DNA from: Candidatus Binatia bacterium
GTDB taxonomy: Bacteria; Desulfobacterota; Binatia; Bin18
Direction: 5' to 3'
DNA: 64,000 nucleotides
NCBI GenBank assembly: GCA_963664395.2
Contig: OY761159.2
Coordinates: 4,608,001-4,672,000, forward strand
Shown here: positions 1 through 64,000 of the stretch, piece by piece
Position numbering within the stretch: position 1 is the stretch's first letter
Layout: the number at the start of each line of letters is the position of its first letter
Translations under genes and position numbers: made by a program
The notes under the pieces: model-generated
What the model saw: the letters and a program-made list of their open reading frames with translations, nothing else
What the model was told of the DNA's origin: nothing
Database searches by the model: none

Positions 1-1
1 C

Positions 2-1027
2 GTGGGCACGGTGTGGCAAGCCGGGGCAGAGTTAGCCACCGCCGACAGTGGCGGGACCGGGCAGAACTTCCGGCTCAGTGTGCGGGTTGCCCCTGGGTCA
101 GTCGTGATAGCCGTGGCGGGCAACGGACAGCAGACCGGGGCGTACACCCTGCAAGTGACCTTCCTGCCGGGGTATCTGGAGAATCCGGGAGCGGCATCCT
201 TCCAGAGTGGGATTGGCGTCATCTCGGGCTGGACCTGTGACGCCGACGAAGTAGAGATTGTGTTGAACGGGGAGCCGCAGGAGGCGGCGTATGGCACGGC
301 TCGGCTCGATACGGAGGCGGTGTGTGGCGACAGTGACAACGGCTTTGGGCTGTTGTTCAACTGGAACCTGCTGGGGGACGGCGAGCACGAGGTGGTGGCC
401 CTGGTCGATGGGGTCGAACTCGACCGGGCGACGGTGACGGTGACGACGCTGGGGACGGAGTTTCTGCGCGACGTGACGGGGACGTGTACCGCCGCCGATT
501 TCCCGACCGGGGACGAGACGGTCACCCTGGCGTGGCAACAGACACAGCAGAACTTCGTGCTTGTGGATGGTCCGGCTCCTGCCGGCACCACCAACCGGAT
601 GGGCACCCCCGGCGTGGGGTATCTGGAGAATCCGGGACCCAACTCCTTTCAGAGCGGCATCGGGGTGCTGTCGGGCTGGGCGTGTGAAGGGACCGAGGTT
701 GTCATCGAGCTGAACGGCCAGCCCCAGCCGGCGGCGTATGGCACCGAGCGATTGGACACGCTGAGCGAAGCGTGTGGGGACACGGCCAACGGCTTTGGCC
801 TCTTGTTCAACTGGAACCTGTTGGGCGAGGGCGCGCATGAGGTGGTGGCGTTCGTCGATGGCGAAGAGTTAGGCCGGGCCACGGTGCGGGTGACGACGCT
901 GGGCGCGGAGTTTGTGCGGGATGTTGAGGGAGAATGTACAGTCGAGGACTTCCCCATGCCGGGCGAGACGGTCACGCTGGAATGGCAACAGAACAGTCAG
1001 AATTTTGTCATTACGGACGTGGAGTGA
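2..1027 (+). CDS. C-terminal part (5'-truncated by window edge) of a large surface protein: PPC-like domain plus two copies of an Ig-like YLENPG..FQSGIGV.SGW.C module
   Basis: 341-aa open frame from the window start. Internal duplication (YLENPGAASFQSGIGVISGW / YLENPGPNSFQSGIGVLSGW; GFGLLFNWNLLG twice). Near-identical to 3521-4545. Confidence 0.8.
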   Translation: MGTVWQAGAELATADSGGTGQNFRLSVRVAPGSVVIAVAGNGQQTGAYTLQVTFLPGYLENPGAASFQSGIGVISGWTCDADEVEIVLNGEPQEAAYGTARLDTEAVCGDSDNGFGLLFNWNLLGDGEHEVVALVDGVELDRATVTVTTLGTEFLRDVTGTCTAADFPTGDETVTLAWQQTQQNFVLVDGPAPAGTTNRMGTPGVGYLENPGPNSFQSGIGVLSGWACEGTEVVIELNGQPQPAAYGTERLDTLSEACGDTANGFGLLFNWNLLGEGAHEVVAFVDGEELGRATVRVTTLGAEFVRDVEGECTVEDFPMPGETVTLEWQQNSQNFVITDVE

Positions 1028-1037
1028 GGCCGAGCCT

Positions 1038-4000
1038 ATGAGATCAGCCCCTTTTCGCCCCTTGGTCCCTGGCCTTTGGGCCGGCGTCTGGAGTCGTGAC
1101 CGGAGCTGCGCGGTCGTGCTGTTGATGCTGCTGGCCGTCCGGGGGCTGTGCCCGGCGGCCGGGCTGGCTGCTGAGCGCAGCCCGGAGCCCCAAGCTGCGG
1201 TCACGAATCTCTCTCCACCGTCGCAGTACGACACGGACGGCGACGGGCTGATTGAAATTTCGACCCTGAAGCAGCTCGATGCCATGCGGCATGACCTGGA
1301 CGGCGACGGGCGCCCGACGACCGCCGGGGAGGCAGCGTATCGCCTGGCGTTTACCGCCTTGCCGGCGGACATGCAATTGCATTGCGACGGCGGGTGCAAG
1401 GGATATGAACTGCTGGAGGACTTTGATTTCGACACCGATGACAGTGGCGCGCCCAATGCGGACGACGCCTACTGGGCCGACGGGGCCGGCTGGCAGCCCA
1501 TCGGGGGGAACAGCAACGAATTCCGTACGATCTTCGAGGGCAACGGCCACACGATCCGGAATCTGTTCATCAATCGGCCTGCGAAGGATCGGGTCGGCTT
1601 GTTCGGCCAGATCACCGGCACGTCGACCCACATCCGCCGTGTCGGCCTGATCAATGTCGATGTGACGGGCAAGGCATATGTCGGCGGGCTGGTCGGGCGT
1701 CAAACTGACGGCCACATCACGGACTGCTATGTCACCGGACAGGTATCGGGCAAATCGGCAGTCGGCGGGCTGGTCGGGTATCTCGATAGCGAGGGTGGCA
1801 GCATCACGGCCAGCTATGCCACCGTACAGGTCCGGGTCTCGAGAGATCGTAACTACGGGGGTGGCCACGCGGGCGGGCTGGTCGGGGCGAGTCATGGCGT
1901 CATCACGGCCAGCTATGCCACCGGGCAGGTGTCGGGCTCGATCCATGTGGGCGGGCTGGCCGGAATAACTTTCAGAAAAGCGTCCGGGCGTCCCGCCAGC
2001 ATCAGGTCCGACTATGCCACGGGCCCCGTCCGGGGCGGCCTATATACCGGGGGACTGATCGGGACGGCGTCTAATTCCAGTTCCAGTGTCCGGGACAGCT
2101 ACTGGGACACGGAGACCTCGGGACGGACGAACAGCTCCCGGAACAGCTCCCGGGGCACGGGGAAGACCACCGCCGCGTTGCAGACGCCCACGGGCTCCCA
2201 GGGCATTTATGCGAACTGGTCCAGACCCTGGTCCGGCAGCGCCGGCTGGCTCAGCGAGCCGCCGTGGGACTTCGGCACAAGCGCCCAGTATCCGGCGCTG
2301 AAGGCGGACCTGAATGGGGACGGCACGAAGACCTGGCAGGAGTTCGGCCATCAACTCCGGGAACGCCCTACCCTGACGGCCACCGTGACCGACGCCGGGG
2401 TGGTGTTGCGCTGGGAGGGCGTAGTGACGACCCATTGGACGCCGGCGCCGGTCGTGACCTACACGGTCTATCGCGAACGCGGTTCGAGCGTGGAGACGAT
2501 TGCTACGGGTCTGAGCGCGGCGACCGTCACCGACACCGAGGTGCGGGCCGGGACGACCTACGCCTATCAGGTCGCCGCGGTAGTGGACGGGGGCGAGGCG
2601 GTTCGGAGCGCCCGGCGGACGGTCACCATTCCGCAGAAGGGGGTGCGGCTGAGCACGACCGGCCCGCTGGAGACCACTGAGGCAGGCACGACCGCGCGCT
2701 TTACGGTGGTGCTGACCGCCCCGCCCACGGCGGACGTCACCGTGGCGATAGAGAGTAGCGATCCCAGCGAAGGCCGGGTGACCCCGGCGGAGTTGTCGTT
2801 CACCCCGGCCACTTGGGAGACGGCGCAAGCGGTGACGGTGACGGGGGAGGACGACACCGGGGTGGACGGGGAGCAGGTCTACACCGTCACGTTCACGCTG
2901 ACGAGCGCGGATACGGACTATGCCGGGCTGGCGGTCCCGCCCGTTCAGGTCCGCAACCGGGATAACGATCTCCCGCAGAACAGTCCGGCGACCGGCGCGC
3001 CGACGGTCTCCGGGCCGGCGACGGCGGGGCAGACGCTGAGCGCGTCAACGAGTGCCCTCGCCGACCCCAACGGGCTGACGCAGAGCGTGTTCACCTATCA
3101 GTGGATTGGTGTGGACGGGGGCATGGAGCAGCCCATTCTGAGGGCGACCGGCAGCACGTACACGCTGGGGGCGGCTGATGTGGGCCGGCAGCTCAAGGTG
3201 CGGGTGCGCTTCACCGATGATGAGGGCTTCTCGGAGGAGCGGACGAGTGCCGCCTATCCGCCGGATGGGACGGTGCAGGTGCAGGCGGCCGTTGTTCCTG
3301 ACCCCGGCACCACGGGCGGGCGGGCGGGCGGCGGCGGCGGCGGTTCCAGCCAGGACGAGCACGGCAACACCCCGGCCCAGGCAACCCTCGTCACCCTGGA
3401 CCGCACCCGGACCGCATCCGTGCCGGGGCGGCTCAACACGGCCGCCGACGTGGATTACTTCAGCGCAGACGTGCCCCACGCCGGGGTGTTGGTCGTCGAG
3501 ACGAGTGGGCCGACCGCCACCATGGGCACGGTGTGGCAAGCCGGAGAGGAGTTAGCCACCGCCGACAGTGGCGGGGTCGGGCAGAACTTCCGGCTCAGTG
3601 TGCGGGTCGCCCCGGGGTCGGTCGTGATAGCCGTGGCGGGCAACGGGCAGCAGACCGGGGCGTACACCCTGCAAGTGACCTTCCTGCCGGGGTATCTGGA
3701 GAATCCGGGAGCGGCGTCCTTCCAGAGTGGGATTGGCGTCATCTCGGGCTGGGTGTGTGACGCCGACGAAGTAGAGATTGTGTTGAACGGGGAGCCGCAG
3801 GAGGCGGCGTATGGCACGGCACGGCTCGATACGGAGGCGGTGTGCGGCGACAGCCGACAACGGCTTTGGCCTGTTGTTCAACTGGAACCTGCTGGGCGAC
3901 GGGGAACATGAGGTGGTGGCCCTGGTCGATGGGGTCGAACTCGACCGGGCGACCGTGACGGTCACGACGCTGGGCGCCGAGTTTCTGCGAGACGTGACGG

Positions 4001-4545
4001 GGACGTGTACCGCCGCAGATTTCCCGACCATGGACGAGACGGTCACCCTGGCGTGGCAACAGACACAACAGAACTTTGTGATTGTGGACGGTCCGGCTTC
4101 TGCCGGCATCACCAACCGGACAGGGAGAGCCGAGGTGGGCTATCTGGAGAATCCAGGACCCAACTCCTATCAGAGTGGGATTGGGGTGCTGTCGGGCTGG
4201 GCGTGTGAAGGGACCGAGGTTGTCATCGAGCTGAACGGCGAGCCCCAGCCGGCGGCGTATGGCACCGAGCGGTTGGACACGCTGGAGATGTGTGGGGACA
4301 CGGCCAACGGCTTTGGCCTCTTGTTCAACTGGAATCTGTTGGGCGAGGGCGCGCATGAGGTGGTGGCGTTCGTCGATGGCGAAGAGTTAGGCCGGGCCAC
4401 GGTGCGGGTGACGACGCTGGGCGCAGAGTTTGTGCGGGATGTTGAGGGAGAATGTACAGTCGAGGACTTCCCCATGCCGGGCGAGACGGTGACCTTGGAG
4501 TGGCAACAGAACAGTCAGAACTTTGTCATTACGGCGGTGGAGTAA
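1038..4545 (+). CDS. Large secreted multidomain surface protein (DxDGDG motif, GLUG-like repeats, FN3, Calx-beta/Ig-like, PPC-like, twin C-terminal module), split by a +1 frameshift near 3854
   Basis: ATG at 1038, hydrophobic signal-like segment (VVLLMLLAVRGLCPAAGLAA), YDTDGDGLIEI, repeated VGGLVG, FN3-like YTVYR..YAYQV, TFTPATWETAQAVTV. Reading continues in the 3811..4545 frame after an extra base (gacagccgacaac vs gacagtgacaac in copy 1). Confidence 0.75.
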
Positions 4546-4597
4546 AGGGGTTGTACCGTGGGATCGTGCAGCCCTCAGGGCATACGATTGGGAGACC

Positions 4598-5929
4598 TTA
4601 GGTGCCGTCAAAGACTAAACGCCCGGCGGCGTTCTGAGCCTCAATCCGGGCCGCCATGTCGGGCGGCAGATTGATCGGCCGCTCGTTGGGGAATTTATCG
4701 GCCTCAACCGCCGGACGCATGAAGTACTCGTCCGGATGAGAAACGGCCGCCTGGGTCTTGATAGAGGTATCGAGATACCACTGGCGGCGCATGAAGTCCG
4801 GGCTGAAAAATACCGTTGCTTCTTCCGGTTTCCAATCCATGATCTTGTGGCTGTCATTGACCAGATAGGACATAATGTCGGTCCGCAGGTCCCAGTGGGA
4901 AATAAGCAGTGTGCCATAGCCCAGTTCTTTGCGTCCGGGATTGAAAAACTCAGCCAGCCTGACCTCAACATGGTCAAGCTCCCCGTCCTGTCCGTATTGC
5001 TCGCCGCGTAGCGGAAAGAATGAGGATTTCTCCAGCCAATACAGAAGACGGGGCGTATAATAGTCGGGCAACCACTCTGGGCGCGCCACCGCCTCAACCA
5101 CATAGCATTCAACCCCGCCGTCCAGCGTATAGTGCGGAAATCCCTCACCCATGAGCTTAATGCTCGCAGTCTGGACGGGCCGGGACTGTCCGGTTTCGCC
5201 GTTGCGCAGGATCAGGGTCGGCCGCGTGTTCGGAAAACGGACCGTCTGGTACAGTACGTCGGTGCCGATCAGCCGCCACGAAAACTCCCAGGCGGCCCGT
5301 CCCCAGGCATCGTCCGGGGTAAGGGCCATGTTGGGGAAATTGCTCTGACGACGAGGCGTGGCCTGGTGGCGCACCCGTCGAATGGAAGACGAGTAGGCGA
5401 AGCGCTCCTCCTTGGTGATCTCTTCTTTGTCCGTCCGATACCGGATCGCCAGCCACTGACCGCCTTCGGCCGCCGGCGGAGCAATCGCCTGACTCAGCGA
5501 GCGATAGATCTCTTCACCCGGTGCGGCAGACAAGACTTTGCCCACCCCGCTTGTTTCGGAATCGTAGTTGACAAAGGTGATGGAGGTGCCGGGGTTGAGG
5601 AGCACCCCTTGCGGCGCAATAGACGCCCAGGAGTTGGCCACGACAGATGACCAGCGCGTACGCGGCGTGAATTCCATGGCCCGGTAGCCCATTTCCTCAG
5701 CCGTATACGGAGGGACGAACGGATAGGCTTCGGCCGGAAGATACGGGACCTGGGCATGGCGTGGCGTATCGCCCTCAAGCTGGACCTGGGCCAGATCTTC
5801 TGCCGACATCTCTTCGACTGTTTTCCAGGTTCGAGATGTTTGCTGTGTTTGTTCGGCACCCAGGACAAAACAGGGGAAGGCCAGGACGCACAGGAGCACA
5901 ACACAACACACTATACAGCTACGGGACAT
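4598..5929 (-). CDS. Secreted protein, probably DUF1329/outer-membrane lipoprotein-sorting-like family
   Basis: 443-aa ORF with an N-terminal signal peptide. Segments YSSSIRRVR, TPDDAWG..WEFSWRLIG and ECYVVEA resemble DUF1329 proteins. Confidence 0.55.
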   Translation of the reverse strand: MSRSCIVCCVVLLCVLAFPCFVLGAEQTQQTSRTWKTVEEMSAEDLAQVQLEGDTPRHAQVPYLPAEAYPFVPPYTAEEMGYRAMEFTPRTRWSSVVANSWASIAPQGVLLNPGTSITFVNYDSETSGVGKVLSAAPGEEIYRSLSQAIAPPAAEGGQWLAIRYRTDKEEITKEERFAYSSSIRRVRHQATPRRQSNFPNMALTPDDAWGRAAWEFSWRLIGTDVLYQTVRFPNTRPTLILRNGETGQSRPVQTASIKLMGEGFPHYTLDGGVECYVVEAVARPEWLPDYYTPRLLYWLEKSSFFPLRGEQYGQDGELDHVEVRLAEFFNPGRKELGYGTLLISHWDLRTDIMSYLVNDSHKIMDWKPEEATVFFSPDFMRRQWYLDTSIKTQAAVSHPDEYFMRPAVEADKFPNERPINLPPDMAARIEAQNAAGRLVFDGT

Positions 5930-5985
5930 CGATATTATCCTACTCTAACACTAGTGTTACAGAACCTTTTTGACTCGGACGGCCT

Positions 5986-6948
5986 TTACTCTGGCGCAAG
6001 GAGGTCGAGCGCTTTCCGGGTTGCGACCAAGCGGTCTTCGTTCACCGGACTGACTGCCAGGACCGGCATCGCCGCCCCAGCTTCGTGGAATGCTGCAAGC
6101 TGCTCTTTACACTGGCTGGGAGGACCAAACACGCAGACCTGCTCCACCATTTGCTCTGACACACAGGCTGCCGCCGCTCGGCGGTTGCCACTTGTCCAGG
6201 CTTCCTGCATGGCATTGACTTCATCCACAAAGCCACAGCGTCGCCATTGTTTGCGATAGAAAGGCAGATTCCCGAAAAACGCGAGATTATAGCGGGCCGC
6301 AGAGCAGGCCTGTTCAATGTCGTCTGACATGAACGTCGGGATACTCACAATGCAATCCACTTGGTCCGGGTCTCGTCCCGCGCGCCGGGCCGCAGTTTTC
6401 GCGGCATCAAGGAGCTGCGTCAAATAGGGCAACGCAGGCAGAAAGGGCATAATCCCGTCAGCCAACTCACCGCCGATTTCAGCGCTTTCAACCGTCACCG
6501 CACCCACATAGACCGGCACCTTATAGCTGCTCTGCTGCGGACGATGAAAGGAACTCAGGGATTCACCCCGAAACAAGGTATTCAGCGCAGTCACATACGA
6601 ACGCATATACTGCCGTGGCTGATCCATGGAGATGCCAAGAGATTCGAGCAGGGGGCGATGACTCATTCCCAGTCCGAGGATCAGCCGGCCATTCGAGAGC
6701 TCTGAAATAGTAGTGGCGGTCATGCCGGCCAAAAACGGATGGCGGAAATAGATATTTGCGATATTCGTTCCAACCTTGATCCGGGACGTCCCCAACGCAA
6801 TCGCCTCTGCACAAGCCAGGGCATCTCCCCTGCCCTCGTTGACTAAGACGGAGGCAAAGCCCTTGTCTTCAGCAATCCGGCCGAGTTCAACAAACTCCTT
6901 TGGCGGTGCCGCAGTTGCCGTCGAGAGGACAATACCTAATGGATACAT
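5986..6948 (-). CDS. LLM class flavin-dependent oxidoreductase
   Basis: AEDKGFASV, TSRIKVGTNIANIYFRHP, LSNGRLILGLG motifs. ATG at 6948 preceded by AAGGAAAAG. Confidence 0.9.
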   Translation of the reverse strand: MYPLGIVLSTATAAPPKEFVELGRIAEDKGFASVLVNEGRGDALACAEAIALGTSRIKVGTNIANIYFRHPFLAGMTATTISELSNGRLILGLGMSHRPLLESLGISMDQPRQYMRSYVTALNTLFRGESLSSFHRPQQSSYKVPVYVGAVTVESAEIGGELADGIMPFLPALPYLTQLLDAAKTAARRAGRDPDQVDCIVSIPTFMSDDIEQACSAARYNLAFFGNLPFYRKQWRRCGFVDEVNAMQEAWTSGNRRAAAACVSEQMVEQVCVFGPPSQCKEQLAAFHEAGAAMPVLAVSPVNEDRLVATRKALDLLAPE

Positions 6949-6999
6949 ACGCTTTTCCTTTGCGTCTTTGTGCTCTTGGCACTGTTGTGACACCTGTTT

Positions 7000-7281
7000 C
7001 TACGGGATGGATAGCGGTGCGTCATCCCGCTCACGAACTTCAACCGACGTTCCGCCGGCTTTCCCAAGGACGGTATCAAAAATAATAATGGTGCCCTCCA
7101 TGACTGATTGCGGAGGGATGATCTGATACCGTCCTGCCTGGGGGCGGTAGGCCAGATAGGCTAAGAGGGCAATGATGAAAAACAGTTGGAACGTTAAGAG
7201 ACGAATAAATTTATCAACGCGTTTCATGACGACCGCTGTCTCATGTGTAGAACCAGTATCCCGAGAATCTTTAGGCGACAT
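7000..7281 (-). CDS. Small hypothetical single-pass membrane protein
   Basis: 93-aa ORF with a GAAGGAGAG RBS and one hydrophobic segment (LLTFQLFFIIALLAYLAY), co-oriented with neighbours. Confidence 0.55.
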   Translation of the reverse strand: MSPKDSRDTGSTHETAVVMKRVDKFIRLLTFQLFFIIALLAYLAYRPQAGRYQIIPPQSVMEGTIIIFDTVLGKAGGTSVEVRERDDAPLSIP

Positions 7282-7335
7282 GCGCTCTCCTTCCTCTGTA
7301 TTTGTTCTGGGTAGCCCTTTTGCAGGGTCTGTTTC

Positions 7336-7812
7336 TTACTTTTCAACAATTGATTCTTGGGCAGCGCGTAGCGCCTGTTGAACCGCCTCTTGAGGCGTCT
7401 GCACTACCGAAACTCCTTGAATGTGAGACCACGCCTGTATAGCGGTCACTCTTTTTCTCAGAGTCAGTGCCAGTGCGACCTCGGACAGCGTTCCAGTCGC
7501 GCCAGGCAGGGCAATCACCGCATCTCCCGATGCTACCACGAGCATATTGCGGGCATGCCCGAGCCCGCTGGGGATGGCAATCGAAATGCCGGGCGCGGCT
7601 GTTGCCGCCTCATAGGTTGGGAGAATGCCGACACTGGTCCCGTTGTTTTGCGCCGCACCCCGCGCTGCCGCGGCCATAACACCGCCGAGACCGCCGCACA
7701 CGACGACGGCCTCGTGCCGGGCAATCAGACGGCCAACCTCCTCTGCCCAGCCTTCTACTTCTGCCGAGGGCTGACTGTCACCAATAACGGCGATTTGGAT
7801 CTTACGTGGCAT
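7336..7812 (-). CDS. TIGR00725 family (LOG/Rossmann-fold) protein
   Basis: IAVIG, CGGLGGVMAAAARGA, GLGHARN, GATGTLSEVALA motifs. Confidence 0.85.
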   Translation of the reverse strand: MPRKIQIAVIGDSQPSAEVEGWAEEVGRLIARHEAVVVCGGLGGVMAAAARGAAQNNGTSVGILPTYEAATAAPGISIAIPSGLGHARNMLVVASGDAVIALPGATGTLSEVALALTLRKRVTAIQAWSHIQGVSVVQTPQEAVQQALRAAQESIVEK

Positions 7813-7846
7813 AGCGGTCGCTCAGATGTTCGTGCGCGCACCCTTC

Positions 7847-8596
7847 CTATGGGAACAGCAGCGACGCCAACTCCGGAATAGCCTGAATAGTATATTGGGG
7901 ACGTGGGCAGCCACCGGGAAGTTCGGCACCGGCGGCATTGACCCAGGCGATATCCATCCCCACTTGTTGAGCGCCCGTAATATCGTCATGGGGAGAGTCA
8001 CCAACAAAGAGGGCAGACTGGGGCGAGACATTCAGTTGTGCCAGCGTGTCACAAAATATCTTTTGGTGGGGCTTGCGCCAGCCATGTTCAGCAGAAATGA
8101 CCGTATAGGCAAAGTAGCCGGCGACCCGACCTTCCTGAATCACCCTTCTCGCGGTTGGCGCATGATCGAAATTTGAGACCAGCGCGATCGGGTAGCGTTC
8201 GCTCGCTCGGGCTACGAACTGCGTATGCGTGGGAGGAACTTCGGTCGCGTACGCGAGCAGGTCCATATGGGCCAAAGACAAAGATTCACCTAAGCGAGCG
8301 GTTTCAGGGGTGTCGTCCAGGCCGGCGTGTACTAAGGTTCGGCGAAATCGCTCCGCGGATACAATCTCGCGCATTTGTGTAGAACGGATTGCGCCGAGTT
8401 CCTGATTCACTTGGCTCAAAGCCTGATAAAATCGTTCAAAAGGCAATGCCGGAACCATTTCCGCCACAACGTCGCGCAACCGACCCATGGTGGAGCGTGT
8501 CGTCCGTCCATTCCACTCAAAAACCGGCAATTTTTCCGGATTAAACAGCGCAATGGTCCCAAATAGATCAAACAGCACAGCCTCGTAATGTTTCAC
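7847..8596 (-). CDS. HAD family hydrolase
   Basis: FDLFGT motif I, VSN motif II, RKP and VGDSPHDD motifs III/IV. Confidence 0.9.
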   Translation of the reverse strand: MKHYEAVLFDLFGTIALFNPEKLPVFEWNGRTTRSTMGRLRDVVAEMVPALPFERFYQALSQVNQELGAIRSTQMREIVSAERFRRTLVHAGLDDTPETARLGESLSLAHMDLLAYATEVPPTHTQFVARASERYPIALVSNFDHAPTARRVIQEGRVAGYFAYTVISAEHGWRKPHQKIFCDTLAQLNVSPQSALFVGDSPHDDITGAQQVGMDIAWVNAAGAELPGGCPRPQYTIQAIPELASLLFP

Positions 8597-8613
8597 GACA
8601 GTCCTTTACGGAT

Positions 8614-9030
8614 TTACTGATAGTATTGCAGCTTCCGGGGCTGGACCTCAAGCGGCTGACGTCCACTGAATCCTTCAGTTCGTTTGTGATAATAGGCAAT
8701 CTCTTTTTCGCCATACTGCCAACACAGAGAGACCTCTTCTCCGTTCAACACGGCGGGAAAGTCGACAAGACCAAGGGCTAATCCTTTGAACACGCCGCCA
8801 TGTTTTTCAATAGACTGAACGGCTTGGGCCATCTCTTCGAATAATGGACGAAGCCCAGGACGGAACTGCAAGGGATGGCGCTGAGCGCCCGCAGCGTGAT
8901 CCTCTTGGGAAAGTGCCTGGACCTTCTCCCGCACATGGATACAGAGGCGCTGCATCTTCTCCACAGCCATTTCCATGTGTGGGATCATTGCATTTGCTTC
9001 TTCAAGATTAAAATGTTTTTGCTCAGCCAT
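8614..9030 (-). CDS. DUF2203 domain protein
   Basis: FNLEEAN..P, GLVDFP, LCWQYGE..I.YYH..EGFSGRQPL signature. Confidence 0.85.
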   Translation of the reverse strand: MAEQKHFNLEEANAMIPHMEMAVEKMQRLCIHVREKVQALSQEDHAAGAQRHPLQFRPGLRPLFEEMAQAVQSIEKHGGVFKGLALGLVDFPAVLNGEEVSLCWQYGEKEIAYYHKRTEGFSGRQPLEVQPRKLQYYQ

Positions 9031-9175
9031 TATTTCAGCTATTTCATTTATTTCAGCTTGGCCCTCGGAGTGCCGAAGTTTGTAACGAGAGTTTCCTACT
9101 TGTGCAAGCAGAGACCATGTATTATGGTTTTGAACAGAAAACAGGGTACTGGGAATACTACCGGAGGAGGCCTAT

Positions 9176-11623
9176 ATGACAGACATCAAAGTTAGTGAAG
9201 GGGAAGAGACGCCTGAACAGAGTGTTGTGGGATTTGAAGAAGACCTGAGTGACGTCGAGCTTCCTAAAGAGCTCCCGATCCTGCCCTTGCGTGGCGTCGT
9301 CATCTTTCCTTCCGCCATCGTCCCCCTCCTGATTTCACGCGCATCCTCTCTCAAGCTGGTTGAAGACTGCAGGAACAGCAATAACATTTTAGGCTTGGCA
9401 GCCCAGAAAAACCCAGAAGATGAAGCCCCTGAACCGCAGGCGCTTTTTTCGCGTGGGAGTGCCGGCCGTATCCTGAAAATTCTTAAATATCCGGACGGCA
9501 GCGTCCGCATTTTGGTCCAAGGGCTGAAGCGGATCGAAATTCGAGAGTACGGACAAACTGACCCCTATTACCGCGCGCAGGTGACGCAACTGGAGAGCGA
9601 AACAGAAGAATCCCAAGATTCAGACGCCCTCCAAGCACACCTCGTCAGTCAATTTGCCAAGTTCGTCTCTCTGGTTCCGTACCTCCCGGATGAACTCCAG
9701 GGCGTAGTCATGAATATCAAAGATCCGGCCAGGGCGACGGATCTGATTGGCTCCAACCTCAATATCTCGGTTGATGAAAAACAAGACCTGTTGAATACCT
9801 TGAGCGTCCGCACTCGGTTAGAAAAGCTGTCAACTATTCTGAACCGTGAAGTCGAACTTGTTGAGCTGGGGAATAAAATCCAGTCGCAGGTCCAAAGCGA
9901 GCTCAATAAAAACCAGAAGGAATTTTATTTACGTCAGCAGATACGGGCGATTCAAAAAGAACTTGGAGAAGGCGACTCTCGCTCCAATGAGCTTGATGAC
10001 TTGCGCCAGAAAATAGACGAAGCCAATATGCCCGAAGAGGCGCTCAAAGCCGCGGATAACGAATTCGAGCGCCTCAAAATCATTCCGCCCGAGTCGGCAG
10101 AACACTCAATGGTGCGGACCTACCTCGAATGGCTCATCCACCTCCCCTGGGCAATCACGACAGACGACAACCTGGATATTCCGCATGCCCGCCAGGTTCT
10201 GGACGAAGACCATTACGACTTAGAGAAGATTAAGGACCGTATCCTCGAATACTTGGCCGTGCGGAAGCTCAAGCAAGACTCGAAGGGACCCATTTTATGT
10301 TTCGTTGGCCCCCCGGGGGTAGGTAAAACATCGCTGGGACGTTCTATTGCTCGGGCCATGGGACGGAAGTTCGTACGCCTCTCACTTGGTGGAGTCAGAG
10401 ACGAAGCGGAAATTCGCGGCCATCGCCGAACGTATATCGGCTCTTTGCCGGGCCGCATTATTCAGTCCCTTCGATCCGCGGGGTCACATAACCCGCTGTT
10501 TATGTTGGACGAGATTGACAAGCTGGGGATGGATTTTCGTGGTGACCCGGCCTCGGCCCTGCTTGAGGTATTAGATACCGAACAAAACTTCGCATTCTCC
10601 GACCATTATCTGGAAGTCCCCTTTGACCTCTCCAAGGTCATGTTTATTACCACAGCCAACTACTTGGAGCCTGTTCCGCCCGCCCTCAAGGATCGTATGG
10701 AGATCATTGAACTGGCAGGCTATACGGAAGAAGAAAAGCTCGAAATTGCCAGGCGCCACATTACACCCAAACAAATCGTTGAGCATGGCTTAACTGAGGA
10801 ACAGATCGAATTTACCGATGAAGCGGTATTGAGTATTGCTAGTGGGTACACACACGAAGCGGGTGTTCGGAACCTGGAGCGAGAGATTGGGGCGGTGTGT
10901 CGCAAAGTCGCACGAGCAGTCACCGAAGGGAACACGGAAAAGACGACGATTACACAGGAGAAAGTCTTAGAGCTGCTAGGGTCGATCAAGTTCTTCTCTG
11001 AGGTGACAGAGCGCATCCAAGAACCTGGGGTCGCTATCGGGCTTGCCTGGACCCCAAATGGGGGAGAGATCTTATTCATTGAGGCGACTCGCATGGCTGG
11101 GAAAAAGGGTCTCACCCTGACAGGCCATCTCGGCGACGTCATGAAAGAGTCGGCCCAAACCGCCCTTTCATACGTCCGCGCCCAAGCCGACCAACTGCAT
11201 ATTCCTGCCGACTTTTATGAAAATTGCGACCTCCATATCCACGTCCCCTCAGGAGCCATTCCCAAAGATGGCCCCTCTGCCGGGATTACCATGGTGACTG
11301 CGCTGGCTTCCCTTCTCACCGGTCGTAGAGTCCGTCAGGATGTTGCCATGACAGGCGAGATTACCCTGCGGGGTAAAGTGATGCCCATTGGCGGTGTCAA
11401 AGAGAAGGTTTTGGCAGCACGGCGAGCCGGCGTAACAACCGTCATCATGCCCAAACGAAATGAAAATGACCTTGAGGATGTCTCGCCCAAGGTACGAGAG
11501 GAAATGCAGTTTCACTTTGTTGAGGTTATCGGCGAAGTGCTTGAGAATGCGCTTGAAGCAGCCACAGTTGACGTCACAGCCACACAGACGGGATTTCAGC
11601 ACGGAGCCCCCCCATCAGGGTAG
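9176..11623 (+). CDS. lon: ATP-dependent Lon protease
   Basis: Lon N-domain, Walker [16 protein letters not shown], catalytic [15 protein letters not shown]. Confidence 0.97.
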
Positions 11624-11760
11624 GCGTGACCATCACGCTGGGGCTCAAGAGCAGCGTCACGTTCGCCCTGCTCTTGGTTCTCCTGTCTCTCTTGTCCGCT
11701 TTGCCCTCCCTCTCAGCAGTCAGGTATGGTGCATCAGCCTGAAACTCAAATAGAACTCAA

Positions 11761-12948
11761 ATGGAACTCAAAACGATTGATCAGCTGCCTCTGGCACACA
11801 AACGTGTTCTGATCCGCGTTGATTTTAACGTGCCGCTTACCTCGGAACAAAAAGTGGGCGACGCGACGCGGATACGGGAAGCGCTGCCCACCATACGGCA
11901 CGCCCTCGCTCAGGGTGCGATCATCCTTCTTGCGTCTCACCTGGGGCGACCCAAGGGAACGGTCACACCGGCGCTCAGCCTCAAACCGGTAGCAGCGCTG
12001 CTCCAAGAGCTTCTGGGTTGTCCGGTTAGCCTGACTCCGGATTGTGTGGGACCAGCGGTTCAGCGGCAGGTGAACCAGCTTACGGCTGGGGCAGTCATCG
12101 TTCTTGAAAATCTTCGTTTCCATTCCGCAGAAGAAGCAAATGACCCGGCGTTCAGTCGGGCGCTTGCCGCCTTGGCCGACATCTATGTGAATGATGCCTT
12201 TGGCTCGTCACACCGTTCTCATGCCTCAGTTGTGGGCGTTGTGCGGCATTTCGAGGACAAAGGGGTTGGGTTTCTGATGCGCAGAGAGGTTGACGCCCTG
12301 TCGTCCCTTTTGTCCGCACCGGAACACCCTTTTGTCGCCATACTTGGTGGCGCGAAAGTGTCGGACAAAATCGGACTGATTAAGAGCCTTCTTTCACGAG
12401 CCGACGACATCATTATCGGTGGAGCCATGGCCTATACCCTCTTGCAGGCACAAGGGATCAAAATAGGCCGTTCATTGATCGAGCCGGAAAAAATCAACGA
12501 AGCCAAAAACGTGCTGCAACAGGCTCAGGAGCAAGGAGTCAGGATTCATCTCCCACAAGATCATGTTGTTACGGCGGAACTGACATCAGACTCTCCTTCT
12601 ACAACTACTACGGGAGCAGATATTCCGGATGATCATCTCGGAGTAGACATCGGACCACACAGCATTGCCGCGTTTCGGGCAGTTGTGCAGTCTGCCAGGA
12701 CCGTCCTCTGGAACGGTCCAATGGGCGTTTTTGAAATATCTCCATATGACCGGGGGACCCGGTCTGTTGCGGAAGCTGTCGCCTCCCTCTCAGCCTGTTT
12801 TAGCGTTGCCGGAGGGGGGGATACGGTTGCGGCATTGAATCAAGCCGGCCTTGCCGGTCAGATCAGTCATATATCAACTGGAGGCGGGGCTTCCTTGGAA
12901 TTTCTCGAATCAGGAGATTTACCCGGCCTCGCTGCCTTACGCCCGTAG
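11761..12948 (+). CDS. pgk: Phosphoglycerate kinase
   Basis: RVDFNVPL, SHLGRPKG, LENLRF, GGAKVSDK, WNGPMG, STGGGASLE. Confidence 0.97.
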   Translation: MELKTIDQLPLAHKRVLIRVDFNVPLTSEQKVGDATRIREALPTIRHALAQGAIILLASHLGRPKGTVTPALSLKPVAALLQELLGCPVSLTPDCVGPAVQRQVNQLTAGAVIVLENLRFHSAEEANDPAFSRALAALADIYVNDAFGSSHRSHASVVGVVRHFEDKGVGFLMRREVDALSSLLSAPEHPFVAILGGAKVSDKIGLIKSLLSRADDIIIGGAMAYTLLQAQGIKIGRSLIEPEKINEAKNVLQQAQEQGVRIHLPQDHVVTAELTSDSPSTTTTGADIPDDHLGVDIGPHSIAAFRAVVQSARTVLWNGPMGVFEISPYDRGTRSVAEAVASLSACFSVAGGGDTVAALNQAGLAGQISHISTGGGASLEFLESGDLPGLAALRP

Positions 12949-13084
12949 GAAACTGAGTGGTATAGCGTTTCCGGCAATGCCACATTCGAGCTTGTCGGAA
13001 TACCGCTTTTCTGTTAGAGAAAGGCATCTCCAGTCGGAGGAGTTTTTTTTGTACAAACCCAAAAGAAAGAAAGGAGATCAGGAG

Positions 13085-13756
13085 ATGATTCGAGGAGGTA
13101 GAGGCTTTCATTTTGTCGGGGTTATTGCTCTCCTCTTTCTGGTTGCAGGCTGCGCAACGGAAAGACAGAAGCGTGCATTCTACGGTGCCACACTCGGTGC
13201 CGGTATTGGAGCCGCGGCCGGTACGGGGATAAGTGATGATGACAATGAAGCGGCGATTGGTGTTGGGGCAGGAGTTGGGGCACTTGTCGGTGCGGTCTTA
13301 GGCTATTACTCGGCGGATGATCCGCCGCCACCACCGCCACCGCCACCACCACCACCACCACCACCACCGCCACCACCGCCACCACCGCCACCGCCGGAAC
13401 CGAAGGTCATTATCCTGCGCGGGATTAACTTCGACTTTGACGAGTCGGATGTGAAGCTTGAGTTCGAGCCTGTCCTCGATGAAGCGGCTCAGATTCTTCA
13501 GGACAATCAGGATTGCATGGTCCTCATCGAAGGGCACACCGACTCGATGGGCTCTGAGTCCTATAACCAGGGCTTATCAGAAAATCGTGCCGCAGCGGTA
13601 AAGGCATACTTGGTCGGCAAAGGCATAGGCGCGGACCGTCTCGAAACCGTCGGGCGTGGGGAAAACGACCCGGTCGCCCCCAACACGAACGACAACGGGA
13701 CGGACAACGCTGAAGGCCGGGGCATGAACCGACGAGCTGAACTTATCGTTCAATAA
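13085..13756 (+). CDS. OmpA-family lipoprotein with glycine zipper and polyproline linker
   Basis: GGAG RBS, lipobox VAGC, Gly-zipper GAGIGAAAG, 25 consecutive Pro, OmpA C-domain (INFDFD, IEGHTD, NQGLSENRA, NRRAE). Confidence 0.92.
   Translation: MIRGGRGFHFVGVIALLFLVAGCATERQKRAFYGATLGAGIGAAAGTGISDDDNEAAIGVGAGVGALVGAVLGYYSADDPPPPPPPPPPPPPPPPPPPPPPPPPEPKVIILRGINFDFDESDVKLEFEPVLDEAAQILQDNQDCMVLIEGHTDSMGSESYNQGLSENRAAAVKAYLVGKGIGADRLETVGRGENDPVAPNTNDNGTDNAEGRGMNRRAELIVQ
13322..13396 (+). repeat. (CCR)25 microsatellite encoding polyproline
   Basis: 75 nt of ccg/cca codons. Confidence 0.95.
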
Positions 13757-13808
13757 GCCACCCTGAACAGGATGAGATACGCCTGCGTGTCCATCCATAA
13801 TCGGCAAG

Positions 13809-13854
13809 AAAAGGGCGGGAGCTTGGTGAGAGAAAATCAGAGCCCCGCCCTTTT
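13809..13854 (+). terminator. Intrinsic terminator-like hairpin downstream of the ompA-like gene
   Basis: aaaagggcggg...cccgcccttttc inverted repeat with A/T tails on both sides. Confidence 0.65.
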
Positions 13855-13871
13855 CGCGTCTCACATGTAGG

Positions 13872-14417
13872 ATGCTACTCAAGTACTTTTTCCATACCTG
13901 CGCTCCCGGACTGCCTGTGTTTTTTTTCTGCTGCCTCGCGACAGCCGGGGAGACTCGCCCTGCGCCGACTCATACGCTAGAGAGCGAACATGCGCAAAAC
14001 CAGGCGCAGGCCCTCACTGACCCCTCAGCCGAGGACAAGCAGGACAAGCAGGACAAGCAGGACAAGCAGGAAGAGGAAGAAGATCACGCACGAGAGAGCT
14101 TCGAGCTCTTTACCCGCAAATGGATGCAGAAACTGGTAAAGACCGAAGATTTTCAGAAAAAAAAGATGATGAAAATCATACGAGCAGGAGAAGGGTTTGT
14201 TGCCGAATATACCGGATATCTTCCCCATCGCTACACCGTGGTCAAACTGACCAAATCAAAGCTTACACCCTTTGTCGGCATCCTTACCTATTACAAAAAG
14301 AAAATGCGGAGTGTGGGTAAAACAAAAGGGCAAGCCATCAACGGCCTCTTTGAGCAGGCAGAGACCAGCCAAGTCTCTGAGATCTTTCGCTACACGAAAG
14401 GGAAATGGGTGTACTAA
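13872..14417 (+). CDS. Hypothetical secreted protein
   Basis: 181-aa ORF with a signal-like N-terminus, DKQ x4 repeat and a C-terminal EIFRYTKGKWVY. Confidence 0.7.
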   Translation: MLLKYFFHTCAPGLPVFFFCCLATAGETRPAPTHTLESEHAQNQAQALTDPSAEDKQDKQDKQDKQEEEEDHARESFELFTRKWMQKLVKTEDFQKKKMMKIIRAGEGFVAEYTGYLPHRYTVVKLTKSKLTPFVGILTYYKKKMRSVGKTKGQAINGLFEQAETSQVSEIFRYTKGKWVY

Positions 14418-14553
14418 TCTGACCCTCTCCACTCTCAACGCCGGGCTCTCGCACCGACGCTCCTTTCTCCCTCTTCCTTTTCCGGTCCAGGCTCCCCTTG
14501 CAAACAGGGCCGGCGTTCGCAACCATGAATATATGGGTATACGGCGTCAACCG

Positions 14554-15987
14554 ATGAGATTTTTTTCCAGGTTCGTTTGTTTCCTTACCTGTTTATTCCC
14601 CCTCTTGGTTGGCCTTCAATACGGCTATGCACAACCACTCGACGGCTATGCACAACCACTCGACGGCTATGCACAACCACTCGAAAAGAGCGGCTGGCAG
14701 GTTACCCACAACGTGCTCAACAACGGACTGACGGTCCTCATATTGGAAGATCATCGTGCTCCGGTTGCCACCCTGCAGGTCTGGTACAAGGTCGGCTCGC
14801 GCAATGAGCGGCCGGGCATTACCGGCATTTCTCATCTGCTTGAGCACTTGATGTTCAGAGGAACGCCGACCTACGGCAAAGGGGAATTTTCTCGTTTGGT
14901 TCAGGAACGTGGCGGACGGCTCAATGCGTTCACCTCTACCGACCAGACCGTCTATTTTGAAAGCGCGGCGGTTCAGCACCTTGACCTCTTTCTTGAACTC
15001 GAAGCGGACCGCATGGCCCATGTCATGCTGGATGAAGAAGGCTTTCTGTCGGAGCAGAAAATTGTCATGGAAGAGCGCCGGCTCAGGACTGCGGATGAGC
15101 CAAGCTCCGACCTATGGGAGCAGGTCAGTGCCGCCGCGTTTACCGCTCATCCCTACGGCTGGCCCGTTGTCGGCTGGATGCACGACCTGGAGGCGGTCAC
15201 CCTCGCAGCTGTCAAAGCCTATCGTCAGACCTATTACGCTCCCGGCAATGCCATCCTGGTAATCGCCGGGGACGTGACCCCAGAGACCCTCCTGCCCCGC
15301 ATCCGCCAGACGTTTGGCCAGGTTCCGGCCGGGCCGGCGATTCCCGAGGTCACCTCAGTGGAACCTCTACAGCGGGGCGAACGGCGCGTTTTTCTCAAGC
15401 GCCCGGCATCGCTACCGCTGTATATTGCCGGCTACCACGTTCCGACGCTCGCACATGACGAGAGTTTTGCGCTCTCCATTGCGGCCACTATTCTGGGCGG
15501 CGGTCGGAGCGCCCGCTTGCAACGCTCGCTGGTTGAAGACCAGCAGATTGCCCTGAGCGCGAACGCCGGGTATGACCGGACCTCACTCGATCCCACACTC
15601 TTTACCTTGTCCATGCGGATCGCTCTGGGGAAAACCTGGCAGGCCGCGGAACAGGCATTGTCTGAGGAGATTGCCCGGCTCAAGACCGCACTGGTGACGG
15701 AAAAAGAGCTGGAGCGGGCCAAGAATCTGATTGAGTCGAGTTTTATCTATGCCCAGGACTCGTTCTTCTATCGCGCCCTGCAACTCGGGCAGTACGCCGC
15801 TCTTGGCGACTGGAGCCTCATCCTCAAAGTCATTCCTGGCCTCAGGGCCGTCACAGCGGAACAGGTCCGACAGGTGGCCCAAAAATATCTGATCGATACG
15901 AATCGAACCGTCGGCATCCTGGAACCTGATGGCACACCCATTCGGGAAGTACCCCAGGGAGACCCAGGGCGCCGGGGTGCGCATTAA
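14554..15987 (+). CDS. M16 (pitrilysin) family zinc metallopeptidase, catalytic subunit
   Basis: Signal peptide, VWYKVGSRNE, inverted zinc motif HLLEH, NAFTS.D.T.Y, ELEADRM, V.EERR. Confidence 0.93.
   Translation: MRFFSRFVCFLTCLFPLLVGLQYGYAQPLDGYAQPLDGYAQPLEKSGWQVTHNVLNNGLTVLILEDHRAPVATLQVWYKVGSRNERPGITGISHLLEHLMFRGTPTYGKGEFSRLVQERGGRLNAFTSTDQTVYFESAAVQHLDLFLELEADRMAHVMLDEEGFLSEQKIVMEERRLRTADEPSSDLWEQVSAAAFTAHPYGWPVVGWMHDLEAVTLAAVKAYRQTYYAPGNAILVIAGDVTPETLLPRIRQTFGQVPAGPAIPEVTSVEPLQRGERRVFLKRPASLPLYIAGYHVPTLAHDESFALSIAATILGGGRSARLQRSLVEDQQIALSANAGYDRTSLDPTLFTLSMRIALGKTWQAAEQALSEEIARLKTALVTEKELERAKNLIESSFIYAQDSFFYRALQLGQYAALGDWSLILKVIPGLRAVTAEQVRQVAQKYLIDTNRTVGILEPDGTPIREVPQGDPGRRGAH
14621..14683 (+). 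repeat. Perfect 21-bp tandem repeat x3 (acggctatgcacaaccactcg)
   Basis: Read directly; encodes GYAQPLD repeats at the signal-peptide cleavage region. Confidence 0.95.
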
Positions 15988-16040
15988 CCAATCCGTTCCT
16001 GCTCGCTCCGACCCTTCCTAGCGCGTGAAGGAAGCATGCT

Positions 16041-17444
16041 ATGACACGACGCCTTCTTATCGGCCTTATTCTCAGCCTCGGTTTTGCGCCGTCTCTCTCA
16101 GCCGCACCGCTGGGCATCCGGACCGTGCTCGATAACGACGCAACGCTGCTCGTTGCCGAGCGCCCCGGTCTGCCCATGGTCGTGATGAGCATGATCCTCA
16201 AAACCGGCGCCGCGGTTGACCCGCAGGGTAAACAGGGACTGGCAAATCTCACCGCCGAGTTACTCACGCGCGGGACCAAGAATTACTCCGCCCAGGCGCT
16301 GGCCGAAGAACTCGACTTCCTAGGGACGTCATTATCGGTTGAAGCCGGTAACGATGCCACGACCATCGGCCTGACGACCTTGACCAAGAATCTGGACCGG
16401 TCTTTCGCCCTCTTGGCCGAAGTCGTCCTGTCCCCAACCTTCCCCCAGGACGAATTCGAGCGCATCCGCAAGGAGATTGAGGGCCGTCTGCACAGCAACC
16501 GGGAAGACCCCGGCTGGGTCGCCGGCAAAGCCTTCAAAGAGCATCTCTACCCTCAGCATCCCTACGGACGGTTGATCTCGGGCCAGGCAGAGACGCTGGC
16601 GCGCATTACGCCTGCTGATATCAGGCAGTTCCACGCCACCTATTATCGTCCCAATAACGCCATCATCGCCGTTGCCGGAGAAATCACCCAGGACCAGATC
16701 GGCTCCCTCCTCGCTGCTCATTTTGCCGACTGGCAAGCGGCCGACCTGCCCGATTTCTCGTGGCCGGACCCACCCGAGCGAGCGGCCCAACAGGTCAACC
16801 TGAATAAAGAAGTCACCCAGGCCAACATCATGATCGGCCATTCGGGCATCGCCCGCTCGCACCCTGATTATTACGCCGTTCTGATCATGAATCACATTCT
16901 CGGGGGCGGGGGATTTGGCTCGCGACTCATGGATCGCATTCGAGAAGAGCAAGGCTATGCCTACTCTATCGGCAGCTATTTCTCCGCTCGTAAACATCCG
17001 GGCCCTTTCACGGTTGCGTTGCAAACCAAGAATGAAAGCGCCCAACAAGCCATTGATGAAACCCTGGCCGTTATTCGGCACTTCAGGGAAGAAGGGGCAA
17101 CCGAAGAGGAACTCGAAGCGGCAAAAGCCTATCTCGTCAACAGCTTCCCGCTCCGGCTCATTTCCAACGCGGATGTCGCCGGAATGCTCCCGGTGCTCGA
17201 GTTCTATGAACTGGGACTCGATTACCCGGACCGCTACCCAGGCATTATTGGGGCGGTGACGCTTGAGCAGGTGAGAGCGGCGGCAAAGAACCACCTCCAC
17301 CCGGATCAATTCGTTCAGGTCGTGGTCGCCGATCTGGAAAAGGCTGGCCTGGAACGGGCCGAGACTAGCGCCGATGTGTCCGGTGGGAACACGGAACACA
17401 CGGCAACGGAAGAGCCAAACCCCGCCGCGACAATGGCGGAGTGA
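16041..17444 (+). CDS. M16 family peptidase, non-catalytic partner subunit
   Basis: GLANLTAELLTRGT (no HXXEH), LGGGGFGSRLMDRIREEQGYAYS, signal peptide. Confidence 0.92.
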   Translation: MTRRLLIGLILSLGFAPSLSAAPLGIRTVLDNDATLLVAERPGLPMVVMSMILKTGAAVDPQGKQGLANLTAELLTRGTKNYSAQALAEELDFLGTSLSVEAGNDATTIGLTTLTKNLDRSFALLAEVVLSPTFPQDEFERIRKEIEGRLHSNREDPGWVAGKAFKEHLYPQHPYGRLISGQAETLARITPADIRQFHATYYRPNNAIIAVAGEITQDQIGSLLAAHFADWQAADLPDFSWPDPPERAAQQVNLNKEVTQANIMIGHSGIARSHPDYYAVLIMNHILGGGGFGSRLMDRIREEQGYAYSIGSYFSARKHPGPFTVALQTKNESAQQAIDETLAVIRHFREEGATEEELEAAKAYLVNSFPLRLISNADVAGMLPVLEFYELGLDYPDRYPGIIGAVTLEQVRAAAKNHLHPDQFVQVVVADLEKAGLERAETSADVSGGNTEHTATEEPNPAATMAE

Positions 17445-17474
17445 GGCGCCGCCATATATGTGGAGTGAGCGTTT

Positions 17475-18467
17475 ATGCTTCTCCCCGGCAAACTCCCAGC
17501 TGATTTCCTCAAAACCTGCATCACACATGCGGGGACGGAAGACCCGCGTGTTCTCATCGGCCCACGTTTTGGCGAGGACTGCGCCGTTATCGATATTGGC
17601 GCTCAGTATCTTGTTGTCAAAACCGACCCGGTGACATTCACAGCGGCAGATGTGGGTTGGTACGCCGTGCATATCAATGCCAACGATGTTGCGACCATGG
17701 GCGCACAGCCGGCCTGGTTTCAAACCTGTCTCCTGTTTCCGCCTGATACTCCAGAAGAAAGCGTCAGACAGGTCTTTGCCCAGATTGACTCTACCTGTCG
17801 AGATCTGGGCATTACTGTCACCGGTGGGCACACGGAAGTGACCGCGTCAGTCACTCAGCCAGTCGTGGTCGGCAATATGACAGGCGTGGTCGCCAAAGAC
17901 CGATTAGTGACCACACAGGGAGTCCGGGCCGGAGACTTGGTCGTAATGACCAAGACAGCCGGTCTTGAGGGGACCAGCATTGTGTTCACCGAGAAGCGCA
18001 AAGAACTGGAGGACATTCTTGTACCGGAGCTTCAGGACGAGGCGCAGAATATCCGCACAACATGGGGAATCTCCATTGTCAAAGAAGCCCTGTTAGCCGC
18101 ACAATACGGCGCTACAGCCATGCACGACCCCACAGAAGGCGGCGTGGCCATGGGCCTGTACGAGCTGACCGCGGTCAGCGACCTCGGCATGCAGCTCGAC
18201 CTCGACGCCATTCCCACCCTGCCCTCCACCCGAGCCATATGTGAGCACTTCAGTATCAATCCACTCGGATTGATTAGTTCCGGCACCCTGCTCCTGACCA
18301 TTGCTGCTGACAATTGGCCGAGTCTTGAAAATATTTTTCAGTTAGCAAACATTCCCGCTCAGGTCATTGGGAGCGTCACGCCGGAGACCGGCATTCAGGC
18401 CCGGCGGAACGGCCAGGAGGTGCGGTTTGTCTATAGTGAAAGGGATGAGCTGCTGAAGGTTCTTTGA
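17475..18467 (+). CDS. AIR synthase-related (PurM/HypE-like) protein
   Basis: GEDCAV, KTDP, NANDVATMGA, GGHTE, MHDPTEGG motifs. Confidence 0.85.
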   Translation: MLLPGKLPADFLKTCITHAGTEDPRVLIGPRFGEDCAVIDIGAQYLVVKTDPVTFTAADVGWYAVHINANDVATMGAQPAWFQTCLLFPPDTPEESVRQVFAQIDSTCRDLGITVTGGHTEVTASVTQPVVVGNMTGVVAKDRLVTTQGVRAGDLVVMTKTAGLEGTSIVFTEKRKELEDILVPELQDEAQNIRTTWGISIVKEALLAAQYGATAMHDPTEGGVAMGLYELTAVSDLGMQLDLDAIPTLPSTRAICEHFSINPLGLISSGTLLLTIAADNWPSLENIFQLANIPAQVIGSVTPETGIQARRNGQEVRFVYSERDELLKVL

Positions 18468-18482
18468 GAAAAGAGCCCTTAA

Positions 18483-18659
18483 AGGAAAGGGGAGAGAGAA
18501 TGTAAATATTGGCTCGATCGGGAGCGCTTTGATGTGGAAGAAGTCTATGCTTATAATCTTTCTCCCCGAGACCGCCGAGATATCAAGAAGATCATCTTTG
18601 ACCATTTCGAATACATTGAACAGCGATGGGAAAAGTTTCAACGGAGTCGCCAACCATGA
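18483..18659 (+). pseudogene. 5'-truncated DUF4160 (DhiT-like toxin) remnant
   Basis: Frame reads RKGERECKYWLDRERFDVEEVYAYNLSPRDRRDIKKIIFDHFEYIEQRWEKFQRSRQP*. In-frame TAA at 18480 and no start codon. Its TGA overlaps the ATG of the DUF2442 gene (ATGA). Confidence 0.7.
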
Positions 18660-18913
18660 AGCAATATCATGCTGTGGGAGATGTGCATTTCGAGGACAAT
18701 ATTTTGCATGTCACCATCGATGGGCAGGCCAGGATGTTCAACATACCCGAGATATCTCAAGTCCTCCTCAATGCTCCAGAGAAGGACCGCCAGATTTTTG
18801 AGATTTCCCCATCGGGGTATGGGATTCATTGGCCGTTACTCGATGAAGACTTATCGATAGATGGGCTGCTTGGCGTTATGCATACGCCCTCAAAGAAAAG
18901 GCGGAGCGCCTAA
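18656..18913 (+). CDS. DUF2442 domain protein (putative antitoxin)
   Basis: FEISPSGYGIHWPLLDEDLSIDGLL signature. Confidence 0.85.
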   Translation: MKQYHAVGDVHFEDNILHVTIDGQARMFNIPEISQVLLNAPEKDRQIFEISPSGYGIHWPLLDEDLSIDGLLGVMHTPSKKRRSA

Positions 18914-18977
18914 TCAAACCTGGCCGTACAAAAACCAGCAGTCTCACCCAGATAGAATTGCAACCAAGGAGGTAGGA

Positions 18978-20033
18978 ATGGACTACGGAGTGATTTTTCT
19001 TTCCCATGTTGAGGCCTATAAAGACGTCATGATTGCCGAGGACAAGGGCTATACCCATGCCTGGTTCGGAGACTCCCAGATGGTCTGGAGCGATGTCTAC
19101 CAGTGCATGGCGCTGAGTGCGACCCATACAAAGACGATCAAACTCGGCACCAACGTGACCAACCCCAGTTCGCGCATTGCCCCGGTGACGGCCTGTAGCT
19201 TCGGCACCCTGAATGTGCTCGCTCCGGGCCGGGTCATCATGGGTATCGGGACGGGCAATACCGCCCGGCGGACGCTCGGCATGCCGGCGGCCCGGTTGGC
19301 AGACCTGCGGGCCAATGTGGAGGTGTGTCGCGGCTTGCTGAAAGGAGAGACCGTTCCGTATCAAGAAGGCGAGCGCAAGCGCCAGATCAGGTTCCTCAAC
19401 CCCAACAGCCAGTTCGTCAATCTGAAAAATCCCATCCCGATTCACGTGGCCGGCAGCGGCCCCAAGACGCTGGAGTTGGCCGGGGAAATCGGAGACGGCG
19501 TGATCCTCTTCGGTACGGTTGGTGACAGCCTGCTCAAATATACACTGGACCATATTCGACGCGGAGCCGAACGCGCCGGCAAGCGCCTGGAAGACCTCTA
19601 TGTCACGGTGGTGACGGCCTTCCATCTGAGAAAACCCGGAGAGACCCTGGAAGACCTTCAACAGGCGGTCGGCCCGCTGGTTTCTTCGGAGTGCAATATT
19701 TTCGCCCTGTCGGTGAAGGACCCCTTTCAGTTGCCGGGAGACATCCGGGATGACCTCATGGCCTTTAAGGACGCCTATCGTACCCCAAACGCCCCGATCG
19801 AGACCCGTCATCTGGACCTCTACACGGACTATTGCGCCGCGTTTAAGCCGGAACACGCACCGTTGGTCACTGAAAAGATGATTAAGGAGACCACGCTGAC
19901 CGGCACGCCCGAGGAGCTTCGGGAACGGGTGCGGAAGATGAAGGAGTTGGGCGTCAGCCAGGTCTGCATAACCGGCGGAGAGGCAGAGATGGACGACTTC
20001 GCCACCCACGTCATACAGCAAGTTGAGGGGTAG
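18978..20033 (+). CDS. LLM class flavin-dependent oxidoreductase
   Basis: AAGGAGG RBS; AEDKGYTHAWFGDSQM, TIKLGTNVTNP, APGRVIMGIGTG, AGSGPKTLELAGEIGDG. Confidence 0.92.
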   Translation: MDYGVIFLSHVEAYKDVMIAEDKGYTHAWFGDSQMVWSDVYQCMALSATHTKTIKLGTNVTNPSSRIAPVTACSFGTLNVLAPGRVIMGIGTGNTARRTLGMPAARLADLRANVEVCRGLLKGETVPYQEGERKRQIRFLNPNSQFVNLKNPIPIHVAGSGPKTLELAGEIGDGVILFGTVGDSLLKYTLDHIRRGAERAGKRLEDLYVTVVTAFHLRKPGETLEDLQQAVGPLVSSECNIFALSVKDPFQLPGDIRDDLMAFKDAYRTPNAPIETRHLDLYTDYCAAFKPEHAPLVTEKMIKETTLTGTPEELRERVRKMKELGVSQVCITGGEAEMDDFATHVIQQVEG

Positions 20034-20058
20034 CTTGGAGGGGCGTGATCTGACTCAA

Positions 20059-20388
20059 TCACATAGCGTCATTGGCGAGGCGCGCGCTCACCAACCGGTT
20101 CAGGCTCACCCCCTCCTCTGCTGCCTGTATGGCGAGGGCACGGTGTGTTTCTGGGGGCACGCGTACCATAAACTTTCCGCTATAGGTCCGGTCAGCCAGT
20201 GGCGGCGGCGGAGTTTCTCCGGTGGTTTGCATATCGGCGATACAGGTACGCACCAGCCGCTGGATACCGGCCAAAGCCTTAGCCGGAGTAGATGCCAGCC
20301 AGCTTAACGAAGGGAATTCTGTACACAGGCCAACATGGGCGTTATCTTCGGTGGACCAAGTAATGCGGTAGGTGTAGTGAGTCGTCAT
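20059..20388 (-). CDS. hicB: HicB family antitoxin
   Basis: HYTYRITWS.ED..HVGLC.EFPSLSW; YSGKFMVRVPPETHR.LAIQAAEEGVSLNR. Confidence 0.9.
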   Translation of the reverse strand: MTTHYTYRITWSTEDNAHVGLCTEFPSLSWLASTPAKALAGIQRLVRTCIADMQTTGETPPPPLADRTYSGKFMVRVPPETHRALAIQAAEEGVSLNRLVSARLANDAM

Positions 20389-20564
20389 TTCATGCCCTCC
20401 AATTTCTCAATCGCTTTGATGACCTGGCGAGCTTGATAGGGTTTTGCCATCCCTTTGACGTTCTGGATATTCACTCTGGGGTCATCCGGCCAGGGAGTGC
20501 GGTAGATGCGGTGGCTCGTGCCCTTCTGACGCGGTTCTCCGAGGAGCATCTCGGTATCAGCCAC
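20385..20564 (-). pseudogene. hicA: HicA-like toxin with apparent in-frame internal deletion
   Basis: GTG-ADTEMLL directly joined to GEPRQKGTSHRIYRTPWPDDPRVNIQ..KGMAKPYQARQV; 59 aa, shorter than typical homologs. Stop overlaps the hicB start. Confidence 0.7.
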
Positions 20565-20579
20565 ATGCGCTAAGATATC

Positions 20580-20594
20580 AATAGTGATACTATT
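20580..20594. promoter_or_regulatory. Palindrome upstream of hicA, putative HicB operator
   Basis: aatagt-gat-actatt perfect inverted repeat about 15 nt upstream of the GTG. Confidence 0.5.
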
Positions 20595-20783
20595 CAACAA
20601 GGGCCGGGGAGAAGAAAGAGATAGTCCCTCGTCGCTGTTCAGTTCTCTGCCGCTATACTTCCCGTCGCTGAATGGAGGTGCCGGCAGGTTGCCCGCACCC
20701 CCAGCTTGACCCTGGGGAGATTCGTTTCTATACTCCTCCATACTCAACTCCTTGAATAAACAGAGTAATCTCTTGATATCGCC

Positions 20784-21650
20784 ATGCTGAAAATTTTCCT
20801 CCTGCGCTCGTACTGCCTGACCCGTCTGTCTCTTGTGTTCTTTCTTTTTTTCTCCCCGTCCGTTTTGTTTGCCGAACCCCAGTCCGCGCCGGTCATGCAG
20901 GCTCAGGCCTGGGAGCCGGACATCGACATCCGAGGCTGGTGGATGAGTGAAAAGCTGGACGGCGTGCGCGGCTATTGGACGGGCGAGCAACTCGTTTCTC
21001 GGTCGGGCAACGTGTTTGCCGCGCCGGCCTGGTTTACCGAGAATTTTCCGGCTGTACCGTTAGACGGGGAGCTATGGGTCGGACGGCAGCGGTTCGCCGA
21101 GACCGTCAGCATTGTGCGCCGCCACACACCGCACGACGGCTGGAAGTCGATCCGGTATATGATCTTTGATGCGCCACAGGCCGAGGGCGGCTTTGAGCAA
21201 CGTCTGGCCTTTGCCCGCGAATGGTTTCAGCAGCATCCCAACCCCTACGTGTCCGTCATCGAACACGAAGTGTGCGAAGATGAGCAGCATCTCCGTACAA
21301 AACTAGCCGAGATTGAAGCGCTGGGCGGCGAAGGCCTGATCTTACGCCAGCCCGAATCGGCCTATACCGTCGGGCGCTCGGCCACCATCTTGAAAGTCAA
21401 AACCTTTCAGGAAGCCCAGGCGGTTGTCCTTGAACACCTGTCCGGCTCAGGGCGAAATGCCGGGCGGCTGGGATCATTGCGGGTTGAATTGTCAAACGGC
21501 GTCCGGTTTGCCATTGGTTCAGGTTTTTCCGATGCGGAGCGCGACAGCCCGCCGCCGGTCGGCAGCACCATTCGTTTCAAGCACCAGGGGTATACCAAAG
21601 CCGGAGTTCCCCGGTTCGCCTCGTTTCTGCGCGTCGAGGGGAAGTTCTGA
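20784..21650 (+). CDS. Minimal ATP-dependent DNA ligase (Lig E type) with signal peptide
   Basis: SEKLDGVR (KxDG), LDGELW, GGEGLILR, LKVK motifs, OB-fold GSGFSDAER. Hydrophobic N-terminal leader ending VLFA. Confidence 0.92.
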   Translation: MLKIFLLRSYCLTRLSLVFFLFFSPSVLFAEPQSAPVMQAQAWEPDIDIRGWWMSEKLDGVRGYWTGEQLVSRSGNVFAAPAWFTENFPAVPLDGELWVGRQRFAETVSIVRRHTPHDGWKSIRYMIFDAPQAEGGFEQRLAFAREWFQQHPNPYVSVIEHEVCEDEQHLRTKLAEIEALGGEGLILRQPESAYTVGRSATILKVKTFQEAQAVVLEHLSGSGRNAGRLGSLRVELSNGVRFAIGSGFSDAERDSPPPVGSTIRFKHQGYTKAGVPRFASFLRVEGKF

Positions 21651-21661
21651 CAGAGGGCGCG

Positions 21662-22612
21662 CTAGGCCGAAGCGGGCGGTTCACGGACGACCTTCTCGAA
21701 ATAAGTCATATTGGGATTGGTCATGGCCTCGCCCAACTTTGAATCAAGCCGGTGATGCAAAGCTTCCGTAGCCCATTTACCGATGGCAACGGCTTGATTA
21801 AGGTCCACGCCGGTCTCAATCCCAAGGCCGTTCAGCATATAGACCAGCTCTTCCGAGGACAGATTCCCGGTTGCGCCCGGCGCATTCGGGCAGCCGCCCA
21901 GCCCGCCGCAGGCACTCTCAAGAATGGACACTCCCATTTCCATGGCAGCGTAGCAGTTGGCCAGCGCCATTCCGCACGTGTTGTGAAAATGCGCGGTTAA
22001 TACGGAGGCAGGGACACCCTCGTCTTCACAGGCTTGGATGATTGCTTTAATCGACCGCGGAGTACCGACCCCAATGCTGTCTCCAAGGGCGATTTCGTAA
22101 CAGCCCATAGCCTGGAATCTTTTGACCAGCCGGCCGACCTCTTGAGGATCGACATCACCTTCATACGGACAGCCGGCAACGCAGGAGACCGCGCCGCGCA
22201 CCTTGACGTTGTGTTCTTTTGCCGCGGCAACAACCGGCTCAAAACGTCCGAAGCTTTCTTCAATCGTACAATTGATATTGGCATTACTGAACTGCTCAGT
22301 GGCCGCGCCAAAGATCGTGATGACATTGACACCCGCCCTGAGCGCATCGTGAAAGCCCCGCATATTCGGCACAAGCGCGCTGTATTCCACGCCAGGTTTT
22401 GGTTCGATCTGCCGGGCAACCTGATCCGAGCCCTGCATGGCCGGAATAACCTTGGGGCTCACGAATTCACCCACTTCAATGGCGGGAAACCCCGCCGCGG
22501 AGAGCCGGTTGACCAGCTCAATCCGAAAGTCTACCGGGATCAAATGCTTAAAACCTTCTAAACCATCTCTGGCGGTCAGATCGACGATTTTCACTTTGCT
22601 TGGGAGTGTCAT
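21662..22612 (-). CDS. Hydroxymethylglutaryl-CoA lyase
   Basis: ARDGLE, FVSPK.IP.M, GCPYEG, HFHNT.GMALAN, GLGGCP.APGATGN. Confidence 0.92.
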   Translation of the reverse strand: MTLPSKVKIVDLTARDGLEGFKHLIPVDFRIELVNRLSAAGFPAIEVGEFVSPKVIPAMQGSDQVARQIEPKPGVEYSALVPNMRGFHDALRAGVNVITIFGAATEQFSNANINCTIEESFGRFEPVVAAAKEHNVKVRGAVSCVAGCPYEGDVDPQEVGRLVKRFQAMGCYEIALGDSIGVGTPRSIKAIIQACEDEGVPASVLTAHFHNTCGMALANCYAAMEMGVSILESACGGLGGCPNAPGATGNLSSEELVYMLNGLGIETGVDLNQAVAIGKWATEALHHRLDSKLGEAMTNPNMTYFEKVVREPPASA

Positions 22613-22720
22613 GGGTTTGCCTCCATCTTTTTTCTCACTTGTCTTTTTCACTTGCCCCTGACCTAACACTATGCGGCGCAAAACGGCAAGTAAGGTACAG
22701 GTGACAGGCTCCTGGACAGG

Positions 22721-22957
22721 GTAACGTGTTCCGCCCTCGCCCTGCTCGGGGCTTTTACCGTGCTGCTGGCCGCCACCATCAGCTTCGCCCTCTGGGACCG
22801 CCGCAGTATGCTTCGGCCCATTGAGGGTCGGGTGAAAAGTCTGGAAGAAGAGTTAGCCACCAATCGGCCCCATGTGCGGGCCCTGCTGGAATCCTTACGC
22901 AATCTCAGTCAGCGCGACCCCGAAGTCGCGGCCGTGCTGAAAAACTTTAATCTCTGA
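22721..22957 (+). pseudogene. C-terminal remnant of a TM/coiled-coil protein family (..FALWDRR..RP..)
   Basis: In-frame hydrophobic helix followed by WDRRSMLRP and an amphipathic tail. In-frame TAA at 22691, no convincing start or RBS. Confidence 0.5.
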
Positions 22958-22975
22958 GTGACGAATCACTGTTCG

Positions 22976-23890
22976 TTACTCAACATGTTTCCAGGCGTGG
23001 TAGGAACTGCGTACCAGCGGGCCGGATTCGACATGGCGAAAGCCCAGATGCAGGGCCTCTTCGCGTAAGGCTTTGAACTCGTCCGGATGGACGTAGCGTT
23101 CGACCGGGAGCTGTTCCTTCGACGGTTGGAGATATTGCCCGAGCGTCAGGATATCGCACTCAATCGCTCGCAGGTCACCAAAGACGGTCAGGAGTTCTTC
23201 ATAGGTCTCGCCAAGACCGAGCATGATGCCGGTCTTGGTTTTCAGATTCGAGCGGACGGCTTTGGCTTTCTCCAGAACACGTAAGGAGCGCTCGTACTTC
23301 GCCCCCGGGCGCACCCGTTTGTACAGACGCGGCACACTCTCGGTGTTGTGATTGAAAATAGTGATCGGCGATTCGGCAACAGTGACAACCGCACTTTCAT
23401 TGCCCTGAAAATCGGGGGTCAGGACTTCAATCGCACAGTCGGGATTCAGGTCTTTGATCGCGTTCACGGTCTCGGCAAAATGTTTTGCTCCACCGTCCGG
23501 CAGGTCGTCTCTGTTTACAGACGTGACGACAATATGCGAGAGGTTCATCTTGCGGGCCGCCTCAGCCACGCGGCGGGGCTCTCCGGGGTCGAGAGCCACC
23601 ATGCGACCGTGACTGACCGCACAGAACCGGCAGTTACGGGTACACACGTCACCCATGAGCATGAACGTGGCGGTGCCATGTCCCCAGCATTCAGCAATAT
23701 TGGGACACTGGGCTTCCTGGCACACCGTGTTGAGCTTGAACGTCGAAACAATGGCCCTTGTCTGCGTATAGCCTGGGCCACTCGGCATGCGGACTTTAAT
23801 CCAGTCCGGATGCCGACGCTTTACCGGGCGGCTGCCGTGTGTTCCATTGGATGAGGCTTGAGAGCTGGCGTCTGCAGGCTGGTGTTCCAT
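22976..23890 (-). CDS. lipA: Lipoyl synthase
   Basis: CQEAQCPNIAEC, CTRNCRFC, GQYLQPS, PLVRSSY. Confidence 0.97.
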   Translation of the reverse strand: MEHQPADASSQASSNGTHGSRPVKRRHPDWIKVRMPSGPGYTQTRAIVSTFKLNTVCQEAQCPNIAECWGHGTATFMLMGDVCTRNCRFCAVSHGRMVALDPGEPRRVAEAARKMNLSHIVVTSVNRDDLPDGGAKHFAETVNAIKDLNPDCAIEVLTPDFQGNESAVVTVAESPITIFNHNTESVPRLYKRVRPGAKYERSLRVLEKAKAVRSNLKTKTGIMLGLGETYEELLTVFGDLRAIECDILTLGQYLQPSKEQLPVERYVHPDEFKALREEALHLGFRHVESGPLVRSSYHAWKHVE

Positions 23891-24513
23891 ACAATCTCCT
23901 GATGACCAAATGTTCGAGCAAGGCTTCGTACAACAGTCGCTTTCACTGTATTGAGCGAGATTTCTTCCTGCAACAATTGCTGCATGGATGTCATGCGCAC
24001 GCCCGGCAGTCCGCACGGGATAATAGCCGAGAAATACGACAGGTCAGGATTGACGTTCAAGGCAAAGCCATGAAACGTCACCCAGCGGCGGACGCCAATT
24101 CCGATCGAAGCGATTTTTTCGGTTCCCACCCATACGCCAGTGAGGCCGTCTCTCCGCGTGGCCACAATGTCCCATTCGGCCAGCGTTGTTATTAAGACGT
24201 CTTCAAGCCGGCGCAGATAGCGGTGGACATCTTTGCCGTGTTGTTTCAGGTCCAGAATAGGATAGCCAACCAATTGGCCAGGTCCATGGAAGGTGACCTC
24301 CCCGCCGCGACCGACTCGATGGACCGGCACCTGACCAGGGTCGAGCAGATATTTTTCGTCTCCCCCACGGCCTAACGTAAACACCGGAGGATGTTCGAGA
24401 AGGAGCAGGCTGTCCGGTATCTCATCAGCGTAGCGTCGCGCGACCAGGGTCTGCTGCACTGTCAACGCGCGAGCATAGTCCATCAAACCAAGGTCAGCAT
24501 GTAAAAGTTTCAT
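23821..24513 (-). CDS. lipB: Octanoyltransferase
   Basis: LLEHPPVFTLGR, RGGEVTFHGPGQLVGYP, KIASIG, HGFALN, PCG. Confidence 0.96.
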   Translation of the reverse strand: MKLLHADLGLMDYARALTVQQTLVARRYADEIPDSLLLLEHPPVFTLGRGGDEKYLLDPGQVPVHRVGRGGEVTFHGPGQLVGYPILDLKQHGKDVHRYLRRLEDVLITTLAEWDIVATRRDGLTGVWVGTEKIASIGIGVRRWVTFHGFALNVNPDLSYFSAIIPCGLPGVRMTSMQQLLQEEISLNTVKATVVRSLARTFGHQEIVWNTSLQTPALKPHPMEHTAAAR

Positions 24514-24533
24514 GACACCAGTTCTCAGGCCGG

Positions 24534-25925
24534 CTAGAAATTAATGCCCCGCCCTTCGGCATCTAATGCGGCTTCCATAATCGCTTCAGACAGTGTCGGA
24601 TGGGCATGGACGGTTTCGCTCAACTCGGCGGTGGTTGCTTCCAGCGTTCGAGCCAGACAGACCTCGGCAATGAGGTCTGTCGCACCGCGCCCGACGATGT
24701 GACAGCCCAGGATCTCACCATATTCTTTCTCAACCACCAGCTTGACCATCCCTTCGTCATGTCCGGAAGCGAGCGCCTTGCCCAGCGCGCGGAACGGGAA
24801 GCGCCCGACTTTGACTTCATAGCCCTGCGCCTGGGCCTGCTCTTCGCTCAGCCCAAAGACCGCCACTTGCGGCTGACAATAAATACAGGCCGGGATGCGG
24901 GACGCATCCCGCCCTTTCTCCCGTTCGCCGGTCATGTATTCAACCGAGGCAATACCTTCTTCTGAGGCGGCATGAGCCAAGAGCGGTGGCCCATTTACAT
25001 CCCCGATCGCATAGATTGCGGTATTGGCGGTTTGCATTTGCGCGTTGACCTGCACATAACCGCGCTCAATCTCTACGCCGGCCTCTTCAAGACCAAGGTC
25101 AGCGCTAATAGGAGCCCGACCGACAGCCACCAGGACTTTATTGGCCGTGCGTTCCTTGAAGGTACCGGCGCTATCCAGGTTGACCTCGACCCGGCCCGGA
25201 TATTTTTCCAGACTGTGAAACATCGTCTGTGTCAGGATCTCGATTCCCTTTCTCTTAAATGAGCGTTCCAGCTCCTGCACGATTTCACTATCGACCCCAG
25301 GCAGGAGTTGCTTTTCCATTTCAACAATCGTCACCCGGCAGCCAAACGTGCTGTAGATATAGGCGAACTCCACACCAATCGCACCGCCGCCGATTATGAC
25401 AATGGATTCGGGGATGGCTTGCTCCGTTAATGCCTCATAACTGGTTAAGACCTGCTTGCCATCGACTTCAAGTCCGGGCAGCGTCCGCTCGCGCGAACCG
25501 GTGGCAATCACAATACGCTCGGCTTCAACCTGCTGCGCCTCCTGACCACTGGCTTCAATCACCACGCGATTTTTAGCCTCAAGCCTGCCCGCCCCCTTGA
25601 AGAGGGGCACCTTGTTCTTTTTGAGCAGGTATTCCACCCCTTTGGCCAATCGGCCGGCAACCTGGCGCGAACGCTTGATGACCTGGGGATAATCAAAAGA
25701 CAGCCCACTCACCTTAATGCCATAGCGCTCGCCCTGTTTGAGGTCTTCATACATCTCGGCTGAGGTCAGAATGGCTTTAGACGGAATACAGCCCCAGTTC
25801 AGGCACACCCCACCAGGCTGATCTTTCTCCACTACTGCGACGCTCAGGCCAAGCTGGGCGGCCCGAATGGCGGCCACATAACCTCCCGGGCCTGCTCCAA
25901 TCACCACCAAGTCGTATCGTTCCAT
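24534..25925 (-). CDS. lpdA: Dihydrolipoyl dehydrogenase (E3)
   Basis: GAGPGGY, GGVCLNWGCIPSK, HAHPTLSE. Confidence 0.97.
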   Translation of the reverse strand: MERYDLVVIGAGPGGYVAAIRAAQLGLSVAVVEKDQPGGVCLNWGCIPSKAILTSAEMYEDLKQGERYGIKVSGLSFDYPQVIKRSRQVAGRLAKGVEYLLKKNKVPLFKGAGRLEAKNRVVIEASGQEAQQVEAERIVIATGSRERTLPGLEVDGKQVLTSYEALTEQAIPESIVIIGGGAIGVEFAYIYSTFGCRVTIVEMEKQLLPGVDSEIVQELERSFKRKGIEILTQTMFHSLEKYPGRVEVNLDSAGTFKERTANKVLVAVGRAPISADLGLEEAGVEIERGYVQVNAQMQTANTAIYAIGDVNGPPLLAHAASEEGIASVEYMTGEREKGRDASRIPACIYCQPQVAVFGLSEEQAQAQGYEVKVGRFPFRALGKALASGHDEGMVKLVVEKEYGEILGCHIVGRGATDLIAEVCLARTLEATTAELSETVHAHPTLSEAIMEAALDAEGRGINF

Positions 25926-25934
25926 AGCTGTCCT

Positions 25935-27194
25935 TTACACCATTAAGCCGACCGGGTTTTCGAGTAAATTCTTCAGTTCTTCGAGAAATTGGGCAGCGGT
26001 CGCCCCATCCAATACCCGATGATCGCACGACAGCGTTGCCATCATCGTCCGAGAGATGACCATCTGCCCGTCTCTGACCGCCGGGCGCTCTTTAATAGCA
26101 CTGGTCGCCAGAATCGCCGCCTGGGGAGGATTAATCACCGCCGTAAAGTGTTCCACAGGATACATGCCCAAGTTGGAAATGGTAAAGGTACCTCCAGATA
26201 AATCTTTCGTCGTCGGCTTGCCTGCCCGCGCCCGTTCCACCAGCCCATTTGCCTGGGCGGCGATGTCAAGCAGCGACATCGCCTGACAGCCGTGCAGCAC
26301 TGGTACAATCAACCCATCATCAAGGGCAACCGCAATACCGATATTGATCTCAGCCTTGAGTTCTCGCCCGTTACCGCTAAAAGACGCATTCAGCCGTGGA
26401 TGTCGCCCCAACGCAACCGCGACTGCCTTGACCAATAAATGGGTATAGGTCACCTCGGCGGCAATCCGGTCACTCAGTTTCAGCGAAGTCCGCAGCCGAA
26501 CGGCCTCAGACATATCAATCTCAGTGGTGACATAAAAATGCGGCGCCTCACGCATGCTGGCAGCCATGCGTTTGGCAATAGTCGCCCGCATCCGAGAGAA
26601 CGGCTCCACCGTTCCGGTCGGCGTGACGACTGCCGGCTGAGGCTCCGATTGAGCCGCTACCGTCACAGCCAAAGCCTCGGCGCCTTCAAGGTCTTGCTTA
26701 ATAATCCGGCCGCCCGGTCCACTTCCCCGGACACTGGCGAGTTCAATGCTACGCTCTGCCGCGATTTTCTTGACAATGGGCGAAGCTAAAATCCGTTCGC
26801 CCTTTTTTCGAGCGGGCGGCTTCTTTTTCGGGGTGGCTTCACGGATTTTCCGTACTTTCTTCGCTGCCGGCGGGTCCGCTTTTTGGTCAGACCTTTTCTC
26901 TGAAGGTGGAGTTGATGCAGTTGCTGTTCGTGGCGGTGGAGCAACCCCGACTTCAACCTCTTCTCCTAACAGGGCCAGCACGGTTCCAACCGGGACAGAC
27001 TCGCCCTCTTGAACGCGAATCTCAGTGAGAAAGCCTTCGTCCAAGGCTTCCATTTCCATGTCAGCCTTATCGGTTTCCACCTCAGCGATAATATCGCCGA
27101 CCTCAACCTGCTCCCCGACTTTTTTGAGCCACTTGAGGATTTTCCCTTCCTCCATGGTGTCGCTCATGCGGGGCATGATAACTTCAGTCGCCAT
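25935..27194 (-). CDS. pdhC: Dihydrolipoamide acyltransferase (E2, pyruvate dehydrogenase type)
   Basis: Lipoyl domain ETDKA, E3-binding ASP..GSGPGGRI, catalytic DHRVLDG. Confidence 0.9.
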   Translation of the reverse strand: MATEVIMPRMSDTMEEGKILKWLKKVGEQVEVGDIIAEVETDKADMEMEALDEGFLTEIRVQEGESVPVGTVLALLGEEVEVGVAPPPRTATASTPPSEKRSDQKADPPAAKKVRKIREATPKKKPPARKKGERILASPIVKKIAAERSIELASVRGSGPGGRIIKQDLEGAEALAVTVAAQSEPQPAVVTPTGTVEPFSRMRATIAKRMAASMREAPHFYVTTEIDMSEAVRLRTSLKLSDRIAAEVTYTHLLVKAVAVALGRHPRLNASFSGNGRELKAEINIGIAVALDDGLIVPVLHGCQAMSLLDIAAQANGLVERARAGKPTTKDLSGGTFTISNLGMYPVEHFTAVINPPQAAILATSAIKERPAVRDGQMVISRTMMATLSCDHRVLDGATAAQFLEELKNLLENPVGLMV

Positions 27195-27215
27195 ACTACC
27201 CTCCTGGTCTTTCCT

Positions 27216-27944
27216 TCAGTATAGCAGAGGGAACGGTTGGAAGTGAGCCAGAACGCCGGAACAAACGCCGAGAACAAACGTCGAGAACAAACGAAATGAG
27301 CGTCGATGAGCCGGGCACGGTCCGTACTCGCGCAGGGCCTCACGATGGGCGGCGGTGCCGTAGCCCATATGGCGGGCAAAGCCGTACTGTGGATACTGCC
27401 GGTCCAGTGCAAGCATGAGCCGGTCGCGATACGTTTTCGCAATAATCGATGCCGCCGCAATGGAGTAAATATCCCGATCTCCCTTCTTAAAAGTGGACTG
27501 CGGCGTTGGATAGTCTTTCAGCACACGTCCATCTATCAGTACATGCTCGGGTCGAACCGGCAGTTGGTCCAAGGCCAGCCGCATGGCTTTTAAGCCGGCT
27601 TGGTAGATATTGATCCGATCAATCTCCCCGACCTCAACCACCCCAATGCCAATGCCCGTTGCGATCTGACGGATCTCCGGCTCAAGACGTTCCCGGGCTT
27701 TCTGCGTCAGGGTCTTGGAGTCGCGCACGCCGGCTGGGAAAGGCTCGGGAAGGCTCTGGCCTGCAAGGCTCTCGCCTGCAAGGCTCTCGCCTGCAAGGCT
27801 TGGCGGAAAAACTGCTGCTGCTGCAACCACCGGCCCGGCCAGGGGTCCCATGCCGACCTCGTCTACGCCGGCAACATGACTGAGCCCCGCTCGCCACAGC
27901 TTTTGTTCAACAACAAGTGTCGGATAGATCAGGCGGGAAGCCAC
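27216..27944 (-). CDS. rnhB: Ribonuclease HII
   Basis: AGVDEVGMGPLAGPV, RDSK, LIDG, KGD, IAAASIIAK, GYGT..H. Confidence 0.95.
   Translation of the reverse strand: MASRLIYPTLVVEQKLWRAGLSHVAGVDEVGMGPLAGPVVAAAAVFPPSLAGESLAGESLAGQSLPEPFPAGVRDSKTLTQKARERLEPEIRQIATGIGIGVVEVGEIDRINIYQAGLKAMRLALDQLPVRPEHVLIDGRVLKDYPTPQSTFKKGDRDIYSIAAASIIAKTYRDRLMLALDRQYPQYGFARHMGYGTAAHREALREYGPCPAHRRSFRLFSTFVLGVCSGVLAHFQPFPLLY
27750..27800. repeat. 15-bp tandem repeat x3.4 within rnhB (SLAGE repeats)
   Basis: aaggctctcgcctgc repeated. Confidence 0.9.
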
Positions 27945-27958
27945 GGGGGTTTCTTGCG

Positions 27959-28603
27959 CTAGACCGACGTTTCAGGCTCGTTTTGCTTACGCGCAGATAC
28001 GGCAAACATAGGATCAGAGCCGCCCGGATGAGGACTCCAGTCTTCAAAGACGGCTGTATCGTATCCGCCCACCTGCCGGAAATACGCTTCGATTAGCTCG
28101 GCCCGGCCCGTATCTCTCAGCGTTTGCCACAGGCGAATGGCTTTGGTTGGGAACATCCGGTTGGAGTACAGCACAAGAAAGGGACAGCCGGGCTTCAGCA
28201 CGCGATTCACTTCAGTGAAAATTTCGACCGGGCGGGTCATATATTGAATCGAGACTGCCACCACCACACCGTCAAAATAGGCGTCAGAAAATGGGAGCTG
28301 CGGGTCTACGTTGAGGTTGTGGACGACATATTCATCCAGGTCCGGGTTATCCGCCATCTCCTCGGCGTTGAGCCCGAGTCCGATACATTTTTGCTTCACA
28401 AATCCTTCGGGCAGATGCGAACGCCAACTGCTCATGAGATCCAAAAAGACACCGTTCGGAGTAAACGTCTGGGCGATACACCGCCCGGCTGCAGCAATCG
28501 CTCCGGCGTCAATATGCACGAGTTTGCGCGGAACAGTATAAAAGAGCGCATCATCGTTTTCGTCGAGCCGCTCGAACATGTCCGGGGTCAAACGCTGGTC
28601 CAT
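27959..28603 (-). CDS. Class I SAM-dependent methyltransferase
   Basis: DDALFY..PR..HID, LDLMSSW.SHLP, GLGLN.EE, FDGV...VSIQY, RVLKPG. Confidence 0.85.
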   Translation of the reverse strand: MDQRLTPDMFERLDENDDALFYTVPRKLVHIDAGAIAAAGRCIAQTFTPNGVFLDLMSSWRSHLPEGFVKQKCIGLGLNAEEMADNPDLDEYVVHNLNVDPQLPFSDAYFDGVVVAVSIQYMTRPVEIFTEVNRVLKPGCPFLVLYSNRMFPTKAIRLWQTLRDTGRAELIEAYFRQVGGYDTAVFEDWSPHPGGSDPMFAVSARKQNEPETSV

Positions 28604-28625
28604 GGCGTGTCGGCAGGGCAGAGCC

Positions 28626-29402
28626 TTACTGAAAAAACGCGGCTAGATGCGTCACAGTTTCTTCCGGTTTTTCAAACGGCGGCGCGTGGCCACAGTCGGG
28701 AATCATGGCCAATTGCGAACCTTCAATCCCCTCATGATAGGCACGCCCGTGGGCGAGCGGTATCAGCCGGTCAGATTCGCCCCAGATAATCAGGGTTGGA
28801 ACGGTCACCCGATACAATCGGCTACGCAGCTTTGGGTTGCATAAATGTGGATTCCAGCCCACCCGCGCCGTTGCTTCGCGCGCGCGCATGACGTTTTCAA
28901 GGACTTCTTGGCTTGGTTTGTCAGGGATAAAACTCCGGGCGAGTTCCGACTCCGGATCATGGAAGACTAAGCGGCGTGTTTCCTGTGTATTTGCCGCAAA
29001 AATATCCTCCATTGGGGAGCCGGGTACGCGCAGCCCGGCCGGATTAATCAAGGCGAGCTTTTTCAGGCGATTGCTATAGCGAGTCGCTAATTCGGCGGCT
29101 AACCAACCCCCGAGAGAGAGACCGACCACATAGGGCTGATCGAGCCCTATGTGGTCCATCAAATCCGTATAGTGAAAGACCAAGTCTTCTATGGTGTCTA
29201 TTTGATCCAGCCCTTCAGATTGGCTAAAGCCTGGATGTCCTGGCACATACACGCTGTAATGCTGCGCAAGCTGCTCGAAAAAAGGCAGCCAGACCACCTC
29301 TCCCCCAGCACTATGGAGATACAGAAGTGGGTCTCCGGACCCCCCACTGAGCATTTGGGTCTTCTTGCCACGAATATCAAGAAACTCTTCCCGGAAGGCC
29401 AT
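28626..29402 (-). CDS. Alpha/beta hydrolase
   Basis: HPGFSQS, GLSLGG nucleophile elbow, WGESD, CGH. Confidence 0.9.
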   Translation of the reverse strand: MAFREEFLDIRGKKTQMLSGGSGDPLLYLHSAGGEVVWLPFFEQLAQHYSVYVPGHPGFSQSEGLDQIDTIEDLVFHYTDLMDHIGLDQPYVVGLSLGGWLAAELATRYSNRLKKLALINPAGLRVPGSPMEDIFAANTQETRRLVFHDPESELARSFIPDKPSQEVLENVMRAREATARVGWNPHLCNPKLRSRLYRVTVPTLIIWGESDRLIPLAHGRAYHEGIEGSQLAMIPDCGHAPPFEKPEETVTHLAAFFQ

Positions 29403-29474
29403 AATCTCTCCCTTTTTCGGTCACAGTCCTGTCAGTCAATGCGCTCCCCGTGTACCACATCCCCGGCAGCTTGC

Positions 29475-30380
29475 CTAGCGATTTTGAGCGGGACGGATGA
29501 CTGCCAATGCCTGAGGAATCGCCCGCAGCGTGACCGGCAGAGAGCCCAGGCGCTCGCCGTCGGCGTAAACATCGCCCGGGATTTCCGAACGGATATTTAT
29601 TTCTCTCCCGCGCAGACTCTCAATGCCGGTCAGGTAGACGTGGCTGCCGTTAAAAACGCGCGGAAAGGCCCGCAGCAATAGTTCCCACTTGCCCATCCCG
29701 TGCGCCATACAGGCGTCCAGGATACCATCGTCAACTCGGGCGGCGGGCACGAGTTGCATGCCCCGCCCCGAACTTCCCAGGTTGCCGACAGCAATGAGCC
29801 AGCTATAGCAGCGCTGCTCATGACCATCGCAGGTAATAGTGAACGTCTGCGGAGAGGAAAGAAAGACTGAGAGAACTGTCAACAACGAATAGACGGCGTT
29901 GAAGCGCAAGCGGCCCAACAGGTTTGCCCGGCGGTTAATCTCCGCCGCGAGGCCGACCAGGGCAATAGACAAGAAATAGCGCTCATCCGCCTGCCCAACG
30001 TCAATACGGGGGGCGGGCTGGGCAGCGTACGCGCCATATTGAGCGATCAGCTCACACGCCTCGGTCAGGCGCAGCGGGATACCCAAGCCGCGCGCAATGT
30101 CGTTTCCGCGTCCGGCCGGAATGATGCCCAAAGTCGTATGAGTCCCGACCAGGCTATTTGCTACCGCATGTAGTAAGCCGTCGCCGCCCACTCCGACCAC
30201 CAGAGCGCAGCCATCTACGACTGCCTGATGGGCCAATACGCCGGGATCAGTGGGCGAGCTGCTGTACAGCACTTCGTGTTGTAATCCAAGACGCTGAAGC
30301 TCCAGGCTGGCCTGGTGGGCAATCGCAGCTCCCTGTCCTCCACCCGCAGTTGGATTGACAATAAGGCGTGGGGCGGACAT
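29475..30380 (-). CDS. Diacylglycerol/sphingosine kinase family (YegS/Rv2252/BmrU) lipid kinase
   Basis: VNPTAGGG, GGDG, IPAGRGNDIARGLG, DDGILD, YADGE motifs. Confidence 0.92.
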   Translation of the reverse strand: MSAPRLIVNPTAGGGQGAAIAHQASLELQRLGLQHEVLYSSSPTDPGVLAHQAVVDGCALVVGVGGDGLLHAVANSLVGTHTTLGIIPAGRGNDIARGLGIPLRLTEACELIAQYGAYAAQPAPRIDVGQADERYFLSIALVGLAAEINRRANLLGRLRFNAVYSLLTVLSVFLSSPQTFTITCDGHEQRCYSWLIAVGNLGSSGRGMQLVPAARVDDGILDACMAHGMGKWELLLRAFPRVFNGSHVYLTGIESLRGREINIRSEIPGDVYADGERLGSLPVTLRAIPQALAVIRPAQNR

Positions 30381-30394
30381 CCGGTTTCTCGCCT

Positions 30395-31705
30395 TTACTC
30401 GCTCGACCGGAGCCCGCCGCGCTCAAGGTGCGCCTGCACAAAATTTCGACTCCCGTCCGCGGCCATACTGGCTGAGGCAGAGAGTTCGAGGCACAGAGCC
30501 GTGGCCGCGATGATTTGTGCAAACCGATATACCTTGCCCTCTCCCAAACAGTCCAGCAGTTGCAGATATGAGCGCGCATGGGGCAGACTCGTCCCCCCAC
30601 CGAGCGTGCCAACTTCCAGCCCGGCAAACCGAATAGAGAGGTGCAGTCCGGCACTGCCAGGACTGGCCGTCACCTGGGCCATACTGCTTGTTCCAACCAT
30701 GCCCAGGTCCTGACCTGTCGCAGCAAAAATAGCCGCTATGGCTGAGGCTGGAGTAAACGCAAAAGATTGCATTCCACTCGCGTGTGCGCCGTGCAGTCCG
30801 GCATGTTCCAAGGCGAGGATGTCAGCCGCCTCAATGCGTAAAACGCGCCGGAGGACGGCATTCGGCAGCGTCGTCTCGGCATGAACAACCTTGCCATGCC
30901 CAGGAAACTGGAAAAATGCATGACTCGGTTTTTTATCGCCCCCCATATTGGCTTCGAGAAATATACGCAGCGGCGTCATACCCGACTCTGCTGAGAAACG
31001 CTCGCTGATATAGGCATGATTCAACGCATAGGCGTTGCGCGTTATCATATTGGGCCCACAGGCATCGCCCGTTGTAAAACGGTATAATACGTGACACATG
31101 GGTCCGACCACATGGGTCTGCACCTCATGCAGCACCGCATGCCGACTGAGCAAAAGGCCTGTATCTGAGGGCAAGGAACGGGCCGGACCTTTGAGCCAGG
31201 CAGCCATGTCAGCGGCATGAGCTGCTACCCACTGAGACAGGGCGAGGGCCTCTTGCGTAGAAGAAAACACAAAGCACGAGTCTCGTGTCATCCGGTCGGC
31301 CAGCACGTGAGTGCGGACTCCACCCGCAAGCGCCACGGCAGTCACTCCGCGTTGAAGTGAGGCTGAGAGTCCGCCTTCGGTATGGGCCAGAGGAACGAAG
31401 ACCTGCTCTTCTTGTCGGCCACGCTCGTGCAGGTGTCCCTGTGGGTCAAGTTCGTATTGTCCCCAGTTCAACGCCAGCGGTCCAACGACACCGACAGGCA
31501 ATGTCATCCGGCCAGTCAAACACTCTTGGAAAGGGGCCAGCGCATCGAGTGGGCCGTCTAACACGTGCTGGTATTCATCCCCCCAGTGCGCCAGTGTCCG
31601 CAGGCGTTCTTGGCGTTCTGCAATCCCTTGGGGAGTATTCCCCCGCGGCCAACGTGGGAAACGAGAAGCGGAGGCGCTTGTATCGGGCTGGCGCGGCCCA
31701 TTCAT
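30395..31705 (-). CDS. Divergent class I HMG-CoA reductase-like oxidoreductase
   Basis: PVGVVGPL, VPLAHTEGGL, MTR, TGDACGPNM, NMGGDKK, ATGQD, VGTLGGGT, C-terminal FVQAH. Confidence 0.85.
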   Translation of the reverse strand: MNGPRQPDTSASASRFPRWPRGNTPQGIAERQERLRTLAHWGDEYQHVLDGPLDALAPFQECLTGRMTLPVGVVGPLALNWGQYELDPQGHLHERGRQEEQVFVPLAHTEGGLSASLQRGVTAVALAGGVRTHVLADRMTRDSCFVFSSTQEALALSQWVAAHAADMAAWLKGPARSLPSDTGLLLSRHAVLHEVQTHVVGPMCHVLYRFTTGDACGPNMITRNAYALNHAYISERFSAESGMTPLRIFLEANMGGDKKPSHAFFQFPGHGKVVHAETTLPNAVLRRVLRIEAADILALEHAGLHGAHASGMQSFAFTPASAIAAIFAATGQDLGMVGTSSMAQVTASPGSAGLHLSIRFAGLEVGTLGGGTSLPHARSYLQLLDCLGEGKVYRFAQIIAATALCLELSASASMAADGSRNFVQAHLERGGLRSSE

Positions 31706-32481
31706 TCTTCTGCCGGCCCTTCTGCCAACTCTTCTGTTTTATGGAGGTGGAGACGCCGGGCCTTGTTCTCAATGTCTCGCTTCACCTTGCCAAACAAAGT
31801 CTGCCCATCAATGCCGATCAGGAGCGCCTCGGATTTAAGCGCCGTATACATCGCCTCCATAAGCCGTAACAATTCGTCCCGCATCTTGAGAAAGACAGGG
31901 CCGAACTGGGGTTCACGTTCCAACGCCGCTCGTAAGTAGAGTTCAGCAAACGCGAGATGGCGGGCCTCATCTTGCACGATACGGCTCGCAATAGAGGCAA
32001 AGAGAGAATCGGGGTGGGCTTTTACCAAAATGCTGTAGAAATGGCGGGCAAGAATATCGCTGAGGAGTATCCCCCACAGCCATTCAACCCGATCTCGCGA
32101 TTTGAACAATCGCGCCTGATAGCGGAACATATCTTTGAGCTGACGGACTTCAAGCGGGCGCTGATTCAGAGTGTTATAGAATCGAGTCAATATATCGAAA
32201 TGCCGGGCTTCGTCCAAAAGAAAGGTCGAGAGATAGAGTTGGGCTTCTGTCTCATGGGCGGCAAAACACTGCGGGATGGTCGAGCTGGCACCGATCATAG
32301 CCGTTTGCTCCCCCAGATAGATGGGGGTCAGCACCATAGCTAAAGCGCGCTGTTCGTGACGGTCGAGGGACAACGGCTGCGTCCAGTCAATTTCAGCCGC
32401 TGACCACTGGCCCTCAACGCCCTTCCGAAACAGGTCCATGAGCTTGGCGTTCTCGATGCGGGGAAAAACCCGAATCACCAT
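31702..32481 (-). CDS. Ferritin-like diiron protein (R2lox/AurF-like)
   Basis: QW...IDW, GEQTA, two DEARH motifs. GGAGAGG RBS; stop overlaps the start of the reductase-like gene. Confidence 0.85.
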   Translation of the reverse strand: MVIRVFPRIENAKLMDLFRKGVEGQWSAAEIDWTQPLSLDRHEQRALAMVLTPIYLGEQTAMIGASSTIPQCFAAHETEAQLYLSTFLLDEARHFDILTRFYNTLNQRPLEVRQLKDMFRYQARLFKSRDRVEWLWGILLSDILARHFYSILVKAHPDSLFASIASRIVQDEARHLAFAELYLRAALEREPQFGPVFLKMRDELLRLMEAMYTALKSEALLIGIDGQTLFGKVKRDIENKARRLHLHKTEELAEGPAEE

Positions 32482-32653
32482 CCCCAACCCCTCTCCATTG
32501 CCTGACGTGAGGCAGCACCATAGCAACCCCTCCCCTAGTACTCAAGTAAACGCCTGAGCAGGAAGTTTGGTATTCGATATCGCCGCGTGCGTCCGACAGG
32601 TATCGGAACGGCAGATATAAACGATTTCTCAATGTGGTTTTGGCAATACAGCC

Positions 32654-34123
32654 CTACAGCGGCTTCGCTACACACTCGGCAAACACCGCCTCAGCTGCGG
32701 CTTCTCCACTCCGCACGCAGTCGGCAAGACCAACGCCGCGATAGGCGTTGCCGGCAAGCGCCAGACCTGGATGCTCGGCCACCCGTTTTTCAATCTCACC
32801 AACGAGCTGAAGATGGCCGACGCGATACTGCGGCATGGAGCGCGGATAGCGGGCAATGCGGGTCAGGAGGGGTTCGGCTTCAATCCCAAGCAACTGTTGC
32901 AGTTCACTGCGTACCAGAGCGCGGATTTCAGCATCATCGCGCTCAAACAGCTCCGCCTGAAGTGCGCCACCAACAAACGTTCGTAACAGGGCATGATCGC
33001 TCGGAGATCGTCCGGAATATTTCACGCTCGAAAAAGTCCCGGCAATAATCGAACGCCGCTCCACTCGTGGCACCACAAAACCAAAACCGTTCAGCGGATG
33101 GGGAATCTGGTCCCGACGATAGGCCATATTCACCGTTGCTGCGGAGCTGTAGGTGATGCAGGAGAGTTGCTGACTCAAGGACCGATCAAGCGCGCACACA
33201 AGATGCGCCGCAGCAAAGGCTGGCGTCGCCAGCACGAGGCCATCGGCCTGGAGGGTTGAGCCGTCGTCACATTCTACGTTCCAGCGTGAGCCGTTCGCGT
33301 TTTCAGGCTGATAGCGGACACTCGTCGCAGGACAACTCTGGCGAATGGTTCCTGATGAGAGCCGTTCGGTTAGGACAGAAACGAGGCGCTGCATTCCGGT
33401 TTGCAGGGTCACAAACAAACTCCAGCGCGCCCCACTCGTTCCCTTGGCCGTCTGAGGATTACGGCGAGCTGCCCGCCAGAGCGCATAAATCACGCTCCGA
33501 TAGTCACGCTCCATTTGAAGAAAACGAGGCATGGTCGCAGCAAGGCTGAGTTGGTCGGGGTCAGCCGTATATATGCCGCCGATTAGGGGTTGAGCAATGC
33601 GTTCGAGCGCTTCTCGGCCAAGGCGACGGCGTACAAACGAGCCAAGGCTCTCATCCGCTTGTTCCGACGCCCGGGGCAGGAGCAGGTCGAGCGCCATGCG
33701 AAATTTCCCCGACCAGGAAAAAATACGGGATTGGATCAAAGGACCAAGCTGGGTGGGCGCTAATAGCATGAACCCCTGCGGCAGTGGCTCAAGCCTCCCC
33801 TTGTGCACCACAAATGTGGCCCGATGCGCGTTGTTAGTGCCCATCAGTTCGGGCTCAAGACCAAGACGGCGACACAGGGCCAAGGCCCAAGGTTTTTCCG
33901 AAATAAATGAGTCCGGGCCGAGTTCAAGCAGAAAATCGTCTCGCTGCTCTGTTGCAATGACTCCGCCTAGCCGATCGCTGGATTCAAGCACTGTAAATCG
34001 AAGCGGCTGATCACGCTCCCGGCTTAATTCTTCGAGTTTGTACGCAGCGGCCAGACCGGTAATACCACCACCAACGATCACAATATGGAGAACCGGACTG
34101 CTGTCCGATGGAGAAAGAGACAT
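32654..34123 (-). CDS. hemY: Protoporphyrinogen/coproporphyrinogen oxidase (HemY family)
   Basis: GGGITGLAAA, ELGPDSF, GIYTADP..LS, GFGFVVP, MPQY.VGH, GVGLADC. Confidence 0.93.
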   Translation of the reverse strand: MSLSPSDSSPVLHIVIVGGGITGLAAAYKLEELSRERDQPLRFTVLESSDRLGGVIATEQRDDFLLELGPDSFISEKPWALALCRRLGLEPELMGTNNAHRATFVVHKGRLEPLPQGFMLLAPTQLGPLIQSRIFSWSGKFRMALDLLLPRASEQADESLGSFVRRRLGREALERIAQPLIGGIYTADPDQLSLAATMPRFLQMERDYRSVIYALWRAARRNPQTAKGTSGARWSLFVTLQTGMQRLVSVLTERLSSGTIRQSCPATSVRYQPENANGSRWNVECDDGSTLQADGLVLATPAFAAAHLVCALDRSLSQQLSCITYSSAATVNMAYRRDQIPHPLNGFGFVVPRVERRSIIAGTFSSVKYSGRSPSDHALLRTFVGGALQAELFERDDAEIRALVRSELQQLLGIEAEPLLTRIARYPRSMPQYRVGHLQLVGEIEKRVAEHPGLALAGNAYRGVGLADCVRSGEAAAEAVFAECVAKPL

Positions 34124-34142
34124 GCGCGGAAGTTTCTACAGC

Positions 34143-35075
34143 CTATTGATTCAGGGTTGATTGGACCACCTCAGCTATCATCTGAATAAAAATTGGATGA
34201 TCGTTGACGGTCCGGGCACGGATCATATTGAGTCCGTTCCGTTCGGCAATCTCCTTCGCTTCCGTATCCAGATCATATAGAACTTCGATATGGTCACACA
34301 CGAATCCAATAGGCACGACGACCACATCTTGAGTTCCCTGCGCAGCCAGGCTCTTGAGCACATCGCCGATATCCGGCTCCAGCCACGGCGCTTGGGGTGG
34401 GCCGCTCCGACTTTGATAGGCAACACACCAGTTTTCGAGTCCAATGCGCTCGGCGACTAAGCGTGCGCCTTCTTCGACTTGTCGGACGTAGGCGGCGGAG
34501 GCTTGGGTACTGGGCATGGCCGTCGGTATACTGTGCGCGGTAAATACCAAAGGCGTTGCAGCACGGCGGTCTGCCGGGATATGCGAAAACGCCTGCTTTG
34601 TCAGATCGGCAACCGCGTGAATGAATAAGGGGTGATTATGCCAGCCAGGGGTGAAGGTAACGTGGGGAGCAAGAGACCCTACAGTTTCTCTCGCCTCTTC
34701 CACATTCGTCTTATACCGCTCCCAGCCGGCCTCGCTTTGCTGAGCGGAAAGAATGAAGCCAACGGCATTTTTCACTCCATCCTTCCCCATCTGTTCCAGA
34801 GTCTCGCCTATATAGGGATGCCAGTTTCGCATGCCAACATACACCGGCAGTTGGGGACCTTCTTGCGCCAAGAGGCGTCGGAGTGCCTGCGCTTGTCGAA
34901 AGGTGATCTCGTTCAAAGGCGAGCGTCCGTCAAAAAGCTCGTAGTGTCGGACGACTTCTTGCAGTCGGGCTGGCGGCACCGGACGACCGCGCAGGACATT
35001 TGCCAAAAAGGGCCGCACGTCATCCATTTTCTCCGGCCCGCCAAAGGCGATCAGCAAAACTGCATCGTATTGCAT
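34143..35075 (-). CDS. hemH: Ferrochelatase (HemH/CpfC)
   Basis: FGGPE, SPLN, GMRNWHP, FTAHSIP, YQSRSG...WLEPD, GFVCDHIEVLYDLD. Confidence 0.95.
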   Translation of the reverse strand: MQYDAVLLIAFGGPEKMDDVRPFLANVLRGRPVPPARLQEVVRHYELFDGRSPLNEITFRQAQALRRLLAQEGPQLPVYVGMRNWHPYIGETLEQMGKDGVKNAVGFILSAQQSEAGWERYKTNVEEARETVGSLAPHVTFTPGWHNHPLFIHAVADLTKQAFSHIPADRRAATPLVFTAHSIPTAMPSTQASAAYVRQVEEGARLVAERIGLENWCVAYQSRSGPPQAPWLEPDIGDVLKSLAAQGTQDVVVVPIGFVCDHIEVLYDLDTEAKEIAERNGLNMIRARTVNDHPIFIQMIAEVVQSTLNQ

Positions 35076-35103
35076 ATGAAGTAAAGCGTAAAATCTGACC
35101 CGT

Positions 35104-36138
35104 TCACGTTTCACGGCTAGAGAGCTCGTGCACCATGTCGACCAGCGCAATCACATTATCAACTGGAGTTTGCGGCAAAATTCCGTGACCCAGGTTGAAG
35201 ATGTGCCCTGCCCTGCCCTTGGCCTCGTCCAGGATACGTTGCACTTGCTTGCGTAGTTCATCCAGTGGAGCAAAAAGAGCCAATGGATCAAGATTCCCCT
35301 GCACTGCCCGATCTGCACCGATCCGCCGCCACGCGGCCTCAAGATCAACCCGCCAGTCTACACCAATCACATCCCCGCCCGCTTCGGCCAGAAGCTCCAG
35401 CAGGCCGGCTGTTCCCGTACCAAAATGGATGAGAGGGATGCCCGGCGTAATCCCTTGGACGAGCGTCTGCATATGGGGCAACAAATAGGTTCGATAGTCC
35501 TGGGGGGCCAGACAGCCTACCCATGAGTCAAAGAGCTGAATGGCCTGCGCACCTGCGGTAATCTGGCCATTCACATAGGCGGTGATCACACGAACCAGAT
35601 GCTCCATGAGCGCGTTCCAGGCAGCCGGCTCCTGGTACATGAGGCGCTTGGTTTCCAGATACTGACGTGACGCTCCGCCCTCAATCAAATACGACGCGAG
35701 GGTGAAAGGCGCGCCTGAGAAACCGATCAAGGGGATGTGACTCGGTAAGCCACGGCGAATCTGCCGGACTGCCTCAAACACAAAAGGGACCGACTCTCCC
35801 GGCGGAACCTCTCTAAGAGAGTCAATATCTTTTCCTGAACGAACAGGACGGTGGATGACCGGCCCATCACCTTGGGCAAACTCCAGCCCAACGCCCATTG
35901 GCTCAATAACGAGGAGGATATCGGAAAAAAGAATGGCCGCATCCACGCCGAGGCGTTCAACCGCTTCGATCGTCACTTGCGCGGCTAAATCGGGGGTCTT
36001 GCACAATGCGAGAAACGGGACGCGTTCGCGTAACGCCCGATATTCGGCCATATACCGCCCAGCCTGTCGCATGAGCCATACGGGGGTATGCGGGGTCGGC
36101 TCCCCCCGGCAGGCACGTAGAAAAACCGGCGTCTCCAT
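35104..36138 (-). CDS. hemE: Uroporphyrinogen decarboxylase
   Basis: PVWLMRQAGRY, FSDIL, GAPFTLASY, FDSW, QGNLDP, NLGHG. Confidence 0.97.
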   Translation of the reverse strand: METPVFLRACRGEPTPHTPVWLMRQAGRYMAEYRALRERVPFLALCKTPDLAAQVTIEAVERLGVDAAILFSDILLVIEPMGVGLEFAQGDGPVIHRPVRSGKDIDSLREVPPGESVPFVFEAVRQIRRGLPSHIPLIGFSGAPFTLASYLIEGGASRQYLETKRLMYQEPAAWNALMEHLVRVITAYVNGQITAGAQAIQLFDSWVGCLAPQDYRTYLLPHMQTLVQGITPGIPLIHFGTGTAGLLELLAEAGGDVIGVDWRVDLEAAWRRIGADRAVQGNLDPLALFAPLDELRKQVQRILDEAKGRAGHIFNLGHGILPQTPVDNVIALVDMVHELSSRET

Positions 36139-36241
36139 GACTGGCTAAACTACCACATGGTCGAAGGACAGCAGAAGCCCCGCTCCTCTTGCTGTCCGCT
36201 CCATGCTTCGGATACAAAACAAGAGAAAAAGGAGTGGAGCT

Positions 36242-37105
36242 ATGACGGACACAGGCACCCATCATGTGGCAACGGTGAATGGATTTCGGATGCACTACAT
36301 TATTGCCGGCTCAGGCTACCCCTTAGTTTTTGTCCACGGCTGGCCGCAGAGCTGTTATGAGTGGCACAAGATTATTGGTCCTCTGTCGGAGCAGTTCACG
36401 GTCATCACACCCGACTTGCGTGGCTTGGGAGATTCCGAGCGCCCCCTGAGCGGGTATGACAAACGCACCCTGGCTTCAGACGTGTATGAACTCGTCACCT
36501 CACTCGGCTTTGAGAAAATCGGACTGACCGGCCATGACTGGGGCGGCGCGGTCTCGTATTATTTTGCCTACGATCACCCGGAAATGGTCGAGCGGCTGAT
36601 GATACTGGATATGATTCCCGGCCTGGGCCGCACAGGCGAAAAGATGGATATCGCAGTTGCCCAGCGACTCTGGCACGTCTTCTTTCACGCCGGTATGCCC
36701 GACTTGGCCGAAAAGCTGGTGAGTAATAATGTCGAAACCTATTTGCGTCATTTCTATAATTCAACCGTCTACAACTATAGCCCGCAGGTGTTCACAGACG
36801 AGGATGTCGCCGAATACGTCCGGGTCTATTCCGCGCCAGGAGCGCTGCGCGCCGGGTTCCAGTATTACCGCACGGGCATTAACGAAGACTTGGAGAGCCT
36901 GAGCGCGTGTACTGAAAAACTCAAAATGCCGGTCCGAGCCTGGGGCGGCCAGACCTTTCTGGGTGACCTCGTCCCCATTTGGCAAGGAGTGGCAGAAAAC
37001 GTGACAGGCGGCCAGGTAGAAGAGTGCGGCCACTTTATTGCGGAAGAAAAGCCGGATTTTGTCATTGCCCAAGCCCAGGAGTTTTTTGGTCCTTTACAAG
37101 AATGA
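36242..37105 (+). CDS. Alpha/beta hydrolase, epoxide hydrolase/dehalogenase-like
   Basis: HGWP, PDLRGLGDS, GHDWGG (Asp nucleophile), CGHF..EE; AGGAG RBS. Confidence 0.9.
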   Translation: MTDTGTHHVATVNGFRMHYIIAGSGYPLVFVHGWPQSCYEWHKIIGPLSEQFTVITPDLRGLGDSERPLSGYDKRTLASDVYELVTSLGFEKIGLTGHDWGGAVSYYFAYDHPEMVERLMILDMIPGLGRTGEKMDIAVAQRLWHVFFHAGMPDLAEKLVSNNVETYLRHFYNSTVYNYSPQVFTDEDVAEYVRVYSAPGALRAGFQYYRTGINEDLESLSACTEKLKMPVRAWGGQTFLGDLVPIWQGVAENVTGGQVEECGHFIAEEKPDFVIAQAQEFFGPLQE

Positions 37106-37195
37106 ATGCAGGGTGAGCGGGATTTCCCGTCGGTCGTTGGAACCGTTTGAAGATGGTTCGACTTCGCCTATAATCCGGTTGGTGGAGGTGGATGT

Positions 37196-39580
37196 ATGAA
37201 AGAAGCGGCGGTGGCGGAAAAAATTCTTACCACAGACCTCGGGGTTGAAGCGGAAGCCCGCTATCTCAATTACGCGCTCAGTGTTATTACCTCACGGGCC
37301 CTGCCCGATATTCGTGACGGTCTCAAGCCGGTACAGCGGCGGCTGCTGTACGCCATGCACCAGAACCTGCATCTTGGTGGCGATGCCCGGCCCCGTAAAT
37401 CGGCAGCTGTTGTGGGTGAAGTCCTGGGCAAATACCATCCGCATGGAGACCAGGCCGCCTACGATGCCATGGTTCGCTTGGCGCAGCCGTTCTCGCTCCG
37501 CTATCCGCTGGTTCAGGGGGAAGGAAATTTCGGCTCGCTCGATGGCGATAGTGCGGCGGCCATGCGCTACACCGAGGCCAAGCTCGCGCCCTTATCCGAA
37601 GAGCTGTTCCGTGACCTGCGCGGCGCGACCATTCCGTACCGTCCCAACTATGACGCCACTCTGAATGAGCCGGTCGTCCTCCCGTCCGGTATTCCCCAAC
37701 TCCTGCTCAACGGAGCGAGCGGCATTGCCGTTGGTATGGCTACCAGTATTCCGCCGCATAACTTTACAGAAGTAATCAAGGCCCTGCTGGCAATGATTGA
37801 TGACCCGACACTGACCAGCGCTGGATTGCTCAAACATATCAAAGGCCCGGACTTTCCAACCGGCGGTGAGATACTTACCAGTAAGCACGAGCTGCGAGAT
37901 ATCTACGAAAAGGGCCAAGGGACGATCAAACTGCGCGGAGAATGGAAGGTTGAGGACCTGCCCCGCGGGAAGCGTCAGGTCATCGTGACCTCCCTGCCGT
38001 ATACCGTCAACAAGGCCCAATTGGTGGAAAAGATCGCCGAATTCGTCAGCAGCCGAAAAATCCCGCAAGTCGTCGATGTCCGGGACGAATCGACAGACGA
38101 TATTCGTATTGTCCTTGAGCTCAAAGGCAACACCTCAGATGAGCTCGCCATGGCGTATTTGTGTCGCCATACGACGCTGCAAACGTCCTTTTCCGTCAAC
38201 CTGACCTGTCTGATTCCGACCGACAACCCGGAAGTCGGGCAACCCCGGCGCGCCACGTTGTCCGACCTGTGCCGACATTTCCTGGACTTCCGTTTTGAGG
38301 TGGTCACCAAACGCTTTGAACATGAGTTGAGCGAGTTGGAAGCCCGCCTGCATATCCTTGCCGGGCTGGCCCTGATTGCCGACCGGCTCGACACCGTCAT
38401 CCGCCTCATCCGGAACGCGACCTCGCGCAAAGACGCGCGTGAAAAACTTCGGCAGAGTTTTCAATTGGACGAGACGCAGGCCGACGCCATCCTCGATATT
38501 CGCCTCTACCAGCTCGCCCGCTTGGAAGTCGAAAAAATTCAGACCGAACGCCAGGAGAAAGAAACCCGCGCCCAGGAGTTGCGCCGGTTGTTGAGCAGTG
38601 AAAGCCAGCGCTGGACGATCATACGGGACGAACTGGAAGCGCTGGGCAAGCAGTATGGCGACCGACGCCGGACGGCCCTGCGCGCGGGCGAACAGCTCAA
38701 TTACGACCCCGACGCCTATATCGTCCATGAGGAAGCTACGGTCGTCCTCAGCCGCGACGGCTGGATTAAGCGGGTCAGAGAACTCAAGGACCCAACCAGT
38801 ACCCGGCTGCGTGAAGGTGACGACATCAAGGCCGTTCTTCAGGGCACAACCCGTGATCGCCTGGCCGTTTTCACCAACCGGGGTATGCTCTACGTCATAC
38901 GCATTAACACCGTGACGGCGACCACCGGCTATGGAGAACCCATCCAGACCCTGTTCAATTTTCAGGATGGCGAACAGATTGTGACAGTCCGCCTTATCCG
39001 CGACCGCCCGTCGGGAAGCCCGGCCCAAGAGAACGGGACGGGCGCGGCCAAGCCGGGCCAGACCGACCTATTTGCGCCCCCGGCTTCCCCCCAGGTGGCT
39101 GGCGAGCGGGAACCGGCCCTGCTCCTGGCGACGGCCAAGGGCCTGGGGTTTCGTTTTGAGCCCAGTGTCGAAGAAACCACCCGTAACGGGAGAAAAATTG
39201 CCCGTTTGGCCGCAGACGACGCCGTTATTACCGTCCAACCGGTGCGCGGCGGCCGGACGGTGTGTGCCACCGCGTCCGGGTATATCTTGGCCTTTCCAAC
39301 CCAAGATATTGCCGAATTATCCGGAGCCGGACGCGGAGTTATTCTCATGCGCCTGGAGCAAGACGACCGTTTGGTTGGGGCGGTCACAAACGAACCCGGC
39401 GCGGGTGTGACCGTTATCAATACAGACGGGAAAGAGCGGAAAATCCCACTGCGGGAGATTCCGTTAGGCAAACGGGCCGGAAAGGGCCGGCGAGTAGTCA
39501 AACGATCGGTGCTGGTGGGGATGCAGCAAAACGGCGCCCGGCGCGGCGCAAATGGTGGAGTGGAGGAGGCTGAGGCGTAA
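37196..39580 (+). CDS. parC: Type IIA topoisomerase subunit A (ParC/GyrA-like)
   Basis: [22 protein letters not shown], catalytic [16 protein letters not shown]; no recognisable GyrA-box. Confidence 0.85.
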
Positions 39581-39581
39581 T

Positions 39582-41498
39582 ATGGCAGTGCAAAAGCAAG
39601 CCTACACGGCAAAAGATATTACCGTTCTTGAGGGTCTCGACCCGGTTCGCAAACGACCCGGCATGTATATCGGCGGGGTTGATAGTACGGGGCTGCATCA
39701 CCTCGTCTGGGAACTCCTGGATAATGCGGTGGATGAAGCCATGAACGGCCATGCCAGTCGTATTGAAGTGAGCCTGCATACAGACGGCTCAAGCGTGACC
39801 GTGGCTGACAACGGGCGCGGGATTCCAGTAGACCTGCACCCGCAGTTCAAGAAGCCCGCGCTGGAGCTTATTCTGACTACCCTGCATGCAGGCGGGAAAT
39901 TTGGAGATCAGAATTACGCCCACTCTGGAGGTCTGCACGGAGTGGGGGCTTCCGTAGTCAACGCGCTGGCCGACCGCATGGTGGCCCGTATCCGCCGGGA
40001 TGGGGTGGAGTGGGAACAATGCTTTAGCCGCGGCAAAGCAACAACAAAGCTCAAACAAATTGGTGAGGCGCGTGGCCATGGCAGCACACTCACCTTTCAC
40101 CCCGACCCTGATATTTTTCCGTCTATTACGTTCACACCCGAGCGCATTGCCGAAAGATTGGAAGCCAAAGCCTATCTTCACAAAGGTCTGATACTGGTCT
40201 TTCGGAACGAGACAACCGGGCAAACGCAGCAGTTCCTGTATAAGGACGGCCTCAAAGCCTATCTCAATAAACTGCTCGCCGACGGTGAAAAAAAGGCCGT
40301 TATTCAGGATGTCTTCCATATCGAACGCGCCGCCTCGCCTCCCCTGGAGTGCGTGCTGACGTGGACGGAATCACCGGAAGAGCGCATCCACTCGTTTGTG
40401 AACGGCATCCCAACTCCTTTCGGCGGCACGCATGAAACCGGCTTAAAGACCGCCATTGTGAAGGCAGTTCGCAATTACATCAACGTCAACAACCTGACGC
40501 CCAAAGGGATGAACATTACCGCCGACGACACGCGCGAAGGGCTTGTTGCCATCCTCAGCCTGTATCTCAAACACCCTCAGTTTCAGGGCCAGACCAAAGA
40601 AAAACTCGGCAACCCGGAAACAACAGCGCAAATTGACAACCTGATCCGGACCTCCTTGGAAAATTTTCTGCTCAATAATCGCTCCCAGGCGGAGACGATT
40701 GCCCAGCGGGTGATACTGGCTGCGCGCGCGCGGTCTGCCTCACGCGCGGCTTTGGAAAGCGTGCGGAGTAAGGGGGCGGTCTCACATCGTCTGAACCTGC
40801 CCGGCAAGCTTGCCGACTGTTCCTCAACCAGCCCGGAGAAAAGCGAACTCTTCATCGTTGAGGGAGATTCTGCTGGTGGCTCAGCCAAGCAGGGCCGAGA
40901 TCGGGGCTTTCAAGCCATTCTGCCTCTGCGCGGCAAGGTTTTGAATACGGAACAGGCCTCGCTCAATAAAATCCTGACCAATAAAGAATTAAACGATCTT
41001 GTGTCGGCCTTGGGCTGCGGCGTGGGCAAGACGTTTGATCTGTCCAAGATCCGCTATCACAAAGTCTGTCTTTTGATGGACGCTGATTCGGACGGCAACC
41101 ATATTTGCACGCTCCTGCTGACTTTTTTCTACCTTTATCTGCCTGAACTGATTCAGGCCGGCTATGTCTATATTGCCAAGCCGCCGCTGTATAAAATCGA
41201 GATCGGCAAGGAAGTCTATTGGGCAGACGATGACGCAGACAAAGAACGCCTGCTGGCCCAGCAAAATGGACATGCCGGCAAGGCTCAAGTCCAGCGTTTT
41301 AAGGGCTTAGGTGAGATGAATCCGCGTACGCTCAAAGAAACAACACTCGACCCACGCACGCGCACCTTACTCCAGGTCTCTAATCACGATGACGAGCGAA
41401 CGAAAAAAGCCATCCAAACGCTGATGGGCAAAGATGTCCAGCCGCGCTTCAGCTTTATCATGGAGCGTGCCCCTAAGGTTGAAGAAGTAGACGTCTAG
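39582..41498 (+). CDS. parE: Type IIA topoisomerase subunit B (ParE/GyrB-like)
   Basis: VRKRPGMYIG, NAVDE, GGLHGVG, EGDSAGG, PLRGK, DADSDG, RFKGLGEM. Confidence 0.85.
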   Translation: MAVQKQAYTAKDITVLEGLDPVRKRPGMYIGGVDSTGLHHLVWELLDNAVDEAMNGHASRIEVSLHTDGSSVTVADNGRGIPVDLHPQFKKPALELILTTLHAGGKFGDQNYAHSGGLHGVGASVVNALADRMVARIRRDGVEWEQCFSRGKATTKLKQIGEARGHGSTLTFHPDPDIFPSITFTPERIAERLEAKAYLHKGLILVFRNETTGQTQQFLYKDGLKAYLNKLLADGEKKAVIQDVFHIERAASPPLECVLTWTESPEERIHSFVNGIPTPFGGTHETGLKTAIVKAVRNYINVNNLTPKGMNITADDTREGLVAILSLYLKHPQFQGQTKEKLGNPETTAQIDNLIRTSLENFLLNNRSQAETIAQRVILAARARSASRAALESVRSKGAVSHRLNLPGKLADCSSTSPEKSELFIVEGDSAGGSAKQGRDRGFQAILPLRGKVLNTEQASLNKILTNKELNDLVSALGCGVGKTFDLSKIRYHKVCLLMDADSDGNHICTLLLTFFYLYLPELIQAGYVYIAKPPLYKIEIGKEVYWADDDADKERLLAQQNGHAGKAQVQRFKGLGEMNPRTLKETTLDPRTRTLLQVSNHDDERTKKAIQTLMGKDVQPRFSFIMERAPKVEEVDV

Positions 41499-41503
41499 AT
41501 TTC

Positions 41504-41980
41504 ATGTCCAAGCGTCATCCCAGCCTGGTCTCCCTCTCGCGGGAGCATCATCACGGCCTCCTTCTCGCGTTCCGCATCAAACACGGGCTACCCAAAACGC
41601 GCCGGCCACACGACAGTCCGCAAGAGCAAGCGGCCGATACGGCGCACTTTTTCAAGAGCGGTTTGGCACCCCATTTTGCTGCAGAAGCCGATATCCTCTT
41701 TCCAGCGATTCGGGCCATGCAGCCTCAAGCGTCCGCCCTACTCGACCGGCTCATTCAAGAACATGCGGCCATGCGGGAGTTCGTGCACCAGATTGACCAG
41801 CAGTCTCCTGACGGGCCACAGTTGACGGAATTACTGATGTCATTTGGCACACTCTTAGAGCGGCATATTCGATGTGAAGAACGCGATCTTTTTCCGGTGT
41901 ACGAGGCGCACGTCTCTGAAGCCGAGGCGACCCGGATAGAACGAGCAATCTTCCGGGTGATCGGCGACGGTCTTGCTTGA
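41504..41980 (+). CDS. Hemerythrin HHE domain protein
   Basis: LSREHHH, HF..E, EH, HIR.EER.LFP. Confidence 0.85.
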   Translation: MSKRHPSLVSLSREHHHGLLLAFRIKHGLPKTRRPHDSPQEQAADTAHFFKSGLAPHFAAEADILFPAIRAMQPQASALLDRLIQEHAAMREFVHQIDQQSPDGPQLTELLMSFGTLLERHIRCEERDLFPVYEAHVSEAEATRIERAIFRVIGDGLA

Positions 41981-42055
41981 CAGTCGGAGTCACAACCGGA
42001 TAGGGGAAGCAGGAGCAGGTACGAGCGAATCTCAGGAATACGAGGAGGGCAAAGT

Positions 42056-42451
42056 ATGGAGTTCTTACACACCATGATCCGGGTCAACGATTTGGACGAG
42101 TCGCTTAAATTCTACTGCGAGGGGCTGGGCATGAAGCTGCTGCGCAAACAAGACTATCCAGGCGGTGAGTTTACTTTGGCTTTTGTTGGGTACGGTGACG
42201 AGAAGAATAATACCGTCGTCGAACTCACGCATAACTGGGGCACGTCAAGTTATGACCAAGGGAGCGCATTCGGGCATCTGGCTATCGGCGTAGATGATAT
42301 TTATGGGACCTGCGACGAGCTCAAAGGGAAGGGGATCAACGTGGTGCGCGAGCCCGGCCCCATGGCGCACGGCGGCGCGGTTATCGCCTTTATTGAAGAT
42401 CCGAATGGTTACAAGGTCGAACTGATCGATCTCAAAGGCACCCGCGGATAG
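42056..42451 (+). CDS. gloA: Lactoylglutathione lyase (glyoxalase I)
   Basis: LHTMIRV, FTLAFVGYG, ELTHNW, FGHLAI, FIEDPNGYKVEL. Confidence 0.95.
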   Translation: MEFLHTMIRVNDLDESLKFYCEGLGMKLLRKQDYPGGEFTLAFVGYGDEKNNTVVELTHNWGTSSYDQGSAFGHLAIGVDDIYGTCDELKGKGINVVREPGPMAHGGAVIAFIEDPNGYKVELIDLKGTRG

Positions 42452-42485
42452 GAAAAGTCTCTTTACCACGAATAAGGAGTTCCCA

Positions 42486-42878
42486 GTGCTACAAGCAGCA
42501 AAAGACTCAATTGACGTTGGTATTTTTGTCAAAGACATCAGCACCATGCTCGATTTTTACCAGGGCACGCTGGGTCTGGAAAAGACCGAGGAGGTGCCGA
42601 CCGCCTTTGGCACCATCCATCGCTTCCGGCATGGGACGAGTGACATCAAGCTCATGGACCCCAAAGAAGTACCACCGGCCGCGCCAAACGGTTTTGGCAA
42701 ACGCCTGGGCATAGGCTATCTCACCTTTGTGATCAAAGACCTGAGTGGGCTGTGTGCCGCACTCAAGGACAAAGGGGCTGAGTTCACCATTCCGGAAACC
42801 GAAATCCGCCCTGGCACCCGCATCGCCATGATCAAGGACCCCGAGGGCAATATTCTGGAGTTTGTCGAACGCGGCTAA
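42486..42878 (+). CDS. VOC/glyoxalase family protein
   Basis: FY.GTLGL, DPEGNILEF; AAGGAG RBS before GTG. Confidence 0.85.
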   Translation: MLQAAKDSIDVGIFVKDISTMLDFYQGTLGLEKTEEVPTAFGTIHRFRHGTSDIKLMDPKEVPPAAPNGFGKRLGIGYLTFVIKDLSGLCAALKDKGAEFTIPETEIRPGTRIAMIKDPEGNILEFVERG

Positions 42879-42890
42879 GACCGTGAGATA

Positions 42891-42939
42891 AGGGGATGCG
42901 GCTCCATCCCCCAGCCGGGTGGCCTCCCAGCCACCCGGC
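42891..42939. terminator. Two GC-rich hairpins between convergent genes
   Basis: ggggatg..catcccc and gccgggtggc..gccacccggc inverted repeats. Confidence 0.5.
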
Positions 42940-42977
42940 CAAAGATCAATACGGTCGCCACGGAAAAGGACCGAATC

Positions 42978-44249
42978 CTACGCACTTCGCCGCCGCCGGC
43001 CTCCCGGCCTGAAGTGTCGGATAGACCCACTGGCCAGACGCGCTCCACGCGAGGCATCCCGCTTCGCAAATCGGCGGATAGTGAAATGGGTTGGTTCAAA
43101 GCCTTTAATCATCTTGCGTGAGATCTCTGTGCCTAAAAGACTTTCGATTGCGCGGACTGCTTCGACCTCGTCGGACGAGGCAAACGTAAGCGCATCCCCT
43201 GTGGCCGTCGCTCGCGCGGTGCGGCCGATGCGGTGGACGTAATCTTCCGGGCGGTTGGGGACGTCAAAATTCACAACATGAGAAATTCCCTCAACGTCAA
43301 GGCCACGCGCGGCAACGTCGGTTGCGACTAAGACATCAACCTTTCCGCTCTTAAAGTTGTTGAGAACTTGTGTACGGACGTGCTGGCTCTTATCGCCGTG
43401 TAGAGCGGCCACACGCCGATTCGTCTGGGAAAGACGTTTGGATAATCGTTCCGCACGGACCTTTGTCCGCGTAAAGATAAGAACGTGCTTGAGATTCCCA
43501 TGCTGGAGGAGATAATGCAGGAGATCATTTTTCTGTTCGGCTTCAACCAAATAGAGTACGTGGCGTAGAGTCGCTACAGGCGTAGCGCGGCGCCCGACAT
43601 CAATCACCTCGGGTTCTCTCAAGGTATCTTGCGCAAGGCGCTCAATCTCTTGTGGCATGGTCGCTGAAAACAAGAGCGTTTGGCGCGATTCAGGTATCGC
43701 GGCAAGGATACGCCGGACATCGGGTAAAAAGCCCATATCGAGCATACGGTCAGCTTCGTCCAAGACGAGCACTTCGACATTGGCAAGCGAGACGTTGCCT
43801 CGGTTCAAGTGATCGAGGAGTCGTCCGGGTGTTGCGATTAACAGTTCCACCCCGCGACGGAGTTGATCAGCTTGGGGGCCGAGCCCGACACCGCCGTAGA
43901 CCACGGTTGACCGGACTGGCACGTATTTCCCGTAGGTTCGAGCACTTTCCCCTATTTGTACGGCGAGTTCGCGAGTCGGTGTCAGCACTAAAGCCCGTAC
44001 TTCCCCCCGCTCTTCTTGGGCGAAACGTTGAAGTATGGGAAGAAGAAATCCGGCAGTCTTTCCCGTTCCAGTCTGAGCACAAGCGAGCATATCTTTGCCA
44101 TCCAGGGCAACTGGAATTGCTTGTGTCTGAACAGGAGTCGGCGTTTCGTATTGCGCGTCTTCAAGAGCGCGTAAGAGCTCGGGCATCAGCCTGAGCCCAG
44201 AAAAACCAGAACAATCAGAAAGACCATTATTCGTACTATCTAGCGTCAA
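42978..44249 (-). CDS. rhlE: DEAD-box RNA helicase (RhlE-like)
   Basis: AQTGTGKT, PTRELA, TPGRL, DEADRM, SAT, ARGLD, HRIGRT.R. Confidence 0.9.
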   Translation of the reverse strand: MTLDSTNNGLSDCSGFSGLRLMPELLRALEDAQYETPTPVQTQAIPVALDGKDMLACAQTGTGKTAGFLLPILQRFAQEERGEVRALVLTPTRELAVQIGESARTYGKYVPVRSTVVYGGVGLGPQADQLRRGVELLIATPGRLLDHLNRGNVSLANVEVLVLDEADRMLDMGFLPDVRRILAAIPESRQTLLFSATMPQEIERLAQDTLREPEVIDVGRRATPVATLRHVLYLVEAEQKNDLLHYLLQHGNLKHVLIFTRTKVRAERLSKRLSQTNRRVAALHGDKSQHVRTQVLNNFKSGKVDVLVATDVAARGLDVEGISHVVNFDVPNRPEDYVHRIGRTARATATGDALTFASSDEVEAVRAIESLLGTEISRKMIKGFEPTHFTIRRFAKRDASRGARLASGSIRHFRPGGRRRRSA

Positions 44250-44504
44250 AGGACCATCTCTTTCTCCGTGCTGCCCAGGTGCGCGGACGGGTATGAGCGC
44301 TGACCATGCGTCAGCACATCGTGTTACTATGCAGAACCTGGGAAACGTGGAACTCGGGTCTGGGCAACCAGAGACCCGCTTCTGAGCGGGATTTCTTACA
44401 AGGGAAAAGAGACCTGCTCGCGGTTCGTTCTTCTATTATATAGACCCAGCATACCTGACAAACAGTGAAAATACTAGCCGGAGATTCTTTTTTTTAACTG
44501 GCCC

Positions 44505-44906
44505 CTAGGCGAGTTCAGTCTTGCGCTTCGTCAGGATGAGGGCCGATCCCAGCGAGACCCCAACCGCAACAATGGAGTAGAGGAGGTAGAAGAGACCCAA
44601 CTGATTGGCCTCTGGGGCAGCGCGGTACACAAAGAGCAAGAGGTTCACAATGACATACAGCGCATACGCATGCGCCATGCCCACAACGAAACGTTTCATA
44701 TTCCAGATGCCGTAGGCATAGACGAGCAAATAGAGGCCGGCCACGATGCCGGCTATCGTGTTTGGCATCCCGGACAACCGAGAACCAAAGAGCACAAAGC
44801 CGGTCTCCTCATTAATTTGGAGGGGTTTCAGCAAATTTGATATGGCTAAGATGGCAAACAGGACAGCAAAGACCGTGAGTACGCTACCACGTTCAGCTTG
44901 AGCCAT
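44505..44906 (-). CDS. Hypothetical four-TM membrane protein
   Basis: 133-aa ORF, AAGGAGG RBS, four hydrophobic segments. Confidence 0.75.
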   Translation of the reverse strand: MAQAERGSVLTVFAVLFAILAISNLLKPLQINEETGFVLFGSRLSGMPNTIAGIVAGLYLLVYAYGIWNMKRFVVGMAHAYALYVIVNLLLFVYRAAPEANQLGLFYLLYSIVAVGVSLGSALILTKRKTELA

Positions 44907-45047
44907 TGGGCCTCCTTGTGATCTGAGGCCTCAGGTTACAATACTTCCCACAGCCCAAGCAAGCGCGAGCGACAGGTAGCAATACCCGGAGAGTTCCGAT
45001 ACCAGAATCAGAGTCGAAAATACGCTGACACCTGAGAGGGGATAGTT

Positions 45048-45827
45048 ATGACAATACAACTACGTCAGATCTGTTTCGTTGCGGAGAAACTCGCGCCTGT
45101 GGTTGAAGACCTCAAATCCATATTCGGCCTGGAGGTATGTTTTGTTGATGCAGGTGTGGGCGTTTTCGGCTTAGAGAACGCCCTGTTTCCGGTGGGCTCA
45201 AACTTTTTTGAAGTCGTAGCACCGACCAAAGACAATACTGCCGCCAGCCGCTTTCTGCAACGTCGCAACGGCAATGGCGGCTATATGGTCATTTGCCAGT
45301 GCGATAGCCGCGAAACGCAACAGACCCGCAAGGCTCGGGCGGAAGAGCTGGGCGTGCGTATTGCCTGGGAGTGGGATATTCACGGCTTTCAGTGTATGCA
45401 GCTCCACCCTGGAGATACGGGCGGTGCCTTCTTTGAACTCGACTGGGACCCAAAAAATGAGCCCGAAGGGCATTGGGAACCGGCCGGTGGAGATGGTTGG
45501 GACACAGCCCGGCGGACGGATGTGGTCAGCAGCTACTCAGCCGTTGAGATGCAGTCCCAGGACCCCCGATCAATGGCCGAGAGATGGGCAGACATCGCGG
45601 GCATTCCGCTCAAGCAAGACGATCAAGGCCGCACGATCCTGGCGCTGGAGAATGCTGACGTGCGGTTTGTTGAGGCCACTGATGGACGTGGAGATGGTTT
45701 AGGGGGAATTGATATTGCTGTTGCTGATACACAGAGACTCCTGACTACGGCAGAGCAACGCGGGTGTCGCGTGTCGGACGAGCAGGTGGATGTGTGTGGC
45801 GTCCGTTTTTATCTCAAAGAGGCTTAG
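45048..45827 (+). CDS. Glyoxalase-like (VOC) domain protein
   Basis: LRQI, FGLEN, FFEVVAP, R.L.RR.G.GGYMVI, QLHP.D.GG. Confidence 0.8.
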   Translation: MTIQLRQICFVAEKLAPVVEDLKSIFGLEVCFVDAGVGVFGLENALFPVGSNFFEVVAPTKDNTAASRFLQRRNGNGGYMVICQCDSRETQQTRKARAEELGVRIAWEWDIHGFQCMQLHPGDTGGAFFELDWDPKNEPEGHWEPAGGDGWDTARRTDVVSSYSAVEMQSQDPRSMAERWADIAGIPLKQDDQGRTILALENADVRFVEATDGRGDGLGGIDIAVADTQRLLTTAEQRGCRVSDEQVDVCGVRFYLKEA

Positions 45828-45917
45828 GCCAAGCACGCAGGTCGGGTGAACGAAGCGTAGCTCGGCATCACATGTCGGGCAGCGCACGCGGCAGGAACAG
45901 ATATCCTACGCCCTCCC

Positions 45918-46364
45918 CTAATTGCCGTACTTCTGATCAATAAAATCCCTGATGACTGCCGGTGGGGCTCCTGATTCAAATAACGCCTGCGCATCCTGCG
46001 CTTCGCTTAAACAGTGCATTCAGCCAGCGGCATGATCGTCCACAAAGCAATCAAGTAGGTTTCCGTGTCCCATGGACTGATCACAGCCACAGTAGCAGTG
46101 CAGGCCCGCCAACACGTCCGGGATGGTTTGGGCGATGATATAGCCCTCTTTGACTGCTCCGCCGAAGAGGGCTGGAGATAATGTGTCAGGCAGACTGGTA
46201 TGGGTTGGAAGTTTTATGACTGACTTTTTCTTTTCTTGCTCAGGCGGGGTTTCGGGAGCCGTGCTCGTCTCGGCCAAGACAAGAGCAGGAGAGAACTCTG
46301 GCACATTGAGCCCAGAACCAATCCCCAAGGCGAGCATAAGGGCGACTATCAGATGGATGACCAT
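45918..46364 (-). CDS. PCYCGC-motif (CYCxC) secreted protein, probable selenoprotein with in-frame TGA at 46020-46022
   Basis: AAGGAG RBS, signal peptide, LHCYCGC, NLLDCF, then DDHAAG-TGA-MHC LSEAQDAQALFESGAPPAVIRDFIDQKYGN* continuing in frame to TAG at 45918. Confidence 0.8.
45978..46010 (-). promoter_or_regulatory. Putative bacterial SECIS hairpin
   Basis: Minus strand after UGA: taa-gc-gaa-GCGCA-gga-TGCGC-ag-gc-g-tta; apical loop begins with G about 24 nt downstream of UGA. Confidence 0.55.
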
Positions 46365-46487
46365 GCGTACGATCTCCTTTCGGTATGTGAACACACAGGG
46401 CCAGTGCTCAGGCTACCACACATCCCTACCCGGCCCAACACTGGAGTTCTGAGTGGCAACCACGCCGCCCTCTTCTCTCACATACGG

Positions 46488-47174
46488 CTACAGCACATCA
46501 AGGTGCAGGGGCTGGCGCTGGGAAAATGTATAGAGTTGGGCCGGTCGGTGAGCGCCCCGCCTTGTTTTAGAGAGCGGCTTGAGCAAACCGGAGCTGATAA
46601 TTTTTCGCCTGAAATTCCGTCGATCCAACTGACGATCGAGAATGATTTCGTAGACCTCCTGCAGTTCCGCAACCGTAAATTCCCGCGGCAGGAGACTGTA
46701 GACAATATTCGCGTAGCCCAGTTTGCTTTGGAGCCGTTGCAGCGCATATTCGGCTATCGCATTATGATCATAGGCAAGCGCGGGTAAGTCGTGCACCGGG
46801 AACCAATCAATGTCCGCATATTTTTCCCCGAGATGGGGAGTCTGCGCAAGCGGCGGGACGAGCGCAAAATAAGAGACCGACACGGTTCGCGCGGATGGGT
46901 CTCGGGTAGCACTTCCAAACGTATACAGTTGCTCCAGATAGAGGTCCCGTACTCCTGTTTTTTCATACAGCTCACGCTGGGCCGCATCGTCGAGCGATTC
47001 GTCCAACTGCACAAGGCCACCGGGGAAAGCCCAGCGACCCGCGAATCCACCTTTCTTAATCTTCACCAAAAGAGCGCGTAAGGCACCCTGAGTGATGGTA
47101 AAGAGCACCGAGTCAACGGCTACACGCGGATGAATTTGTTTTGCGGTACGCTGGCCTCCGTTTGATCTGCCCAC
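46488..47174 (-). CDS. nrtR: NrtR family Nudix-wHTH transcriptional regulator
   Basis: VAVDSV, WAFPGG..ESLDDAAQREL.EKTG, YLEQLYTFG..RDP, LAYDH, FT..EL..VYE, RNFRRKI, RPAQLY. Confidence 0.9.
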   Translation of the reverse strand: MGRSNGGQRTAKQIHPRVAVDSVLFTITQGALRALLVKIKKGGFAGRWAFPGGLVQLDESLDDAAQRELYEKTGVRDLYLEQLYTFGSATRDPSARTVSVSYFALVPPLAQTPHLGEKYADIDWFPVHDLPALAYDHNAIAEYALQRLQSKLGYANIVYSLLPREFTVAELQEVYEIILDRQLDRRNFRRKIISSGLLKPLSKTRRGAHRPAQLYTFSQRQPLHLDVL

Positions 47175-47183
47175 AGGAGCACA

Positions 47184-48197
47184 CTATGCATTGAGTTCAA
47201 GCATGCGGTCAAGTGAACGCTGGGCACCGATACGCGTCTCTTCCGGCAGCGTAATCTCAAAACGTCCTTCACGCAGAGAGTCACGCACCCCTTCGAGCGT
47301 AATCATCTTCATGTAGGCACACAATTTACAGCTCTTGTAGAATTTCTTTTCTGGGACTTCCAACAGCAAGCGGTCCGACAGGCCGCACTCCGTGACGATC
47401 AGAAACTCTTGAGCCGGGCTTTCTTTGGCGTAGCGCATCATCGCACTCGTTGAGAGGACGGCATCGGCTAATGCGATCACATCTTCCCGGCACTCGGGAT
47501 GGACGAGCACTGACACCTGCGGGAGTTTGTCCCGTACCTCTTGAATCTGCTCCGGCGTGATCTGATGATGAACGTAGCAGTTGCCCTCCCACGCAATAAT
47601 GTTCTTGTGGGTTTCGTTTTGGACATAGCGGGCCAAGTTCTCATCTGGCACAAAGAGGATGTTCTCCGTGTCGAGCGCCTCTACTACTTGGACCGCATTC
47701 GACGAGGTGCAACACACATCAGACTCGGCTTTGACATCCGCAGTCGTGTTGACGTAGCAGACCACTTGGAGATCGGGATACACTTTGCGTAGCTCTTCTT
47801 TCCGATCAGCCAAGGCATCCCCCGTAATACTCTCAGCCAGGGAGCAACCAGCCCGCAGGTCAGGGAGTAGTACTGTTCGCTCAGGATTCACGATCTTGGC
47901 GGTTTCGGCCATAAAGTGGACACCACAAAAGACAACAACCTCAGACTCAACCTGTTTTGACTGGCGGGCTAATTCGAGTGAATCGCCGATCACGTCAGCC
48001 ACCTCAAAAATCTCCGGACGTTGGTAATTGTGGGCCAGGATGACGGCGTTATGCTGGTGCTTCAGCTTGTGAATCTCATGAATCCAGTCTGCGTATTGGG
48101 TGCAAGCGTCCAGCGTATAGCCGCTGTCGAGTTGAGCCAGGTGCTCGTAGAGTTGGTGCGGAGTCTTTTCTTGAGGGCTGGTCAATCCGTTGTGCAT
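47184..48197 (-). CDS. nadA: Quinolinate synthase
   Basis: LAHNYQ, FCGVHFMAE, AGCSLA, YVNT, CTSSNA, CYVH, HPEC, C.YMK. Confidence 0.96.
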   Translation of the reverse strand: MHNGLTSPQEKTPHQLYEHLAQLDSGYTLDACTQYADWIHEIHKLKHQHNAVILAHNYQRPEIFEVADVIGDSLELARQSKQVESEVVVFCGVHFMAETAKIVNPERTVLLPDLRAGCSLAESITGDALADRKEELRKVYPDLQVVCYVNTTADVKAESDVCCTSSNAVQVVEALDTENILFVPDENLARYVQNETHKNIIAWEGNCYVHHQITPEQIQEVRDKLPQVSVLVHPECREDVIALADAVLSTSAMMRYAKESPAQEFLIVTECGLSDRLLLEVPEKKFYKSCKLCAYMKMITLEGVRDSLREGRFEITLPEETRIGAQRSLDRMLELNA

Positions 48198-48222
48198 AAT
48201 CGCTCTCCAGTTGATACGCTTC

Positions 48223-48270
48223 AGTTTGCGTAATATAGACGCATACTTTTACGTCATTCTGACGCAAACT
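48223..48270. promoter_or_regulatory. Two tandem NrtR-type operators (GT-N7-AC palindromes)
   Basis: agtttgcGTaatatagACgcatact (48223-48247) and cttttacGTcattctgACgcaaact (48246-48270), upstream of nadA-nrtR. Confidence 0.75.
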
Positions 48271-48302
48271 AGAGATGGTTGTCAACCGGAGTGGGAGAAG
48301 GC

Positions 48303-49337
48303 TCAGGCGGGCACGGAGTCAACGGCCGGCGGGTGCTCTCGTGGGGAGAGCGGGTGCTGGCTGCGATATTCCAAAAACTGGCCGACCAGCTGGTAATAGT
48401 GCTGCCGGCTACTGAGTTCCTTCATGGCTAAACGCAGCGGCCGACAGGGCCCAAAAGACTTTGCATACCAGTCTATGGTCTTCCTGAATTGAGTACAAGC
48501 CAAGTGCTCTCCTCGCTGCTGCACCGCTCGTTCAAAATGACGTGTCATAAAGGCAACGCGGGCTACTAATGGTGGTGCAGGCGGAGCCGGCTGCCCCAGC
48601 AGGCCGGCCTGAATATCATGGAAGACCCAGGGGTTGGTCAGTGCCCCGCGGCCGATCACAAGACCCGCGCAGCCCGTTTCTTCCAGCATATGTTTCGCTG
48701 TTTCCGCGTCACACACATCGCCGTTTCCGAAAACGGGCATGGCCTGTACGGATTCCACAACCGAGCGAATACCGTCAAGATTGACCGACCCACGAAAGGC
48801 TCCTGCTCGCGTTCGTCCGTGAATTGTGAGGGCCGCAACACCCACGTCTTCAAGAATAGGCGCGAGCAGGGGCGCATCAAGTTGCGTATGGCCCCAGCCC
48901 AGGCGCGTCTTTACCGTCACCGGAATTTTGACCGCCCGCGTCACCGTTCGGACGAACGCTCCGGTTTTTTTCGGATCTTTTAACATGGCCGCGCCGGCGC
49001 CGATTTTGATGACCTTTTCAACCGGGCAACCCATGTTGATATCAATGACATCCGCTCCCTGCTCTTCAAGCCAGACTGCTGCATCCCGGACTTCTTCGGC
49101 CACCGGACCAAAGAGTTGGACGCTCAGCGGGCTATCTTCCGGACACGTTTCAATCAGTTCAAACGCGCGACGATTTTTTTCGAGTAAAGACCGGGCATGG
49201 ACTAGTTCGGTTGTCGCCAGACCGAAACCACCCACCTCGCGCATACACCACCGAAACGGCAGAGTCGTGTAGCCTGCGAGGGGGGCCAGGAGCAAATTGG
49301 CAGCAAGCGGGAGAGTACCTATCTGTATCGGTGTCAT
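48303..49337 (-). CDS. dusB: tRNA dihydrouridine synthase
   Basis: LAPLAG, VQLFG, DINMGCP, PVTVKTRLGW, IHGRT, GNGD, IGRG. Confidence 0.92.
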   Translation of the reverse strand: MTPIQIGTLPLAANLLLAPLAGYTTLPFRWCMREVGGFGLATTELVHARSLLEKNRRAFELIETCPEDSPLSVQLFGPVAEEVRDAAVWLEEQGADVIDINMGCPVEKVIKIGAGAAMLKDPKKTGAFVRTVTRAVKIPVTVKTRLGWGHTQLDAPLLAPILEDVGVAALTIHGRTRAGAFRGSVNLDGIRSVVESVQAMPVFGNGDVCDAETAKHMLEETGCAGLVIGRGALTNPWVFHDIQAGLLGQPAPPAPPLVARVAFMTRHFERAVQQRGEHLACTQFRKTIDWYAKSFGPCRPLRLAMKELSSRQHYYQLVGQFLEYRSQHPLSPREHPPAVDSVPA

Positions 49338-49383
49338 GATTTCAAAGAGACCGTCAACAGTTGAAAAGGAGTAGCGTGCTTCA

Positions 49384-51309
49384 TTATCGCCGGTCAAACT
49401 GGCGTTCGAGCTGGCGCACCGAATAGCGGACCATGGTTGGCCGGCCATGCGGGCAGGTAAATGGTGAGGTACAATCCAGAAGCGTTTTCACCAGGGCGTG
49501 CATGGCCTCCGGGGTCAGCGTCTGGCCGGCTTTAATCGATTTCACCTTGCAGGCGATACGTGCCGCTAAGTCCTCCTGCTTGGCCTCAATGGAATTATCC
49601 GAGCGTCCTTCGGCCTGGGCTTCAGCAAGTTCACGGATCAGGTCCGGAGTATCTGCCGGCCGGAAATAGGCCGGCGCGGCCTGCACCTGAAAGGAGTTAC
49701 CCCCAAACGGCTGAATGTCAAAACCGATGAGCGCCAGATAGTCGTGGAGTTCCTCCAATATACCAGATGCGGCGGGAGACAAATCAAAGGTAATCGGTAT
49801 GAGCAAGGGCTGCACCGCGCTGTGCTTGTGTCGCAAGCCGTCAAGCACCTGCTCGTACGTAATACGCTCGTGCGCTGCGTGCTGATCCACAATCCAGAGT
49901 TCGCCTTCCACTTCAACCAAGACAAACAGTTCATGACTCTGCCCGACTACACGAAATTCGGTGCCATCAGGCCGTTGCCACAAGGCCGTTTGTAAGGAGG
50001 CCGGGGTTAGCGGGGCTGCCTCCGACTCGTGGACCAGCGGCTTGTCCAGCATGCGCAATTTTCGCAAGTCCGGCTCGGACTGAGGCGCATAGGAGCCGGG
50101 AGAAGGCACGGTCTTTTGGCCTCTTTGGGGTCTCGGATAATCAGCCGGGTCGGGTCTCGGGACCGAGCTGTCTAATGCCTGACTGTCCGTTCGCGCCTGA
50201 CTCTCAGCGCGGCGTGGAGACATATCTTTGGTTCGGCTGTCAGCATGTCGATTGCTGTGTGGCAGGTCAGAGCCGGGAATATCAATTTTTTTGAACAGGT
50301 TGGCTTGATTGAGGTTGTTCCGGACGGTCTGGACGACCAGCCGGAGGAGTTCGCGTTCCGCTTTGAATTTTACTTCGCGCTTGGTGGGATGGACGTTGAC
50401 GTCAACCTGGTCAGTCGGGACAGTCAGAAAGAGCACCCCCAGGGGGAAACGGCCCGCCGCTAAGAGTTCCCCGTAGCCGCGACTCAAGGCAGACGATAAG
50501 GGCTGGCTTTTCACCGGACGTTCATTCACGAAGAAGTATTGTCCGGTCCGGGTATTTCGGGTACGGCTGGGTGGACTGATGAGGCCAGTTACCCCAACGC
50601 CCTCTTCAGCCAAGGTTGCTTCCGCACTCGGGAGCGGGAGGAATTCCCGGGCCCAATCCTTCCCTAAAACCGCACGTGCACGCAGGGCGATCTCACCGTG
50701 AGGAGGCGCATGAAACACCTCGCGTCCGTCTGACTGAAAGCGGAAGTGTATGGACGGTTGTGACAGCGCCAGGGCAACCAACACCTCATGCACCTGATGA
50801 CTTTCGGCGGTCGGTGATTTGAGGAAGGCCCGCCGCGGTGGGGTGTTAAAAAACAAATGGCGCGCGGTCACCGTCGTTCCCCGCGAACAGCCAGCAGGGG
50901 TTGTCTCTATAGGCGCACCACCGGCCGCCCGAACGCGCACACCTTCAATGGCATCCGTTGTCCGCGAGAGCAATTCGACCTGCGTGACAGCCGCAATGCT
51001 CGCCAGCGCCTCACCCCGAAATCCTAAGCTTGTCAGGAGAAAGAGATCATTGCTGGATTGTATTTTACTGGTCGCGTGGCGCTGGAAGGCGAGCGGCGCA
51101 TCCTCCGGCGTCAGGCCGCTCCCGTCGTCTTGGACGACGATTTCATCGATCCCGCCTTTGGTAATCGACACGCTGATTGAGCGCGCGCCGGCGTCAATCG
51201 CATTTTCGACCAGTTCTTTGACAATCGAGGCCGGACGCTCAATGACTTCGCCAGCCCGGAGCTGCTCAATCGTGTGCGAATCCAGCAGATGAATACGGTC
51301 CATGCCCAT
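49384..51309 (-). CDS. mutL: DNA mismatch repair endonuclease MutL
   Basis: AGEVIERP, GFRGEALASI, DVNVHP.K.EV, DQHAAHER, CPHGRP. Confidence 0.97.
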   Translation of the reverse strand: MGMDRIHLLDSHTIEQLRAGEVIERPASIVKELVENAIDAGARSISVSITKGGIDEIVVQDDGSGLTPEDAPLAFQRHATSKIQSSNDLFLLTSLGFRGEALASIAAVTQVELLSRTTDAIEGVRVRAAGGAPIETTPAGCSRGTTVTARHLFFNTPPRRAFLKSPTAESHQVHEVLVALALSQPSIHFRFQSDGREVFHAPPHGEIALRARAVLGKDWAREFLPLPSAEATLAEEGVGVTGLISPPSRTRNTRTGQYFFVNERPVKSQPLSSALSRGYGELLAAGRFPLGVLFLTVPTDQVDVNVHPTKREVKFKAERELLRLVVQTVRNNLNQANLFKKIDIPGSDLPHSNRHADSRTKDMSPRRAESQARTDSQALDSSVPRPDPADYPRPQRGQKTVPSPGSYAPQSEPDLRKLRMLDKPLVHESEAAPLTPASLQTALWQRPDGTEFRVVGQSHELFVLVEVEGELWIVDQHAAHERITYEQVLDGLRHKHSAVQPLLIPITFDLSPAASGILEELHDYLALIGFDIQPFGGNSFQVQAAPAYFRPADTPDLIRELAEAQAEGRSDNSIEAKQEDLAARIACKVKSIKAGQTLTPEAMHALVKTLLDCTSPFTCPHGRPTMVRYSVRQLERQFDRR

Positions 51310-51317
51310 GCCTCAGA

Positions 51318-53837
51318 CTATGACTCGCGCGCTTGCCCAAACAGGCCGAGCTGCGAAGACTTTTCTTTCACTATGGTCCGTGCTTTACCCGCACTTCTCC
51401 GAGAACGTTTTTTGGCTGGCCGGACCAGCTCTGCCGATCCTTCGAGATCCTTGAGGATTTCTTCTGCTCGCTCCGTCACCGCGCGTGGCAGCCCAGCCAG
51501 CTTGGCCACATGGATGCCATACGACTGATCTGAAGCTCCGTCGATGACCTTATACAGAAAAACGACCTCGTCCTGCCATTCACGCACGGCAAACGTGTAA
51601 TTCACAAGGCCGGGAAGGAGGCCTTGCAAATCCGTGAGTTCGTGAAAATGCGTGGCAAACAGGGTACGTGGCCGTGGCCCTTCTCCATCAACCAGGAACT
51701 CAATAATCGATCGGGCTATGGACAGGCCATCTGACGTCGATGTTCCACGCCCAATCTCATCCAGCAGCAGGAGACTTCGTTCCGTAGCCGCGTTCAGGAT
51801 CTGGGCGGTTTCAATCATTTCTACGGCAAACGTGCTCTCTCCCAGCGCCAGATTATCGGATGCCCCGATGCGGGTAAAAATACGATCCACAATGCCAATC
51901 CGGGCGTGCTTGGCCGGCACAAATGCGCCGATTTGAGCCAGCAGCACAATAAGCGCGGCTTGGCGCAAATACACGGATTTGCCGCTCATATTGGGGGCGG
52001 TCAACAGCAGAAACTGGTGATCCGGCCGATTGAGCTGAACATCATTCTCTACAAAAGCGCTCCGTCCCAGCAGCGACTCAACAACGGGATGCCGTCCACC
52101 AACGATCGACAGCTCAGCTGTATCTGACATTTCAGGTCGAACGTAGTGCTGATTGACCGCCACCCAAGCGAAGCTGGCTAAGACGTCAAGCTGGGCGCAC
52201 GCCTGCGCGATAGCTTGAATCTGCGCCACATAGCGGAGAACCAGCTCGCATAACTCGGTAAAGAGTTCCTGCTCCAGGGCAACCGAACGTTCCTGGGCGT
52301 TGAGAATTTGATCCTCGTATTCTTTTAATTCAGGCGTAACAAATCGCTCCGCGTTGGCGAGGGTTTGTTTTCGCATATACGAGTCAGGGACCTTATTGAG
52401 CTGGGTCTTGGAGACTTCCAGATAGTAACCAAAGACCCGGTTATAACCAATCCGGAGCGAGGGAATCCCCGTGCGCTCACTTTCTCGCGCTTGGAGCGCT
52501 GCCAGCCATTGCTTGGCATCCGAGGCAATCGATTGCAAGCGATCCAGTTCCGCATGATAGCCTGGAGCAAAGACACCCCCTTCTCGGAGGTGGACGGGCG
52601 GCGCCTCGACCAAGGCACGCGCCAGGGTGCCCGGTAAGGGGCCGAGATCGGCTTGCAGGCGTGCACGCTGTCTGCTCAGCAGAGGACTGCGGACTGTTTC
52701 AAGCGCTCGGCTTACACCAGGAATTTGAGCCAGTGAGTCTCGCAACGCGGCGCTGTCTTTGGGATTCGCCACTCGACAGCTAAAACGGGCGGCCAAGCGT
52801 TCCAGATCACGGATGGGACCTAGCGCGCTACGGGCGGCTTCCAGCACCGCAGGCGCATTGACGTACTCATCCACCCCAGCATGGCGGGCTTCAATAGCGG
52901 AGACGGACAAGAGAGGATTCCTCAACCAATACTGCAAAAGTCGCCGGCCCATTGGCGTGACCGTGTCATCCAGTACGTCGATCAGTGTCCGGCCACGGAT
53001 ATCAGGGTTCGCCGGCCGAAAGAGCTCAAGACTGCGCTCGACTATCGGGCCAAGCAGCATGGTTTCGCCGGTTTGGAGCCGTTTTGGCAGGCCAATATGC
53101 GGCAGGCTGACCCGCATATGCTGTTGGAGAAAACGGAGCACCAGGGCGATTGCGATGGTTGTTTCCGTGTCCAATTCCAACGCGCGTAGAGAATCCAGCC
53201 CAAAAAAGGTCTGAATACACTCTACGCTGTCATCCACGGCACCATGCCAGTCTTCCAGCGTTGTCAGGGTGCTCTGGGCTTGACCGCTCCGATACCCGGC
53301 AAGGGCGGGATGCTCGGCCATGCCCTTGGTTATGACCATCTCACGAGGCGCGAGATGGCCGAGCGTGTCGGCAATGGCAGACTCTGTCTCATTCCAGAAT
53401 TGGAACGCGCCGGTCGTTGGTTCGAGGAGCGCCAGCCCCCACTGTCCTCCGCGTGCAAACATCCCCAGCAAGGTCGGACTTGCTCCGTCAGCATCGTTTT
53501 CAACATAGGTTGAAGGCGTAATCACACGCGTGACTGCACGCTTGACCAAGCCCTTGGCTGTTTTAGGGTCTTCGACCTGTTCACACAGAGCGACTTTCTT
53601 CCCCGCCTTGACCAGACGCGCGATATACCCCTGTACGGCATGGTGGGGCACTCCGCACATAGGGACCTTACCGTCTCCGCCGTCGCGGGCGGTCAGCGTT
53701 AAATCGAGTAAATCCGCGGCAAGAGGCGCATCATCAAAGAATACCTCGTAGAAGTCTCCCAAGCGGAACAAAACAATCGCGTCCTGATGCTGCTGCTTCA
53801 CCGACGAGTATTGCTGCATCAGGGGGGTCAAGGCCAT
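51318..53837 (-). CDS. mutS: DNA mismatch repair protein MutS
   Basis: TPLMQQY, GDFYE, TAPNMSGKS, STF..EM, LLDEIGRG, FATHFHEL, SYGIHVA. Confidence 0.97.
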   Translation of the reverse strand: MALTPLMQQYSSVKQQHQDAIVLFRLGDFYEVFFDDAPLAADLLDLTLTARDGGDGKVPMCGVPHHAVQGYIARLVKAGKKVALCEQVEDPKTAKGLVKRAVTRVITPSTYVENDADGASPTLLGMFARGGQWGLALLEPTTGAFQFWNETESAIADTLGHLAPREMVITKGMAEHPALAGYRSGQAQSTLTTLEDWHGAVDDSVECIQTFFGLDSLRALELDTETTIAIALVLRFLQQHMRVSLPHIGLPKRLQTGETMLLGPIVERSLELFRPANPDIRGRTLIDVLDDTVTPMGRRLLQYWLRNPLLSVSAIEARHAGVDEYVNAPAVLEAARSALGPIRDLERLAARFSCRVANPKDSAALRDSLAQIPGVSRALETVRSPLLSRQRARLQADLGPLPGTLARALVEAPPVHLREGGVFAPGYHAELDRLQSIASDAKQWLAALQARESERTGIPSLRIGYNRVFGYYLEVSKTQLNKVPDSYMRKQTLANAERFVTPELKEYEDQILNAQERSVALEQELFTELCELVLRYVAQIQAIAQACAQLDVLASFAWVAVNQHYVRPEMSDTAELSIVGGRHPVVESLLGRSAFVENDVQLNRPDHQFLLLTAPNMSGKSVYLRQAALIVLLAQIGAFVPAKHARIGIVDRIFTRIGASDNLALGESTFAVEMIETAQILNAATERSLLLLDEIGRGTSTSDGLSIARSIIEFLVDGEGPRPRTLFATHFHELTDLQGLLPGLVNYTFAVREWQDEVVFLYKVIDGASDQSYGIHVAKLAGLPRAVTERAEEILKDLEGSAELVRPAKKRSRRSAGKARTIVKEKSSQLGLFGQARES

Positions 53838-54050
53838 GGTATTCTTCTCCGTTACCCGTGTGTCTGCTACTATTTGCTACTATCTGCTATTTGGGGCAGG
53901 GTGTTTTTTCTTCTTATATGCTTTCTCCTTGCCCAGCCAGTCCAACCTTGCCCGACTTGCCAGCCCTTGATCTCACGTCGTAAAGTTGGAGCATTGACGA
54001 GGGTCCATAACGGCCGTTGATTAACAGACAAAGCAGAAAGGATATCAGCC

Positions 54051-55205
54051 ATGACTGAGCTCGACACAGAACAACAACAAATCCTGTCCACGCTCAACCG
54101 TTTCGTTGAGCGCGAGGTCAAGCCAGTCGCCAGCGAAATGGAGCACCGCGACGAATACCCGCACGCCTTGGTCGAGCGGATGAAGGAGCTCGGTCTATTC
54201 GGTGCGATTATCCCAACCGAGTATGGTGGTATGGGACTGTCCTTTACGACGTATGCCATGATTATTGAAGAAATCTGCCGCGGCTGGATGAGCCTGACCG
54301 GCGTCCTGAACTCGCACCTGCTGTTCGCTCACATCTTGGCCCTGTTCGGAACAGAAGAGCAAAAACAGCGTCTCCTGCCGGCTATGGCCACCGGAGAAAA
54401 ACGCGGCGGCCTCGCCCTGACCGAGCCGCATGCCGGGAGCGATGTGCAACGCATCCGCACAACGGCAAAGAAGCAGGGAGACAACTATCTGATCAACGGC
54501 TCTAAAATGTTTATTACCAATGCGCGTCATGGCAATATTCTGGCTGTCGCCGCCAAGACGAACCCGGAAGCTGAGCCAGCCTATGCGGGCATCAGCCTGT
54601 TCGCTGCTGAGAAAGGCGCTCCGGGACTGACGGTGAGTCGGGATATCAAGAAACTGGGGTATAAGGGTCTGGATACGTGTGAACTCGCCTTTGAGGACTT
54701 TCCGACGCCAGCCAGCTCCCTTATCGGCGGGGAAGAGGGACTGGGATTCAAGCAGGTGATGCACGGCTTGGAAGTTGGTCGGATCAATGTTGCGGCGCGG
54801 GCGGTCGGCGTAGCCCAGGCCGCATTTGAGGAAGCGATTCGGTATTCCCAGCAGCGCGAAACGTTCGGCAAGCCGATTTGTGAACATCAGGCCATTCAGC
54901 TCAAGCTGGCCGATATGGCAACCAAGATCGAAGCCTCCCGCTTACTGGTCCGGCAGGCCGCCGATAAGAAAGACAGAGGCGAGCGGTGCGACCTGGAAGC
55001 CGGTATGGCGAAACTGTTTGCATCTGAGGCGTGTGAAGAAGTCGCCCTGGAAGCCATGCGCGTGCTGGGCGGGTATGGCTACACTCAGGAGTTTCCGGTC
55101 GAGCGTTTTTATCGGGACGCGCCCCTCATGCTTATTGGGGAAGGCACGAACGAAATTCAGAAAATTGTGATCGCCCGCAATCTCCTGAAAAAATATCGAA
55201 TATAG
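54051..55205 (+). CDS. Acyl-CoA dehydrogenase
   Basis: ALTEP.AGSD, NGSKMFITN, R.TFGKPI, GGYGY, YRDA, IGEGTNEIQ. Confidence 0.95.
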   Translation: MTELDTEQQQILSTLNRFVEREVKPVASEMEHRDEYPHALVERMKELGLFGAIIPTEYGGMGLSFTTYAMIIEEICRGWMSLTGVLNSHLLFAHILALFGTEEQKQRLLPAMATGEKRGGLALTEPHAGSDVQRIRTTAKKQGDNYLINGSKMFITNARHGNILAVAAKTNPEAEPAYAGISLFAAEKGAPGLTVSRDIKKLGYKGLDTCELAFEDFPTPASSLIGGEEGLGFKQVMHGLEVGRINVAARAVGVAQAAFEEAIRYSQQRETFGKPICEHQAIQLKLADMATKIEASRLLVRQAADKKDRGERCDLEAGMAKLFASEACEEVALEAMRVLGGYGYTQEFPVERFYRDAPLMLIGEGTNEIQKIVIARNLLKKYRI

Positions 55206-55460
55206 AGGGGCCGCGGGGACGATCTTTGTTTTTTCACGATTCTGTCACCTAGGTGCCACTCGCTGCATAGCTTCTGGCTTGGAATGCCTGATTCTTTTGT
55301 GTATTGTGATTAAAAGAATCGACTGTTTTAACTGTTCGCTATGGTTTTCTACCAACACAGGTCGTACTCACAAGTCGGCCCTTCCCTCTAACTGAACGTT
55401 ACATTTTTGCGTCGAATGGAGCATACTTCTCGGAGCAGTGCACCGAGTCGGGAGAAGAAT

Positions 55461-57533
55461 ATGTCTACCACGTTGGAAAAAACTCGAAACATCGGCATCG
55501 TTGCTCACGTTGATAGCGGCAAAACGACAGTGAGCGAACGTGTCCTGTATTATACGGGCCTCTCGCACAAGATTGGTGAGGTGCACGAAGGGACTGCCGT
55601 CACCGACTGGATGCCCCAGGAACGTGAGCGGGGCATCACCATTACGGCGGCGGCAATTACTTGTGAATGGGACAACCATCAGATCAATATTATCGATACG
55701 CCAGGCCATGTAGATTTTACCACCGAGGTTGAGCGGAGCTTGCGCGTCTTGGATGGCGCCATTGTCGTCTTCTGTGGAGTTGGCGGCGTCGAACCACAGT
55801 CGGAGACCGTGTGGCGCCAAGCGGACAAATACGGCGTGCCACGCATTGTCTTTATCAATAAGCTGGATCGCATAGGGGCAGACTTTCACGCTGTGGTCGA
55901 TCAAATTAAGAATCGATTGGGCGCGAATCCTTTGATTCTACAACTTCCGATCGGCACGGAAGATGAGATGACGGGTGTGATCGATCTGATTCGTCAGAAG
56001 GCCCTCGTATGGGAAGAAGACACGCTTGGAGCGCAGTTTCACGAAGAGGAGATTCCGACAAAGCTCCAAGCAGATGCGGCGAGATTCCATGAGCTGCTGG
56101 TTGAAAGCGTGGCTGATGCCGATGATGCGTTATTAGAGAAATATCTGGGCGGTGCATCCCTGACGGAGAAGGAAATTACGACCGCGGTGCGCTTAAAGAC
56201 GCAGTCGCTGGCAGTCTTCCCCGTCCTGTGCGGAACCGCTCTCCGCAACAAGGGGATTCAGCCGCTACTCGATGCCGTTGTCGACTATCTCCCCCCTCCG
56301 GTACGACCAGTGACGGGGCAAACGCTCGCAGGAAAAGAACATACCTGGCAGGTCGATGATGACATCCTGGCCGGCTTGGCTTTTAAGACCATGCACGACC
56401 CCTACTCTGGCCAACTGACTTTTGTACGTTTGTACAGCGGGGAGTTGAAAACCGGCACTGCAATTTTTAACCCACGGACCGAACGAGGTGAACGCATTGG
56501 CCGCCTTGTCCGTATGCACGCCGATAAAAAGGAAGACTTGGAAAGTGCCGCGGCGGGAGACATCATCGCTATCGTAGGCTTAAAGAATTTTACCACCGGT
56601 GACACCATCTCGACCAAGCAGCATCCCGTTTTGCTTGAATCGATTTCATTCAAGGAACCGGTTATCTCGGTCGCGATTGAGCCCAAAACCAAGATCGATT
56701 CTGAAAAGCTGGGGCTCGCACTCCAACGCTTATCCTCCGAAGACCCAACCCTTGTGATTCAAACGAATAGAGAGACCGGTCAAACTATTCTGTCTGGCAT
56801 GGGAGAGCTGCACCTCGAAGTGATTCTGGATCGGCTCGCGCGGGAATTCAAAGTCGAAGTGAACACGGGCACGCCGCAGGTCTCCTATCGCGAAACCATT
56901 ACACGCGGAGCAGAAGCCGAAGGGCGCTATGTTCGACAAACGGGTGGTCGAGGTCAGTTTGGCCATGTCTTCCTCAAGATCGAACCCAATGACAACGAAG
57001 GCTTGGTCTTTGTCAACGGTATTAAAAGCGGAGCAATTCCCCGAGAGTATATCTCCTCGGTCGAAAAGGGCATTCGTGGAGCCGCAGAGAACGGGGTGAC
57101 CTACGGCTATCCCCTCCTCAACACGACCGTCACCTTATATGATGGCAACTACCACGAAGTTGACTCGTCAGAGATGGCTTTCCACATGGCGGGCTCCATA
57201 GGGTTCAAAGCAGCCGTGCATAAAGCCAAACCCATTTTGTTGGAACCCATGATGGAAGTCGAAGTGGTCATGCCTGAGGGCTATATGGGAACGGCCATGG
57301 GTGACTTGCAGGCCCGCCGCGGCAAAGTAACAGAACTCGGCGAGCGGGGCGGGGGCCAGCGCACCGTGACCGCGCACGTCCCGCTGGCGACGATGTTCGG
57401 TTATGCCACAGCCATTCGGTCACTCACCCAAGGGCGAGCGACCTACACCATGGAGTTCGACCACTATGGTAAAGTTCCTGCCAGCGTCATAGACGAGGCG
57501 CTCGGCCGAAAAAAGGAACTTGAAGTCGGGTAA
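55461..57533 (+). CDS. fusA: Elongation factor G (stand-alone paralog)
   Basis: [42 protein letters not shown]. Confidence 0.93.
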
Positions 57534-57620
57534 GAGGCTCCCCTCGCCGCCCCGTGGCACCCCTCCGAGCAGGGGAGTATGTTGCGAGATAGTAACCCTT
57601 CGCCTACAATCTGCCCGCAT

Positions 57621-57705
57621 GCCGGAGTGGTGGAACTGGTAGACACATGGGACTTAAAATCCCATGGGGCATTGCCCCGTGCGGGTTCAAGCCCCGCCTC
57701 CGGCA
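57621..57705 (+). tRNA. tRNA-Leu (anticodon TAA)
   Basis: Acceptor GCCGGAG/CTCCGGC, D-loop TGGTAGAC, anticodon arm TGGGA-CTTAAAA-TCCCA, long variable arm, GGTTCAAG T-loop; CCA not encoded. Confidence 0.96.
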
Positions 57706-57724
57706 GTGCAAAAACAGATATTTC

Positions 57725-57767
57725 GGCGCTTCTGGCGACTTTCTTAGCCGGAGCGCCTTTCTTCTTT
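57725..57767 (+). terminator. Intrinsic terminator after tRNA-Leu
   Basis: ggcgcttctggc..gccggagcgcc followed by tttcttcttt. Confidence 0.7.
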
Positions 57768-57903
57768 GTAGGAACGTCATGGAAAGATTTCCGCTCCTCG
57801 GCTTCCCCTGTCATTCACAACGTCCGCACCACCTACTTCACCTCGCCGATAATCTCCGTATCTGCTCTCCAGCCACCGATACGCTAGAGCCTCTTCAGCC
57901 AGC

Positions 57904-58983
57904 CTAGTATTTCGCGATTACCTGTTCGGCAAAGTCTTTGTAGACCTCACGACTTGTTTTCAGCGGCGGCAGAAGAGAAATTTCTCCAAGTCCGCCCTGC
58001 TCCGCCCGGCGGATATCAGCGATCAGTTCATCCGGTTCGCCGACCATGCACGATCCCTTGATCGTTTTCGGTGTAATGAATTTTCGTTCCTCAGGGACAT
58101 GATAGGTGCAGTGCCCATCATGGATCTGCAGATAGCGTTTCGCCTGAGGCGTTGCCATATTCTCTACCTGGTCACGATACTCTTCCCAGACATCCTGGAA
58201 CGCTTCGGGCACGCCGCTCTCATCCCCCGTTTGTTCATAAATTTCATACACAAAATGCAGGGCACAGGTGACCCAGGAGCCGCAGGCTTCAATCACACGA
58301 TCGGAGGTTAAATCTTCTCCTGGTTTCAACACAACCGCATTTGTCAGGGCAGTCGTATGAAAATTCTCAGGCAATGTCCGCCCGGCTCGCTTGGCCCCGG
58401 CTTGCACCCGGCTTACATTCGCCTGTAATACCTCAGCCTGTTCGTTGAACAGCGAAACCAGTCCATCGCCAAACTCTCCCGCGGTTCGGAGAGCCAGCGG
58501 TCCATTGGCCGCAACGTAGATGGGAATCGGCTGTTCCAGGTCGATGAATTTAAGCTCTTGGTGCAAGAACTTGATCGTCCGTGTCGTTCCATTCAGTGTG
58601 TACTCAACCTCTTCACCACGCAGCAGCGTGCGGACCACCCGCAGGTATTCTCGAAAATCCCTGACCTTCATAGGCTGCATGCCCATGACCCGCATGGCGG
58701 TATGACCAGTCCCAATGCCAAGGAAGACCCGCCCAGGAGCGATACGGTTAATCGAGGCAATGGAATGCGCGGTCACCGGGGCAATGCGTGTCCCAGGAAT
58801 GGCGACCCCGGTGCCAAGACGAATGCGCGAGGTGTTCTGAGCGGCCAGCGCCAAGGTCGCATAACAGTCCGACCAGATCATCTGAGAGTCAGGCACCCAA
58901 GCTGCGTCAAAGCCTAAATCCTCAACATATTTGAAGACTTCCCAGTTATCGATTTTGGTATGGGCGGTGATACTGAATTGCAT
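57904..58983 (-). CDS. LLM class flavin-dependent oxidoreductase
   Basis: GFDAAWVPDSQM, TSRIRLGTGV, APGRVFLGIGTG, AANGP..LR.AGE.GDG; GAGGAGGAG RBS. Confidence 0.92.
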   Translation of the reverse strand: MQFSITAHTKIDNWEVFKYVEDLGFDAAWVPDSQMIWSDCYATLALAAQNTSRIRLGTGVAIPGTRIAPVTAHSIASINRIAPGRVFLGIGTGHTAMRVMGMQPMKVRDFREYLRVVRTLLRGEEVEYTLNGTTRTIKFLHQELKFIDLEQPIPIYVAANGPLALRTAGEFGDGLVSLFNEQAEVLQANVSRVQAGAKRAGRTLPENFHTTALTNAVVLKPGEDLTSDRVIEACGSWVTCALHFVYEIYEQTGDESGVPEAFQDVWEEYRDQVENMATPQAKRYLQIHDGHCTYHVPEERKFITPKTIKGSCMVGEPDELIADIRRAEQGGLGEISLLPPLKTSREVYKDFAEQVIAKY

Positions 58984-59185
58984 ACGACTCCTCCTCGTGA
59001 TGGTTATTGGAGTGTCTCTATATCATCCATCGCTCACAATTTTCAGCCCACCTTTGACTCGCCTATTCTCTCACTTTAAGGTGGGGGAGACGCTATACTC
59101 CAGACTGTCCCATCTTCTGCGGCAGCGTTTTTGAGAGGCTTGGTTTGGCATTCATCCGTGCTCCTCAGCACGGCACTCCTATCTC

Positions 59186-60454
59186 ATGTTGTACCTATCG
59201 CATTGCTGTTCGATTTTCTTTCTGTATGCGGCCACTATCGGTATCTTCAGCGCTTGCAGCACCAGGCAAAGGGACACCCGCCTCGGCACGGAGCCCTTTC
59301 CGGTTGTAGCCCAGCCGGGCGCTCCATCTTCACCGCCGGCGCAACCGGAAATGAGCCTGACATCCGACCCGGAGGCAGAACTGGCCTGGGAATTTTTGGC
59401 GGGCGTCGATGAGACAGGCATCATCCCTCATCCTCCAGTGGCCCCGCCCGTTCAGCCTGAGCCCACCGCCTCTCAGCCGGATGAAGAACTCAATGAAGAA
59501 CTCAATGAGGAACTCAATGAGGAACTCCCCCCCCTCCTAGCGCTCGGTCCCCCTCAAGAAGAAAAAGCCTCGGGCTGGCTGGCTTGGGTGCCGGACTTGT
59601 CTCCGGACGAGTCCGGCACAAATGGAAATGCGCAGTACCGGACCGAGCAAGACCTCCTCAAGGTTGTCGCCGAGTTTCAGCGCGTGGCGGCAAAAGATAC
59701 CTACCGCTTTCCTTTACCCAAAGATGTGACCGGAGCCAATGTGCATAAGGCGACACTCACCCGCATCCATGATTATGAAACCAAACATCCGGGTGCCTAT
59801 TCCGAGATTATCGCCTTCACCCGAGGGCGGGCCTATGAAGGGCTGCACGCCTATGAACGAGCCCTGGCCGAGTACCAACGGGTAGCCCAAGGCAAAAGCC
59901 GACTCAAACACGAGGCCCGCCAAGCAGTCGAAGCGCTCACCGCCTTTCAGGCCCTCGCGCAACAGGTACCGACAGCCACAACCGTGGGTGAGTATGTTCA
60001 GGCGCTTGACGAACACGGGCAGCGCTGGAGGGGCTTAGCCCAGCAGTATCAGAACACGCCCTATAGCGCCCTGGCGCGCGAAGAAGAGGAACGTCTTGAC
60101 CAGGCGAAAATCGCCTTCTTTGCAATCAACCGCTACCGGATTGAGGATGGTAACGAGAGCGTTCTCTTGGCCTACCAACAGTTACTTGATAAACATCGGG
60201 AGAGCAAAAACCGCTATCGGTATCGGATGGAGCTAGGGGATTTCTATGTTACGCTCGCCCATGAGTATATTGCCCAGAACGATCCTGAAAGCTTACGTTT
60301 CGATTCCGACATCTTTGAAGCATTGGGACAAGCGGCGCTCCACCATTACGCGAGGGTTGCCCAAGAGGACGGCATCATGGAAAAACTTGAAGCCAAGGGC
60401 AAACTCGAAGCGCTTGAAGCCTATATGGCCAAAGTCGGACGTTTAGGACGTTAA
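59186..60454 (+). CDS. Hypothetical TPR-like lipoprotein
   Basis: Lipobox-like FSAC, Pro/acidic linker with EELN repeats, helical TPR-like segments (RGRAYEGLHAYERALAEYQRV). Confidence 0.7.
   Translation: MLYLSHCCSIFFLYAATIGIFSACSTRQRDTRLGTEPFPVVAQPGAPSSPPAQPEMSLTSDPEAELAWEFLAGVDETGIIPHPPVAPPVQPEPTASQPDEELNEELNEELNEELPPLLALGPPQEEKASGWLAWVPDLSPDESGTNGNAQYRTEQDLLKVVAEFQRVAAKDTYRFPLPKDVTGANVHKATLTRIHDYETKHPGAYSEIIAFTRGRAYEGLHAYERALAEYQRVAQGKSRLKHEARQAVEALTAFQALAQQVPTATTVGEYVQALDEHGQRWRGLAQQYQNTPYSALAREEEERLDQAKIAFFAINRYRIEDGNESVLLAYQQLLDKHRESKNRYRYRMELGDFYVTLAHEYIAQNDPESLRFDSDIFEALGQAALHHYARVAQEDGIMEKLEAKGKLEALEAYMAKVGRLGR
59481..59527 (+). repeat. 12-bp tandem repeat x4 (atga(a/g)gaactca)
   Basis: Read directly; encodes EELN repeats. 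Confidence 0.9.
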
Positions 60455-60457
60455 GCC

Positions 60458-62515
60458 GTGCAGAAAGAAAACGGCATGTGGTATCGTTTCATCCCGCTGC
60501 TCCTGTGTTTCCAGCTCCTGCCTGCATCCCCACTGCACGCTCGGGATTTCGCAGATCCGCTAGCCCGGCGCGTGACTGAGTTTTTGCCGGCCTATACCCC
60601 CTTTGTGCCACCGCTGCCTCCGGAGCGATATTTTCCGGATGAGGTCGGAGAGTACGTTGCCGACGCGATTATTGATGGCTACCTCCAAGACCCGTCAGCA
60701 TTACGAGGCAGGATAGCGCAACTGGAGCGGCAGGATGCGCAACTCTCAGCGCAAGGAGATGAAGCAACCGATGTCATTCCCCTGGTGTATGCCCTGCTGT
60801 ATCGGTCAATAGAGCACAATGGGCAGGAGTATCTCCCACTTGTTGAACTGAACGCGACGCCGGATGAAATTCTCTCTCAGGCGGACCAACTCTACGCCTC
60901 GGAAAAGCGCTACCGTATGGCCCGGCTGTTCAATTGGGTACTCTCGACCTTTGACGTGGCACGGCTGTTTCTCGGCGCGCCGGCCAGTCCCAGTCCATAC
61001 GCGGCTCAAGGCGTAGTCTCTTCAGTCGGCCAACAGTCCGGGCCAAGTCCACGAGAGCGAAAGGCATTGGCCCTGTATCGTCTTTTCCTCGAACAAGCCC
61101 CGAATGATCCGCGTGTCCCGGAAGTCGAAACAAAAATGGAGGCCCTCGACACGAAACGAAAAAAGGCTGCCGTCCAGGCTGAATTGGCCCGGGCTGAGCA
61201 AGCATTCTCTGAAGAAGACTATTGGAAGGCCAATTTTTATTATCAACTCACCCTTCTTGTTGATGAAAACGCCGAGGAAGCCAAAGCCGGCATCCAACAA
61301 GTCGAAGCCCGCCTGCAACACTATGCCGCTCTCAACGCGCACGACCTACCCCAAGACCCACTGGCTGGTGTGAAACAGGCGGAGTGGGAGCACAGTAAGG
61401 AAACCTTGACCTATATGCTGCCAGGGAGCGGGTTTGTCAAAGACAATATTGTTGTGGCCGGCCTCCAGATCGGTACGGAGGGGCTTGTCGGCGCGGCCAC
61501 CTTTGGGGGGCTGACCATGATCCAGACCTTGGGGAAACTGTGGCACGTCATGACCGGACGGGCCGTCTCCCGGCAAGGGATTATTACTGAGGGCGAAAAA
61601 TACTTGCAGCAGACCCCCTCAGAGGAGCGCGCTCCGGAGATCTACCCCATCCTGGCCAAAGCCTATGCGAAGGAAGGCAAGGTTGAGAAAGCCGTTCGGT
61701 ATTATGCCTTAGCCGGCATGGAAGAAGAGATTCCCACGCTCCAGGAAAACGCGGCAGAAGCGCTGCTCGACCAAGCCAACGCAAGTACGCATCAAACGGA
61801 GAAACAAGCCTACCTGCGTCGCCTGCTGGAGAGCTATCCCAAGACTGATGCAGCAAAGAAAGCGGCTGAAGAATTTCAGAAGGGCAGGCGGCCTGAAAAC
61901 CAGGGGCTACAGCTCAGTAAGATGTTCTTGCGCGACAATCCGGACCTGTTTGGCACTCAGGGCCTTGGACTCAAAAGGGAACTGTATGATGGCAACTGGC
62001 GTAATATCGAGCTCACGGACGACGGGATCATCCTCTCCCCCCATGGCGACGTGACACTGCTGTTAGAAAGCGACGATGGTCCTCGAACCAAGGTATACAG
62101 TGTGCCAACGGCGGCGTGGCAACAGTTCTGGCGCACGTTCCGAGAAAAGGGCTATGAAGACGCTCTCTATCGCGGAGACCGAAAAATTGCCAAGCTCGTC
62201 CAGGGGGCGGAGCCAGCAGACATCAAACTCAAGAGCGAGTTTGAAAAAAATGATGAAGACGGCTGGCGCGTCCTGCCTCATCTGACCGGGAGTATGGGAG
62301 AAGGGTTTGACGTACGAGGGACTCTACCCAAAGACATCCTCGGTACCCGCCTTGCGTTTGGGAGAGACCGGCTCAGTAGCTATATTGGCATTGAAGTTCC
62401 CATGCCGCTCGTACCGGTTGATTTTCTCCTCCTCGGTCGCGACGGCCTGCCCTCGCTCTACCCACGCATTCGTCTTCCGGATCAGCATATCAAGGACGAG
62501 GAGTTGTACCGGTAG
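60458..62515 (+). CDS. Hypothetical secreted TPR-containing protein (alternative start 60476)
   Basis: Signal peptide ending PLHA, TPR-like helices (LARAEQAF..EDYWKA, LAKAYAKEGKVEKAVRYY), beta-rich C-terminus; 3 nt from the upstream gene. Confidence 0.7.
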   Translation: MQKENGMWYRFIPLLLCFQLLPASPLHARDFADPLARRVTEFLPAYTPFVPPLPPERYFPDEVGEYVADAIIDGYLQDPSALRGRIAQLERQDAQLSAQGDEATDVIPLVYALLYRSIEHNGQEYLPLVELNATPDEILSQADQLYASEKRYRMARLFNWVLSTFDVARLFLGAPASPSPYAAQGVVSSVGQQSGPSPRERKALALYRLFLEQAPNDPRVPEVETKMEALDTKRKKAAVQAELARAEQAFSEEDYWKANFYYQLTLLVDENAEEAKAGIQQVEARLQHYAALNAHDLPQDPLAGVKQAEWEHSKETLTYMLPGSGFVKDNIVVAGLQIGTEGLVGAATFGGLTMIQTLGKLWHVMTGRAVSRQGIITEGEKYLQQTPSEERAPEIYPILAKAYAKEGKVEKAVRYYALAGMEEEIPTLQENAAEALLDQANASTHQTEKQAYLRRLLESYPKTDAAKKAAEEFQKGRRPENQGLQLSKMFLRDNPDLFGTQGLGLKRELYDGNWRNIELTDDGIILSPHGDVTLLLESDDGPRTKVYSVPTAAWQQFWRTFREKGYEDALYRGDRKIAKLVQGAEPADIKLKSEFEKNDEDGWRVLPHLTGSMGEGFDVRGTLPKDILGTRLAFGRDRLSSYIGIEVPMPLVPVDFLLLGRDGLPSLYPRIRLPDQHIKDEELYR

Positions 62516-62553
62516 TGCTCAGGCGTCGAAGCATACTTCTCATTCCGATTCTC

Positions 62554-63996
62554 TTATGCATTCGCGGCGTAGAAGATAAATTCCACGTCCCCGATACGGA
62601 CGTTCATGCCATCTCTGAGAAGATTTTCGGAAACCTTTTTCCCATTAATATGGATTCCGTTTTTGCTTTGCAAATCGAGCAGCACATAGCCCTGTTTGAC
62701 TTTTTTTATTCGAGCATGTTCACGCGATATGGATGAGTGCAGAATAATTGCCTCACATTCTTCTCCACGCCCAAATGTCATCCCATCACGGGAAAACGCA
62801 ATTTCGCGGGGCACTTCTTCAAATGGACTTTGGCGAACAAGGCGGGCGTACGGAGCGGATGTCCCGGGCACGACAGCAGCTGAGCTTTGATTCATGGAAC
62901 TGGGGCCACCGGTTGCCGTCTTCAGCATACTCAGCACTTCGGCCGGAAGCTCAGGAATCTGATTGAGGCGAACACGCGCCAGTAAAATCAGTCCGCCAGC
63001 GGCTAGGAGTAGAATCACCCCATTCCACACCCCATAGACAACGACGGCTTGCGGGGTGGTTGCGCCAGGTCCTGAGCTGGTCGTAACGACTCGTGCGCCA
63101 CCAATACCACGCACCTGGTAGGAAATACGCGCCTCCCCTTCCCCGTTCGGATGCTGAATGGTAAGCGCGACCTCACGTTCTGCCCCATCCTCGACCGGGC
63201 GTGGGCTGGTATACGTCAGGAAGTATTGCGACGCGAGCGAGCGGCCGATCTCACTAATCAGCTCAGGAAATCGTTCACCCTCACTGACAATATTATAGTG
63301 TCGCCCAGCGCTCTCCTTTGCGATCATATGCAGGTCGGGAGCCATAAAGGGCGGCGGAGAGATAGCAAAGACATTCAGATTCGCCTTTTTAATCTCTGCC
63401 AATACCTCCGCGCCCGACACTTGCGTGACTTCCCGACCGTAGAGATTATTTTTTTCCGAGCCATCCCCGCGCGTATGATTCGGTGCGTCGGTAATCAGGA
63501 TGAGGACAGCCTGGGCGTCAGGCCGAAACGGAAAGCTGCAGGCCAGTAACATCGCATCGAGTGAGTTCTCCGGAATATCGCCTCCGCCTGCCGGACGCAG
63601 AGCGCCAACCCAGCTTTTGAACTCCCGGGCGCTCCGGGTAAACGCCCGCTCGTCCCGAATAACATAATCTTCAAAGGTCACTAAACCTAAACGATAATCC
63701 CGGTTGGCCTTGGACAGGCGGTCGGCAAAATCGATGGTGGCTTCTTTCATGCCGTCAATGAACGGCCCCATGCTTTCCGTTACATCGAAGACTACTACGA
63801 TATCGACAGGCCGGCCCTGCTGTTCCCCTCGGAAATCAATGATCTTGGCGTCCGTACCGTCCTCTTGCACTGTCACGTGCTCTGGCGTGAGTTGTCCGAC
63901 CGGCTGCCCACGTAAATCAGTCGCATTGAAATACAGACCAACGGCACCGCCGTTAGTAAAATTCTCCAATTGGGGATTGGTGACAGATACGACCAC
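62554..63996 (-). CDS. VWA domain - TM - FHA domain protein (5'-truncated by window edge)
   Basis: MIDAS DVTESM, LITDAPNH, a TM helix, FHA motifs FGRG..C, SISREHA, LDLQSKNG. Confidence 0.85.
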   Translation of the reverse strand: MVVSVTNPQLENFTNGGAVGLYFNATDLRGQPVGQLTPEHVTVQEDGTDAKIIDFRGEQQGRPVDIVVVFDVTESMGPFIDGMKEATIDFADRLSKANRDYRLGLVTFEDYVIRDERAFTRSAREFKSWVGALRPAGGGDIPENSLDAMLLACSFPFRPDAQAVLILITDAPNHTRGDGSEKNNLYGREVTQVSGAEVLAEIKKANLNVFAISPPPFMAPDLHMIAKESAGRHYNIVSEGERFPELISEIGRSLASQYFLTYTSPRPVEDGAEREVALTIQHPNGEGEARISYQVRGIGGARVVTTSSGPGATTPQAVVVYGVWNGVILLLAAGGLILLARVRLNQIPELPAEVLSMLKTATGGPSSMNQSSAAVVPGTSAPYARLVRQSPFEEVPREIAFSRDGMTFGRGEECEAIILHSSISREHARIKKVKQGYVLLDLQSKNGIHINGKKVSENLLRDGMNVRIGDVEFIFYAANA

Positions 63997-64000
63997 TGAA

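Follow-up and report, generated by a model that had tools for sequence, protein, structure and literature searches.

What three neighbouring genes of a Candidatus Binatia bacterium make together is the question raised by the locus described here. The window, a stretch of 64,000 nucleotides of contig OY761159.2, holds a ferritin-like gene, an HMG-CoA reductase (HMGR)-like reductase gene and a DAGK/YegS kinase gene, which are tightly packed and all on the minus strand according to the open reading frame listing (Table 1). An earlier note on this DNA had proposed that the trio forms a mini-pathway in which an acyl-CoA is oxidised, reduced to an alcohol and phosphorylated, or else a non-canonical mevalonate-like route.

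Table 1. Coordinates of the trio, its junctions and the two downstream genes, as positions in the window.
Feature	Position	Strand	Details
Ferritin-like di-metal carboxylate protein	31702..32481	-	259 aa; R2lox/ADO-like fold (AF2 model, Foldseek)
ATGA stop/start overlap, ferritin-like gene/reductase	31702..31705	-	from the sequence; read as translational coupling
HMGR-fold reductase, FcrA type (predicted), no Lad domain	30395..31705	-	436 aa; PF00368 (HMG-CoA_red) 252.9 bits (Pfam)
14-nt spacer, reductase/kinase	30381..30394	-	reductase TAA 30397-30395, kinase ATG 30380
Soluble lipid kinase, DAGK_cat/YegS/DgkB family	29475..30380	-	301 aa; DAGK_cat 86.1 bits + YegS_C 120.3 bits
Alpha/beta hydrolase	28626..29402	-	Abhydrolase_1 86.3 bits (Pfam)
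SAM methyltransferase	27959..28603	-	Methyltransf_11 33.5 bits (Pfam)

Layout and conservation of the trio

The co-orientation of the genes, the ATGA overlap and the 14-nt gap, all described before, are borne out by the open reading frames and by the sequence itself. The open reading frame of the ferritin-like gene spans 31702-32526 (-), and the ATG at 32481, which gives a product of 259 residues, fits the 'M(V)IRVFP' N-terminus of the ferritin-like homologues. Contigs from RNA libraries, which may hold DNA and in which a contig spanning two genes is no proof of a single transcript, cover all three genes in four runs of two studies and bridge both junctions, the ATGA overlap in two runs (X16 record 4 and X17 record 9) and the 14-nt spacer in three (X16 record 1, X17 record 7 and X19 record 15).

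The ferritin-like gene adjoins the reductase in 59 of 118 unique loci, that is, in 58 of the 62 outside the Gaiellales-like Actinomycetota and in one of the 56 inside, and the lineages concerned are the Binatia, Armatimonadota, Dormibacterota, Chloroflexota and Sulfobacillia. In 39 of the 56 Gaiellales-like loci, a remote ferritin-like homologue (hhalign probability 84.5%, E 7e-6, 186 columns) adjoins the reductase. The kinase lies within 3.5 kb of the reductase in 48 of the 118 loci, and the full trio is found in 46. Among 201 genomes of the Binatia class, the reductase clade (matches above 700 bits) is present in 26, and all of these, but no others, also have a kinase orthologue (at least 49% identity), always adjoining the reductase; the ferritin-like oxidase accompanies both in 25 of them, the exception being G341. 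This exception and the Sulfobacillia-type loci, none of which (0 of 10) has the kinase near the reductase, indicate that the trio is not obligatory. The arrangement is beyond chance: several phyla share it, and inside the class its members show a common phyletic pattern. The neighbourhood check thus upholds the trio as a conserved unit.

For the two genes downstream, which had also been put forward as possible members, the data give no support to a place in the module. The hydrolase is found downstream in most Binatia-type loci and in none of the loci of other phyla, and the methyltransferase is likewise a Binatia-only neighbour. Neither is module-specific, because the hydrolase comes from a large family with many paralogues, present in 125 of the 201 class genomes, and because single-copy orthologues of the methyltransferase occur in 76 of these genomes, 50 of which lack the trio; in the four trio-less genomes examined, the methyltransferase is not near any trio gene.

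The reductase and the mevalonate pathway

The reductase is the sole PF00368 gene of the genome, and its translation contains HTEGG, DKK, GQD, ECLTG, DACGPN and the C-terminal His. In a HMMER alignment, E110, K258, D333 and H426 fall on the catalytic positions of class I HMGRs of known structure, in agreement with the Glu/Lys/Asp/His set that the earlier note had read from the motifs. All three HMG-binding residues are replaced, E251, A302 and F422 standing at the positions of Ser684, Lys735 and Leu862 of human HMGR (HMMER alignment and MAFFT columns), and the TIGR00533 score of 181.4 bits is below the NCBIfam equivalog level (cut-off 441.8).

Substitutions of this kind distinguish FcrA, a fatty acyl-CoA reductase derived from class I HMGR, in which an acidic residue takes the place of Ser684, a residue other than Lys that of Lys735 and a bulky aromatic that of Leu862, with the tetrad kept (Grossi et al., ISME J 2025, PMC11948995). 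The activity expected of an FcrA is the NADPH-dependent reduction of acyl-CoA of at least C14 to the alcohol, with no activity on HMG-CoA. The characterised proteins are Pb-FcrA of Ca. Promineifilum breve, which was assayed, and that of Natronomonas pharaonis (PMC11948995). The Binatia reductase shares with FcrA the HMGR fold, the tetrad and the three pocket substitutions, as well as a genome context without the mevalonate pathway and with WS/DGAT, and is most likely an FcrA-type HMGR-derived enzyme, a predicted fatty acyl-CoA reductase of a distinct subclade. Its enzyme type has thus been described before, since it carries a signature published in 2025 (PMC11948995).

The reductase differs from the characterised enzymes in forming a separate clade with its own motifs, in its translational coupling to a di-iron protein and the lipid kinase that follows, and in lacking the N-terminal Lad (long-chain alkyl carrier) domain, its core being preceded by 59 residues. 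The Lad domain is not obligatory, as only 'certain FcrA' carry it (PMC11948995). The words 'ferritin', 'kinase', 'oxidase' and 'phosphotransferase' have no occurrence in the main text of that paper (0 each). The altered motifs are genuine, as had been thought: the subclade reads ExLTG / AH(T/S)EGG / GDACGPN, where ENYIG / ATTEGA / GDAAGQN stands in other FcrA-like proteins and ENPIG / ATTEGA / GDAMGMN in one canonical-like protein. Over the 123 rows of the alignment table, the third position is without an aromatic residue in four (P0284, P0339, P0301 and P0344) and is a gap in P0254, and the first is without an acidic residue in nine; P0339 (Ser/Ser/Leu) is the only row that keeps two of the three residues of human HMGR.

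Bit scores fall from 526 to about 190 between the subclade and its next relatives, and the reductase scores about 190 bits against FcrA-like representatives and 121 bits against the archaeal HMGR 6HR7. A FastTree phylogeny of 122 representatives, which was built without the characterised FcrA proteins (Pb-FcrA and N. pharaonis) and with P0339 as the sole canonical-like outgroup, places the reductase in a 12-row clade (support 100, stem 0.79) nested in a 111-row group with the FcrA signature (support 99), so that FcrA clade membership rests on the residue signature and the scores.

That the enzyme is instead a divergent but true HMGR in a cryptic mevalonate-like pathway, as its fold and complete catalytic tetrad might lead one to expect, is very unlikely indeed, given the replaced HMG-binding residues, the score under the equivalog cut-off and the gene content of the genome. 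In a profile search of this genome, which is 95.93% complete, neither HMG-CoA synthase nor mevalonate kinase was found near the trio or anywhere else: PF01154 and TIGR00549 have no match, and the best match to TIGR01835 reaches 45 bits against a cut-off of 360. The absence of both enzymes from the vicinity of the trio, as previously described, thus extends to the whole genome. The MEP genes Dxr, IspG and IspH are present in it, and IspH adjoins the module in three related loci (L033, L043 and L070). On this evidence from sequence and gene content, the predicted acyl-CoA reductase is outside the mevalonate pathway.

The ferritin-like partner and the kinase

The ferritin-like protein scores 28.3 bits against the AurF profile of Pfam, below the cut-off of 29.6, and its ligand set of E58, E91-x-x-H94, D142 and E172-x-x-H175 is invariant among 31 homologues. 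The top Foldseek matches of its AF2 model (pLDDT 89.3) are to R2lox (E 5e-7 to 1e-6, TM 0.67-0.77), which is also the best profile match in the PDB (39 bits; structures from Geobacillus, M. tuberculosis and Sulfolobus). Both proteins have a ferritin-like four-helix core and an E / ExxH / acidic / ExxH ligand set. The differences from R2lox are nonetheless considerable: identity is 15-18%, the NCBIfam R2lox score of 37.5 bits is far below the cut-off of 194, the third metal ligand is Asp, and at what we take, from an alignment to 6f6c with HMMER, to be the sites of the R2lox Tyr-Val ether cross-link, Tyr is replaced by Trp and Val by Ala. The model and the linkage together indicate that the ferritin-like protein is the dedicated partner of the reductase, with an R2lox/ADO-like fold. 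R2lox structures contain a long-chain fatty ligand, and by analogy with R2lox and aldehyde decarbonylase, the nearest two solved families, the predicted oxidase may bind a lipid-like ligand as well.

The likeness to aldehyde decarbonylase brings to mind the cyanobacterial AAR-ADO system, a pair of acyl-ACP reductase and aldehyde-deformylating oxygenase in which the ferritin-like member acts on a fatty chain. As in that system, a thioester reductase adjoins a ferritin-like di-iron protein, and the reductase might release a fatty aldehyde for its partner to deformylate to an alkane. The partner matches the aldehyde decarbonylase profile (33 bits, E 3e-7), ADO appears at Foldseek rank 50 (TM 0.74, 21% identity), a PF11266 match is precomputed for one homologue, and the Sulfobacillia hold the reductase and ferritin-like pair without the kinase. 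However, the ADO profile match is limited to the C-terminal half of the protein (positions 121-244) and R2lox scores higher, and the Binatia reductase, which is of unrelated fold, retains the complete tetrad on which the first and the second reduction depend. Since the characterised FcrA proceeds to the alcohol (PMC11948995), and both the presence of a kinase in the unit, co-inherited with the reductase, and the kinase fusions described below point to an alcohol product, we consider a hydrocarbon-forming pair improbable.

The kinase contains GGDG and GRGND motifs, and among solved structures it comes closest, at 63-69 bits, to DgkB and to diacylglycerol kinases of bacteria. It resembles DgkB, YegS and Rv2252 in the two-domain DAGK_cat and YegS_C architecture and in the GGDG motif, but differs from them in being co-inherited with the reductase rather than housekeeping, and in scoring below all NCBIfam equivalog cut-offs (160.7 versus 302, 159.8 versus 274 and, for TIGR00147, 111 versus 118.65). 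Reductase-adjacent kinases of other phyla have only 29-33% identity to the Binatia kinase and may reflect independent recruitment or another role.

Coupling of reductase and kinase also recurs in a different form. When the FcrA-like family is clustered at 50%, 73 of the 122 full-length representatives have a C-terminal extension of at least 250 residues; all 73 extensions are mutually homologous, HxDxxxxN is found in 65 of them, with Lys, Glu and DWE also conserved, and in all eight that were tested (each of at least 300 residues) Pfam reads the extension as APH/EcKL, a kinase domain. In another Binatia family, a second, distant HMGR-family gene is also followed by a DAGK gene (L179). The suggestion that reduction is followed by phosphorylation gains support from these widespread predicted fusions, which are independent of the locus studied here. 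Of the mini-pathway, the three-gene unit is upheld and reduction followed by phosphorylation gains support, a mevalonate-like route is very unlikely, and a share of the downstream genes in it is not supported.

A proposed lipid module and its alternatives

A reading to which we assign about an even chance is that the trio constitutes a lipid module of three enzymes, which together reduce an acyl-CoA to an alcohol, modify it by oxidation and add a phosphate. The FcrA-type reductase would convert a long-chain acyl-CoA with NADPH, by way of a bound aldehyde and through the Glu, Lys, Asp and His of HMGR, to a primary alcohol. The ferritin-like protein, as a member of the R2lox/ADO fold class, would be a di-metal oxidase (Fe/Fe or Mn/Fe) that activates O2 and would hydroxylate or desaturate the same chain, either on the acyl-CoA before reduction or on the alcohol after it. 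The DAGK/YegS-type kinase would then phosphorylate the resulting lipid hydroxyl, giving a phosphorylated long-chain alcohol or diol able to enter phospholipid-type reactions. The phospholipid context of related loci speaks for this reading: Armatimonadota-type and Dormibacterota loci encode a PlsC-type acyltransferase, Chloroflexota and Dormibacterota loci a membrane fatty-acid desaturase, and in G341 a CDP-alcohol phosphatidyltransferase gene immediately precedes that of the reductase on its upstream side.

A simpler role for the reductase would be the supply of fatty alcohol to two WS/DGAT enzymes for wax esters, with the oxidase and the kinase unrelated or regulatory. FcrA was characterised in the context of wax-ester synthesis (PMC11948995), the genome has two WS/DGAT matches (184.7 and 161.7 bits), and no clear FAR-type reductase was found in it (PF07993 is unspecific and matches all 14 control genomes). 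The WS/DGAT genes are, however, far from the trio (C1:1272 and C1:315450 versus C1:4.64 Mb) and one is interrupted by an in-frame TAG, while the oxidase and the kinase follow the phyletic pattern of the reductase and stay linked to it across phyla, and the ATGA overlap speaks for coupling; plain wax-ester supply is thus quite unlikely.

Neighbouring genes in related loci raise a further alternative, in which the fatty alcohol would enter alkylglycerol-type lipids, the kinase acting on alkylglycerol or alkyl-acylglycerol, with PlsC-type acylation and di-iron desaturation or hydroxylation of the alkyl chain. Roles in ether lipids are proposed in the FcrA paper, which points to PlsC-like neighbours (PMC11948995); the PlsC-type genes of the Armatimonadota-type and Dormibacterota loci are close to the trio, and so is the CDP-alcohol phosphatidyltransferase gene of G341 to the reductase. 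Yet no ether-bond-forming enzyme of the AGPS, Ger/PlsA or ElbD type is found in the annotated loci, and the Binatia locus itself has no PlsC, which leaves an ether-lipid route unlikely.

The three-enzyme module might also be extended to a glycerol-free phospholipid core. Long-chain diol lipids have been known since 1986. In such a scheme, di-iron hydroxylation at C2 and FcrA-type reduction would yield an alkane-1,2-diol, the kinase would form its 1-phosphate (or phosphorylate a 2-acyl-diol), and PlsC-type and CDP-alcohol enzymes would finish the diol phospholipid; on a wider view, the pairs of FcrA and kinase and the 73 predicted fusions would make phosphorylated fatty alcohols that are widespread, unrecognised bacterial lipid intermediates or carrier lipids. 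This extension is speculative and on balance doubtful; if true, it would supply the missing biosynthesis of the long-chain diol lipids. Thermomicrobium roseum has long-chain 1,2-diol membrane lipids whose route, as that source puts it, 'remains to be clarified' (PMC2615216), and a hydroxylase, an acyl-CoA-to-alcohol reductase, a kinase and PlsC are the set that 2-acyl-alkane-1,2-diol 1-phosphate would need. The comparison is a biochemical analogy only, and no Thermomicrobium locus is among the best 160 loci.

FcrA itself dates from a 2025 description that treats it solely as a source of alcohols for wax esters. In the proposed module, a separate FcrA subclade is tied, across at least six bacterial lineages, to a lipid kinase and to a di-metal protein predicted to activate O2, and most of the related FcrA-like proteins are themselves fused to a putative kinase. 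The product class to which this points, phosphorylated and possibly hydroxylated long-chain alcohols, has no bacterial pathway described in the literature searched. The reductase would, in addition, be the first genomic partner for an R2lox-like protein, a member of a family of unestablished function, and would thereby provide a testable substrate. A bench test is feasible, since the reductase and ferritin-like pair is also present in Sulfobacillus species, which are in culture.

The reductase and its FcrA-like relatives

Every reductase motif quoted in the earlier note is present in the translation of the central gene of the module, and the class I HMGR catalytic set that it had recognized is likewise upheld, as HMMER aligns the Glu, Lys, Asp and His with their catalytic counterparts in class I HMGRs of solved structure. 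The mevalonate-like route that it had also entertained is not borne out. On the NCBIfam HMGR equivalog the HMGR-fold protein scores 181 bits, below the 441.8 cut-off, and in the window's own genome (95.93% complete, 5.37% contamination), where it is the single gene with PF00368, neither HMG-CoA synthase (no PF01154 match; best TIGR01835 match 45 bits versus a cut-off of 360) nor mevalonate kinase (no TIGR00549 match) is found, while the MEP genes Dxr, IspG and IspH are all encoded. The window reductase is not a mevalonate enzyme.

Coordinates of the module and of its neighbors in the window
Feature	Position	Strand	Remarks
Ferritin-like gene	31702-32481	-	259 aa counted from ATG; TTG at 32526 also open
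HMG-CoA-reductase-fold gene	30395-31705	-	436 aa; start ATG and the stop TGA before it overlap as ATGA
DAGK_cat/YegS_C lipid kinase gene	29475-30380	-	301 aa; 14 nt beyond the reductase gene
hemE, hemH, protoporphyrinogen/coproporphyrinogen-oxidase-type gene	32654-36138	-	consecutive, immediately upstream of the module
2-oxoacid dehydrogenase E2 and E3, then lipB, lipA	22976-27194	-	

According to the available text of Grossi et al. (ISME J 2025, PMC11948995), the HMGR-derived FcrA turns acyl-CoAs of C14 and longer into alcohols with NADPH, is inactive on HMG-CoA and is insensitive to simvastatin. The same text describes a retained catalytic tetrad, with human Ser684 replaced by an acidic residue, Leu862 by a bulky aromatic, and a pocket Lys, printed as 'Lys795', by a small or variable residue (PMC11948995); the Lys of 'NKN' aligned by HMMER is Lys735, counted along the alignment. 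At the Ser684, Lys735 and Leu862 positions the window reductase has Glu251, Ala302 and Phe422, and the same pocket pattern is found in most rows of a MAFFT alignment of 123 full-length representatives from an exhaustive search. The third-position aromatic is absent in four of these rows (one further row is gapped there) and the first-position acidic residue in nine, and a sole row, P0339 (Ser/Ser/Leu), has two of human HMGR's three residues. The window reductase is very probably of FcrA type, and this type of reductase has been known since 2025.

Within a library clustered at 50% identity, the nearest cluster scores 526 bits (59% identity) and the next group about 190 bits (35-40% identity). 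A FastTree reconstruction of 122 representatives, a quick method, assigns the window reductase to a clade of 12 rows (support 100, stem 0.79) nested in a 111-row group (support 99); as this tree has one canonical-like outgroup and the characterized FcrA proteins of Ca. Promineifilum breve (Pb-FcrA) and N. pharaonis are not among its rows, clade membership is judged from residue signature and scores. The subclade differs from other FcrA-like proteins in having ExLTG rather than ENYIG, AH(T/S)EGG rather than ATTEGA and GDACGPN rather than GDAAGQN, and the window reductase is without a Lad domain. Plasmid matches considered as a canonical HMGR outgroup proved to be further FcrA-like proteins or to lie in odd contexts, none being canonical. 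One orphan HMGR-family gene lies by an AMP-binding protein, an 'iron-containing redox enzyme family protein' and an SDR on the Alteromonas macleodii plasmid pBGP9 (L170), and another lies between acyl-CoA carboxylase subunits on a Sinorhizobium medicae plasmid (L171). As a probe for FAR-type reductases, PF07993 was too unspecific, being positive in 14 of 14 control genomes.

Linkage of the reductase with an oxidase and a kinase

The neighborhoods of the reductase relatives were compared at 118 unique loci, the best 80 from each of two scans, de-duplicated by record title. The co-occurrence envisaged for the trio is indeed seen in several phyla, with all three genes together in 46 of the 118 loci listed, and the carriers are labeled Binatia, Methylomirabilota, Armatimonadota/CSP1-3, Dormibacterota, Chloroflexota and Bacillota.

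Neighbors of the reductase among the loci listed
Group	Loci listed	Ferritin-like gene adjacent	Kinase within 3.5 kb
All	118	59	48
Outside Gaiellales-like Actinomycetota	62	58	48
Sulfobacillia-type Bacillota (part of the 62)	10	8	0
Gaiellales-like Actinomycetota	56	1	0

In the 56 Gaiellales-like loci listed, the reductase is accompanied by a 192-aa ORF (51 loci), a 270-aa protein (39) and a 4HBT thioesterase (28). The upstream 192-aa ORF ('unk192') was ruled out as ferritin-like (hhalign probability 0.2), and a search of five Gaiellales genomes with the profile of the ferritin-like family (A1) gives matches of 23-27 bits at most, in three of the five. Profile-profile comparison alone links the 270-aa protein to the ferritin-like partner as a remote homologue (probability 84.5%, E 7e-6, 186 columns), so that one or other kind of ferritin-like partner adjoins the reductase in 98 of the 118 loci listed.

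The context of the module in other phyla is lipid-related. The Armatimonadota-type order is IspH, a small ORF, oxidase, reductase, kinase, an unknown gene, a PlsC-type acyltransferase and cytidylate kinase; PlsC also occurs in three Dormibacterota loci (L097, L100, L112), and the Dormibacterota and Chloroflexota loci have a membrane fatty-acid desaturase in addition. Several contigs labeled Enterobacteriaceae, Klebsiella or Deltaproteobacteria show Binatia gene order. Seven loci from 'uncultured Enterobacteriaceae' or 'Klebsiella pneumoniae' MAGs (L015, L017, L018, L021, L027, L031, L066) contain a Binatia-type module at 68-79% identity, with L017 and L018 sharing the gene order as well, and these labels therefore look wrong.

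Among 201 genomes sampled from the GTDB class of the window's genome, the oxidase is present in 25, namely the window's genome and all 24 others of its family, and in none of the 176 genomes from the other 19 families. The reductase clade (>700 bits) is represented in 26 of the 201, and kinase orthologues (at least 49% identity) occur in the same 26 genomes, each adjoining the reductase; 20 further genomes have kinase paralogues only, at 39% identity or less (34% or less where most of the query is covered). This shared, patchy distribution shows that the module is inherited as a unit, a pattern that fits an accessory function spread by transfer. In another Binatia family, one locus (L180; G341:C46:15000-27000) has, in this order, a CDP-alcohol phosphatidyltransferase, the reductase and the kinase, and lacks the ferritin-like gene; in a third family (L179; G272:C41:1-12000), a distant HMGR-family gene (PF00368, 392 bits) is followed by a DAGK gene and by a membrane protein with weak similarity to UbiA.

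The downstream hydrolase and methyltransferase, which the earlier note had tentatively included, are not counted as parts of the module. They follow the trio in Binatia-type loci only; methyltransferase orthologues are present as a single copy in 76 of the 201 class genomes, of which 50 lack the trio, and the hydrolase family has many paralogues and is present in 125 of the 201. Genomes flagged as unpublished enter these tallies (G334 both, G238 that of the hydrolase), and the conclusion is the same without them. In four other Binatia genomes examined, the methyltransferase orthologues lie away from every gene of this locus, and consequently no empty insertion site can be demonstrated.

A C-terminal extension of at least 250 aa is present on 73 of 122 full-length reductase representatives (among P0268-P0393), and all 73 extensions are mutually homologous (phmmer E <1e-5). 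Pfam identifies the extension as APH or EcKL, a small-molecule kinase fold, in 8 of 8 tested of at least 300 aa, and finds no domain in one of 260 aa; the HxDxxxxN catalytic-loop motif is present in 65 of the 73, along with conserved Lys, Glu and DWE columns. The architectures include FAAL-ACP-reductase-kinase (P0317, P0338), DUF3419-reductase-kinase (P0357), in which we take DUF3419 to be BtaA-like, a fusion with an AfsA hotdog domain (P0385) and a 924-aa fusion ORF on a Streptomyces plasmid (L169:6425-9199). Coupling of reductase and kinase is thus general. The words 'kinase', 'phosphotransferase', 'ferritin' and 'oxidase' are absent from the available main text of the FcrA paper (PMC11948995). 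The limited literature searchable yielded the FcrA paper alone and no description of the trio, and it contained no account of the subclade, of its dedicated di-metal partner, of the kinase link or of the product.

The ferritin-like partner and the possible product

The residues E58, E91-x-x-H94, D142 and E172-x-x-H175 are invariant across 31 homologues of the ferritin-like protein. Its AF2 model (pLDDT 89.3) is best matched by R2lox (E 5e-7 to 1e-6, TM 0.67-0.77, 15-18% identity), followed by RNR R2 proteins, with ADO at rank 50 (TM 0.74, 21% identity). The family profile likewise matches R2lox (39 bits, E 5.6e-9) and, over the C-terminal half, cyanobacterial aldehyde decarbonylase (33 bits, E 3e-7), yet the protein scores far below the curated R2lox cut-offs; it therefore represents a new family within the part of the ferritin-like superfamily that binds lipids. 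An ESM Atlas search returned nothing but unnamed ferritin-like clusters, and a complex prediction with the reductase (score 0.00, 'no answer') speaks neither for nor against binding. Cultured carriers are Sulfobacillus and Sulfoacidibacillus. Sulfobacillia-type homologues (P0216-P0241; A1 alignment columns 300-350) are extended at the C-terminus by a tail of about 50 aa, in which a Cys-x2-Cys...Cys...Cys pattern is conserved; the Binatia protein does not have this pattern.

The three genes in all likelihood work together. Given the co-inheritance and the independent kinase fusions, there is about an even chance that the kinase phosphorylates the product of the reductase or an oxidized or acylated derivative of it. 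The role of the di-metal protein is the least certain part of the mechanism. Hydroxylation next to the functional carbon would yield a diol, and desaturation would be an alternative. Deformylation of an aldehyde, the reaction of ADO, is possible, but the full catalytic tetrad of the reductase, its kinase link and the better R2lox match of the di-metal protein all speak against it. A diol-phospholipid route starting from hydroxylation would agree with the set of enzymes and with the PlsC and CDP-alcohol neighbors and is, in our view, rather unlikely; if true, it would account for lipids whose biosynthesis 'remains to be clarified', in the words of the available text of PMC2615216. Neither Thermomicrobium nor any other diol-lipid organism is among the carriers in the best 80 loci of each of two scans.

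Elsewhere in the window's own genome, a cluster at C1:1320279-1327227 (L181, L173) comprises a class I/II aminotransferase, an epimerase-family reductase, a membrane fatty-acid desaturase, two unknown ORFs and a second DAGK_cat kinase, and presumably resembles the sphingolipid/ceramide clusters of bacteria, with a gene like that for ceramide kinase. Of the two WS/DGAT matches, the one at C1:1272-2063 has an in-frame TAG, which may reflect a pseudogene, an error in sequencing or a pair of genes.

Surroundings and environmental occurrence of the locus

The hemE/hemH/protoporphyrinogen-oxidase-family order upstream of the module is the same in close Binatia relatives, and downstream the trio is followed by the alpha/beta hydrolase, the methyltransferase, RNase HII, 2-oxoacid dehydrogenase E2 and E3, lipB and lipA. 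The listed lipA ORF (22976-24016) shares about 195 nt with lipB (23821-24513), and the true lipA start is therefore probably further downstream. A promoter and terminator scan of 27800-32800 gives counts at the level of shuffles, which therefore say nothing on operon boundaries. The G+C content is 65-69% in window positions 1-4000 versus 54-60% across the remainder.

Contigs of four metatranscriptome-labeled runs from two studies map onto all three genes, nearly all at 95-100% identity and one at 90-95%. The junction between oxidase and reductase is spanned in two runs and that between reductase and kinase in three. As such libraries can include DNA, and a contig that spans two genes need not come from a single transcript, these contigs lend weak support to expression of the trio. 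The region 29400-32600 or a near relative is found in runs of eight studies, one of them labeled sponge metagenome.
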